Part shown: piece after piece, positions 1 through 64,000 of the stretch | Layout: each line of letters opens with the position of its first letter | Position numbering within the stretch: the stretch's first letter is position 1 | From: Anthoceros angustus | Taxonomy: Eukaryota > Plantae > Anthocerotophyta | Direction: 5' to 3' | Assembly: GCA_010909165.1 (NCBI GenBank) | Contig: MU008228.1 | Span: forward strand, 64,818-128,817 | Length of the DNA: 64,000 nt | Notes under the pieces: generated by a model | Told to the model about the DNA's origin: nothing | The model's input: only the letters and a program-made list of their open reading frames with translations | Database searches by the model: none | Program-made: the position numbers and the translations under genes

Positions 1-483
1 TTCCCAATCCTTCACGCCTGCCAGGTTCAGGCTTATCTGGCGAGCTCCTCGAGGAAGGAGAGGGAGCAATACCTATCTGCAAATCCATTGAGAGCAGCTG
101 CACATGAACCCAAGCTGGCTTCATCATGTTGTTTAACCACAGGACCTCGCCGGACCCCTTGCGCCGGAAATCTGGCAAACGGGAGCTCTTCTTATCTCGT
201 CTGTTGTCCCACCACATGGTAGGCTCCAGAGAAAACTGTTGCCATAAGTGCTCCTGCTCCTGGCAACGACAATCGCTGGAAAACCCGTCCCCAACCACAC
301 TTTTTCTCGGAAGTGGAAGTGCTGGGCGGCGTACACTGCTGGACCTGGAGGCTTCGTGGTTCGCGAAGGGGTGACTCCCTAAGATGAGGTGAGCTGAGCG
401 TGAGCTCCTGGTAGAATCCCTGTAGACACATTAGACGCGATTTGTCGGGTCCCCAACGGGTCCGGTTGCCATACCGTGGCCAT
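1..483 (-). CDS. 5' end of PDF-PLS-PPR family gene (copy 1), running off the left edge
   Basis: ATG at 483 gives the MATVWQPDP leader. The PDF-like motif (HLWQQFSLEPTMWWDNRRDKKSSRLPDFRRKGSGEVLWLNNMMKPAWV) is encoded at ~100-255. A frameshift lies between them. Confidence 0.8.
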
Positions 484-996
484 CGTTCGGGGACCGCTGT
501 CGGAAGATGAGTCTAACCACAGATTACGCCAGGATGCCCAGGTACTGTGACTGGGCACACCTTGCGAGCTTGCTCCAATGCTGCGGCTAACCAATGTACA
601 TATAGTTTCCATGGCGGATGTGCGGATTTTGCAGTCCCGAAGTTGGTGGTGTTTGTGGATGCCCCAGGACGGAACAGGATGACAGAGCAGAGTGCTGGAG
701 AAAATTTCTCCGGAGGTAACTTGGGCAGCGAGGAGGATGGGGGTGGGGACGAGAAAATAAGGAGGTGGGGGTACACTCCGTCCGAATTGGGAAAAGAGTG
801 AGGGGCACCGTGCACGGCAATGCCTGCCAACTTCTCCGATGCCCATGTGGCAATTTCTATGTTCTAATACTTCATGTTAAGACGAGAAGTGCAAAGATCA
901 GTGTTAGGCATCCATGTCCATGTCTCAGTTTGGACAGGAATGGAGTTAAGCCAGCAGATTCACCCCCAATGAACACTGGCTACTTCCTCATTTTTC

Positions 997-3346
997 TCAC
1001 GGTCGGCCTTCACAGCTGCAACAACCATTTGCAAATCGATGCACACGGTACCCATCCCTCACAACTATGTCTCTCTGTTCAAGCCTAGACATGATCTCCG
1101 TGGAACTGTGGCAGTCGCTGCACATGCGAAGATTCTTCGTTACCACGAGAGGTGTCCCACTTGGGGTGTTCAAGAGACCAAACGCCAGAGCTAGTTTCTC
1201 AGCATGCCCACAAAGCGCATCTTCCTTTTCCTTCTCACACACTGGCTTCAACACCAACTTTGTGTGAGGTACGGCCTCCTTCCTGCTTCAGACGTGCATT
1301 CGTGCTCTCTACCTTGCGCAATATCCTCTCCTTTCTCCCACCAGAAATCTATGTACCTCCTTATTCACCTCAATAGTCACCACTGCAGGTTTCTTGTTAG
1401 CTCCTGCTGCCATCCTCAGTGTTTCAATCCCATCTACATCAGCCCACCTACCTGCATCTGCGTAGGCATTGGCCATGAGCACATACGCAGACGCCTGCTG
1501 AGGGTCCAGTTTAACAATGCTTTCAAAACACCACTTCGCCCCCTCTATGTCCCCGTGACTCTTGCAGGCATTCAACAAAGACGTCAATCCCACAACATCA
1601 GTCTGGCCCTCGCATGATAACAACATGTTCTTTGCTTCATCTAAATGACCAGCACGCCCAAGAAGATCAATCATGCAGGTGTAATGCTCAACAGAAGGTT
1701 TGATGCCATGCTGTTCAGCCATGGAATCAAGGTGCTTGCGACCCTCGTGGACCAGTCCCTCATGACTGCATGCTACTAAAAGGCAAGTAAAAGTAGCATC
1801 ATTAGGCTGAATACCAGCAACTAACATCTCCTCAAAACAAGCTAGTGCCTTGTGACCTTCATCACAACCATACCCAATCAGGATTCCATGTCACCACATC
1901 CTTTGTGTTGCTGTCAAAACCTGGCGTGCATCTTCCAGTTCACATTTTGCATACATGTCCACCAGGCAGTTGCCCCCATACGTCATCCAGCAGTCCTCTC
2001 TCGACAATCTGTGAGTGCAGCTGCCTGCCCTTCTGTAAGGCACCAGTGCTTGCACATGCCTTCAGAAGGCAAGCAAAAGTAATGGTTAGCCAAAATGAGG
2101 CCTCCTGCTCCATTTGTCCATACAAACAAGCGCCTCATGTCCGAGCCTTGCTGCATACCCAGCTATCAGGGCATTCCATGTCACCACATTCTTTGTCCAT
2201 GCTGTCAAAACTGGCGTGCATCTTTCAGTTCACCACATTTTGCATACCCAGCAATCAGCATTCCATGTCACCACATCCTTTGTGGCCATGCTGTCAAAAC
2301 CTGGCGTGCATCTTTGCCACATTTTGCATACATGTCCACCAGGCAGTTGCCAACAAACAAGTTAGTAGCAATGCCACTGCACACATCACAGTGCACTTTT
2401 CTGCCAGATTCCAAGTCGCAGCAAATGCACAAGCTTGAAGGACAGCTACAAAGATGTGGGCATCCGCCTTCACTCCGGACCCAAGCATCTCGTGGTACAG
2501 TTGCACTGCCTCATTAGGTTTCCCATGTTTAGCATGGGCAGAGATGATGGAAGACCACGTGAAAACATCTGGTTTGTCTGCCCTGGTGAACACATCCATG
2601 GCCTCCTCTAGCCTGCCCCCACATGCATACATGCGCAAGATATGGTTCCCCACGTATGGAATCGACTCGTACCCAAGTTTGACACTGAGATTGTGAACTC
2701 GTCGCCCCACAACCAAATCCTTCTTGGCTGTACAGAGTTTTAGCACAGTGCAAAACATAGACAGAGAAATAGCAGAGTCTGTCTGCGCCAGGGATTCCAG
2801 GGATCCAACAGCCTCAGAAAGCCTCCCCTGCTGACATAACGTCCTCACGGTAACAGCCGTTACGACGCTCGTTTCCGATCCTGCACGCCTGCCAGCTTTA
2901 GGCTCATCCGGGGAGCTGGACTCGGAACGAGAGGCACGGTGGCCCATCTGTATATCCAAGGAAACCAGTTGCTCATCAACCCAAGCTGGTTTAAACATGT
3001 TGTTCAACCACAGGACCTCACCGGACCCTTTGCGCCGGAAGTCAGGCCAGTGCGAGCTCTTCTTCTCTCGTCTGTTGTCCCACCACAGGGTAGGGTCCAG
3101 AAAAAATTGTTGCCACAAGTGCTCCTGCTCCTGGCATCGACCATCGCTGGAAAGCCAGGCCCTACCCACACACTTTCTCGGAAGTAGAAGTGCTGGACTC
3201 CATACACTGCTGCACCTGGAGGCTTTGTTTGCCAGGGGTTGACACCCTAACATGTGGTGAGCGGGAGCTTCTGGTAGAATCCCCGTACACACATTAGTTG
3301 AAATTTGTTGGGTACACAGCGGGTCCGGTTGCCATACTGCTGCCAT
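997..3346 (-). CDS. PLS-class PPR protein with N-terminal PDF-like motif and C-terminal DYW:KP (GRP) domain (copy 2; frameshifted as assembled)
   Basis: ORFs 2294-3346 (leader, PDF motif, N-cap PPRs), 1309-1827 (L2-S2-E1-E2, KPAVV) and 997-1257 (HAEKLALAFG...NLRMCSDCH...CCSCEGRP). One central P-L-S triplet. Confidence 0.9.
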
Positions 3347-3871
3347 CGTTCAGGTACCACTGTTGGAAGATGAGTCTACCAACACAAACTATGCCAGGAT
3401 GCCCAGTTACTGCAGGATGCCCAGTTACTGTGCCTGACCACACCATACGAGCTGGCTCCGCTGCCGCAGCCTAAACCACATTAGTAAAGGTACCCGGAAT
3501 CGCTGGAGGTCCTCGCCTGATCAGCAAGGCCGCCTTCTTGATCCTGACTCTGAGGGTTTTGCATATTCTAAAGCGATTGAGCTGTTCTTCTCATTCTCTT
3601 GTGGCACACTTCGTAGTAATCTTTCTGTTCATGTTTTGTAAAAGAATTTGTGGACCACTGAATTGTGTAGACCAAGGAAGGGCGCGCAGGACTCCCTCGT
3701 GCGTGCGAGTTCATCAGTGCCACACATTATCAATAGACTCGACTTGATAGACTCGACTTGATAAGTACATATGTAGTTTGGTCCCTTCAGACTTGACCAC
3801 GTCAAGTCTGAAGGGCCTTTCACAATGCAAACGACACCGAGGCCGGGACTGCGCACTTGGTTTTGGACTTT

Positions 3872-5000
3872 CCTAAGTAATAATTTAGGGCGGATTCGCA
3901 TGAACCCGCTTCCAGCTCTGTTCCGTAAGTTTTTTAACGTGGCGGGGCGTCCGCATGTAAAGTGGCAAACCGAACCCGGAACTTTTCGCAGCAGGTCTCC
4001 GGTGCCTTCACATATGGGACTGAAGACATAAGCTGGTATTCTTGGCCGGTGCTCCATTACTTCGAAATGGAGAGAGTATGCTACCATTGCTTGGAGGTCT
4101 TCTTGATTCCTTTAATGTCATTGCTTTGAGGCCTCATCGCTGTTATTGCAGGCGATGGTCGACAAATGGTTCTTCTCCACTTGATGTAGATGCCCAATTC
4201 GAAGAATTAGAGACCGTCAACAAATGGTTCTTCTCCGTTGATGTAGATGGCCAATTCGAAGAATTAGAGACTGTGTTGTACTCTTTACAGTGTGATATCA
4301 CAATGCTTCTAGCTCACTTATAGCGTATATTAGGAATCTCTCACCGATTCATGGGTGCAGTACGGTGAGTATTACATTATGCCGAGAATGGATGGGCTTT
4401 TTTCCTAACGGACTGCTGCTGTCTTGGTCCTTTTTCCTCGGTGCCACCTGCTTGGTGTCGATCAAAATCTTCACGTTTTGCAGCTTGCAAGATACAGAGT
4501 TCCGGCTCTGTCCAGTTCACTCTCTTCTTGAGAAGAGCTTGACCTCTAATGGCAGAAATCTGTGGGGCAGTACACGGCATATGAGAAGGCACCACAGACA
4601 ATGCCTTTGATGACCAGTCCGGTAACGTTGTGGAGGAAGAAGCAAATCCTTGTGGTCGCTCCATCTTCCACTCCTAGGTTATCAAGAAGAATTGGTGAAA
4701 GTCATGAGCTCCTCTCAAAATCACGAGACTCGCGAGACAGGAGCTCCTCGCGAGATGTGAATTTGCAGATTTCAGTGTTGAAGACCCCAAATGAACACCG
4801 GCTATACCCGGCTGCACCGATGCAGCTCGTCGTAGCTTCTTTCCGGAGCCGAACCGATTACAACCACTTAAAAAACACTTAAAAAAAGCTCCCGTAAACA
4901 TAGGACAAGCGATTGTACATGGCGGGCCCTTTTCCGCCAAAATGTCATTGCGGACGCGGAGGTGCCCACATGCGAATCCGCCCTAAGTTATTAACTTGGG
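3872..5000. mobile_element. Possible non-autonomous DNA element with ~30-bp inverted repeats
   Basis: CCTAAGTAATAATTTAGGGCGGATTCGCATG (~3872-3902) is inverted as CATGCGAATCCGCCCTAAGTTATTAACTTGG (~4969-5000). An internal ~58-bp tandem duplication lies at 4162-4275. No TSD found. Confidence 0.35.
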
Positions 5001-5045
5001 TAAAATCCACCCTAAGTTATTAATTTGGGTAGAACTTGGGTAGAA

Positions 5046-5466
5046 CTTGGGTAGGAGTCGACTGCATACTTGGGGAACCATATTGCATGTATGAATGTGG
5101 AGGTACGCAAACCGGATGCCTTTGTGGTCTTCCATCATCTCCGGCCATGCTAAGCATGGGAAACCTAATGAAATGCGGAGGTCAGGAGTGAAGCCGGATG
5201 CTCATGTACCTCACACAAAGTTGGTGTTGAAGCCTGTGTGTGAGAAGGAAAGATGTGTTGAGAAACTAGCTCTGGCGTTTGGTCTCTTGAACACTCCGAG
5301 AGGGATATCTCTGGTAATAACGAAGAATCTACGCATGAGCAGTGACTGCCACAGTTCCACGACATCATGTCAAGGCTTGAACAGAGAGAGACATTGTTGT
5401 GAGGGATGGGTACCGTGTGAGCATCGATTCGTAAATGGTTGTTGCAGTTGTACGGATGGACCCTGA
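5046..5466 (+). pseudogene. Internally deleted PPR-DYW:KP fragment
   Basis: AYLGNHI and WSSIISGHAKHGKPNE are joined directly to VPHTKLVLKPVCEKE...EKLALAFGLLNTP...NLRMSSDCH...CCSCTDGP. HAE and the first Cys of CxxC are lost. Confidence 0.85.
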
Positions 5467-5988
5467 GAAAAATGAAGTAGGTAGTACCGTAGTAGCCTGC
5501 GCTCATTGGGGGGTGAATATGTGCTTGCTTAACTCCATTCCTGTCCAACCTGAGACATGGATACGGATGGCAAACACTGATCCTGGAACCTCTCATCGTA
5601 ACACAGAGAATCAGAAGGTGCCACATGGGCATCGGGGAACCTGGCAGAGATGATGGGCATCGGTCGCTATGACCGTTCACAGTGCCCCGGCCGTCGCCTT
5701 TTTTTTTTTTTGTTAAATCAATCTTTTCTCTGTTGGGACAGGTGTATCACCACCTCCTTATTTGCCCGTCTCCAAGTGCCCCACCTCCGTCCTCCTCGTT
5801 GCCCCCGTTATGTCCTGACAGATTTTCACCAGCTTGCGAAGTCCGCACAGCGGCCAAGGAAACTACACAGTATGTTGCTTATTAGGCTGCGGCATTGGAG
5901 CCAGCTCGTATGCTGTGGTCAGGCACTGTACCTGGGTATCCTTGATAGTCTGTTGTTAGATTCACCTTCCGACGCCGGTCCCTGAACG

Positions 5989-8763
5989 ATGGCCACAGTA
6001 TGGCAACCGGACCCGTTCTGGACCCAACGAATTGGTGTCTGTGCAGGGAGTCTACCAGGAGCTCCCGCACACGTCATCTTAGGGAGTCAAAGTCTGGCAA
6101 CCAAAGACTCCAGGTGCTGCAGTGTAAGGAGCTCAGCACTTCCACTTCAGAGAAAGTGGATGGGTGGGGACGGGTTTTCCAGCGATGCCGGTCGTTGCCA
6201 GGAGCAGGAGCACTTGTGGCAACAATTTTTTCTGGAGCCTACCATGTGGTGTGACAACAGACGTCATAAGAAGAGCTCCCGTTCGCCTGACTTCCGGCGT
6301 AAGGGGTCTGGGGAGGTCCTGTGGTTAAACAACATGTTTAAGCCAGCTTGGGTTGATGAACAGCTCGTTTCCTTGGATTTGCAGATGGGTCATGGTGCCT
6401 CCTTCCAAGTCCAGCTTCCGGATACGCCTAAACCTGGGATGCGTGCAGGATCGGAAATGGGCGTCGTTACTGCTGTTACCGTGAGCACGTTATGTCAGCA
6501 GGGGAAGCTCTCTGAGGCCGTTGGAGCCCTGGAATCTTTGGCACAGAAAGCCTCTGCTGTCTCTCAGTCTCTGTTTTACACTGTGCTAAAACTGTGTACA
6601 GCTAAGAAGGATTTGGTTTTGGGGCGACGAGTACATGACCTCAGTGTCCAACTTGGGTACGAGTCGAATCCATACTTGGGGAACCATATCTTGCGCATGT
6701 ATGCATGTGGAGGTAGGCTAGAGGAGGCCATGGATGTGTTCAACAGGGTACGCAAACCGGATGCCTTCATGTGGTCTTCCATAATCTCCGCACACGCTAA
6801 GCATGGGAAACCTAATGAGGCCGTACAACTGTACCATGAGATGCGTAGGTCAGGAGTGAAGGCGGATGCTCACGTCTTTGTAGCTGCCCTTCAAGCTTGT
6901 GCATTTGCCGCCGACTTGGAATCTGGCAGAAAAGTGCACTGTGATGTGGTGCAGTGGCATTCCACTAACTTGTTTGTTGGCAACTGCCTGGTGGACATGT
7001 ATGCAAAATGTGGTGAACTGAAGATGCACGCCTGGTTTTTGACAGCATGCCACAAGGATGTGGTGACATGGACGGTGCTGATTGCTGGGTATGCAAAATG
7101 TGGCAACTGAAAGATGCACGCCAGGTGTTTTGACAGCATGAAGACAAAGATGTGGTGACATGGAATGCCCTGATAGCTGGGTATGCAAAATGTGGTGGAC
7201 TGAAAGATGCACGCCAGGTCTTTGACAGCATGAACACAAAGAATGTGGCCACATGGAATGCCCTTATAGCTGGGTATGCCCAGCACGGGCTCGGACATGA
7301 GGCACTTGTTCTGTATGGACAGATGGAGCAGGAGGGCTCTATTTTGGCTGACCATGTTACTTTTGCTTGCCTTCTGAAGGCCTGTGCAAGCACTGGCGCC
7401 TTACAGAAGGGCAGGCAGCTGCATTCACAGATCGTCGAAGAGGACTGCTGGATGACGTAGTGGTGGGCACCTGCCTGGTGGACATGTATGCAAAATGTGG
7501 TGAACTGGAAGATGCACGCCAGGTTTTTGACAGCATGGCCACAAAGGATGTGGTGACATGGAATGCCCTGATTGCTGGGTATGCACAGCAAGGACTCGGC
7601 CAAGAGGCGCTTGTTGTGTATGGACAAATGGAGGGGCGGGCCTCATTTTGGCTGACCATGTTACTTTTGCTTGCCTTCTGAAGGCCTGTGGAAGCACTGG
7701 TGCCTTACAGAAGGGCAGGCAGCTGCACTCACAGATTGTCGAAGAGGACTGCTGGATAACGTGGTGGGCAACTGCCTGGTGGACATGTATGCAAAATGTG
7801 GTGAACTGGGAGATGCCCGCCAGGTTTTTGACAGCATGGCCACAAAGGATGTGGTCACATGGACTGCTCTGATAGCGGGGTATGGTGCTTGTGATGAAGG
7901 TCACAAGGCACTAGCTTGTTTTGAGGAGATGTTAGTTGCCGGTATTCAGCCTGATGATGCTACTTTTACTTGCCTTTTAGTAGCATGCAGTCATGAGGAC
8001 TGGTCCACGAGGTCGCAAGCACTTTGATTCCATGGCTGAACAGCATGGCATCAAACCTACTATTGAGCATTTCACCTGTATGATTGATCTTCTTGGGCGT
8101 GCTGGCTATTTGGATGAAGCAGAGAAGATGCTGTTATCATGTGAGGGCCAAAGTAATGTTGTGGGCTTGACGTCTTTGTTGAATGCCTGCAGAAGGCACG
8201 GGGATATAGAGAGGGCGGTGTGGTGTTTTGAAAGCATTGTCAGGCTGGAGCCTCAAAGGGCTTCTGCTTATGTGCTGATGGCCAATGCCTACGCAGATGC
8301 AGGTAGGTGGACCGATGTAGACAGGATTGAAACACAGAGAAGAGCAGCAGGAGCAAGCAAGAAACCTGCAATGGCAAGCATTGAGGTGAATAAGGAAATA
8401 CACAGTTTTGTGGTGGGCGAAAGGAGGAAGGATATCGCGCATAAGGTAGAGAGCACAAATTCTCGTCTGAAGCAGGAAGGAGGCCACGTACCTCACACAA
8501 GGTTGGTGTTGAAGCCAGTGTGCGAGAAAGAAAAGGAAGATGCGCTTTGTGGGCATGCGGAGAAACTAGCTCTGGCGTTTGGTCTCTTGAACACTCCGAG
8601 TGGGACACCTCTGGTGGTAACAAAGAATCTACGCATGTGCAGTGACTGCCACAGTTCCACGGAGATCATGTCAAGGCTTGAACAGAGAGACATTGTTGTA
8701 AGGGATGGGTACCGTGTGCATCGATTCGCAGCTGGTTGTTGCAGCTGTAAGGGTCGACCGTGA
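5989..8763 (+). CDS. PDF-PLS-PPR-E1-E2-DYW:KP (GRP) protein (copy 4; frameshifts in the repeat array)
   Basis: ORF 5989-7110 has leader, PDF motif (6208-6366) and N-cap. SS motifs and two P-L-S triplets follow. ORF 7993-8763 has KPAMA, HAEKLA, CSDCH and CCSCKGRP. Confidence 0.92.
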
Positions 8764-9330
8764 GAATATTGAAGAACGGAGCCAGTGCTCAAGTGTGTAC
8801 GTACTCCAGAAAATATTGCTTTCTCTCTTGGGGCGAATGCGCGATGTGGTTGGGCGAGCTGTCCTGCCAGGGATGGGCAGCTGTTTGAGATGAGGGGTCG
8901 AGGTCGCAGGCTTGGGAATTGGCTCAGATCCGGTGGAATCGTGGAATCGGGGGTGGTTTGGAGCCGAACCGTTCGTGCCACCACTATCCCCACGACACGG
9001 CAACGCTTTCAGACCAGTGCATTGAAGAGGCTTCATATATTATATTCCATGGAGCAGAGTTGCAGGCAGGCAGCATGTTGCGCATCTTTGTGATTATCAC
9101 TATGCAGGAGTCGGCAGGCTTCTCTTGGGTGGGACATACGCAAATGTTGAGTCATTCCTGCGTTCTGAATCGGTCATACTTCTGCCACTGCCCAGATGGA
9201 TAACCTGATGCCCCTACCTCAAGCATGGCATGGTCAGCACCAAGAGCTTTTTGTTGCGCGCTTCTCTTTTTCAAGTTTCCCAAGTATCGAGTGGAGGGGC
9301 AGCGCGGCATAGTGGTGTCTATATAGTTGT

Positions 9331-9480
9331 CGACAAAGCAAGAATCGCCAAAGCAAGAATCGACAAAGCAAGAAGTGCCAAAGAAGCAAGAACCGACAAA
9401 GCAAGAATCGCCGAAGAAGCATCGACAAAGCAGGAATCGCCGAAGAAGCATGACAAAGCAAGAATCGACAAACAAGCATT
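9331..9480 (+). repeat. Minisatellite of GACAAAGCAAGAATC-like units
   Basis: Repeated (C)GACAAAGCAAGAATCGCC / GAAGAAGCA units. Confidence 0.8.
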
Positions 9481-9641
9481 CATTCCAAAAATTCATGCTT
9501 GCAATCCCACATCTGTGGCCTCTTTTTCTTCACTTACCACCGAATCAAATGCAAGGCAATAAGAATATTCCATTCTCGGAAGTCAATTAGGTCGCCAAGA
9601 ATCGTCACAAGGACAGCAATGACGGCACCAACATGGGCAGA

Positions 9642-9672
9642 GGCACGGGCACGGGCACGGGCACGGGCACGC
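9642..9672 (+). repeat. (GGCACG)n microsatellite
   Basis: About five direct copies. Confidence 0.85.
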
Positions 9673-10549
9673 AGCCACTGAACAGAAACACATACCCAAA
9701 GCACTTGCCTCCCAATGTAGGGTTATATGGTTGCGGCCAATATTGGCGGTGCCTAGCCCAATGTTCACTTTACTGCATGCAAACAATTTACCTGCAATTC
9801 GGGTTGAATTGGCGATGCCTAGCCCAGTGTTCACTTCACTACATGCCTAACCCGGGGCAGTCTCAGCTCGATCCATGACAGCACCCTTCTCTATCTTGGA
9901 TTCTATGGTACAGGGTGACTTGAATTTTTTTTAAATTAAGTCGGTTGGACCTCTTTCATCCAAATTGCGATCAAGGTAGGCATCCATAATTCAGGATTTT
10001 TGGGTAGTTCGATTTAAGGCATTTCGAAATGCACCTCCCTATGGCATACCAAAGGGGACAGAGGGGATGGGACATTTTTTTTTTCGCGAAACCCATGCAA
10101 GGCGTGGGGATCTTGAGGAATATACCCTACATTCCAAAGACGGTTTCTTTTCGTGAGCACATACCACATGGCCGCTTTGGCGCCCTAACCAAGAGCGCCA
10201 AGCACCAAAGGGACACACTTTTCACTCCAAACCCTAAGTTTGGTTTAAATGTTTTGTCCTTCCAACTTTGAAAACAAAGAGCGGACCGGAAACTATGTTT
10301 TCAAGTTTTCCACACTTCCTCCCGCCATTAAGTTTTCTTCGATGCTATCCCATGCCCGGCAAACCCTAACCTGCCCCGCAGCGCCAATCTAGTTGCCAAA
10401 CCCTTCACCCTACCATGGGCTTGTAAGGCAATGACGGCCGAGGCAAGACGGCCATCATTTGCGAACCCCGCACACGCGCGTGTCCGTGTCTTCTTATCTA
10501 GGGACAATGGATTCTTGTTTGTAGGGTTTAGGTACACGCGCGTTCAAAC

Positions 10550-12250
10550 ACGCTCTAGGTGATCCACCTCCAGTGGAAGAGGGATGGGTGGCCGGTGGGT
10601 AGACCCATGCCTTATTCTTCCATATCACGGTATACATGAAGGGTCACACGCACGGGTGAATTCCTCCTATTATGCAAGTCTAGGTAACCACATCCCATCG
10701 ACCAAGTCTATGAAACACTCACCCACCGCCCTCCAATCTGCCACCCTTGGCATACATATTCACCACAATGGTCGGCACAACACATTGCCATCATGTCCTC
10801 TTTTCCCGAATCGCACGTAGATCCGACTCCTTCTCCAGAGTGCCTACACTGCAAGCATGGAGGCACAATCATGCAATTACGTATAGCCATGGCTTCATCT
10901 TGTATAGAATCGGATGATGCACGGTTGTCTACCCCTCACCTTCCCCGAGAATATCGCAATCAAAGCGTCCCATGTCACCACATTATTCGCTCTTGGTTGT
11001 CATTCACTCTTTGCCGCCTGCGCCACACTTTCAATATATGTTCACCGATGTAGACACATGGGAACTGGTTCCACGCCACTACCTAACAAAGCGAAGCACC
11101 GCTGCCCGTGATTTCATATCGCATTCCCTTCCACCACTAAGACCTCCTCAAACATATGGGCATGTGGGTTTGCACGACCTCCACGTCTGTAGGATGGCCC
11201 GATTGTCCTCTCCTGTTACAAGCACATTTTGGCTTTTCATTCCTCCACATGAGGGCCACCACTAAAATTGTTGCCACCATGTTTCGGCGACAACGCCGAT
11301 CTCGACTGCCCTCCATTCTGCCACACTTGGCATACATATCCACCAAACTGCTGGCACGTACATGGTCTTCATGCTCTCTTTTCCTCGTCTGCATGGAGCC
11401 CCTTCTCAGAGTGGGTGCGCCCACGCACAACCCACCAAGTGCCACACATGTCAGTCATGCATGGGACACCCATGGCTCCGTTGCATAATCGATGTATCCG
11501 TGGTCGCCCATACCTTCCTCATTATGGTGCTATGAAAGCGGTTCATGTCACCACTTTCTTAGGCTGCCATTCGATTGTCCGTCCCCAATCGCCACACATT
11601 CCATACATGTTCACCACACTTTAAGTCGCATGTAACCAGTCCGCATCAATAACAACTGCATTAGTACCCACATTTCTTATCGGATGCCCTTGCACACTCC
11701 TGCCCACCTCCCACAAACACATGGGCATTTGCGTGTGCACTCCACCTGCGCATCGAATGGTATAGGTGGATGGCCTGCTTGCCCTATCTATCTCACACGC
11801 GATTTTGCCTTTCATCCCACCACGCGAGGTGTCACGAGAATTCCGCCATAATTTCTCTTCGACAACGTCACTCCGTAAGCCTCCATTCTCCCACACTTGG
11901 CATACATATTCACCAGCAGGGCACAAACACATCGCTATCCTCTCTTTCACACCGCAGATGCACTGCCTCCCCTTCTCCGCACCTAGGGTGCGACATTCAC
12001 AAGCCTGGACTCAAACAACGGTCATCTGTTAGGTCACCATTCCTCCTCGCCACATCGCTCCCCACCTATGTGGCCTAACACATCCTCTTGCACCGCTTCC
12101 TTCCCTGTAAGGTGGCTTTGATGCACCTCTCGCGTTACCCGGTTGTTCGTTCCTTTCATGTTAGATGACGTGAGCGCTCAAAACCCGTCCCCCATCCACA
12201 AGGTTCGTCCACAAACACGTCCCCACTTTGAAAGTCCTTCCCATTTTCTA
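10550..12250 (-). pseudogene. Highly degenerate PLS-PPR gene remnant
   Basis: Scattered SSLVDMYAKCGRME and CATGTCACCAC (VVTW) motifs at PPR spacing. AAAACCCGTCCCC at ~12180 matches the family leader. Confidence 0.6.
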
Positions 12251-14162
12251 CAACCACCAACGCCAGATGCCATCGGTGGTCTTCAAAACTCAGATCCTCA
12301 AGACTGATGCCTGCTCACTGCTTTCTTCCACCCGCGAATTAGTAAGCGCGGCAAGAACCCACACCACCACCGCCACCCAACAACCTCGCCAAGAACGATA
12401 GGGCGTGGAAAGAGCGAAATTTTCATAAGGTGCCATTCCATTGATCAAAAGGATGTCCACGCACATCGCCAAAAATTGCACCTAGCATCAAACCCTATCT
12501 CCCTGCGGCCTTCCTAAGCGTGCCCCTATGCAAAAACCAAGCGGTGATGCAACTCGAGCACAAGGGATGACGGCGCGCCTACTTCCCTCGTCCTCCATGC
12601 GCTTCATCATCGCGGAGAACCTTAATTGTGCCCTCCTCGGCGTCGAGCATTCAGCACTCATCGCTCTCTGTCGGTTGGCAGCGTCCCGCCTCCAAGCAGC
12701 GTCCGGATTGGGCGTCGGAGGCACCGCCTTGCCCGCTTCCACTTTGGACATGTCCACTCCTCGTGGTCGCGCTTCCTCCCCTTGTGCTCGCCCTCAGCGG
12801 GTTGGGCGCACTCCGCTCTCCTCCTTCTTCCGACATGGCCTCGCTCCGCCACCGTCGGTGCTTGCTCCCCCCCTCCTCCTCCTCCTCCTCCTCGGTGTGC
12901 CGGATGCTCCTCCACCGCCGTGAGCTGCAGCCGGCACGCCTCCGCTCCTCCTCCGCAGCCACCTCCGAGCCTCGCCCTGTCTGCACTTCCGCTCCACGTT
13001 GAGATCATACTGGTGGGTGTTATTCTCCCATAAGCGCCTTCCTCAACAGATGCGCTCGATCCCACTCCCAGTGATCGCGGCCACTGGCGTTGGCTCGCCG
13101 TCGCTGGCCGCGGCGTCCTGCAGCCCCTCCACGCCTTCGATCCCGCCCTCGTTCCCACCATCTCCAGGCCCTCTCGGCCTCGGTCTCGGCCCGGCGGCGA
13201 TCATCGCATCCCCACCATGGCAGCCCTGAGCTCGGGCATGGCGGCGGACATGCATGCGCCACGCCATGCCGGGCTCGGCCTCCGGCTCGAGGCGCGTCGG
13301 GCAACATCCGCCATCCTCTCTCCCCTCGACCTCCTGGTGGCAGCCCATCGCCTCGGTCCGCGTCCTCCACCGCCGTCCCGACCTCTTCCATGTTGCCTTT
13401 CTCCTCCACGGATGGCGGCTCCCCCTCTGTCGCGAGGCGGCCTGCGCCCGCCATCGCCGGCGGGGAGGCAAAGTGACCCCCGAGGAGGTGGAGGCGCCTC
13501 ACAGGCCCCTCCTCCATAGCCATGGGAGGCAATGCCTCCCGCCTCAGTGCCCTCACCCGCCTCCATGGCGGGGAGGACAGACTGCGCCCTCTCCCGCGCT
13601 CATGCGCCTGCACCACACCCTGTGGCCTCCCCGCGCGAGGCCATGACCTCCCCTTGAGTTGGAGGGCGCTAGCGTGTTCCGCCTCCCCGCCTGCCTCCAT
13701 CGACATGGGAGGCGGTTGCCCTCCCCACCTCTGCCTCACCATTGCCATGGCGGGAGGCGATTGCCTCCCGCTGCGGCCGGACTCACCCCGTTGCCACCGC
13801 CTTACCATCGCCGGGGCGAGGCCAGCCTCCCCTTGCTTGCGAGGGCGTTTCACCACCCGCCCCGCCTGCGACATGGGGAGGGCAAATGCTCCCCACGCCC
13901 CGCAATCGCCTGGCCGGTCGCCAGGGCATGCCCAGGGAGGGCAAGGTGCCCTCTTCCCCTCCTCCTCCCCCTGTCCCCCATGTCCCCCCTCTTCCTCCCG
14001 CCTCCATCACCAAGGGGGAGGGCACACTGCCCTCCCCCATGGCGCCGCCGCCCGAAGTCCTAGCCGATGCCGTCGCCAAGGGGGAGGCCACGGTGCCCTC
14101 CCCCCCATCTGCTCCCGCTGCTGCGCCGCCGCCCTCTCCTCCTACCCATGCTGTCGCCGGTG

Positions 14163-14236
14163 GGGATGGCACGGTGCCCGCCCCCCCGCGGGATGGCACG
14201 GTGCCCGCCCCCCCGCGGGATGGCACGGTGCCGCCC
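14163..14236 (+). repeat. 27-bp GC-rich tandem repeat x3
   Basis: GGGATGGCACGGTGCCCGCCCCCCCGC repeated. Confidence 0.85.
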
Positions 14237-16882
14237 CGTGCGCTGGTCGCTTTGTCGCCTCCCGTTACGTGCCTCCATCGCCGGGAGGAGAGTCCCTCCT
14301 CACAGCTGCCTTCCCCCAACTGCCATCACCTCGCTCAAGGGGGAGGGGACGTACCTCTTCAGAACACTTGTCATCTGAGGTGCGTCGCGGGAGGCACTGT
14401 TGGCAACGACTGGGGCTGCCTCTGTACTGCAAGCGTGTAGAACGGTAGACATGGATAGGAAAGGCGAGGGAGTGAGGGCATCCCCGCTGGTATGAAATGA
14501 ACGTAAGGACCGGAGGGGCCACCACATGGCCTCCCCACAGAGGGGCTCCAGGGATAGCGTCCTTCATGGTGCACCCGGTCTCTACCGCGGGCCGGCCTCA
14601 AGGCATGGGCACAAACATTCCCTGCAAATTCTCTCCTGACCTCACGTGAATGGCGGAGGGAAATTGTGGACACGCGTGTCGGAAGCACCTTCGTGTGGAA
14701 CCGCATTCCGCTTGAAGTGGTGGCAGCAGCTATCAAATCAACGAACCTTTGAAGAGCGAGGTCCGCGATGGCAAAATACACTGAAAGAAGGCAGCCTGTA
14801 TGGGTTGTCACTTAATAAGCTAGTGGACGACATGGAAAAGCGGCAAAACCGGGGTGAAGGCCGAGGGAAAATGGAAAAGCGGTCCATCAATTTAGGCACG
14901 GGGGAACACGATGCGCGCCGGCCAGCATGAACCGAGGGCCAAGTTGAAAAATGTTGGCAGAGATATCTGGGCGAGTGGTGGGAATATCCAAGGAGGAAAG
15001 CGTCAAAATTTGGTCAAGTGAACACTGTGGGAAGCGGGATCTGAAGAAACCTACAAATGTTAACCGTAAAGGCCTCCTAAATCAAGTCCTAACAAAACCC
15101 CTGCTCCACGGTGCATAAAGCACATGACCACCAGTCCTAACCCCCATGATCACTGTCCTCGATGATGTAGAGGTCGTTCATCTCCTCCCACAGGACATGG
15201 TTGGCGTGCGTCCAATTCGTGGAAGACGTTGAGATGAAATCCAGGAGGGGGCGATAGCGTCGAGGCCGTGCGGCACAGAGTCAAGCCGTCGTGGTGAAAC
15301 TTGGCCATCCAGCCTTGAAGTCCTCCGGTGACTCCGGGTGCTTGGACCGCGAGGCCTCGCGATGATCGTTAAGACCCAATGGCCACCCATCAAAATGAGA
15401 ATGCATGAAATAGTGCGCTTCCCGGAAGGCACTCTCATGATATGGCGTCCAGTCCGGTCAAATACACCGACCACGTTCCCTCATTTCGAAAAGAACTTCA
15501 AAGTCAAGGGTAGTTCTCTATGTGGCGGATGAGGTCGTTGTGGTCCTCCGCATCTGTGTAGCATCAAGCTCCTCGTCTGACGGAGGATGCATTGGCTTCT
15601 TGGGGTCATAAGACACAGAAACAACTCACTCCACATATTAGGATCGGGTGAGCTCGGAGGAGGCGTGGAACCCTCCTCCATTGCTGCCGGACATGCTTTG
15701 TGGGCTGCAGTGCAGGGCTGCGGCATGTGAGGAGAGGGTGGGCGCCCCGCCATCCCCACCACAATCGCGTATGCCTGCAACATTACGTGCATGGGCAGCA
15801 GGCAGCCGTATGGAAGTCAGACATTTGGAAGAGAAGGAGCATCAAACAATTGAGCATCACCATGGGCAGGAAGAAATGGGGACGACGTTAGTTGGTGCTT
15901 GGTGCTTGGTGCATGGATGGATAGGATCCATACTGTGGTGCCTCCTCGCCCGGCCTGCACGCCGCCTGGCGGCGCGACGCACTGCGCCCGGTTGCCCCAC
16001 CGCCTGGCACAAGGCCGCCTCACAGACATGGTCATGCCCCGCCCGCCCGCCCGCCCGCCCGCCCGCCTGCCCGCCCCGCCACGCCGCCGCCCGCCCGCCC
16101 CCGCTTCTTCCTTCCTTCACCGCCCGCCTGCCTCGCCGATACCCAGTTAGCCCGGCCCGCCCCTCACGATTGAAGGCCCACACGCCGCCTGCCTCGCCCT
16201 GCCCCGCCGCCTGCCCAAGGCTCACGCAAGCTCGCCGCCTGCCTGCGCCGGATCAGCCGCCGCTGGCCGGCGCGGCAGGCTACGTGGCTGGCGGTGCCGC
16301 CTGCAGCGCCGTGCCGCCGCCGCCGCCGCAGCGCCGCTGCGGTAAGCGTGCTCCCTGCCGCTGACACGCCTGCCTGCACTCGCCGCCGCCCGCCTGCCTC
16401 GCCCGCCCCGCTTGCTCGCCGCCGCCGGCCGCCCAAGGCTGCGGCGTGGCGTAGGCCCGCCAACAGGTTGCCCTAAACCCTGCCCTAAACCATCCCGCTC
16501 ACCCTCTTAGCACATGAACCCTAAAACGGGCAGGTGGTTTGCCTATGAGACCACCGGACCCTAAATCGAACGGCAGCTGGAAGAAAATTTTTTGTTCCGG
16601 GAGAAAACACATAGAGTGCGGGCAAAACCCTAAAGTGCCCTTCTGAAATCCGTGATCTGGGGTCACTGCGTCTCATACCCCATTTCGGTCGGGTTACCAA
16701 ACCGGACACCAAAAGTTATGCGGAAGAAAAAAAATGCCCGTCCCCTCTGTCCTCTTTGGTATGCCATACCTCCCTGTGCAAGTCGCTTGGACGTCTTGGG
16801 ATTTAAGTTAAACTTAAAAAAAAAAAAGATAAAGCAACCACACATTCACCCCCAATGAGCACTGGCTACTTCTTCATTGTTC

Positions 16883-19800
16883 TCACGGTCGACCCTTACA
16901 ACTGCAACAACCATGCGCAAATCGATGCACGCGGTACCCATCCCTCACAACAATGTTTCTCTGTTCAAGCCTTGACATGATCTCCGTGGAACTGTGGCAG
17001 TCACTGCACATGCGTAGATTCTTTGTGACCACCAGAGGTGTCCCACTCGGAGTGTTCAAGAGACCAAATGCCAGAGCTAGCTTCTCAGCATGCCCACAAA
17101 GCGCATCTTCCTTTTCCTTCTCAGACAGTGGCTTCAACACCAATTTTGTGTCAGGTACGTGGCCTCCTTCCTGCTTCAGCCGAGCATTCGTGCTCTCTAC
17201 CTTTAACGCAATATCCTCTCTCCTTTCTCCCACCAGAAATCTATGTACCTGCTTATTCACCTCAATGGTCGCCACTGCAGGTTTCTTGTTAGCTCCTGCT
17301 GCCTTCTCTGTGTTTCAATCCTGTCTACATCGGTCCACCTACCTGCATCTGCGTAGGCATTGGCCATAAGCACATAAGCAGACGCCTGCTGAGGGTCCAG
17401 TTTAACAATGCTTTCAAAACACCACATCGCCCTCTCTATATCCCCGTGACACTTGCAGGCATTCAACAAAGACGTCAATCCCACAACATCGGTCTGGCCC
17501 TCGCATGATAACAACATGTTCTCTGCCTCGTCCAAATGGCCAGCACGCCCAAGAAGATCAATCATGCAGGTGTAATGTTCAATAGTAGGTTTGATACCAT
17601 GCTGTTCAGCCATGGAATCAAGGTGCTTGCGACCCTCGAGGACCAGTCCCCCATGACTGCAGGCTACTAAAAGGCAAGTAAAAGTAGCATCATTAGGGTG
17701 AACACCGGCAACTAACATCTCCTCAAAACAAGCAAGTGCCTTGTGACCTTCATCACAAGTACCATACCCAGCGATCAGGGCATTCCATGTCACAACATCC
17801 TTTGTCCCCAAGCTGTCAAAAGCGTGGCGTGCATCTCCCAGTTCACCACATTTTGCATACATGTCCACCAGGCAGTTGCCAACACTGTTATCCAGCAGTC
17901 CTTTTCGACAATCTGTGAGTGCAGCTGCCTGCCCTTCTGTAAGGCACCAGTGCTTCCACAGGCCTTCAGAAGGCAAACAAAAGTAACATGGTCAGCCAAA
18001 ATCAGGCCCTCCTCCTCCATTTGTCCATACACAACAAGCGCCTCTTGGCCGAGTCCTTGCTGTGCATACCCAGCAATCAGGGCATTCCACGTCACCACAT
18101 CCTTTGTGTTCATGCTGTCAAAAACCTGGCGTGCATCTTCCAGTTCACCACATTTTGCATACATGTCCACCAGGTGCCCACACTACGTCATCCAGCAGTC
18201 CTCTTTCCACAATCTGTGAGTGCAGCTGCCTGCCCTTCTGTAAGGCACCAGTGCTTGCACAGGCCTTCAGAAGGCAAGTAACATGGTTAGCCAAAATGAG
18301 GCCCGCCTCCTCCATTTGTCCATACACAACAAGCCTCTTGGCGAGTCCTTGCTGTGCATACCCAGCAATCAGCATTCCATGTCACCACATCCTTTGTGGC
18401 ATGCTGTCAAAAACCTGGCGTGCATCTTCCAGTTCACCACATTTTGCATACATGTCCACCAGGCAGTTGCCCACCACAACGTCATCCAGCAGTCCTCTTC
18501 GACAATCTGAGTGCAGCTGCCTGCCCTTCTGTAAGGCACCAGTGCTTGCACAGGCCTTCAGAAGGCAAGCAAAAGTAACATGGTCAGCCAAAATGAGGCC
18601 TCCTCCATTTGTCCATACACAACAAGCGCCTCTCCGAGTCCTTGCTGTGCATACCCAGCAATCAGGGCATGTCCATGTCACCACATCCTTTGTGGCCATG
18701 CTGTCAAAAATCTGGCGTGCATCTTCCAGTTCACCACATTTGGCATACATGTCCACCAGGCAGTTGCCCACCACAATGTCCAGCAGTCCTCTTCGACAAT
18801 CTGTGAGTGCAGTTGCTGCCTGCCCTTCTGTAAGGCACCAGTGCTTGCACAGGCCTTCAGAAGGCAAGCAAAAGTAACATGGTCAGCCAAAATCAGGCCT
18901 GCCTCCATTTGTCCATACACAACAAGCGCCTCTTCGCCGAGTCCTTGCTGTGCATACCCAGCAATCAGCACTGTCCATGTCACCACATCCTTTGTGGCCA
19001 TGCTGTCAAAAATCTGGCGTGCATCATTCAGTTCACCACATTTGGCATACATGTCAACCAGGCAGTTGCCCACCACAATGTTATCCAGCAGTCCTCGCTC
19101 GACAATCTGTGAGTGCAGTTGAATGCCCTTCTGTAAGGCACCAGTGCTTGCACAGGCCTTCAGAAGGCAAGCAAAAGTAACATGATCAGCCAAAATCAGG
19201 CCCGCCTCCTCCATTTGTCCATACACAAGCGCCTCGAGTCCTTGCTGTGCATACCCAGCAATCAGCATTCCATGTCACCACATCCTTTGTGGCCATGCTG
19301 TCAAAAACCTGGCGTGCATCTTCCAGTTCACCACATTTTGCATACATGTCCACCAGGCAGTTGCCCACACTACGTCATCCAGCAGTCCTCTTTCGACAAT
19401 CTGAGTGCAGTTGCTGCCCTTCTGTAAGGCACCAGTTCTTGCACAGGCCTTCAGAAGGCAAGTAAAAGTAACATGGTTAGCCAGAATGAGCCCCTCCTGC
19501 TCCATTTGTCCATACACAAAAGCGCCTCATGTCCCCTGCTGCATACCCAGCAATCAGGGCATTCCATGTCACCACATCCTTTGTGGCCATGCTGTCAAAA
19601 ACCTGGCGTGCATCTTTCAGTTGGCCACATTTTGCATACATGTCCACCAGGCAGTTGCCCACCACAACGTCATCCAGCAGTCCTTTTTCGACAATCTGTG
19701 AGTGCAGTTGCATGCCCTTCTGTAAGGCACCAGTGCTTGCGCAGGCCTTCAGAAGGCAAGAAAAAGTGACATGGTTAGCCAAAATGAGGCCTGCCTCCTC

Positions 19801-21221
19801 CATTAGTCCATACACAACAAGCGCCTCTTGGCCGAGTCCTTGCTGTGCATACCCAGCCATCAGGGCATTCCATGTCACCACATCCTTTGTGGCCATGCTG
19901 TCAAAAACCTGGCGTGCATCTTCCATTTTGCCACATTTTGCATACATGTCCACCAGGCAGTTGCCAACAAACAAGTTAGCAGCAATGCCACTGTGCACCA
20001 CATCACAGTGCACTGCTCTGCCAGATTCCAAGTCGGCGGCAAATGCACAAGCTTGAAGGGCAGCTACAAAGACGTGAGCATCTGCCTTCACTCCTGACCT
20101 ACGCATCTTGTGGTACAGTCGTATGGCCTCCTTAGGCTTCCCATGCTTTGCGTATGCTGAGATTATGGAAGACCACATGAAAGCATCTGGTTTCCCGACC
20201 CTGGTGAACACATCCATGGCCTCCTGCAGCCTCCCTCCACATGCATACATGCGCAGGATATGGTTCCCCAAGTATGCATTCGAATCGCACCCAAGTTTTA
20301 CTGTGAGATGATGGACTCGTCGCCCCACAACCAAATCCCTCTTAGCTGTACACAGTTTCAGCACGGTGTAGAAGAGAGTGTGAGAGATGGCGGAGTCTGC
20401 CTGCGCCAGGGATTCTAGAGCTCCAACGGCCTCAGAAAGCTTCCCCTGCTGACAGAACATGGTCACGATTTCTGACGCCTCCCAATCCTGCACGCCTGCC
20501 AGGTTCAGGCTTATCCGAGAGCTGGACTCGGAAGGAGAGGCACCATGACCCATCTGCATATCCAAGGAAACGAGCTGCTCATCAACCCAAGCTACAGCTT
20601 GTGTTGTTTAACCACAGGACCTCGCCGGACCCTTACGCCGGAAGTCAGGCGAACGGGAGCTCTTCTTATCTCGTCTGTTGTCCCACCACATGGTAGGTCC
20701 AGAAAAATTGTTGCCACAAGTGCTCCTGCTCCTGGCGACGACCATCGCTGCTGGAAAAGCCGTCCCACCACATTTTCTCGGAAGGAGGCACCATGACCCA
20801 TGTGCACATCCAAGGAAACGAGCTGTTTATCAACCCAAGCTGGCTTAAACATGTTGTTTAACCACAGGACCTCGCCGGATCCCTTACGCCGGAAGTCGGG
20901 CGAACGGGAGCTCTTCTGATCTCGTCTGTTGTCCCACCACATGGTAGGCTCCAGAAAAAATTGTTGCCACAAGTGCTCCTGTTCCTGTTCCTGTTCCTGG
21001 CGACGACCATCGCTGCTGGAAAAGCCGTCCCGACCCACACATTTTCTCGGAAGGAGAAGTGCTGGGCTCCGAGTCCCTACACTGTTGCACCTGCAGGCTT
21101 TGTTTGCCAGGGGTTGACTCCCTAGGATGAGGTGAGCGGGAGCTTCTGGTAGAACACCTGTACACACACCAAGTGCAATTTGTTGGGTCCACAACGAGTC
21201 CGGTTGCCATACTGTGGCCAT
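16883..21221 (-). CDS. PDF-PLS-PPR-DYW:KP (GRP) protein with seven central triplets and a duplicated PDF region (copy 5; frameshifted)
   Basis: ATG at 21221 (MATVWQPDS). PDF motifs at ~20820-20980 and ~20572-20727. Seven GALQKG L-motifs about 300 nt apart between ~17940 and ~19720. ORF 16883-17275 has HAEKLA...CSDCH...CCSCKGRP. Confidence 0.9.
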
Positions 21222-21774
21222 CGTTCAGAGACCGGTGTCGGAAGATGAGTCTAAAACAACAGATTATAGCAGGACGCCCAGGTAGTGTGCATCACCACAC
21301 CAGACTACGAGCAACATAATTATTGGTAGTTTCCTTGGCCGCTGTGCGGATTGGATTTTGCCCTCCCCAAGGCGAAGGCGAAGGCGAAGCTGGTGCTGTT
21401 TGAGGGTTCCCCCAGTCTCCAGGACGGGGGCAAGCCTGCGTCACACACCGAATACATGCCTGTATGTTCAGCCGAAATGAGAAGCGCCATAGACCAACTC
21501 CGTTCCACCAAATGTCAAGCAACTCTGTTTCTGTTTCTGTTGCTACTGTAGCCGGACAAACCCCAAGATTCGATAGTAATTTTTTTTTTTGTTTTGGGGC
21601 CGAGTTGGAGCTGGACCACCGCCTGTCTCGATGCGCTGAGGTGGAGCTCCAGCTGGGCGCCGTAAGGAGGAAGGTGGAGCTCCAGCTCCAGCTCTGCCCC
21701 ACAAGGAGCCCAGTGGCCGATCCGGCCCCGTTGCGATCGGCCTGATGGAGAAGAAGGTGCATCGAGCATTTTCA

Positions 21775-22565
21775 GCTATGGCTATGGCTCTGGCTATGGC
21801 TATGGCTATGGCTATGGCTATGGCTATGGCTATGGCTATGGCTATGGCTATGGCTATGGCTATGGCTATGGCTATGGCTATGGCTATGGCTATGGCTATG
21901 GCTATGGCTATGGCTATGGCTATGGCTATGTGGCTATGGCTAATGGCTATGGCTATGGCCATGGCTATGGCTATGGCTATGGCTATGGCATGGCTATGCT
22001 ATGGCTATAGCTATAGCTATCTATGGCTATGCTATAGCTATAGCTATAGCTATAGCTATGGCTATCTATGGCTATGGCTATCTATGGCTATCTATGGCTA
22101 TGCTATAGCTATGGCTATCTATGGCTATGCTATAGCTATGGCTATAGCTATAGCTATGCTATAGCTATAGCTATGGCTATGGCTATGGCATGGCTATGGC
22201 TATGCTATAGCTATAGCTATAGCTATGGCTATAGCTATGGCTATAGCTATAGCTATAGCTATGCTATAGCTATGCTATGCTATGGCTATGGCTCTGGCTA
22301 TGGCTATGCTATAGCTATGGCTATCTATGGCTATGGCTCTGGCTATGGCTCTGGCTATGGCTATAGCTATAGCTATAGCTATAGCTATAGCTATAGCTAT
22401 GCTATGCTATGGCTATAGCTATGCTATGGCTATGCTATGCTATGGCTATGGCTGTAGCTATGGCTATGGCTGTAGCTATGGCTATGGCTATGGCATGGCT
22501 ATGGCTATCTATGGCTATGGCTATCTATGGCTATGCTATGGCTATGGCTGTAGCTATGGCTATGG
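21775..22565 (+). repeat. (GGCTAT)n / (AGCTAT)n degenerate microsatellite
   Basis: Pure GGCTAT array decaying into GCTAT, AGCTAT and GGCTCT variants. Confidence 0.97.
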
Positions 22566-23141
22566 CTCTAGCTCTTAGAGCATGTAGGGTTGTTCAAGCA
22601 AATATGGCTCTAACTCTTAGAGCATGTAGGGTTGTTCAAGCAAATATGGCTCTAACTCTTAGAGCATGTAGGGTTGTTCAAGCAAATATGGCTCTAACTC
22701 TTAGAGCATGTAGGGTTGTTCAAGCAAATATGGCTCTAACTCTTAGAGCATGTAGGGTTGTTCAAGCAAATATGGCTCTAACTCTTAGAGCATGTAGGAA
22801 TGTTCAAGCAAATATGGCTCTAACTCTTAGAGCATGTAGGGTTGTTCAAGCAAATATGGCTCTAGCTCTTAGAGCATGTAGGAATGTTCAAGCAAATATG
22901 GCTCTAGCTCTTAGAGCATGTAGGGTTGTTCAAGCAAATATGGCTCTAACTCTTAGAGCATGTAGGGTTGTTCAAGCAAATATGGCTCTAACTCTTAGAG
23001 CATGTAGGGTTGTTCAACAAATATGGCTCTAACTCTTAGAGCATGTAGGAATGTTCAAGCAAATATGGCTCTAGCTCTTAGAGCATGTAGGGTTGTTCAA
23101 CAAATATGGCTCTAACTCTTAGAGCATGTAGGGTTGTTCAC
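22562..23141 (+). repeat. 42-bp minisatellite, ~14 copies
   Basis: Unit ATGGCTCTAACTCTTAGAGCATGTAGGGTTGTTCAAGCAAAT. Confidence 0.97.
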
Positions 23142-23334
23142 AAATAATCGTGATGAATCTAGAATGGCTTGAGTTTTTCGGTTCGTTGTTTAGAATGGCT
23201 TGTGTTTTTCGTTTCGTTTTACACTTATTATTTCTTGGTATAACCAAAATTTATATTAAGGGAAGAAAAAACCAGGATATAACATAGGGCCAGCCAGAAT
23301 AGTGGCACTTGTGTTTTACACTTATTCAACAAAC

Positions 23335-23492
23335 AGTTCCTCAATGTTTTTCCTCCATAATATTCTTGTTACCCCCAATAGGTTTTGTCCCCCAAATAAG
23401 ATGGATGAAGATGTCAACAAAGAGTTCCTCAATGTTTTTCCTCCATGATATTCTTGTTACTCCCAATAAGTTTTGTCCCCCAAATAAGACAA
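23335..23492 (+). repeat. ~87-bp tandem duplication
   Basis: AGTTCCTCAATGTTTTTCCTCCAT...GTTTTGTCCCCCAAATAAGA occurs twice. Confidence 0.8.
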
Positions 23493-23592
23493 ACGAAGAT
23501 GTAAGTTCCCTTGCTGGTTTGTAGTTTCAAGAGTTGTTAGCATTTATTGCTTGGTTACAATTGTTGATTCTATGTGTTGATATTGTCCTCCA

Positions 23593-23757
23593 GCTCTTAG
23601 AGCATGTAGGGTTGTTCAAGCAAATATGGCTCTAGCTCTTAGAGCATGTAGGAATGTTCAAGCAAATATGGCTCTAACTCTTAGAGCATGTAGGGTTGTT
23701 CAAGCAAATATGGCTCTAGCTCTTAGAGCATGTAGGGTTGTTCAAGCAAATATGGCT
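23593..23757 (+). repeat. Second block of the 42-bp minisatellite, ~4 copies
   Basis: Same unit as 22562-23141. Confidence 0.95.
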
Positions 23758-23843
23758 GTGACAGAAGCAGCAAGGTTGACTTGGTCAAGGCAAAAAAGTG
23801 GCATGATAGCATGAGCATTGATATGATACTCGACACCCGGCCG

Positions 23844-26450
23844 TGAAGAAATAATAATTAGTTATAGTGTGTTGACTCATGCTAGGGTTGGCTAATCTTT
23901 AGTTAGTTAACCTATGATGCATATAAACTAGGCTTAGTCACCGTACCCATTCACTAGGGTTGTGTCTCTCATAGACGTACCGCTTAACTTCTTAGTCAAG
24001 TTGTCTTTAAAGCATAAGCAAGTTACTTCTTTATTGATTCATTCATTTCAATCAACAATGTAATTGTCAATAATTTATTCCTTGTTCAATTCACATAAAT
24101 TCTTCATGGTATCAGAGCAGGGATAGATGGAGATGCATTTAGAATGCACACAAAATTTTTCTGCATCAGAAGATGTGCAGAAAGATATAATTTATTGTTG
24201 TTTTGAATAAGAAAATGTTCTTGAAAAAGAACTTAATAGAAACATCAAGAAATGAATTTTGTGTTGTTTTTCTTTAAAATCTATATAGATTCTTGCTGCA
24301 TTAGGTAGCCATTCTAACGTGCATCCATTGAATTGCTTCCTTGAGCAATTGCATGGAGATACACTAGAACAGCTGCCCAATGGGCAAAATTACAGATAGA
24401 AAAATACAAAAGAAAAATAAGATGCAGAATTTCTGCACTTATAAAACTCAAATCTTTGTTCTTGCACATGGCCAATCTAGATGCGCACAACAGTGGCAAC
24501 AACGCCCTGCTACTCAGAATCATCCTAGGCAAAATAGGTCAAGAATTGCTGATGGGCAGACAATTGCCTCTCAGTTACATTCTGGCATCCTACAATGCAG
24601 CCAACGAAACCAAAATCAACCTATGCACATTGCCGATCCGACAGATGCGTTTAATACAATAGTTGAACTGCTCTATCCTCAAGAGCAAAATCTGGTGTTT
24701 ACTCTTCCTCCAAGAAATCCACAGAATTTGCCTGAGCTGCGAGTGCAAAGAGCATTCAATGGTAACGGACAGCCGCGTGGTTTCATCACCACCCAATCTG
24801 CTCCAAACGTCCTTGTCAGGACTATAATCCAGCGAAAACAACAGAATTGTGAACAACGCTGCAACCAAATAAATGGACACCTATCTACAGCGAGTGTGGA
24901 CTTACAGGATCTGAAGGAGCAAATTGTGCACTTGGACTACAAGCTGGTTATGCTTTTGAAGCCCGAGCTGCTAAAAAATCCAGCATTCAGAAACACAGCC
25001 TGTAAACACGCAAGTAAGACAAATCGTGAGCGCAGTTTTGGCTCACCTAACTCGTGTCCGTCCTGCTCCACATATGCTTACAATAAGTTCGAGATGAGGA
25101 GCTCCAAAATTGCAGCTACGAGGATGATCTGGGATCGGAACCTGCAACACCAAAATCAACAAGCACTATGAGCAGTGTGCATGGATGGTCAAGACAATGA
25201 TCAGGAGGGACTTGAAAATCTCTTCAATACAATAGACGACGAACCTGAAGTTGAACAACCCACAAACATGGGAGACGCAGCTTTAACTCACAACTTTGGA
25301 AGTGGTAAATCCTTCAAGGAGAAGGATAGGTTCAATGACAATGACTTTGACATATGGCTCATCCGGATGGAGGGCGTTCTCGAGATGAGAGGCCTCCTTA
25401 AACATGCAACCGGGAAGGTAGAGAAACCTGACGAAGGATCTTCGGGAGAAACTGATTGGTTAGCTAAGGACAGCGGAGCCAAATACCTCATTCGCAGTGG
25501 CCTAACAACTGAAATATTGAGGCAGACAGCGGGGGTACAAACTTCAGCCGAAATCATGAATCGTCTAAATGAGCTCTATGCAGGGCAAAACATGGTCAGT
25601 GCAATGACTGCTTTACGAAATTTTCAGAATCTGCGGATGAAGGACGGGGACTCAGTTGAAAAAGCACGTGAGTACCTTTCGGACCCTAGCATCAAGGCTG
25701 CAGGGTGCCTCTAAATTCGCCATTGGAGATGATGAAATGGTGATGAGGCTTCTTCTCTCGCTCCCTGAATCATGGTCACATTTTGTGACCTCGCACACTG
25801 CTACACAAACACAGGCTACACTGTTAGTAAAGAAGCAAGGCATAGAGATGCCTGAGATGTCATTCTCACAGCTTGTGAGTTTTATGCTACAAGAAGAAGC
25901 AAGCAGAAACAATCACAAGAAAGCAGGGAAACAACAGGCCCTGTACACCTCAAATCAAGGACGAGGAGGCAATAAACCCTTCTCCAAAGGATGTGGTGGA
26001 AATCCTTCCAAGGGAGGTAGCTCACAAGGCGCAGCCTCATCTGGGAAGAAGACTAAAAAGCCAGGCACCTGCAACTGGTGCAAGCTGCCTGGACATTGGG
26101 AAAAGGAGTGTCGCAAAAAGCAAGCTGGAGTTCCTCGAAAGGAGGGGACCAGCGCTGAAACACATGTTGTGGTAAAGAAGGCCAATACCCCATCAGCTCT
26201 TACAGTTGGGACTAGGGAGTTTGCTAGTCCACTGCTGCTTCCCACTTGCCTTTCTGCCAAAGCTAATCTGAAACCAACAGAAGAGTGGTATTTGGACACT
26301 ACAGCACACATATGCTTTGATATAAACGTTTTAAAAACATATAGGTCTGTTTGAGATCAGTACGTTTACCTTGGGGACGACAGGTCTCTAGACCAGGTCG
26401 TGGCACAGTCGAGTTGTCGGTTCCATCTGGCATCACACTCACATTATTAG
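23844..26450 (+). mobile_element. 3'-truncated Ty1/copia LTR retrotransposon (element E)
   Basis: LTR 23844-24106 (TGAAGAA...TTCTTCA). PBS TGGTATCAGAGC (tRNA-iMet) at 24107-24118. Gag 25175-26354 with KEKDRFN...WLIRM and CNWCKLPGHWEKEC knuckle. Degenerate protease WYLDT. No second LTR. Confidence 0.88.
24380..25171 (+). CDS. Extra ORF upstream of gag in element E (263 aa, unknown)
   Basis: Long open frame between PBS and gag, with a heptad-like segment VDLQDLKEQIVHLDYKLVMLL. Confidence 0.45.
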   Translation: MGKITDRKIQKKNKMQNFCTYKTQIFVLAHGQSRCAQQWQQRPATQNHPRQNRSRIADGQTIASQLHSGILQCSQRNQNQPMHIADPTDAFNTIVELLYPQEQNLVFTLPPRNPQNLPELRVQRAFNGNGQPRGFITTQSAPNVLVRTIIQRKQQNCEQRCNQINGHLSTASVDLQDLKEQIVHLDYKLVMLLKPELLKNPAFRNTACKHASKTNRERSFGSPNSCPSCSTYAYNKFEMRSSKIAATRMIWDRNLQHQNQQAL

Positions 26451-26901
26451 ATGCCAGAGATGACCGGGGAAAGGCCTAGGTGAGACAATCCTGGCATGCA
26501 AAGGCGTCCAAATGTTCAGAGATGGGCTTGGGTGTTGGCCTTTTGCTTGGGTGGAGCTTAACAGCCCTAATCCACCTTCATAGCTAGGATGAGGGCATGC
26601 CCTCCACACAAATCACATTTCGCCTCTATGGCTTCCTATCCTCGCGGCTCACCCCTAAATTCAGCATGTCTCGTAATCGAGGAGGTGGGGATGCTCATGT
26701 GCTGTTTTTGCACTTGCTTCTCACAAGACCCACTACTTTGGGAGGAATGCCCATTCATTCTGAACAGAGGAATAAGCCTCTGCGGCATGTTCATGTGTCC
26801 GTTTGGACAGAGATGGGGTTAACAAAGCACTTTCATCCCGACAAGAAATTGCAATAGTCTATGACGTATACACTCAAACTCTGGGTCGTCCACCATTATT
26901 C

Positions 26902-28417
26902 TCACGGACGACCTTTACAACTGCAACAACCAGCTGCGAATCGATGCACACGGTACTTCTTCGTTACCATCAGAGGTGTCCCACTCGGAGTGTTCAACAG
27001 ACCAAACGCCAGAGCTAGTTTCTCAGCATGCCCACAAAGCGCATCTTCCTTTTCCTTCCGAGACAGGGGCTTCAACACCAATTTTCTGTGAGGTACGTGG
27101 CCTCCTTCCTGTTTCACAAGAGAATTGGTGACCTCTACCTTCAGTGCAATATCCTCTCTCCTTTCTCCCACCAGGAACCTATGGACCTCCTTATTCACCT
27201 CAATGGTCGCCACTGCAGGTTTCTTGTTAGCTCCTGCTACCATCCGCTGTGTTTCAATCCTCCACCTACCTGCATAGGCATTGGGCGCCTCCTGGGGGTT
27301 CAGCCTAACAATGCTTTCAAAACACCACATCGCCCTCTCTATATCCCCGTGACTTTTGCAGGCTCTCAACAAAGACGTCAATCCTACAACATCATTTTGC
27401 CCAAAAATGATAATAGAATCGTCTCTGCCTCATCCAAAAAGCCCGCACACCCAAGAAGATCAATCATGCAGGTGTAATGCTCAACAGGAGGTTTGATGCC
27501 ATGCTCTTCAGCCATGGAATCAAAGCGCTTGCGCCCCTCATCCACCAGTCCCTCATGACTGCATGCTACTAAAAGGCAAGAAAAACTAGCCCCATCAGGC
27601 TGGATGCCGGCAACTAAACATCTCCTCAAAACAAGCTAGTGCCTTGAGACCTTCATCACAAGTACCATACCCACCAATCAGGGCTGTCCATGTCACCACA
27701 TCCTTTCTGTTCATGCTGTCAAAAACCTGCCGTGCATCTTCCAGTTCACCACATTTTGAATACATGTCCACCAGGCAGGTGCCCACCACTGCGTCATCCA
27801 GCAGTCCTCTTTCAACGATCTGTGAGTGCAACTGCCAGCCCTTCTGTAAGGCGCCAGTGCTTGCACAGGCCTTCAGAAGGCACGCAAAAGTAAAATGGTT
27901 AGCGAAAATGAGGCCCTCGCGCTCCATTTGTCCTTACACAACAAGTGCCTCTTGGCCGGTTCCTTGGTGTACATACCCAGCAATCAGAGCATTCCATGTC
28001 ACCACATCCTTTTTGGCCATGCTTTCAAAAACCTGGCGTGCATCTTCCAGTTCACCAGATTTTGCATACATGTCCACCAGGCAGGTGCCCACCACTACGT
28101 CATCCAGGAGTCCTCTTTCGATAATCTGTGAGTGGAGTTGCGTGCCCTTCTGTAAGGCACCAGTGCTTGCACAGGCCTTCAGAAGGCAAGCAAAAGTTGC
28201 ATGGTTAGCCACAATCAGGCCCGCCTCCTCCATTTGTCCATACACAACAAGGGCCTCTTGGCCAAGTCCTTGCTGCGCATACCCAGCAAGCAGGGCATTC
28301 CATGTCACCACATGGGTGCACTCCCTGAGGTGAGGTGGGCCGGAGTTCCTCCTAGGATCCCTGAACACGCTCCAATTTGTTGGGTCCACAGGGGTCCGGT
28401 TGCCATACTGCGGCCAT
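26902..28417 (-). pseudogene. PPR-DYW:KP copy 6 lacking the PDF motif, N-cap and CxxC
   Basis: Leader (ATG 28417) is fused near 28310 directly to VVTWNALL. Two triplets. The DYW domain reads PLMVTK-KYRVHRF...GRP, so NLRMCxDCH is deleted. Confidence 0.85.
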
Positions 28418-29052
28418 CGTTCAGGAACCGTCGTCGGAAGATGACTTTAAGTGGCGGGATCTCCGGGTACTGTGTATGACCACACCACCCTGAAGGAGTG
28501 AGCACACTGTTTTGCATTGCTCACCTACAAACAAACAGCACAAGACATGTTATTATAGCAGCGCTATGGCGTACCGTTTTGGGCAGGGGGCTTACTTTCT
28601 TTCTTTTTGGCGGAGCTGGCCGTCCACCGAGTTGGATCCCCAGCTTGGTACACGGAGCCAGATGGAGCTCCAGCTAGGCCCAGTAACCACCAAAGGCTGG
28701 GCACAGGCTCGATCCTCGATCGGGCCAGCCCGCGATCGCAGCCAGGCCGTGCCGTGGGTGCATGCCAGCAGCCAGGCCGAGATTAGGCACCATGCCCACC
28801 CGTGATTAGGCTAGATTCGATCATTGAGGCCGAGAGCGAATCCATTCAGGCTTTTTAATTCCATTCCGGCGCCTGATCGACTCAGGCCTCCATCATTCAG
28901 GCTTGATGACAGGCCCCCCATGACCTTCAGAGGTCGGGCCAGGCCTGAATCGCCTCAGGCTTGGCTGAATCGATAGATTCACCCCACAGGAAAAACCAAC
29001 GGTCTCCGGCGTACAAACTTGGGCACCGACTACTTTCTTCATATTATTACTT

Positions 29053-32000
29053 TCACGGTCGACCTTTACAACTGCAACAACCAGCTGCGAATCGATGTAC
29101 ACGATAACCATCCCTTACAACAATGTTTCTCTTCTCAATCCTTGACATGATCTCCGTGGAACTGTGACAGTCGCTGCACATGCGTAGATTCTTCGTTACC
29201 ACCAGAGGTGTCCCACTCGGAGTGTTCAACAGACCATACGCCAGAGCTAGTTTCTCAGCATGCCCACAAAGCACATCTTCCTTTTCCTTCTCAGACAGTG
29301 GCTTCAACACCAACTTTGTGTGAGGTACGTGGCCTCCTTCCTGCTTCAGACGTGCATTCGTGCTCTCTACCTTTAACGCAATATCATCTCTTCTTTCTCC
29401 CACTGCAAATGTATGTACCTGCTTCTTCACCTCAACGGTCGCCACAGCAGGTTTCTTGCTAGCTCCTGCTGCCATTCTCTGTGTTTCAATCCTGTCTGCA
29501 TCGCTCCACCTACCTGCATCTGCATAGGCATGGGCCATAAGCACGTACGCAGACGCCCTTTGAGGATCCAGCCTAACAAGGCTTTCAAAACACAACATTG
29601 CCCTCTCTATATCCCCATGACTTTTGCAGGCATTAAGCAAAGACATCCACCCCACGACATCACTTTGACTTTCGAATGATAATAGCATCTTCTCAGCCTC
29701 ATCTAAATGGCCCGCACGCCCAAGAAGATCAATCATGCAGGTGTAATGCTCAACAGTAGGTTTGATGCCATGCTCTTCAGCCATGGAATCAAAGTGCTTG
29801 ACCCTCGTCCAGTCCTCATGACTGCATGCTACTAGAAGGCAAGTAAAAGTAGCACCATCAGGCTGAATACCGGCAACTAACATCTCCTCAAAACAAGCTA
29901 GTGCCTTGTGACCTTCATCACAAGTACCATACCCAGATATCAGGGCGGCATTCCATGTCACCACATCTTTGTGTTCATGCTGTCAAAACCTGGCGTGCAT
30001 CTTCCAGTTCACCACATTTTGCATACATGTCCACCAGGCAGGTGCCCACCACTACCTCATCCAGCAGTCCTCTTTCCACAATCTGTGAGTGCAGCTGCCT
30101 GCCCTTCTGTAAGGCACCAGTGCTTGCACAGGCCTTCAGAAGGCAAGCAAAAATAACATGGTCAAAATGAGGCCTTCTTGCTCCATTTGTCCATACAACA
30201 AGCCTCTTGGCTCCTGCTGCCATTCTCTGTGTTTCAATCCTGTCTACATCGCTCCACCTACCTGCATCTGCATAGGCATGGCCATGAGCACATACGCAGA
30301 CGCCCTGAGGTCCAGCCTAACAATGCTTTCAAAACACCACATCTCTCTATATCCCCGTGACTTTTGCAGGCATTCAACAAAGACATCACCCCACACATCA
30401 CTTTGGCCTCATGATAATAGCATCTTCAGCCTCATCTAAATGGCCTGCACGCCCAAGAAGATCAATCATGCAGGTGTAATGCTCAAGTAGGTTTGATGCC
30501 ATGCTGTTCAGCCATGGAATCAAAGTGCTTGCCCTCGTCCACCAGTCCTCATGACTGCATGCTACTAGAAGGCAAGTAAAAGTAGCATCAGGCTGAATAC
30601 CGGCAACTAACATCTCCTCAAAACAAGCTAGTGCCTTGTGACCTTCATCACAAGCACCATACCCAGATATCAGGGCTGTCCATGTCACCACATCCTTTGT
30701 GCCATGCTGTCAAAACCTGGCGTGCATCTTCCAGTTCACCACATTTTGCATACATGTCCACCAGGCAGTTGCCCACCACTACGTTATCCAGCAGTCCTCT
30801 TTCAACAATCTGTGAGTGCAGCTGCCTGCCCTTCTGTAAGGCACCAGTGCACAGGCCTTCAGAAGGCAAGCAAAAGTAACATGGTCAGCCAAAATGAGGC
30901 CTCTTGCTCCATTTGTCCATACAACAAGCGCCTCTTGGCCCCTTGCTGTGCATACCCAGCAATCAGGGCATTCCATGTCACCACATCCTTTATGGCCAAG
31001 CTGTCGAAAACCTGGCGTGCGTCTTCCAGTTCACCACATTTTGCATACATGTCCACCAGGCAGTTGCCCAACACGACATTTTCCAGCAGTCCTCTTTTGA
31101 CAATCTCTGAGTGCAGCTGCCTGCCCTTCTCTATGGCACCAGTGCTTGCACAGGCATTGAGAAGGCAAGCAAAAGTAACATGGTTAGCCAAAGTGAGGCC
31201 CTCCTGCTCCATTTGTCCATGCAGAACAAGCGCCTCATGTCCAAGCCCTTGCTGGGCATACCCAGCAATCATTGCTGTCCATGTCACCACATTCTTTGTG
31301 ATCATGCTGTCAAAAATCTGGTGCGCATCGTTCAGTTCACCACATTTTGCATACCCAGCTATCAGGGCATTCCATGTCACCACATCCTTTGTGGCCATGT
31401 TGTCAAAAACCTGGCGTGCATCTTTCATTTGGCCACATTTTGCATACATGTCCACCAGGCAGTTGCCAACAAACAAGTCATTAGAATGCCACTGCACATC
31501 ATAGTGCACTTTTCTGCCAGATTCCAAGTCAGGCAATGCACAAGCTGAAGGGCAGCTACAAAGACGTGAGCATCCGCCTTCACTCCTGACCTACGCATCT
31601 CATGGTACAGTTGTATGGCCTCCTTAGGTTTCCATGCTTAGCATGCGCAGATTATGGAAAACCACATGAAGACGTTGGTTTGCCCACCCTGGTGAACACA
31701 TCCATGGCCTCCTGCAGCCTACCTCCACATGCATACATGCGCAAGATATGGTTCCCCAAGTATGCATTCGACTCGTACCCAAGTTTGACAGTGAGATCAT
31801 GAACTCGTCGCCCCACAACCAAATCCTTCTTAGCTGTACACAGTTTTAGCACAGTGTACAAGAGAGACTGAAATAGCAGAGTCTGTCTGCGCCAGAGATT
31901 CCAGGGCTCCAACGGCCTCAGAAAGCTTCCCTGCTGACATAACGTGCTCACGGTTCCAGCCGTTACGACGCCCATTTCCGATCCTGCACACTCCAGGTTC

Positions 32001-32403
32001 AGGCTTATCCGGAGAGCTGGACTCGAAGAGAGGCACCATGACCCATCTGCATATCCAAGGAAACGAGCTGTTCATCAACCCAAGCTGGCTTAAACATGTT
32101 GTTCAACCACAGCACCTCGCCGGACCCCTTACGCCGGAAGTCAGGCGAACGGAGCTCTTCTTATCTCGTCTGTTGTCCACCACATGGTAGGGTCCAGAAA
32201 AATTGTTGCCACAAGTGCTCCTGCTCCTGGCAACGACCATCGCTGGAAAACCGTCCCACCACATTTCTCGGGTGCTACACTGCTGCACCTGAGGCTTGGT
32301 GTTTGCCAGGGGACTCCTGAGGTGAGGTGAGCCGAGTTCCTCTAGGATCCCTGTACACACCAATTTGTTGGGTCCACAACGGTCCGGTTGCCATGCTGGC
32401 CAT
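29053..32403 (-). CDS. PDF-PLS-PPR-DYW:KP (GRP) copy 7 with internal duplication of the P2-L2-S2-E region (frameshifted)
   Basis: ATG at 32403, PDF at ~32065-32220. A first P2-L2-S2-E block at 30210-30690 is followed by a further L-S unit. ORF 29053-29964 has KPAVA, HAEKLALAYG, CSDCH and CCSCKGRP. Confidence 0.85.
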
Positions 32404-32783
32404 CGTTCAGGACCGTCGTCGGAAGATGACTAACAAAGACATGGCGGGTCCCCTACTGTGTGACCACACCACCCTGAAGGAGTGAGCAGACTGTTTTGCA
32501 TTGCGTACCTACAAAAAAGAAGACACGTAATGGTTGCGAAGGATGCGAAGTCGTGCTTCCTTTCGCGGTGTAGTAACTACTATCTAGCTGTCTACAACTT
32601 CCTCATTCCAGAAAGAGACGATTCACTGGACTCTGATTGTGTCCGTTATGATGGGAGGCGGATCAGCGTTAGCCATCCATGTGCATCCAGCGCAGGCACA
32701 GTCACCGTGTGACCCCACAGGAGAAAGCGGTGTTCTCCGGCGTACAGACTTGGGCACCGACTACTTTCTTCATATTGTTATTT

Positions 32784-35410
32784 TCACGCTCGACCTTTAC
32801 AACTGCAACAACCAGCTGCGAATCGATGCACACGATACCCATCCCTTACAACAATGTCCCTCTTTTCAAGCCTTGACATGATCTCCGTGGAACTGTGACA
32901 GTCACTGCACATGCGTAGATTCTTCGTTACCACCAGAGGTGTCCCACTCGGAGTGTTCAACAGACCAAACGCCAGAGCTAGCTTCTCAGCATGCCCACAA
33001 AGCACATCTTCCTTTTCCTTCTCAGACAGTGGCTTCAACACCAACTTTGTGTGAGGTACGTGGCCTCCTTCCTGCTTCAGACGTGCATTCGTGCTCTCTA
33101 CCTTTAACGCAATATCATCTCTCTTTCTCCCACCAAATGTATGTACCTGCTTCTTCACCTCAATGGTCGCCACTGCAGGTTTCTTGTTAGCTCCTGCCAT
33201 TCTCTGTGTTTCAATCCTGTCTACATCGGTCCACCTACCTGCATCTGCATAGGCATTGGCCATGAGCACATACGCAGACGCCCTGAGGTCCAGCCTAACA
33301 ATGCTTTCAAAACACCACATCGCCCTCTCTATATCCCCATGACTTTTGCAGGCATTCAACAAAGACGTCAACCCCAACATTACTTTGGCCTCATGATAAT
33401 AGCATCTTCTCAGCCTCCTCTAAACGGCCCGCACGGCCAAGAAGATCAATCATACAATTGTGATGCTCATTAGTAGGTTTGATGCCATGCTGTTTCGCCA
33501 TGCAATCAAAGTACTTGCGACCCTCGTCCACCAGTCCCTCATGACTGCATGCTACTAGAAGGCAAGTAAAAGTAGCACCATCAGGCTGAATACCGGCAAC
33601 TAACATCTCCTCAAAACAAGCTAGTGCCTTGTGACCTTCATCACAAGTACCATACCCAGATATAAGGGCATTCCAAGTCACCACATCCTTTGTGTTCATG
33701 CTATCAAAAGCCTGGCGTGCATCTTCCAGTTCACCACATTTTGCATACATGTCCACCAGGCAGGTGCCCACCACTACGTTATCCAGGAGTCCTCTTTCAA
33801 CAATCTGTGAATGCAGCTGCCTGCCCTTCTGTAAGGCACCAGTGGTTGCACAGGCTTTCAGAAGGCAAGCAAATATAACACGGTCAGCCAAAATGAGGCC
33901 CACTTCTTCCATTTGTCCATACAGCACAAGCGCCTCTTGGCCAGTCCTTGCTGCATACCCAGCAATCAGGGCCGTCCATGTCACCACATCCTTTGTGGCC
34001 ATGCTGTCAAAAACCTGGCGTGCATCTTCCAGTTCACCACATTTTGCATACATGTCCACCAGGCAGTTGCCCACCACAACGTTATCCAACAGTCCTCTTT
34101 CGACAATCAGTGAGTGCAGTTGCCTGCCCTTCTGTAAGGCACCAGTGCTTGCACAGGCCTTCAGAAGGCAAGCAAAAGTAACATGGTCAGCCAAAATCAG
34201 GCCCTCCTCCATTTGTCCATACACAACAAGCGCCTCTTGGCCGAGTCCTTGCTGCATACCCAGCAATCAGGGCATTCCATGTCACCACATCCTTTGTGGC
34301 CATGCTGTCAAAAACCTGGCGTGCATCTTTCAGTTCACATTTTGCATACATGTCCACCAGGCAGGTGCCAACAAACAAGTCAGGAGGAATGCCACTGAGC
34401 AACACATCACTGTGCACTTTTCTGCCAGATTCCAAGTCGGCAGCAAATGCACAAGCTTGAAGGGCAGCTACAAACACATGAGCATCTGCCTTCACTCCTG
34501 ACCTACGCATCTCATGGTACAGTTGTACGGCCTCATTAGGTTTCCCATGTTTAGCATGGGCAGAGATGATGGAAGACCACATGAAAACATCTGGTTTGCC
34601 TACCCTGGTGAACACATCCATGGCCTCCTCTAGCCTACCTCCACATGCATACATGCGCAAGATATGGTTCCCCAAGTATGCATTCGACTCGTACCCAAGT
34701 TTAACAGTGAGATCATGAACTCGTCGCCCCAAAACCAAATCCTTGCTAGCTGTACACAGTTTCAGCACAGTGCAAAACAAAGACAGCGGAATAGCAGAGC
34801 CTGTCTGCGCCAGAGATTCCAGGGCTCCAACGGCCTCTGAAACCCTCCTCTGCTGACAAAACATGCTCACGGTTCCAGGCGTTACGACGCCCATTTCCGA
34901 TCCTGCACGCCTGCCAGGTTCAGACTTATCTGGAGAGCTGGACTTGGAAGGAGAGGCACCGTGAGCCATGTGCGTATCCAAGGAGACGAGCTTCTCATCA
35001 ACCCAAGCTGGCTTGAACATGCTGTTTAACCACAGGACCTCCCCGGACCCCTTGCGCCGGAAGTCAGGCGAACGGGAACGGGAGCTCTGCTTATCTCGTC
35101 TGTTGTCCCACCACATGGCAGGCTCCAGAAAGAATTGTTCCCACAAGTGCTCCTGCCCCTGCTCCTGCTCCTGCTCCTGGCAACGACCGGCATAGCTGGG
35201 AAAGGGAAATCTGTCCCCACTCACCCATTTTCTCGGAAGTGGAAGTGCTGGGCTCCTTACACTGCTGCACCTCCAGGCTTCATTGTTTGCCACGAGTTGA
35301 CTCCCTAAGATGAGGTGACCGGGACCCGGAGTTCCTCCTAGGATCCCTGTGTATGTACACGAGCCAATTTGTTGGGTCCACAACGGGTCCGGTTGCCATA
35401 GTGCGGCCAT
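32784..35410 (-). CDS. PDF-PLS-PPR-DYW:KP protein ending GRA (copy 8; few frameshifts)
   Basis: ORF 34187-35410 (leader, PDF, N-cap), 33391-34266 (two triplets, P2-L2-S2) and 32784-33380 (E, KPAVA, HAEKLA, CSDCH, CCSCKGRA). Confidence 0.92.
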
Positions 35411-36077
35411 CGTTCAGGGACCGCTGTCGGGAGATGATTGTGGCAGGGTCCCCGGGTACTGTGGATGACCACGCCACCTTGAAGGGGCGGGTAGTCTGTT
35501 TTGCATTCCTTACCTCCCAGAACTAAAACAAACAAACGTTATGGTTTCCAAGTTTGGGACGGAAACGGGGGGCATGTGCATGTGAAGTCATACGTATGCA
35601 TATGCTTCATGTCGGTTGCCCAGGTACCGCGTACGGCCTGGCAATGTCATACTCCTGGCATGGCCTTCCTCTCCCTCGCCCTCGCCCCCATTCTCTTTCT
35701 TCTCTTTGGGTACGACGCCGCGACCGGCAAGCGCAAGCGAGGGCGCTGGGAAACTATTTCAAAGTTCTCGCTTGCCCTAGACGGAAATGGAGGCTTTAGG
35801 TAAGAAAAAAACTGAGAAATCCCATGTACCCCTAGACCATCTCCCAGGCCAAAGGGAGACTATAGAGGAACAAACCAGGCAAAAAGTTCATTAGCCTCGC
35901 GATCGCTCATCTTGAAATTATCTACGACTCCAAAAATGTATGATCCGGGATATGACTCGGCCTACCTATCATTGATATAAAAGGGCCTACCTACCACTAG
36001 TGTCGAAGATGCAGCGATAACTAATTGGTGCGACGACGTTCATCATGTTCTTGCTTGCAAGTGCACGGAGGGAATGC

Positions 36078-36292
36078 CAAACCATGAGCATGACATGTGG
36101 GTTTGTCAGAGGAAGGCCGTACCATGAGCATGGCATGTGGGTTCGACAGAGGAAGGCCATACCATGAGCATGGCATGTGCAGAGAAAGGCCATACCATGA
36201 GCATGGCATGTGCAGAGAAAGGCCATACCATGAGCATGGCATGTGAGTTTGTCAGCGTGAAAAGAAGGTCATACCATAAGCATGGCATGTCG
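36078..36292 (+). repeat. 33-40-bp minisatellite
   Basis: Core CATACCATGAGCATGGCATGTG repeated ~6 times. Confidence 0.85.
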
Positions 36293-38214
36293 GTTTGGCA
36301 AGCCAGGTGTAGCCCATGGGAATACACTATGTGCTTTGAGCACTCATACAAATATAGGACTGCAGCAAAATGATACTATTGCAATGCCCAGTGACGTTCT
36401 GTCATCCTTAAAAGCCTATGACAAGCAGGGGGCTCTATCTTGTGAGTGATAATTTATACATATTATAGAAAATTAGTGAGTAAATTACATATTATTTCAA
36501 TCAAGAAAAGGTCATACTATATATGTTGAAAAGACAACTTAAACTAATAACTGAAAAGACATGTCTATTCAACCTAGGGACACAACCCTAATGAACGGGT
36601 ATCAGCTGGATAACTAATAATGATTAATTACTAATGACATTATCCACTAAACCCTAATCATGATACAACACTATTATTTCTACACTCCCACTTGTTGATC
36701 ATGAGGAAAGGACAGTCTTCACTCTCGCAAGTTCCTTGTGAGACTGTTGTTCAAGCTAAGGATCGTCCAAGTCCAGTCACGCCCAAGCACACTGTGTACG
36801 TTTGAGTCTGAGCTTAGGCTTCGGCTTCCCAAGACTTTGCGCTCATAAGCAACTCAAGTGTGAAGTCGTCTGCGGCAAGGTGCACTTCTTTCTTTACCGC
36901 GAACATACGCGCTGTGTTTCATTGTGCCTTCTTGTGGGAAGGAGAAGACGGCGTGATCTCACGGTCTTCTTCTGAGTTTGCGTCTCCGCCTCCCAAACGC
37001 CGATGTCAGCCCCGCAACAGTCTCGGCCGGTTTGCTTCAACTAGAACAGCTGCTCAAGCTTCTCGCATGAATGTTGATGCAACTGTGTCGGAACGAAAAC
37101 GCCCAAGAGGCTGCCCTCGGGGCACAACTCGAGAATTTCTGGCTAACAGAGTTGTTGCGATAGCTCCGGTTCCTCTCACTGGTGCGGCTGCTACTGGACA
37201 AAAGCACGAGATGGGTGCCTACTCACAGCCGGCTAAATCAGGTGAAAGGTGTCTGCCAAAAGTCTCTTGTGCTTAGCACAGGTGCAAAGAAAACGAGTTT
37301 GAATACTCAGAGCTGGAATTCCACCAAGCTGTTCTCTGAAAATTCCCTGTCCCTTCAAACATCACGCAGGAGACAAAGATTGTGACGCTCGGCAACTGCA
37401 AGCAGCCATGTTCTCCTCTCTGGTACAAGTGTGATTACTTCAGGGTGAAGATGATCAGGGTTCCCGTTGTTGCATGTCAGGAATTTTCTGGCCATGTAAT
37501 AAGCTATTACAGTGAGTCTCCTGCCATCAAATTTTCCTTAGAAGCCTTTCTTACTAGCATATTATCACTAACTCCCACTTGCTGTGAACAGGGTGTTGAA
37601 TAGATAACCATCTCGGGTTAAATATACCTAGTTAATTAGGTTAAATACATTATACTATAAATACTCTTGGTGCTTCATGTTTCAATTATTCACGCTTTTC
37701 ATATTCCTCCTATCCATAAGCATACGTTACTATCAAGCTACCGATGCTCTATGGATCGGATCATGGTATCAGAGCTTGATGCCATGTACGATTTTTGTTT
37801 CTTGTGCAATGCCTCACAGGAAGGAATCACGTGCACCACCTCCATCGCGTGATGTTTTTCCACGCCACTGTATAGGATTGCAGTGGATTCCACCAATGCG
37901 TGACGGGCCATGGGATCAATACTTTTGTTAAAATCCTAGCAGTAGGATTGTGCATCCCTTACATCTAGTCTAGCATGATTGAGATGCTACATTCTCGAAG
38001 ATATTTTGTGGTATTCTCTCTATGTCAAAAATGTATACAAAGTACGTCTTAAATAGTGTTTGTGGGTGTCTCTTCCGAAGAGGCACACCCGTTCGTAATT
38101 ACTAATTACTATTAGTTACGATCTACGGTAACTAGTTGGACGGCGAGGTTACGGACAGATTATCCATTTCGTAACACTCCCTCTTAAGCTGGACGTAACC
38201 TACAGCAATGGGAG

Positions 38215-39576
38215 CTATCTCCCATGGAGCGCGATGCTCCTCTTTGGTGCGCTCCCTTTGAAGGCTAAGGAAAGCCTGTACAAGCCGTCTTGGGGTACGG
38301 CACTGAATAGGCACAAGTCAGGACTTGTGGTCCTGGAAAAGTAGCATGACCCCCTTGAAACAAGCATCTCAAGATCGCCTTGCTTCAGCAGCTGAGTCAT
38401 GGAGATCAAGTTCTTGCCCATTTGCAGGACGAGGAGCACAGGCTCCAAGGTAAGCACCGAACCATCCTTGAGAGGAAATTCGCAAGTGCCTTGTCCCGCG
38501 ATTGGCAGGCTAGATCTACTCAATTCATCACCGAGTAACACCCTTTCCTTGAGAGGATGAGTATTCAGCTTGGTGAATAGAGTACGGTCGTTGCATACGT
38601 GGGCAGTGGCTCCACTGTCCAGATACCACCCCGCATCCTTATGCAACTCGGTGTTGAGGCAAACCATAAGTATCTTTACGGTTTTTCTCTCCGTTGTGCT
38701 GGCGCTCCCTTTAACTGCAACGCTGGCTGCCTGTCTCAAGTCAGCCTTATGCGGCTCTCCAGCCTCTTTCTTGCGGCACTCTCGTGCCCAATGGCCGGCG
38801 GCTCCGCACCAGTGGCAGTTACCAGCTCGGCGAGGAGGGGCAGAGGTTGAGTCACCTTTAGGGGTGAGTTTCGCCTTGCCCTTCGAATTCCTCCCGGGCT
38901 CGAAATGGGTGGAAAGCGCCCTGTCTGCATCGGGCTTGGACCCTCCTGCAGAGCTAAGGCGGCTCGCCCCGCCGACATGAGCACCAATAATATCTTCCAC
39001 TGTGAGGGTGGAGGGTGTACCTGACTTACCATGAGTCGATACCAACATCAGGCTGGTCACGAAGTTGTGGTAAGACGGTGGTAAGCTCATTAGCAGCTGT
39101 GCAGCGGCATCGGTCTCCGACATGGTTGAGCCAAGGGAGGCGAGTTGCCCTCGCAGCTGTCTGAACTTCGAGGTGTGGGCAGAAATCGCATCGGTCTCCT
39201 TCATCCTCAAGGAGTTGAATTCCTGCCGTACACTGTACAAGGTTAGAACATTGTTAACATTGTAGGTGTTAGATAGCTGGTCCCAGATGGCAGAAGCCTC
39301 CTTGAGGAACTCCACGCTGGGCACCAGGCTTGAGTCGAGTCCGCTGATGAGGAGGGCAATTGCAATCCCATTCAAGTAGTCCCATCGTTCAATGTCAGCG
39401 ACTGACGGGGGAGGTGTGGCTGAAGAGTTAGGCTTCGGAAGGGTGCCGTCAACAATCTTCCAAACACCTCGACCTATCAGTATGGACTTCATGCGAACTC
39501 GCCACACAGGGTAGTGTTGGCCATTGAATCTATCTTTCTCTTTGATCTGGTCGGTGAAGAACGGTACTACTCCCAC
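38215..39576 (-). CDS. Gag plus aspartic protease of element B
   Basis: KEKDRFNG...WRVRM, CHWCGAAGHWAREC, WYLDSGATAHVC. Confidence 0.9.
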   Translation of the reverse strand: MGVVPFFTDQIKEKDRFNGQHYPVWRVRMKSILIGRGVWKIVDGTLPKPNSSATPPPSVADIERWDYLNGIAIALLISGLDSSLVPSVEFLKEASAIWDQLSNTYNVNNVLTLYSVRQEFNSLRMKETDAISAHTSKFRQLRGQLASLGSTMSETDAAAQLLMSLPPSYHNFVTSLMLVSTHGKSGTPSTLTVEDIIGAHVGGASRLSSAGGSKPDADRALSTHFEPGRNSKGKAKLTPKGDSTSAPPRRAGNCHWCGAAGHWARECRKKEAGEPHKADLRQAASVAVKGSASTTERKTVKILMVCLNTELHKDAGWYLDSGATAHVCNDRTLFTKLNTHPLKERVLLGDELSRSSLPIAGQGTCEFPLKDGSVLTLEPVLLVLQMGKNLISMTQLLKQGDLEMLVSRGSCYFSRTTSPDLCLFSAVPQDGLYRLSLAFKGSAPKRSIALHGR

Positions 39577-40507
39577 AGGGGAGGCATCTTAGCCATGGGA
39601 GCGATGGCGTCGGCGAAAGCGAGTTGAAGTGTTGTATAAGTTGATTCACCACGCCTCGTAAGTTGTGGTCATAAAACTTCAAGTTGAATCCTCGTCGGGT
39701 TGTTGGTGTGGCAGGTGAACAAAGGAATCTCTCCTCCACGAATGCCGACAAAAGATCCTTGAAGAAAACAATATCCCCCTCTTGCTTGCTTTTAACTCTC
39801 CACTTTCTTCTCTTTTTTTTTTCCTGTTCCACCGGGCTTGAGTCGAGTCCGTGATGAGGAGGGCAATTGCAATCCCATTCAAGTAGTCCCATCTGTCAAT
39901 ATCAGCAACTGATGGGGGAGGTGTGGCTGAGGAGTTAGGCTTCGGAAGGGTGCCGTCAACAATCTTCCAAACACCTCGACCTATCAGTATGGACTTCATG
40001 CGAACTCGCCACACAGGGTAGTGTTGGCCATTGAATCTATCTTTCTCTTTGATCTGGTCGGTGAAGAACGGTACTACTCCCACAGGGGAGGAAGTACTGC
40101 TAGCCATGGGAGCAGTAGCGTCGAGCGAAAGCGAGTTGAAGTGTTGTATAAGTTGATTCACCACGTCTCTGTAAGTTGTGGTCATAAAACTTCAAGTTGA
40201 ATCCTCGTCGCGGGTTGTTGGTGTGGCAGGTGAACAAAGGAATCTCTCCTCCACGAGTGCCGACAAAAGATCCTTGAAGAAAACAATATCCCCCTCTTGC
40301 TTGCTTTTAACTGCTCTCCACTTTCTTCTCTTTTTTTTTTTTCCTGTTCCACTGGGGCTTGCTTCCTTGCTCCTTTGTCCTTTTTTTTTTTTTTTGGCTC
40401 CGCTATATGCCTTTATATTTCAGGTGAATATATATGTGTAGAGATACATATATATGCTACTTTGAAACTCTTTAAGTAGAAGTGAAAACCGTGCAATTGC
40501 AACCAAG

Positions 40508-40578
40508 ACAGGTTAGTCTGGTGGCAAGTCCATTGACCTAGAAGGCGGAGGTTGCAGGTTCAAAACCTGCAAGCCTCA
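40508..40578 (+). ncRNA. tRNA-like sequence (Pol III A/B boxes) inside element B
   Basis: A-box-like TAGTCTGGTGG and a perfect T-arm GCAGG-TTCAAAA-CCTGC. Acceptor and anticodon stems are degenerate. Confidence 0.45.
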
Positions 40579-42740
40579 GAGGAAATCTTATTTTGAAAAA
40601 GAAACCAGTGGGGGGATAAGGGGGGGGAGGCCCGTTCCGCGCGGGAGCGGTCGCGCCGTTCCGCGCGGGAGCGGGCGCGCCCGTTCCGCCGGGTCGCGCC
40701 GTTCCGTGCGGGCGCGCCCCTGCGCGCTGTTCCGCCTGGGCGCGGGGGTTACCACGCCGTTTCGGCCGTGGCTCTGCGACGCGCACCAGCGCCCGGGGGG
40801 GATCCTCCCGCGGTGCGCCTCCCACGCACCCTGCCCACCGTGCTCCGGGCACGATTCAGCGCTGCGGTTTCAGAGGTGAGGTCGCCCCGCCAGGGCGCAC
40901 CTCCTGCGCCCGCAACCGGAGCGCCACGCGGCGCACGGTGTGCGCAATCAGGCAGGGTACAGCGCCTCCGGCCGCATTGCCTGCATGCACACACCCCCTA
41001 AATGGGGTCTGTGGAGCGCGCCGTTCACCCTGAGGTGAGGGCGCTGCCTCTCTTGGCTCGCGGCTGGGGTGAGGGAGGCAAGGATTGCCGCTCCTCCCGC
41101 CCGCAATTGCTGGCCAAATCTCGATTTTCGTGTGCCTGCAACAAGCAGACGCGCACCAAGATAGCTTCAATCCGGCGGAGGGAGGACTTCAATTCTCGTG
41201 CAAGTTTGTTGAATTCCAGCCTATTGATGGAATTCACAGCATCATGTTGTCTTGCAGGTGTAATTGGTGGGGGCCGTAGGTCCAAGCTTGCTTGCAGGTC
41301 CAGATCACGGTGCCGGCGGTGGTAGAAATTGTGAAGAAATCTGTCTCCGCACGCCTGAGATGGTGGGCCTGAACGCAACGATGGAGCCTCACGGCAGCGG
41401 GTGCACAAGGCTATTGTAGGCTCGTGGGTCATTCTTCGTCGAGGCAGCCATGTGCCTTGGTTTGCATGCCACGGCAGCTCTCCATGTTGAGAGCTTCTAC
41501 GATGGGGCTGCCGCCACGGCATCTCCCCTAGACTCCTGTAGGATCATAAGCGTGAACCATGCTCTGATACCATGTTAAAATCCTAGCAGTAGGATTGTGC
41601 ATCCCTTGCATCTAGTCTAGTATGATTGAGATGCTACATTCTCGAAGATATTTTGTGGTATTCTCTCTATGTCAAAAATGTATACAAAGTACGTCTTAAA
41701 TAGTGTTTGTGGGTGTCTCTTCCGAAGAGGCACACCCGTTCGTAATTACTAATTACTCTTAGTTACGATCTACGGTAACTAGTTGGACGGCGAGGTTACG
41801 GACAGATTATCCATTTCGTAACAACTTTGATGAGTATCGCACCATGATCCGCGCACATTGGTATAGGCAAGCACAAGAACGAAGACAGTGCCGCAATCAA
41901 TTGAGAGACAACCATTCTGATAGAAATTTGCAGAGAAATCGGAGAACCCGAAGGGATCCATCAATTTATGATAATCTGCAGAATTCTAAATTGAAGGAAA
42001 AGTTTCTAAACTTAGATGAAGCGATTTTAGATGAGGAGAATAATGATGATGTTCCAGCTTCTGACGAATCACTGTCGAAATTGATTCATTACTATTACGG
42101 CAGAATTGACAATCGCATCTCACAGTTGATTGCAAGGCAAGACCTGTTTCTCACAGCTTTACACGATATGGAGAAGAGAATGCAGCATGGAATGGATCAG
42201 TGCAGCAAGGACATCAGCAATGGTGTGTCGGCTACTCAGAATCTGATCCAGTTATTTCTACAGTATGCTGATGTAAAGTTGATACAGAAATTGGGTCAAT
42301 CAGGGCAGAGCCATGCAGATCATGTTCTTTGAATTTCGCTGCCTGTGGAGGGGACCATTGGAGTGACGCGCAGCAATTTGGCGTCCACTTCTGTCACACT
42401 GGAGCAGTGAATTGTGTGATTGTGTCATCAGATCAGATGCGTTCTATGTACAACTCATCCAGTTTCATCTTTGCTGCCACTTGACAGTTGAGCGGTTATT
42501 TCCCCTGCCACCAGAATGTCACCAGAACACTTTCATTAGATTTTAGGGCACGTTTCAAAATTTAGGTCAGTTTTTCTTAATTAGTTTTTTAGGGCCTTTT
42601 TCATAATAGTTTTGGATAGTTACTTTAGATATGAACCATCACCTCCTTGTTCGTTGACATTTTCCCGTAGCTGTCTGTAAACACTCTTCCTTGTAGCAGT
42701 CTTACAGCCCCTTTGCGCACTTGATATCCTGCATTTCACC

Positions 42741-44530
42741 ATGTCAACTCCCTCATTTACGTCTGACATAAAGGATAAAGACCGCTTTAATGGAACGAGA
42801 TTTGACATCTGGAAGGTTCGCATGAAAACTACCTTGGTAGCTGGTGGCATCTGGAATGTTGTTGATGGTTCCTACAAGGATCCTGGTGTACCTGGTGCAA
42901 CAGGAGTTCCTACAACTGTCACTCAAGCTGACAAGGACAAATGGGATGGCTTCAATAGCATTGCTATTGCTCTCTTGGTCAACGGCTTGGATGCTGACCT
43001 CATTCCTGAAACTGAATACTTGGTTAATGCCAAGGATATATGGGACCAATTGTCAAACACTTACAAGGTTCAGAATATGATGACTCTTTGCGCAGTTTGC
43101 CTTGAACTCTGCAGCCTGCGGATGAGAGACGGTGAATCTGTGTCACATCATATTAGCCAGTTTCGACGTTTGCGATCCCAACTCAACGCACTTGGGAGTC
43201 CTATGACTGAGGCTGACGTAGTGGCACAGTTTCTGGTCAGCCTCCCCACAAGCTATCAAACTTTTGTTACCACTCAAAATATGCCTATTGCTCTTCCTGG
43301 ACAGTCCCTACCAGCTGGTTCTCCAACCCCTTCGCTGGAGGCTGTGGTGGGAGCACTATACCAAGAAGAACAAACACGATTTATGAGAGGGCAGCAAAAG
43401 CAACATAAAACTGACAAAGTTTTCTCAGCAACTCGAGGCCGAGGTAGAGGAAGGGGAAGACATCCGAATCAACGTGCTGGCTTTGGTTCGTACATACCTA
43501 GCAACACTGGTTCATCTTCCTCTGCTACGAAACGACAAGGTACATGCAATTGGTGTGGTACTCCAGGGCATTGGGCACGGGAATGCCGGAAAAAGAAAGC
43601 CGGCGAGCCCCAACGGGCTTCTTCTCGACCCTCTGCACATACAGTCACACAACAATGTAGTCAGGACAGACAGTCCTCAACAACATCCACAAATTCAGGC
43701 AAGCCAGTAGTAAAGATCCTTACTGTTTGTCTTAACACTTTAACGAGTGAGGTGGATTGTTGGTTTTTGGACTCAGGGGCAACAGCCCATATCTGTCGGG
43801 ATGAATCTCTCTGTACCAGTTTAACCCTATCAGCCGTTGCTGAAAAAGTATACTTGGGTGATGAGAGTGTAGGGAGTAGTCTTCAGATCCTTGGTAGAGG
43901 AGTCTGTAATTTTCCCTTACACGATGATAGCGTGTTAGTCCTCCCAGACGTCTTGTATGTACCTAAGATGGCTAAGAATTTAATGTCACTTAGCAGATTG
44001 ATGAAAATGAAGGATTTAGTCCTTACCGTCTCAGAAGCCACTTGTTGTTTCTCTAGACGTAGTGCCCCAGCCATATGTATCTTCAAAGCTTTTGTAGATT
44101 CAGAATTGTACCGTCTTGACATTTCCTGCCTCCGACGACAGCAAGCATGTTCCACCACAGTTGGCAGCTTAACAGCTATCCAGCAGGCCAAGCTGTGGCA
44201 TGCACGCCTGGGCCATGCTAACAGAACTAAATTGATTGATGCCTCTAAGCAGGACTGCTATCGTGAGCCTCTCCCACGTTGTTTCAAGGAGCTGCCTATT
44301 TGTGAAGTTTGCACCCTTGCAAAGCAACGAGAGACTCCTTTTCCAAGAGCACCTGCACACAAGTCAACATCAGTCCTCGACCTCGTGCACACAGACATAT
44401 CAGGCAGGCTACAGATTCCGTCACTTGGAGGTGCAGCCTACTTTCTTACTTTAACTGATGACTATAGCCGGTATACGTGGACATACCCGATGCACCATAA
44501 GAATGATACATTCCCCATCTTCAAGGATTG
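42741..44530 (+). CDS. Element A polyprotein, 5' part (gag, zinc knuckle, protease, integrase N-terminus)
   Basis: CNWCGTPGHWAREC, WFLDSGATAH, LWHARLGH...CEVC, LVHTD...LTDDYSRYTW. Confidence 0.93.
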
Positions 44531-47500
44531 AGTTAGAAGTACAGACCGCGTTGGTTGTGGTTACCTTAGCTAAACCCAGCATGGTCATACCCTTTGGTAT
44601 CTAGTACCGAAGAGGTACAACTCTTCAGACACAGGCTATAAAAGCCCACCTCTTGTAATCAATTGTATCAATTAGTAAAAGCACTATCTTTGATCAAACG
44701 CTTCCGCAAAGCACCTCAAACTTGGTATCAGAGCATAGTTTGATTACTAAGTCCACCATGCATTATGATGTGAATCTAGATGTTCTTCTAACATGCAACG
44801 TCTTTCCAATGTTTTTGGTATTTGTAATTTGAAGCTATTTTATACTTATTCATAGTTTCACTTATATTCAACCAAACATGTTTTTTCTAATAAAATATTT
44901 TGGCTTCTTTTATGATTAACCTTTATATTCATTAAAGTTTCATGGCTCATTGCCACACAACCATTCTTCCTTGCACAAGACTTTGTTCCTTTCTCATTTC
45001 ACTTAAAGTTACAACATGGCAAGAACGCATTCAAAGAATAAATCTAGTGCTAGAAGACTTAGAGATCACAACAGAGGTGGTTATCACCACTCCTCTTGTT
45101 TATCAACACGAGCCTCTATCTCTAGAAATCTTCTGCAATTAGGAACAACAATTGAATTCTCTCTTTTCTTGAGACAATGGAAGGAAGAACTTTCATTCTC
45201 TACTTGTCCAAACTTTGATGTCAAATCTTCCTAAAGGATGTTGGTCAAGAAGCTCAGATTCAAGTCTACAACGGTATTGTGGAGATGTATCCTCAACACC
45301 ATTATCTTCTTTTAACATAACCTCACCTCGATATACTCACACACCATTCTCTCTTCAAAATCGTCATCTACAAATTCACCTCATGATCAACTACTATTAA
45401 CTTAAGAAGAAAGTGGTATTTTGATGGACGATCAAGATCGAAAGCCCCTCACGATCGACATTCACATGTTTTCTAAACAACAATGGTGGCCTTTTTCAAC
45501 ATCACACCAAGCATCGATCAAGATTTGAGACCTCACATCAGGCCCCTTGTGGACTCAATACACTCCTAGCCATGCAACAATTCCTATCAAGCCGCAGTGA
45601 TTCTACCGCAACTTTTCGAATTTAGGACTTCATGAGATCTATCATGGAGGTTTAGGTGGCTCGCCAATCAAAGACGCCCATCTACAAGCCTCTACAAGCG
45701 CCGAGCTCCCAATGCCGGGTTACCCTCATTCTCCATCGACCAGAGATTTGAACGGATGTCACACAAAGCTTTCGCCCGAGACTCAACAATTATGCTGCGC
45801 CCACCATCCAAAAGCATTGTTGATTTCGGAGTGCGTCAGGCGATTCGGCCCATTCTGCACGCCTCGCTTCGATCAATCATTGGATACCGCGCCAAATGCC
45901 TCCTTGTTTCTCTACCAGGCGCTGCTGCGCCCGTCGCCCGGCGCGCTTGATGGCGGTCTGCGGGCGATCGAGGGAGTCGATCCGCACCGCCTCAGTGCGC
46001 GCCCGAGGCGGAGATGCAACCCGCGCCCCCGCGCTCATCGCGACCCGGTGCCCTAAAATTGACAAAGTTTTTTCGCGTTCACCGCATTGAAACGCCGCTT
46101 TTTGGGTATGAAACGCCCCCGTTTCTTACTCGTTTCTATCCTTTGACATCCTTCGAGACTCTCCCTCCCTGACGTGACTTTGGTAGCTCGCCACCTCTTT
46201 TTAAAGCGCCACGGTTGGTTCTTCATCTTTGAATCAAACAAGAGCCCTTGTCGCGCGCCTTCCATCGGCGACATTGCTTCGGCTATTTTTATGAGCAAGC
46301 TGGTGCTACTGCTCAAGAGCTATTCCATTTGGAGTGTCATCACCTTTGGGATCATCTTCATCAGCTCTCTGAGTCGGTGCAGTCAGCTGCCCAAGCAGTT
46401 CGGCAACTTGCTACGGTCTATGCTCCTAGTGACCGCGGCATCGTTCACTGGGCTGTTTGACTTTTCATAATCATCCTTGGCCTTCGGGATCTTTAGCAAC
46501 GTAACATTTAATTTGCTCATAGTCAAGCGTTGCTATATATATCTGAAGACTTCTTAGCTTCTTGTCATAACTTGGAGTTGGCGTTCTATATATATATCTA
46601 TCACTTCTATCACGATGGCCACCTCTCCAAATGTGCCACCCATTCCCATCATCAATTATATGAATGTGACATCGATTTTAAGGAGAAGGACCGTTTGACG
46701 GCACTAAGTTGAAATATGGTCCAAGCGTATGCGTTCATCTTAAATACCGAGATCTAATTGGCATAGTTGATGGGCACCTCAAGCCCATCGGCCCTCGCTC
46801 GACTCTTGGATCAAACAAGACAGCTTGCACTTCACATTCTTATTTCGGGCCTTGGCGAAGTCACACTACATCATCTTGATGGGGCTACTCTGCTGCGAGG
46901 CATGGCGGCTAGTAGATATTTTCAATCTACCAATGTTATGACATTGCATGAATCTAATTTTATTCTTACGCATGCATAATAATGAGAGCATTGGTACTTA
47001 TGTTGGGAAGTTTCGATATCTTGGCCCAGTCGCTTAGGCACTCCTTATCGAATTTGAAGCTTGTGTCCAACTCGGCCTCCCTTCCCGCCACTTTTCAAGC
47101 ATTTGTGTCCTCTCGAATGGCACTCGAGAGGCTCATCAGCGGTAAAGGCGACACCCAACATTTCCATCTCCGAAATTGCGGCGCTCTCCTTCAAGAGGAG
47201 GCTTCCAGATTCAACGCCGGCACTTCGAAGCATGGTGGTGAACGAGTTATGTTCGTTAGCAAAGGCCGTCGCCACGCGTGACGCCGTCGTCCTCCTCCAC
47301 CTGAGAGACGGCCCTTCACTGCGCCTTCTCCGGCTCCTTCTCGCGGTCCTTCCTTCTCCAAGCCTGGTGGTTCCGAAGCCTGCATTTGCAACTGGTGCCG
47401 ATGCCACTGGAGCCCGACCGCTGCAAGAAGAAAGCTGGTGAGCCTCGACGTCCTTCCAAGTCTGCCAATATGGCCTCGACCTCCAAGCAGGAGCAGGCCG

Positions 47501-50500
47501 ACATTGCCCTCACAGTCTGCTTGGTAGCTTTCGAATACAAGACCTCTTGGCTATTGGACTCACCGCCCGCATATTTGCCGCCATCACCATATGTTTTCGA
47601 TTATCTCCTGCAAGATCAACGTTTTGTTCTTCTCGGCGATGACTCGACCTTACTATTGCGGCACTGCAGCGCTTTTACTCTTGAAGATGGTTCTCCTTCT
47701 TTTAAGTGATGTGCTACATGTTCCGCAAATGGCGAAGAATCTTATCTCCGTCCGACACTTGGTGAAGGACGGTACTTTCGAGCTAGAGTTGGCGGTGATT
47801 GCCTCCTCACAAGATCTGCTCTCGGTCGTGGTTGCTAGAGGTCGTCCGCGGCATGACCTCTATGTCTTCTCCGCCACTGCAGATCATGCCTTCCTCGACC
47901 CGGCTCCGCCATGGCCCGCTGCGGTCGGCGGAGTTCTCGCAAAGGTGACTCCCTATTATGGCATTCTCGGCTTGGACATATTAATCATGATAAGCTTTTA
48001 GAGATGTCTAGGCATGATTTATTTAGGGATAAGCTACCACACTTTTCACAGACTCCACCGTTATGTGAACCTTGTATATATGCTAAACAACGTAGCTTCC
48101 CCTATCCTACTCTACACCGTCAGACTACTCATTATGAGTTGGTCCATGTTGATCTTTGTGGTCCACTCCCGTCCCTTCACTTGGCGCGCCGCACTTTATG
48201 ACTATTGTTGATGACTATAGTCGCTATACCTTTGCTATTCCGCTCAAGTTGAAGAGTGATTCCTTGGCTCCTTTACTCCTTTTGTCACTATGAGCCGCAA
48301 ACCGGTTGCAAGCTTGGTGCATTAGATCGACAATGCGGAGAATTAAATAACCGCAATTTAAGGACTTACATCTTGAGAGGGATTATCCGTCGGTTCGGTT
48401 CCTATACTTCTCAGAATGGGGTTCTTGAAAAGGCCAGCGGCGATCGCTCGCCATGGCCGCGCCATGCTAGCCGCTCGGCTCCCCAAACCCTTCGGGCGGC
48501 GGTTAATCTGCGGCGTATCTCCGCACGGGGTTCTTTCCAAGTCGGCCCCGCCGACACCCTTTGAGTCCATGGATATAAGCCTCTTATTACTCATCTTGGA
48601 TTTTGGTGCCCGCCTATGCTAATATTCCTTCTCGCGACAAGCCGCCGTGCTCGCAAGTCGGTATTTTTGGCGAGGACCGTAAGGCTTATAAACGGTTGAC
48701 TTGGATACCCATGCTATTGTATATGCTCGCCTGTCACTTTTGATGAGGCTCGGTTAGCATCTGCTCGAGTCCATGGATTACGCCGGCTCCTTGACGACAC
48801 GCTTCTTCCGACCAGGTGACCTTATGCAGTTTTGACTCGGCCTCTTTCCGGACTCGGTCCCCGCACTTTGCTCCATCCGGCCTCTTCACCTCAAGCACCT
48901 ATACCTATTATTCCCGCCGGGGAAGATGAAACAGCCATTGTTGATCCTTATGAAAGCAGAGACTTTGGTGCTCTTAATTCACAAGACCCGAGATGCCTCG
49001 CTCCACCTTCTCCGTAACACTTGATCCGGCCCAAGCGGGTATCCTTCACATCACAACCGAGACACCTGGAATGAGATCCCTTTGATTTAGAGTTCAATCA
49101 AGTGGCTACACCACCGCGCAGTCATTTCAACGCCTTGATGTTGCCCTTGAGAGGAGATCCTCTCACTCTTCAAGAGGCATATTCGCGACGATGCTAAGTG
49201 GAAGTTGCTATTGATGATGAATATAATTCTCTTATCAAAAACAATACTTGGACTCTAGTAAACTTGCCAAAGGCGAACTCATCAAATGCAAGTGGGTTCT
49301 CAAAACTAAATTCCAGGAGGTTGAACCTCGTATTCGCTATAAGGCGAGACTAGTGGCTAAGGGTTATAGTCAGAAAGAGGGAGTGGACTATCAGGGCGAT
49401 AAGGTTTATTCACCTGTAGTCAAGGCTGCTTCCGTGAGAATGCTCCTGGCTTTATGTGCCGAGCTTAATCTGGAAATTTATCAGCTTGATGTTTGTATTG
49501 CTTTCCTTTATGGTCATCTGCAAGAAGAGATCTATATGGATCAACCAGAAGACTATGAAGATGAGCAATACCCAAACAAGGTGTGTAAACTTATTCGTTC
49601 TATTTACGGACTAAAGCAAAGCCCACGTTTATGGTATGAGAGAATGGACTCTTACCTCAAGAAGATAGGTTTATCCAAAGTGAAGCGGACACCAATATCT
49701 ATGTACTCATGAGACAGCTCCCTTGTCTTGGTTGCACTATATGTTGATGACTTAGTTATTCGCAACAGCTCCTATCACGATCGGTTCACGGAAACACGCC
49801 TTCGAGATATTCGGAGAGAAAACCAAGTATCATGCATCTTCGTATTTGGCTCGAGAGCTTTATATATACGCGAGGCGTAAACTTGACAACCGTTCAAGGG
49901 TTAATATTTGTTGATTCTGTTGAGATTGCTAAAGCTTACAAACTTATTGATGCGACACTTACACCTACTATAGCGAGTGTAACTTTCACGGAACACTAGA
50001 GCCACCGATCCACGGGGTGGCATATTACTTGAACAACATGATGGTCATTTGGCGTTTCTGAGATGAACATGACGACTACCCTGATGATGTTGATGGAGAT
50101 GCTCCTCCAGGTATCCAATCTTTTCCTCTTGTACAGCCTGTTGTGGTGCATCAACAGCCTCCGCCATTAGCACCTGTCCAACCACTAGTCCTTGATCCTC
50201 CAGCTGGTGATCCACAAGATGATAGACCTGTCGCAGATCCTGTCCCATATCCAGACAATCACTTAGATTCAGCATCTGAACCTGACAGTTCTTTCCAAGA
50301 TTCTGATTCTGCAGGTGAAGATGAGCCATTACATTCCGGATGCACACGAGCCTGTTAGTTCTACCGTGTGCATCGCCCTCCTCGAGTGGACAACCTCGTT
50401 ACATCCATTGATTTCGCGTCGGTCTCACTCCCACTATCCACCATGTTTCCCCACCGGTTATTCCTCCCGAGCTGTCACCCTTAAGGAAGCCTTCTTAAGC

Positions 50501-52707
50501 CCGAGATAGGGATAAGTGGAAGTTGCTATTGATGATGAATATAATTCTCTTATCAAAAACAATACTTGGACTCTAGTAAACTTGCCAAAGGCGTAACCAT
50601 CACAAATGCAAGTGGGTTCTCAAAACTAAATTCCGGAGGTTGAACCTCGTATTCGCTATAAGGCGAGACTAGTGGCTAAGGGTTATAGTCAAAGAGGAGT
50701 GGACTATCGTAGGCGATAAGGTTTATTCACATGTAGTCAAGGTCGTGAGAATGCTCCACGGCTTTATGTGCCGAGCTTAACTGGAAATTTATCACTTGAT
50801 GTTTGTCTTGCTTTCCTTTATGGTCATCTGCAAGAAGAGATCTATATGGATCAACGAAGACTATGAAGATGAGCAATACCCAAACAAGGTGTGTAAACTT
50901 ATTCGTTCTATTTACTGGACTAAAGCAAAGCCCACGTTTATGGTATGAGAGAATGGACTCTTACCTCAAGAAGATAGGGTTTATCCAAAGTGAAGCGGAC
51001 ACCAATATCTATGTACTCATGAAGGACAGCTCCCTTGTCTTGGTTGCACTATATGTTGATGACTTAGTTATTCGCAACAATATTGAACTAGTTAACAAGA
51101 TTAAAGTGACCTTAGTAAAGAATTCGAGATGAAGGATCTCGGCAAAGTTAAATATATTCTTGGTATGCATGTACATAGAGATACCACGGTGCTATCTATC
51201 TCCATCAAGGAAGATATGTAGTGGTATGTTAAAACGCTTCAATTTGGAGAATGCACGCCCCACACCGGCCGTAGGAGTTAAGCTTTCATCGCTACATCAC
51301 AATCGAGCAGGAAAAGAAAGAGATGGAAAATATTCCTTATCGTATGGGAGTTGGTACTCTCATGTTCTTGAGTAATCGGACGGACGATATCTCAAATCAT
51401 AAATGCTATTGCTCGGTTCTCGGAGAATCCGGAAAGGATCACGGGTTGCTCTCAAGCGCATCATGCGGTACCTCAAGGGTACTCCAAATTATGGCCTCGC
51501 TTCAAGCCTAGCGGAAAGAAGCATCCGCCATCGACATGCTTTGTCGATGCAGTTGGGCTTGACGACACCGAAAAAGTATCTCAAAGATATTGCTTTCTTC
51601 GGCTCCACTTTGTTAATTGGTCTTGTAGAAAACAAGCTGCAATATCACTTTCATCAATGTAATCGAGTACAAAGCACTCAAAGCCACGAAAGAGGTGAAT
51701 GGGAAGAAAGCTATGTGAAGATTTGGATATGAAGGATGTCCCGTATAGACATGCTGTGGGAAGCCTCTTGTTTGTGAGCAATTGGACACGTCCTGATATC
51801 ACGTTTGCAGTGAACACTGCTTCTCAGTTCTTGGAATGTCCTGGGAGAAATCATTGGACAGCAGTTAAACGGGTATTCCGTTACCTCAAGGGTACACATT
51901 ATTTGGGCCTATGTTACAAGCGAGGAGGTTCACACCCTACCTTACATGGTTTCGTTGATGCTGACTGGGCATCTGATGGCGATTCACGTAAGAGCCTTTC
52001 GACCTATGCATTCATACATCCTCCGTCATTGGTTGGAGTAAAAACAAACAAATATAGCTCTTTCAAGCCGAGGCGGAATACAAATGCTTGGCTGCCAAAG
52101 AGGTGGAGTGGGAGAGGGCCTTTGATCCATGCACGAACCTACCATCCTCTTTCATGCGCGAAGCATATTGAGATTCAACACCATTATATTCGTGACGCCG
52201 AGAGGAATTGTTAAGTATGTAGCATTTACAATATCAGATATCCGACAAAATCCTTGCCAGTTCAAACACGCTTCCACAGAGAAGGGCTTGGATTGGTTGA
52301 TGTGACTTTTGAAGTGGACCGATCACACATTTGGTGAGGCGATCTTATCTCGAAGCGTTCGATTACTTGAAGTTGTGACTATTGTAGACCGCTTGCTTCA
52401 ATCTTACTTGCGGCCGGTGTGATCGGTGAGTTGAGTTTAGTTGAAGACCGTAGTACTTATACAATACTCCGGCAAATGATTATTAGTTCTTTGATTTAGA
52501 TAACCCAACTAGTCCGAGAGGAGAGTTAGAAGATGACCGCGTTGGTTATGGTTACCTTAGCTAAACCCAGTGGTCATACCCTTTGGTATCTAGAGAAGAG
52601 GTACAACTCTTCAGACACAGGCTATAAAAGCCCACCTCTTGTAATCAATTGTATCAATTAGTAAAGCACTATCTTTGATCAAACGCTTCCGCAAAGCACC
52701 TCAAACT
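44531..52707 (+). mobile_element. Ty1/copia element C with AG...CT LTR termini, degraded internal region
   Basis: LTRs at 44531-44722 and 52524-52707 (AGTTAG...AAACT). TSD GATTG. PBS at 44723. PPT GAGAGGAG. Fragments of gag, IN (LWHSRLGH), RT (KARLVAKGYSQ, LYVDDL) and RH. Confidence 0.92.
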
Positions 52708-52712
52708 GATTG

Positions 52713-55316
52713 GTTGATCATGGTGCAGCGCCAAACTGGTCGTTTGTTAAAGCTCTTTAGGACCGACAATGGCGGTGAATTTGTCAACCATGCCTTCACA
52801 GAGTTCTTGACCAGCCAAGGCATTGTTCATCAACTCATTGTCCCATATACCCAGCAGCAAAACGGGGTGGCTGAACGAAAGAATCAGACATTGATGGGGA
52901 TGACGAGGTCAATGCTCTTGTGGTCAGGATTACCTTCTCCATACTAGGCAGAAGCAGTAGTGACAGCTACATATATACTCAACAGGCTCCTATCACAGTC
53001 GGTTCCTGGAAACACGCCTTTCGAGATATTCTGGAAGAGAAAACCAAGTATCATGCATCTTCGCGTATTTGGCTCGAGAGCTTTTGCGTATATACCTGCT
53101 GAGAAGAGGCGTAAACTTGACAACCGTTTCAAGGGGTTAATATTTGTTGGTTACAGCGAGATTGCTAAAGCTTACAAACTTATTGATGCAGACACTTTAC
53201 AGCCTACTATAGCAAGGAGTGTAACTTTCCTGGAGACACTAGAGCCACCAGTCACAGGGGGTGGCATATTACTTGAACAACATGATGGTCATTTGACGTT
53301 TACAGATGAACATGACGACTACCCTGATGATGTTGATGGAGATGCTCCTCCAGGTATCCAATCTTTTCCTCTTGTACAGCCTGTTGTGGTGCATCAACAG
53401 CCTCCGCCATTAGCACCTGTCCAACCACTAGTCCTTGATCCTCCAGCTGGTGATCCACAAGATGATAGACCTGTCGCAGATCCTGTCCCATATCCAGACA
53501 ATCACTTAGATTGATCCGAACTGGCGTTCTTTCCAAGATTACGATTGCGGTGAAGATGAGCCATTACACTGCTCCAGAGTTGCATGCACGAGCATTTCGC
53601 GTTCTACCGTGTGCATCGCCTCCTCGAGTGGATGTAACCTCGTTACATCCATTGATTTCCGCAAGTCAGTGGGAGTCTGCACTCCCACTATCCACCATGT
53701 TTCCCCACCAGTTATTCCTCCTGAGCCTGTCACCCTTAAGGAAGCCTTCTTAAGCCCAGATAGGGATAAGTGGAAATATGCTGTGGAAGATGAGTACAAT
53801 AGCTTAATTCAAAATGGTACCTGGAAGTTGGTTCCCCGTCCTGAAGGCCGCAGACCCATTACGTGCAAATGGGTTTTCAAACACAAACTTAACTCTAAGG
53901 GGGAGATTGCCAGGTATAAGGCTCGTTTGTGTGCCCGGGAGTTTACCCAAATTCCAGGCCTAGACTTCCAGGAGACATTCTCTCCTGTAGTCAGATCCCA
54001 CTCTATCCGCCTTATTCTTGCTCTAGCAGCTGAACATGACCTTGAGCTTGAGCAAATGGACGTCAAGACCCTTTCTTACATGGTGTTTTAGAGGAAGAGT
54101 TGTATATGGAGCAGCCCGAGGGCTACGAGGACCCTACACATCCAGATTGGGTTTGTCAGTTAATCAAGTGTATTTATGGCTTGAGACAATCTGCAGAACG
54201 ATGGAATGCTAGACTAGACACTTGCCTGCGTGCACTTGGTTTTCGACAGAGTCCTGCTGATCCATCAGTTTACATCTATGATGAAGGCTCCTCCTATGTG
54301 CTGTTGGCAGTATATGTTGACGATGCTATATTTGCAGCCAACGACAAACAGCTATAAGCAAAAGTTCAAGCTTTGTTACGTAATGAATTCGAAATGACTG
54401 ATGTTGGTGAGTTGAAGTTCTGCCTGGGCATTCAAGTGCTGCGAGTGAGAGAGCAGGGAATGATTATTATTCATCAACACAAATACATTGCTGAAATTCT
54501 GCAACGATTCCATATGGACGCAGCTCACCCTGCTGCCACACCTGGAGCAACTGGTGTGCGACTCACAAAACTGGATAGTCCCACCTCAGCTATGGATATC
54601 GAAGATATGAAGGATGTCCCGTATAGACATGCTGTGGGAAGCCTCTTGTTTGTGAGCAATTGGACACGTCCTGATATCACGTTTGCAGTGAACACTGCTT
54701 CTCAGTTCTTGGAATGTCCTGGGAGAAATCATTGGACGATTAAGCGGGTATTAGTTACCTCAAGGGTACACATTATTTGGGCCTATGTTACAAGCGAGGA
54801 GGTTCACACCCTACCTTACATGGTTTCGTTGATGCTGACTGGGCATCTGATGGCGATTCACGTAAGAGCCTTTCGACCTATGCATTCCTTCTGTCCTCCG
54901 CTGCTGTTGGTTGGAGCTGTAAAAAACAAACAAATATAGCTCTTTCAAGCACAGAGGCGGAATACAAATGCTTAACTGATGCTGCCAAAGAGGTGGAGTG
55001 GGAGAGGGCCTTTCTGGCTTCAGTCCATGCAGCGCAGCCAGAACCTACCATCCTCTTTTGCGACAATCAGTCTGCTCTTGCCCTTGTTGAGCGTCCCCGC
55101 TTCCACGCCCGTACCAAACACATCGAGATCCAGCACCATTACGTTAGAGATGTAAAATCCAGAGGTATTGTTCTGCCCACTTACATACATACAGATTCTA
55201 ACGTTGCTGACATTCTCACAAAATCTTTGCCCAAGCACAAGCATCAGACACATGTAGATGGTTTGGGTCTTGTAGATTTCTCATCACACTTTACTGCAAC
55301 ACTGAAGCTTACATGA
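52713..55316 (+). pseudogene. Element A polyprotein, 3' part (IN core, RT, RNase H), with stops and frameshifts
   Basis: RTDNGGEF, QQNGVAERKN, KARLCAR, LAVYVDDA, GFVDADWA, RTKHIEIQHH. TAG at 52945 and TAA at 54355. Confidence 0.92.
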
Positions 55317-57096
55317 TTAGCAGACCTAGAGTATCCCAAACAATTCTAGCTTCTACTATGTGGTTTTCTCCCTCATGTCTCCACCTGCCTGCATACCTGT
55401 ACATTACATTCAGGCACGTGTTTGTTTCAGTTACCTATCCAGCTTTGTCTGCTTCGCCATGTACACTCTGTCCCCTTTCAGTGGGAGTCAGCATAGGCCA
55501 GACAAGCTATTAATTTCCATGCATTCAGAGGATGAAGCCAAACACCGATCTAACCCTGGAACATGGAATCACTTGAATCACGGACAGTGTTACCTCTAGA
55601 GTCATGCGCCTCCTTCTTCCTTTGGTTTGTACAGTCCTTGAGCAGACAGTTCCCTTAGCAGGTCCTTGTATTTGTCCACTGTCAGCTGCTTGTCGTCCTC
55701 CCTAATCTCTACTCCTGCCCCGGCCTTTTCCTTGAGTCATGAACAGGCTTCCTCCAGCCTCTCCAACCTCTGCCTCACGATCGCCTAGCCAGGTTCAACA
55801 ACGTGCCCCTGTGCGCCGTGGTCGGCCACATCTTCTGTGAAGCCGTGGGACTGCTTGAACCCTGGAATTCTTCTTCTTGGCTTTGGCTTCTTTTCTCCAG
55901 TCGCTTCAGGCTTGATAGCCTATAGCTCACAGATTTGATCATGCTGAGGATTAGCCTTACGGTTGATGGCGCTGCAAGGAAGGTAATGGCTGCAATTTCC
56001 AGCAACAAGAGAGATAGGGCGAACCACGCAACAGGATTGTCACTTATATCTCTGCTCATTGTGAGAAATGGGAATTTGAAGCGTTGTGGCAACCTAGGGT
56101 TTACTGCATAAGATTTAAATAGCTTTTCACTTTAACCCGTCGAGGTTAAGTGGGAGTGTTGAATAGATAACCATCTCGGGTTAAATATACCTAGTTAATT
56201 AGGTTAAATACATTATACTATAAATACTCTTGGTGCTTCATGTTTCAATTATTCACGCTTTTCATATTCCTCCTATCCACAAGCATACGTTACTATCAAG
56301 CTACCGATGCTCTATGGATCGGATCACAGGGTACGAAACCCGCATCAAGAAGGAGGAAGATCTGGAGTTGTAGGAGAGGATATCCTATGAAGAACGCAGG
56401 AAGAAGTGTTCCTCCAATTCTGAGGAGAAAACTTCGTCTTCTTACAAGTCTGATTCAAAATACCCAAATGCAACTTCAACCTCTGAATCCGTCTCAATGC
56501 GCTCTAGGGAGACGTATGTTCCTCCTGGATACTCCTCTGATAGCTATAGTAAGGGCTTCTAGAGCCATATAAATTTAAGAAGACTTACTGTGACCTAGGA
56601 ACTCCGAGGAGACTCCTGGTCCTAAACTGTTGACATGTTTTTCGTGCAGCTCTCTTCTTAGAGCTTTTGTGAGAATCTGCCGGGTTTTCTTGGGTAGGCA
56701 CATACTGTAAATCAATGGTGCCTGCATTCAGTAGTTCTCATATCCATTGATACTCGACTGCAACATGTTTAGTCCTCGAGTGAAACAAAGGGTTTTCTGC
56801 TAATGAAATGGAACTCTGGTTGTCTGTCTTGATAGTGATGCAGGTTGGTAACTGAATCCCAAGTTCTGAGAAGAGTAACTTCAACCAAATCACCTCCTTC
56901 GTGGCTGCTGTAAGCACTCTAAACTCAGCTTATGTGCTTGAGAGCGCGACTGTTGGTTGTTTCTTGCTCGACCAGCAAATAGGGCCACCTGCAAAGTTTA
57001 CTATATATGTAGCCAGACACTGACCTACGTGTATCAATTTCCCTAGCATAATCAGAGTCAGTGTAGACCTCGAGGTTAGGTAATACACCCTTGTCA

Positions 57097-59548
57097 TGAC
57101 ACCCTGGTGTTGTGTTCGGTAAAGGGGTATGTGGGTGGATGCATGTGCGTGAGTATGGTATGTATGTCCGCTTATGGGCATGCATGTATGGTGAGAATGA
57201 ATGATGGATATGCATGCGATGTGGAACATGTGTGTGTAAGTTCTGAGGGTGGTCACGAATCGCGTATGGGCAGCGGGTGTCGAAACCGTGACCAGCCGTA
57301 GTTGCGGCGGAGTTATTGTGAGCCGCATTTACGGGCGGCGTCGCACGTCTTTTCATGAGGGTGTCAAGGCGCGCCGCGCGGGTACCTGTGATTTGGCGAG
57401 AGAAGGCGCGCCAAGCACTTAGGCAGTATAAGATAGCAAGCAATCCGCAGTAGCAGACGGATTGCTGATGTTTGTTCTTGGGAGCAGCCATACGGATCCC
57501 AACGTAGCAGGATGGAGTTCCCTTGGACAGCGATAGCTCTTGGGAAGTGTGGATGAGCGGGATTGGACCCTACATCCAAGCTGAAATGAAATTTTGCACA
57601 TCAAGTTGAAATTTGGATCTGGCGGCGTGCTGAAACAAGCTAAGCCGTGAGTCTTTGTGAAGGAACTCAAGGGCGTCAGAAGGACGGTGGAGCATCTGAG
57701 ATAAATCCATGGTGAGCTTGATGAGGATCAGACTACTGTGTTGTTTATGCGGGTCGGTCCATTACGCATTTAGCGCCTAGCGTAACTAGAACCCGCATAT
57801 TTGTGGCAGAGGTTGTGGAATGAAGTGATCGACAAACTGTCATGGTTGGCTGATTGGACGGAAGGGGGAGCCAACACTAACTTTGATGAAATGCCATACA
57901 TAGTTTCTCGCAGAGGAAGGGATTGGTAAGGTAATGGTGTTTCTGCGGTCTGGGTGGACAAACGAGTTTACTCCTATTCAGGAAGCTCGCAGTCCTGACA
58001 TACAATATACTTCAGTCCATAAGCCAAGTGGTCAGATTGAGAGGGTGTACAGTCCCATCCGATCCAGCGCATTTGAAGAGAGTGGTAGTGGAGTCGGAAT
58101 GGAATACGAGATAGCGCCTAGTAAAAATGATGTGTTCACCGGCATATGGCAGATGTCGCTATCGACTTTGAGGAAAAGTTCAGGTGGGCAATCGATGAGA
58201 TGGTGCTCAAGTACAAGTCCGAATTCACGCCCGAAATGGCACTAAGGAAGATGAGCACAATTCTTGCAGGAGAGGCACTGACTTGCTACCGTGACTGCAA
58301 GGATCAGATCTTGCAGGATGTGCGGACTCTGCCCAAGGCAAGAATGGCCAAGAAGATGTTGAAAGCAGATGAAGTGGAGGAGGCGTCCAGTTCCACACAA
58401 ACTGATGCCATTACGTACCTGGTGGATGAAATGTTCTCCAAATTCGCGGAAATGTTTCCGGTAGCCTCTATAGAGAAGATTCAGGAGCTGTCGAAATTTA
58501 CCATCAAGCCCAACGAACCTCTCAGATCCGCCTATTTGAGGTTGAGGCAACTGGTGAAAGACACGCGTGTGAAGACGATGCGGGAAGCCGCCCAGATTTA
58601 CATAGCTGCCCTTCCAGGAAGACAAAGAAGGGTGATTGCCAATTTCCTGCACATGATGCATGGTGCCGACTACGAGCTAGAACAAGCCTATGAGATGGCC
58701 GAAAGGGTCATGAAGGGCGACGCGGTGACAAGTGCTTACTGGGAGGAGCATAATCTGGTCAGAGGACAGCAGCATGTCATGAGCAACCCAAGGTTTCAAG
58801 GAAGAACCACGCAGCGCGAGCACACTCAGGTGAACACGCTGCGGAATTCCCCAGCCAAGGAACACGCGGCCACCAACAAAGCTACGGTGAAATGTCTTCG
58901 CTGCAGGGGGCCGCATAAGGCCTTCGAGTGTGAGTATCGGATTGGGGGGACGAAGGAGAAGGAGCAGTGCCGAACGTGTGCCAAAACCGGACATCTGAGC
59001 GGCATGTTGGCGAGCTCATCCACAATTCAAGCCAAAGGGGCTGGAGCGGTGTCGACAAGGCAAAATCAGAGGGTACACGAGCGCTTCTCGATGAGGTGCA
59101 GTGCAAGAAAAGTTAGCCATGAGTGTAAGCACGGGGAAGTTCGGTTGCTATCGAGGATTATGATTCGGATCCGGTGTATGCGCTAATGGCCACAAAGTCG
59201 CCTGAGGATGAACGGGCTAGCGTCGACTTGGGTGGAGCGGTGCGAAGAAAGAAGGGTGAAGAAAGGATTCAGCTCAAGATGCCCAAATCTTTTAGGCAGT
59301 ATGAAGAAGACCAGGAGGGACGGACGTCTGAAGAGAAATCACCCAGTGCTGAACTTATGCTCGAGAAGGTAATGGATGTGCCCGTGATGAGTTTGCGTGA
59401 TCTGGGAGTCAAAACGCAACCATTTAAGCAGGCTATGAAGGCCTGGATACAAAAGGAATCTGCAGGACGCGACGAGGTGTCTGGATGTGTCAGCCTACGC
59501 GGGGACCACCTGAAGCCAGCGGCACGGGGCAAAGGAGGCATTGCCATG
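57097..59548 (+). mobile_element. Truncated Ty3/gypsy-like element F inserted in D
   Basis: Candidate LTR 57097-57366 with 9-bp terminal inverted repeat TGACACCCT...AGGGTGTCA, then PBS-like GGCGCGCC. Gag-like ORF 58146-59186 (ILAGEALTCY, FTIKPNEPLRSAYLRL, CLRCRGPHKAFEC). Confidence 0.65.
58146..59186 (+). CDS. Retrotransposon gag-like protein
   Basis: Retrotrans_gag-like helices and two CCHC-like knuckles. Continues frameshifted to 59557. Confidence 0.65.
   Translation: MADVAIDFEEKFRWAIDEMVLKYKSEFTPEMALRKMSTILAGEALTCYRDCKDQILQDVRTLPKARMAKKMLKADEVEEASSSTQTDAITYLVDEMFSKFAEMFPVASIEKIQELSKFTIKPNEPLRSAYLRLRQLVKDTRVKTMREAAQIYIAALPGRQRRVIANFLHMMHGADYELEQAYEMAERVMKGDAVTSAYWEEHNLVRGQQHVMSNPRFQGRTTQREHTQVNTLRNSPAKEHAATNKATVKCLRCRGPHKAFECEYRIGGTKEKEQCRTCAKTGHLSGMLASSSTIQAKGAGAVSTRQNQRVHERFSMRCSARKVSHECKHGEVRLLSRIMIRIRCMR

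Positions 59549-64000: not shown

What the first reader, a model, noticed from the sequence alone, without database searches (positions are those of the whole stretch)
17740..19990. TALE/VLR-like architecture: constant caps around a variable array of near-identical 306-nt P-L-S triplets that toggle at code residues
Seen: each intact gene has the same N-cap PPRs and P2-L2-S2-E1-E2 C-cap, but 1, 2, 7, 2, 2(+1) and 2 central triplets (36+35+31 aa). The triplets are nearly identical at DNA level, and recurring differences include position 5 (W-N/T-AL, VG-N/T-CL) and the last residue (LA-D/N, LD-D/N, K-D/N), each a one-base change. Established: these two positions determine base recognition (T+N=A, T+D=G, N+D=U, N+N=C/U). 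Inference: unequal crossover and gene conversion between homogenised modules form a combinatorial generator of RNA specificities, and a ready-made scaffold for designer U-to-C editors.
Basis: partly seen in the sequence, partly recalled or inferred. Interest (0 to 1): 0.8.

Follow-up and report, generated by a model that had tools for sequence, protein, structure and literature searches.

The report
Hornwort PPR editing genes, repeated triplets
This is a cluster of hornwort-type genes for organelle RNA-editing (PPR-DYW:KP) proteins whose RNA-reading part grew by tandem copying of a 306-base three-repeat block; the pattern is real, but it is an ordinary young gene family rather than a special diversity generator, and every copy has a broken reading frame in this assembly.

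Summary
The array exists as described. At 17763-19965 on the minus strand there are about 7.4 copies of a ~302-306-nt unit, and the six paralogues carry 1, 2, 7, 2, 2(+1) and 2 full P(36)-L(35)-S(31) triplets. The genes are GRP-type PPR-DYW:KP factors, a known hornwort subgroup.

Three parts of the description fail:
- No gene is intact. The triplets carry 56 small indels, 53 of them deletions.
- The triplets are 84-98% identical (mean 92%), no more alike than the "constant" caps (87-95%).
- S-last is invariant, and the P5 N/T change needs two bases.

Code residues are enriched for change: they rank 5, 12, 13, 14 and 17 of 102 (p=0.004), and their dN/dS is 0.83 against 0.32 elsewhere. They still hold only about 15% of the amino-acid diversity, and only four code pairs occur. 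A recombination test was negative.

Most frameshifts are probably long-read consensus errors, but the reads tools could not settle this.

Best reading: a young tandem family that expanded by in-register unequal recombination, with relaxed constraint at code residues. The closest evolutionary analogue is the Rf-like PPR clusters. Designer U-to-C editors built from GRP proteins are already published. First-reader notes report the same kind of array in at least eight other stretches of this genome.

The parts
16883..21221 (-). Gene C, a GRP-type PLS PPR-DYW:KP gene. It has an N-terminal region with a duplicated PDF-type motif, cap PPRs, 7 triplets, P2-L2-S2-E1-E2 and a DYW:KP domain. The reading frame is interrupted many times.
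   Evidence: ORF pieces and three-frame map; Pfam PPR, E_motif and DYW_deaminase
17797..19881 (-). Array of 7 P-L-S triplets. Units lie at about 19576-19881, 19282-19575, 18988-19281, 18685-18987, 18390-18684, 18099-18389 and 17797-18098. The array is 2085 nt instead of the expected 2142, with 27 deletions and 2 insertions relative to an in-frame unit.
19882..20170 (-). Divergent cap P-L-S block directly upstream of the array in gene C
   Evidence: (weak nhmmer hit, E 1.9e-23)
17285..17796 (-). P2-L2-S2-E1-E2 C-cap of gene C, with one frameshift near 17301
   Evidence: contigs with an extra base at 17301
16886..17284 (-). DYW:KP deaminase domain of gene C: 133 aa, with KP, HAE, CSDC, Lys88 and a C-terminal GRP
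1000..3349 (-). Gene A, a paralogue with 1 triplet (1899-2187, 12 indel events) and 89-nt S-type repeats at 2152-2315
5986..8763 (+). Gene B, a paralogue with 2 triplets (7245-7850) preceded by 92-nt S-type motif repeats at 6999-7279
26902..28446 (-). Gene D, a truncated paralogue. The 5' end is fused directly to 2 triplets (27700-28311, no indels, one in-frame stop), and the DYW domain lacks the CxxC segment.
29053..32429 (-). Gene E/E2, a paralogue with 2 triplets (30692-31290). An internal partial duplication joins the end of the C-cap (E2 motif) into the P motif of a partial triplet (29967-30211), which is followed by a second complete C-cap and DYW:KP domain.
32784..35413 (-). Gene F, a paralogue with 2 triplets (33685-34288). 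It is the least broken copy (three ORF pieces) and ends in GRA.

Best explanation
The window holds a young tandem cluster of six hornwort-type PLS-class PPR genes of the GRP subgroup of DYW:KP proteins, the candidate organellar U-to-C RNA editing factors. Each gene follows the standard plan N-terminus - cap PPRs - (P-L-S)n - P2-L2-S2-E1-E2 - DYW. The central RNA-binding tract was lengthened or shortened by in-register duplication or deletion of a whole 306-nt P-L-S triplet, and of 93-nt S-type motifs. The most likely cause is unequal homologous recombination between repeats within and between the tandem paralogues. This happened at about the same time as the gene duplications themselves. Since then the helical scaffold has been under purifying selection, while the base-specifying residues (position 5 and the last residue) have changed at roughly the neutral rate. 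This is the expected behaviour of any PPR tract whose targets drift. It is germline birth-and-death evolution, as in Rf-like PPR clusters, not a dedicated diversity-generating device. The many frameshifts are most likely uncorrected long-read consensus errors in repeats, layered on a few real structural defects (genes D and E/E2). Shown: the architecture, the copy numbers, the family membership, the distribution of variability, and the indel statistics. Inferred: the recombination mechanism, the artefactual nature of the indels, and function as U-to-C editors.
For: Architecture and counts. Family: Pfam PPR, E_motif and DYW_deaminase; a 133-aa domain with KP, HAE, CSDC, Lys88 and GRP, matching published DYW:KP/GRP descriptions (PMC9478123, PMC11845758). 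Timing: units are 84-98% identical (mean 92%) against 87-95% for the caps between genes. The unit tree is star-like with weak positional groups: A1/B1/E1/C2, the last units B2+C7, and the neighbours C3+C4. Recombination footprints: S-type hybrid motifs, the E/E2 chimera and the D fusion. Selection: dN/dS is 0.37 overall, 0.32 outside code codons and 0.83 at the six code codons. Code positions rank 5, 12, 13, 14 and 17 of 102, MWU p=0.004. Indels as artefact: 53 deletions against 3 insertions. They fall on columns where units differ, 26/53 against 12.4 expected, p<0.001. There are none in 351-408 codons of the N-caps of A, B, C and F, but 29 in the 2.1-kb array C. The three most divergent units (D1, D2, E1) have none. 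Unrelated transposon duplicates in the same window have as many or more gap openings than mismatches: 17 vs 5, 14 vs 6, 43 vs 36. Published Anthoceros assemblies are R9 Nanopore + racon + Pilon (PMC8075897). At 18669, 18794, 19366, 19519 and 17301 public contigs carry the frame-restoring length. Analogue: rice RFL clusters evolve by unequal crossing-over that duplicates motifs or whole genes (PMC5075784). Intact lycophyte proteins P0001 and P0006 have the same N-terminal motif and 5-7 mutually similar triplets.
Against: The reads test was inconclusive. Only ~70-nt contigs of a very large family were laid, and 29445 of 48240 pieces fitted two places, so contigs with the 'repaired' length may come from paralogues. 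No run held more than 0.42 of the stretch's words. Only 26 of 56 indels sit in homopolymer or slippage contexts, which is about chance. Some defects are certainly structural and not base-call errors (gene D, E/E2). GRP proteins are reported as under-represented in transcriptomes (PMC9478123), which would also fit many dead copies. The PHI test gives no positive evidence of recombination inside units. No close relatives were found in the protein databases (best identity 56%), so copy-number variation in intact genes could not be shown.
Confidence: 0.62

Rival explanations
1. A subtelomere-like graveyard of real pseudogenes. The frameshifts are genuine mutations, and the cluster is decaying debris of the amplified GRP family with no present function.
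For: No gene has an open frame. Gene D is truncated with a stop in unit D2 and no CxxC, gene E/E2 is chimeric, and gene F ends in GRA. The surroundings are rich in transposons, with telomere-type repeats. The GRP subgroup is under-represented in transcriptomes (PMC9478123). Earlier scan notes report both broken and intact GRP clusters in this same assembly, so the assembly can give intact copies.
Against: dN/dS of 0.37 between units shows the divergence arose under constraint. Indels are absent from more than 1 kb of N-cap but dense in the array, which contradicts uniform decay. The 53:3 deletion bias and the location of indels on inter-unit variable columns point the other way. So does the same excess of gaps over mismatches in transposon duplicates.
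Confidence: 0.22
2. One reading: a TALE/VLR-like combinatorial generator. Modules are kept homogeneous by gene conversion, and selection toggles the code residues to create new RNA specificities.
For: Variable cassette number. Code residues are enriched for change, and P-last and L-last are the most evenly split columns. 36% of informative site pairs violate the four-gamete rule. First-reader notes record similar arrays in at least 8 other stretches of the genome (unchecked).
Against: Units are no more alike than the caps. Units do not cluster by array. PHI is not significant. dN/dS at code codons is below 1. About 85% of amino-acid diversity is outside the code positions. Only four code pairs are used. 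There is no incomplete germline gene with donor cassettes as in VLR.
Confidence: 0.1
3. The 7-unit length of array C is itself an assembly artefact, an expansion or collapse of a repeat.
For: The assembly is visibly noisy in repeats. Contig joints that skip whole units occur, though they probably come from paralogues.
Against: The units differ by 3-9% and each is distinct, so a 2.1-kb array is easily spanned by long reads. Similar arrays are noted elsewhere in the genome, and 5-7 near-regular central triplets occur in each of two intact lycophyte proteins.
Confidence: 0.06

Closest known systems
GRP subgroup of hornwort PPR-DYW:KP proteins (Gerke et al. 2020 and Gutmann et al. 2020, as cited in PMC9478123)
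   Same: (P1-L1-S1)n-P2-L2-S2-E1-E2-DYW plan; a DYW domain of 133 aa with KP in place of PG; HAE; CxxC; Lys88; C-terminal GRP.
   Different: Nothing defining differs. This locus adds a tandem cluster with 1-7 very similar triplets and reading frames that are broken in this assembly.
Restorer-of-fertility-like (RFL) P-class PPR clusters of angiosperms (PMC5075784)
   Same: Tandem clusters of highly similar PPR genes. Unequal crossing-over duplicates or deletes motifs and whole genes. Substitution is elevated at the base-specifying residues. Pseudogenes are frequent.
   Different: RFL proteins are P-class with 35-aa single-motif units and no deaminase. Here the unit is a 102-aa P-L-S triplet in PLS-class editing factors. 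Diversifying selection (dN/dS above 1) is not shown here.
TAL effector repeat arrays
   Same: Tandem near-identical modules, one module (here one motif) per nucleotide, specificity set by two residues, and array length that varies by recombination.
   Different: TALE repeats are usually more than 95% identical with almost all variation at the RVD. Here units are 84-98% identical and about 85% of amino-acid variation lies outside the code positions. The target is RNA, not DNA. There is no homology.
Synthetic PLS-DYW:KP editors KP2/KP3 (PMC9478123, PMC11845758)
   Same: Consensus P-L-S triplets with reprogrammed code residues, fused to a GRP-type C-terminal domain; they show U-to-C activity in E. 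coli and human cells.
   Different: Those are designed proteins with three triplets. The natural genes here have 1-7 triplets and an extra N-terminal PDF-type motif.
Lycophyte PLS proteins with PDF-type N-terminus (Diphasiastrum complanatum KAJ7517631.1 and KAJ7568880.1)
   Same: The same N-terminal motif, cap PPRs and a run of 5-7 mutually similar P-L-S triplets.
   Different: Their triplets are 62-82% identical at protein level and so older. Code positions are not significantly more variable than the rest (p=0.13). The models shown end in E motifs.

Membership tests
PLS-class PPR RNA-editing factor | Tandem P, L and S motifs of about 35/35-36/31 aa | tested here: met
   The 102-aa unit is 36+35+31 aa; Pfam PPR, PPR_1, PPR_2 and PPR_3 hits
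PLS-class PPR RNA-editing factor | C-terminal P2-L2-S2-E1-E2 extension | tested here: met
   Pfam E_motif in the C-cap pieces of genes B and C
PLS-class PPR RNA-editing factor | Uninterrupted coding sequence and expression | tested here: not met
   All six genes are frameshifted in this assembly. The only expression hint is an exact-match contig over the 3' flank at 16676-16895, in a run that is only guessed to be RNA.
DYW:KP (GRP subgroup) | DYW deaminase fold with an HxE...CxxC zinc site | tested here: met
   PF14432 at E 2.5e-34 and 5.6e-33. HAE and CSDC are present in A, B, C, E2 and F; CxxC is missing in D.
DYW:KP (GRP subgroup) | KP instead of PG at the domain start; Ala after the catalytic His; conserved Lys88; last three residues GRP | tested here: met
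   KKPA..., HAE, K at residue 88 of the 133-aa domain, and a GRP end (gene F: GRA). Criteria taken from PMC9478123 and PMC11845758.
DYW:KP (GRP subgroup) | U-to-C editing activity on an organellar target | not testable with these tools
   Activity has been shown only for consensus designer proteins KP2 and KP3 (PMC9478123)
TALE-like repeat array | Variation between repeats essentially confined to the specificity residues | tested here: not met
   48 of 102 columns vary. The six code positions hold about 15% of the entropy. The top-ranked columns include the non-code positions L21, P29, P30 and P18.
VLR-like assembly system | An incomplete germline gene completed by copy-choice from flanking cassettes | tested here: not met
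   Five of the six genes (all but D) carry their own caps and array in the germline sequence, and no cassette banks are present
RFL-type birth-and-death PPR cluster (works-like comparison) | A tandem cluster of similar genes that differ in motif number and include chimeric or truncated members | tested here: met
   Six paralogues within 35 kb; 1-7 triplets; the chimeric E/E2 and the truncated D
RFL-type birth-and-death PPR cluster (works-like comparison) | Diversifying selection (dN/dS above 1) at code residues | tested here: inconclusive
   dN/dS is 0.83 at six codons against 0.32 elsewhere, from 16 units only

The most novel reading that the evidence does not exclude
In hornworts the GRP-type U-to-C editing factors evolve as 'accordion' genes. 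Whole P-L-S triplets are gained and lost by in-register unequal recombination across hundreds of paralogues, and the code residues are free to flip. The family would thus continually throw up new RNA specificities that track the thousands of organellar U-to-C sites. This would be a PLS-class, triplet-unit counterpart of Rf-like PPR or NLR birth-and-death evolution, and I did not find it described in the searched literature.
Probability: 0.3. Interest if true: 0.5.

Novelty: new member of a known kind. Interest (0 to 1): 0.3.

Why it matters
If open reading frames are confirmed with accurate reads, these genes would be natural examples of U-to-C editors with very regular, easily decoded RNA-binding tracts. 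That would help in matching factors to editing sites in hornworts, and in dating how quickly PLS tracts expand. The practical message is a caution. In this assembly the repeat-rich PPR clusters carry about 1-3% deletion-type indels, so gene models, pseudogene calls and repeat-level evolutionary statistics from it are unsafe without accurate reads. The engineering idea is not new, because GRP-based designer U-to-C editors already exist.

Tried and rejected
1. Reads check. 
2. Close relatives. phmmer over the 50%-identity representatives and the word-indexed search gave no close family member (best identity 56%). Full-length GRP proteins are longer than the search window allowed for my longest open piece. 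The frameshifted genes were never joined or read through; the pieces were searched apart.
3. Exact look-up of the gene F N-terminal ORF in public assemblies: not on record.
4. PHI-type recombination test on the 16 units: not significant.
5. Unit tree: almost unresolved, with no starred branches, so parsimony counts of toggles were not attempted.
6. Gerke et al. 2020 is not held in the paper library. I did not try to fetch Gutmann et al. 2020. I therefore cannot say whether they already describe triplet arrays.
7. I considered whether D/N toggles are CpG artefacts. By my own reading of the codon contexts, the changed G is preceded by T in both contexts, so this was rejected.
Full report
**What is there.** Tandem Repeats Finder reports an array at 17763-19965 with period 302, 7.4 copies, 89% matches and 5% indels.

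I took one in-frame 306-nt unit from the intact upstream ORF (19576-19881, minus strand) and searched the window with nhmmer.

Each unit translates to P (36 aa), L (35 aa) and S (31 aa) motifs. Pfam finds PPR motifs, the E motif and a DYW deaminase domain in the open pieces.

The DYW domain is 133 aa long. It starts with KP, has HAE and CSDC, has Lys at residue 88 and ends in GRP. These are the published marks of the hornwort GRP subgroup of DYW:KP proteins, the candidate U-to-C editors (PMC9478123, PMC11845758). A plant-type telomere repeat and this hornwort-specific subgroup point to a hornwort.

**What is not as described.**
- No gene is intact. All six are split over several frames.
- Against an in-frame reference, array C is 2085 nt instead of 2142, with 27 deletions and 2 insertions.
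- The 16 triplets together carry 56 events: 53 deletions and 3 insertions, 45 of them frame-breaking.
- Gene D lacks its N-cap, has an in-frame stop in its second triplet and has lost the CxxC segment. Gene E carries an internal partial duplication that joins the end of the C-cap (the E2 motif) into the middle of a P motif. Gene F ends in GRA.
- "Nearly identical" is generous. Gap-free identity between units is 84-98%, mean 92%.
- The "constant" caps are just as diverged between paralogues, at 87-95%. The triplets are therefore not specially homogenised.
- The best unit pairs lie between genes (B2, C5, E2 and F1 at 98%). The unit tree is nearly a star with weak positional groups.

**Do the differences sit at code residues?** Partly.
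- Of 102 codon columns, 54 are invariant.
- By entropy, L5, L-last, P-last, S5 and P5 rank 5, 12, 13, 14 and 17. S-last never varies in full triplets. A rank test of the six code positions against the rest gives p=0.004.
- P-last and L-last are the most evenly split columns (7:9).
- Nei-Gojobori estimates give dN/dS of 0.37 overall, 0.32 outside the code codons and 0.83 at them. dN is 0.186 against 0.049.
- The code residues thus evolve near the neutral rate on a constrained scaffold, but not demonstrably faster than neutral.
- They hold only about 15% of the amino-acid entropy. The most variable columns include non-code positions (L21, P29, P30, P18).
- P5 Asn/Thr differs by two bases, not one.
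- Only N or T at position 5 and D or N at the last position occur. The predicted targets are therefore pyrimidine-rich and of low information content.

**Recombination.** There are structural footprints of unequal or illegitimate exchange:
- 89-93-nt S-type hybrid motifs that begin like P and end like S, in genes A, B and E
- the E/E2 chimera
- the gene D fusion

Among 40 informative sites, 36% of pairs are incompatible. Incompatibility does not fall with proximity (PHI-type test, p about 0.8), so there is no positive evidence for conversion tracts within units.

**Are the frameshifts real?** The reads tools could not decide this. No run held more than 0.42 of the stretch's words. What was laid were tens of thousands of ~70-nt contigs from a very large family, most fitting several places. 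At 18669, 18794, 19366, 19519 and 17301 some contigs carry the frame-restoring length, but they may come from paralogues.

Indirect evidence favours consensus errors:
- The deletion to insertion ratio is 53:3.
- Deletions fall on columns where units differ from each other, 26 of 53 against 12.4 expected (p<0.001). This is what a consensus built from misplaced reads would produce.
- The N-caps of genes A, B, C and F run for 351-408 codons without a break, while the 2.1-kb array C has 29 events.
- The three most divergent units, which are the easiest to polish, have none.
- Unrelated transposon duplicates in the same window have as many or more gap openings than mismatches: 17 vs 5, 14 vs 6 and 43 vs 36. 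This is the reverse of normal divergence.
- dN/dS of 0.37 shows that the unit divergence arose under constraint.
- The published Anthoceros assemblies were made from R9 Nanopore reads with racon and Pilon polishing (PMC8075897). This fits the pattern, although I cannot say that this window comes from one of them.

Evidence the other way:
- Only 26 of 56 events are in slippage-type contexts.
- GRP proteins are reported as under-represented in transcriptomes (PMC9478123).
- Earlier notes of this scan report both broken and intact GRP clusters in the same assembly (unchecked).

I put about 0.75 on most of the small indels being artefacts. Genes D and E/E2 are defective in any case.

**Comparison with what is known.** The genes meet every sequence criterion I could test for the GRP subgroup of DYW:KP proteins. 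The plan (P1L1S1)n-P2L2S2-E1E2-DYW is the textbook one (PMC9478123).

The closest evolutionary analogue is the Rf-like PPR clusters. There, unequal crossing-over duplicates single motifs or whole genes, and the code residues show high substitution rates (PMC5075784).

Intact proteins of the lycophyte Diphasiastrum complanatum (P0001 and P0006) share the N-terminal motif and carry 5-7 mutually similar triplets. Those triplets are 62-82% identical at protein level, and their code positions do not stand out (p=0.13). Runs of related triplets are therefore a general feature of PLS expansions in seedless plants, and the present arrays are simply younger.

The TALE comparison holds only loosely, and the VLR comparison does not hold at all. 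The proposed application exists already: designer U-to-C editors KP2 and KP3 were built from hornwort GRP sequences and work at 22-26% efficiency in E. coli (PMC9478123).

**Verdict.** This is a real and tidy example of cassette-wise expansion in a known gene family. Constraint is relaxed at the specificity residues. The locus sits in an assembly region whose base-level accuracy is poor.

First-reader notes list the same kind of array in at least eight other stretches of this genome (unchecked), so it is a family-wide trait rather than a property of this locus. I found no paper in the searched library that describes the triplet arrays of GRP genes explicitly. I could not read one of the two key papers (Gerke 2020) and did not try to fetch the other (Gutmann 2020).

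Noticed in passing
window 62150-63376 and 63377-64000: About 175 copies of the plant telomere heptamer (82% matches, 4% indels) are followed by 620 nt of unrelated AT-rich sequence. The array is therefore interstitial, or it marks a mis-join rather than a chromosome end.
   Followed up: partly
window 39322-40361, 49195-51079, 51726-55013: Transposon-derived duplicates differ by as many or more gap openings than mismatches (17 vs 5, 14 vs 6, 43 vs 36). This is a signature of uncorrected long-read indel errors in repeats of this assembly.
   Followed up: partly
window 20592-21221 (-): Gene C appears to carry two copies of the N-terminal PDF-type motif segment (WWDNRR...PDFRRKG); the second is readable only in a shifted frame.
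   Followed up: no
window 21775-23757: Directly upstream of gene C there is a (GCTATG)n microsatellite of about 137 copies. It is followed by a 42-nt minisatellite with 13.9 copies, and again by 4 copies at 23588-23757.
   Followed up: no
window 6999-7279, 2152-2315, 31256-31447: 89-93-nt repeats encode 31-aa S-type hybrid motifs that start like a P motif and end like an S motif. They lie between the cap and the first triplet in genes B, A and E, so the tract also varies in single-motif steps. These motifs carry the only K-N last residues.
   Followed up: partly
window 16676-16895: One public run (coded X4, guessed to be RNA) has a 258-nt contig that matches the 3' flank of gene C without any difference. 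The three other runs have no depth over 16600-16740. X4 may be from the same strain, and the 3' end may be transcribed.
   Followed up: no
window 38215-39576 (-) and 42741-44531 (+): Two copia-type gag/pre-integrase ORFs (453 and 596 aa) lie between the PPR cluster and the telomere-type repeat.
   Followed up: no
P0001, P0006 (Diphasiastrum complanatum KAJ7517631.1, KAJ7568880.1): Lycophyte PLS proteins share the N-terminal WWDNR...PDF motif and carry 5-7 mutually similar P-L-S triplets. This architecture therefore predates the hornwort GRP family.
   Followed up: partly
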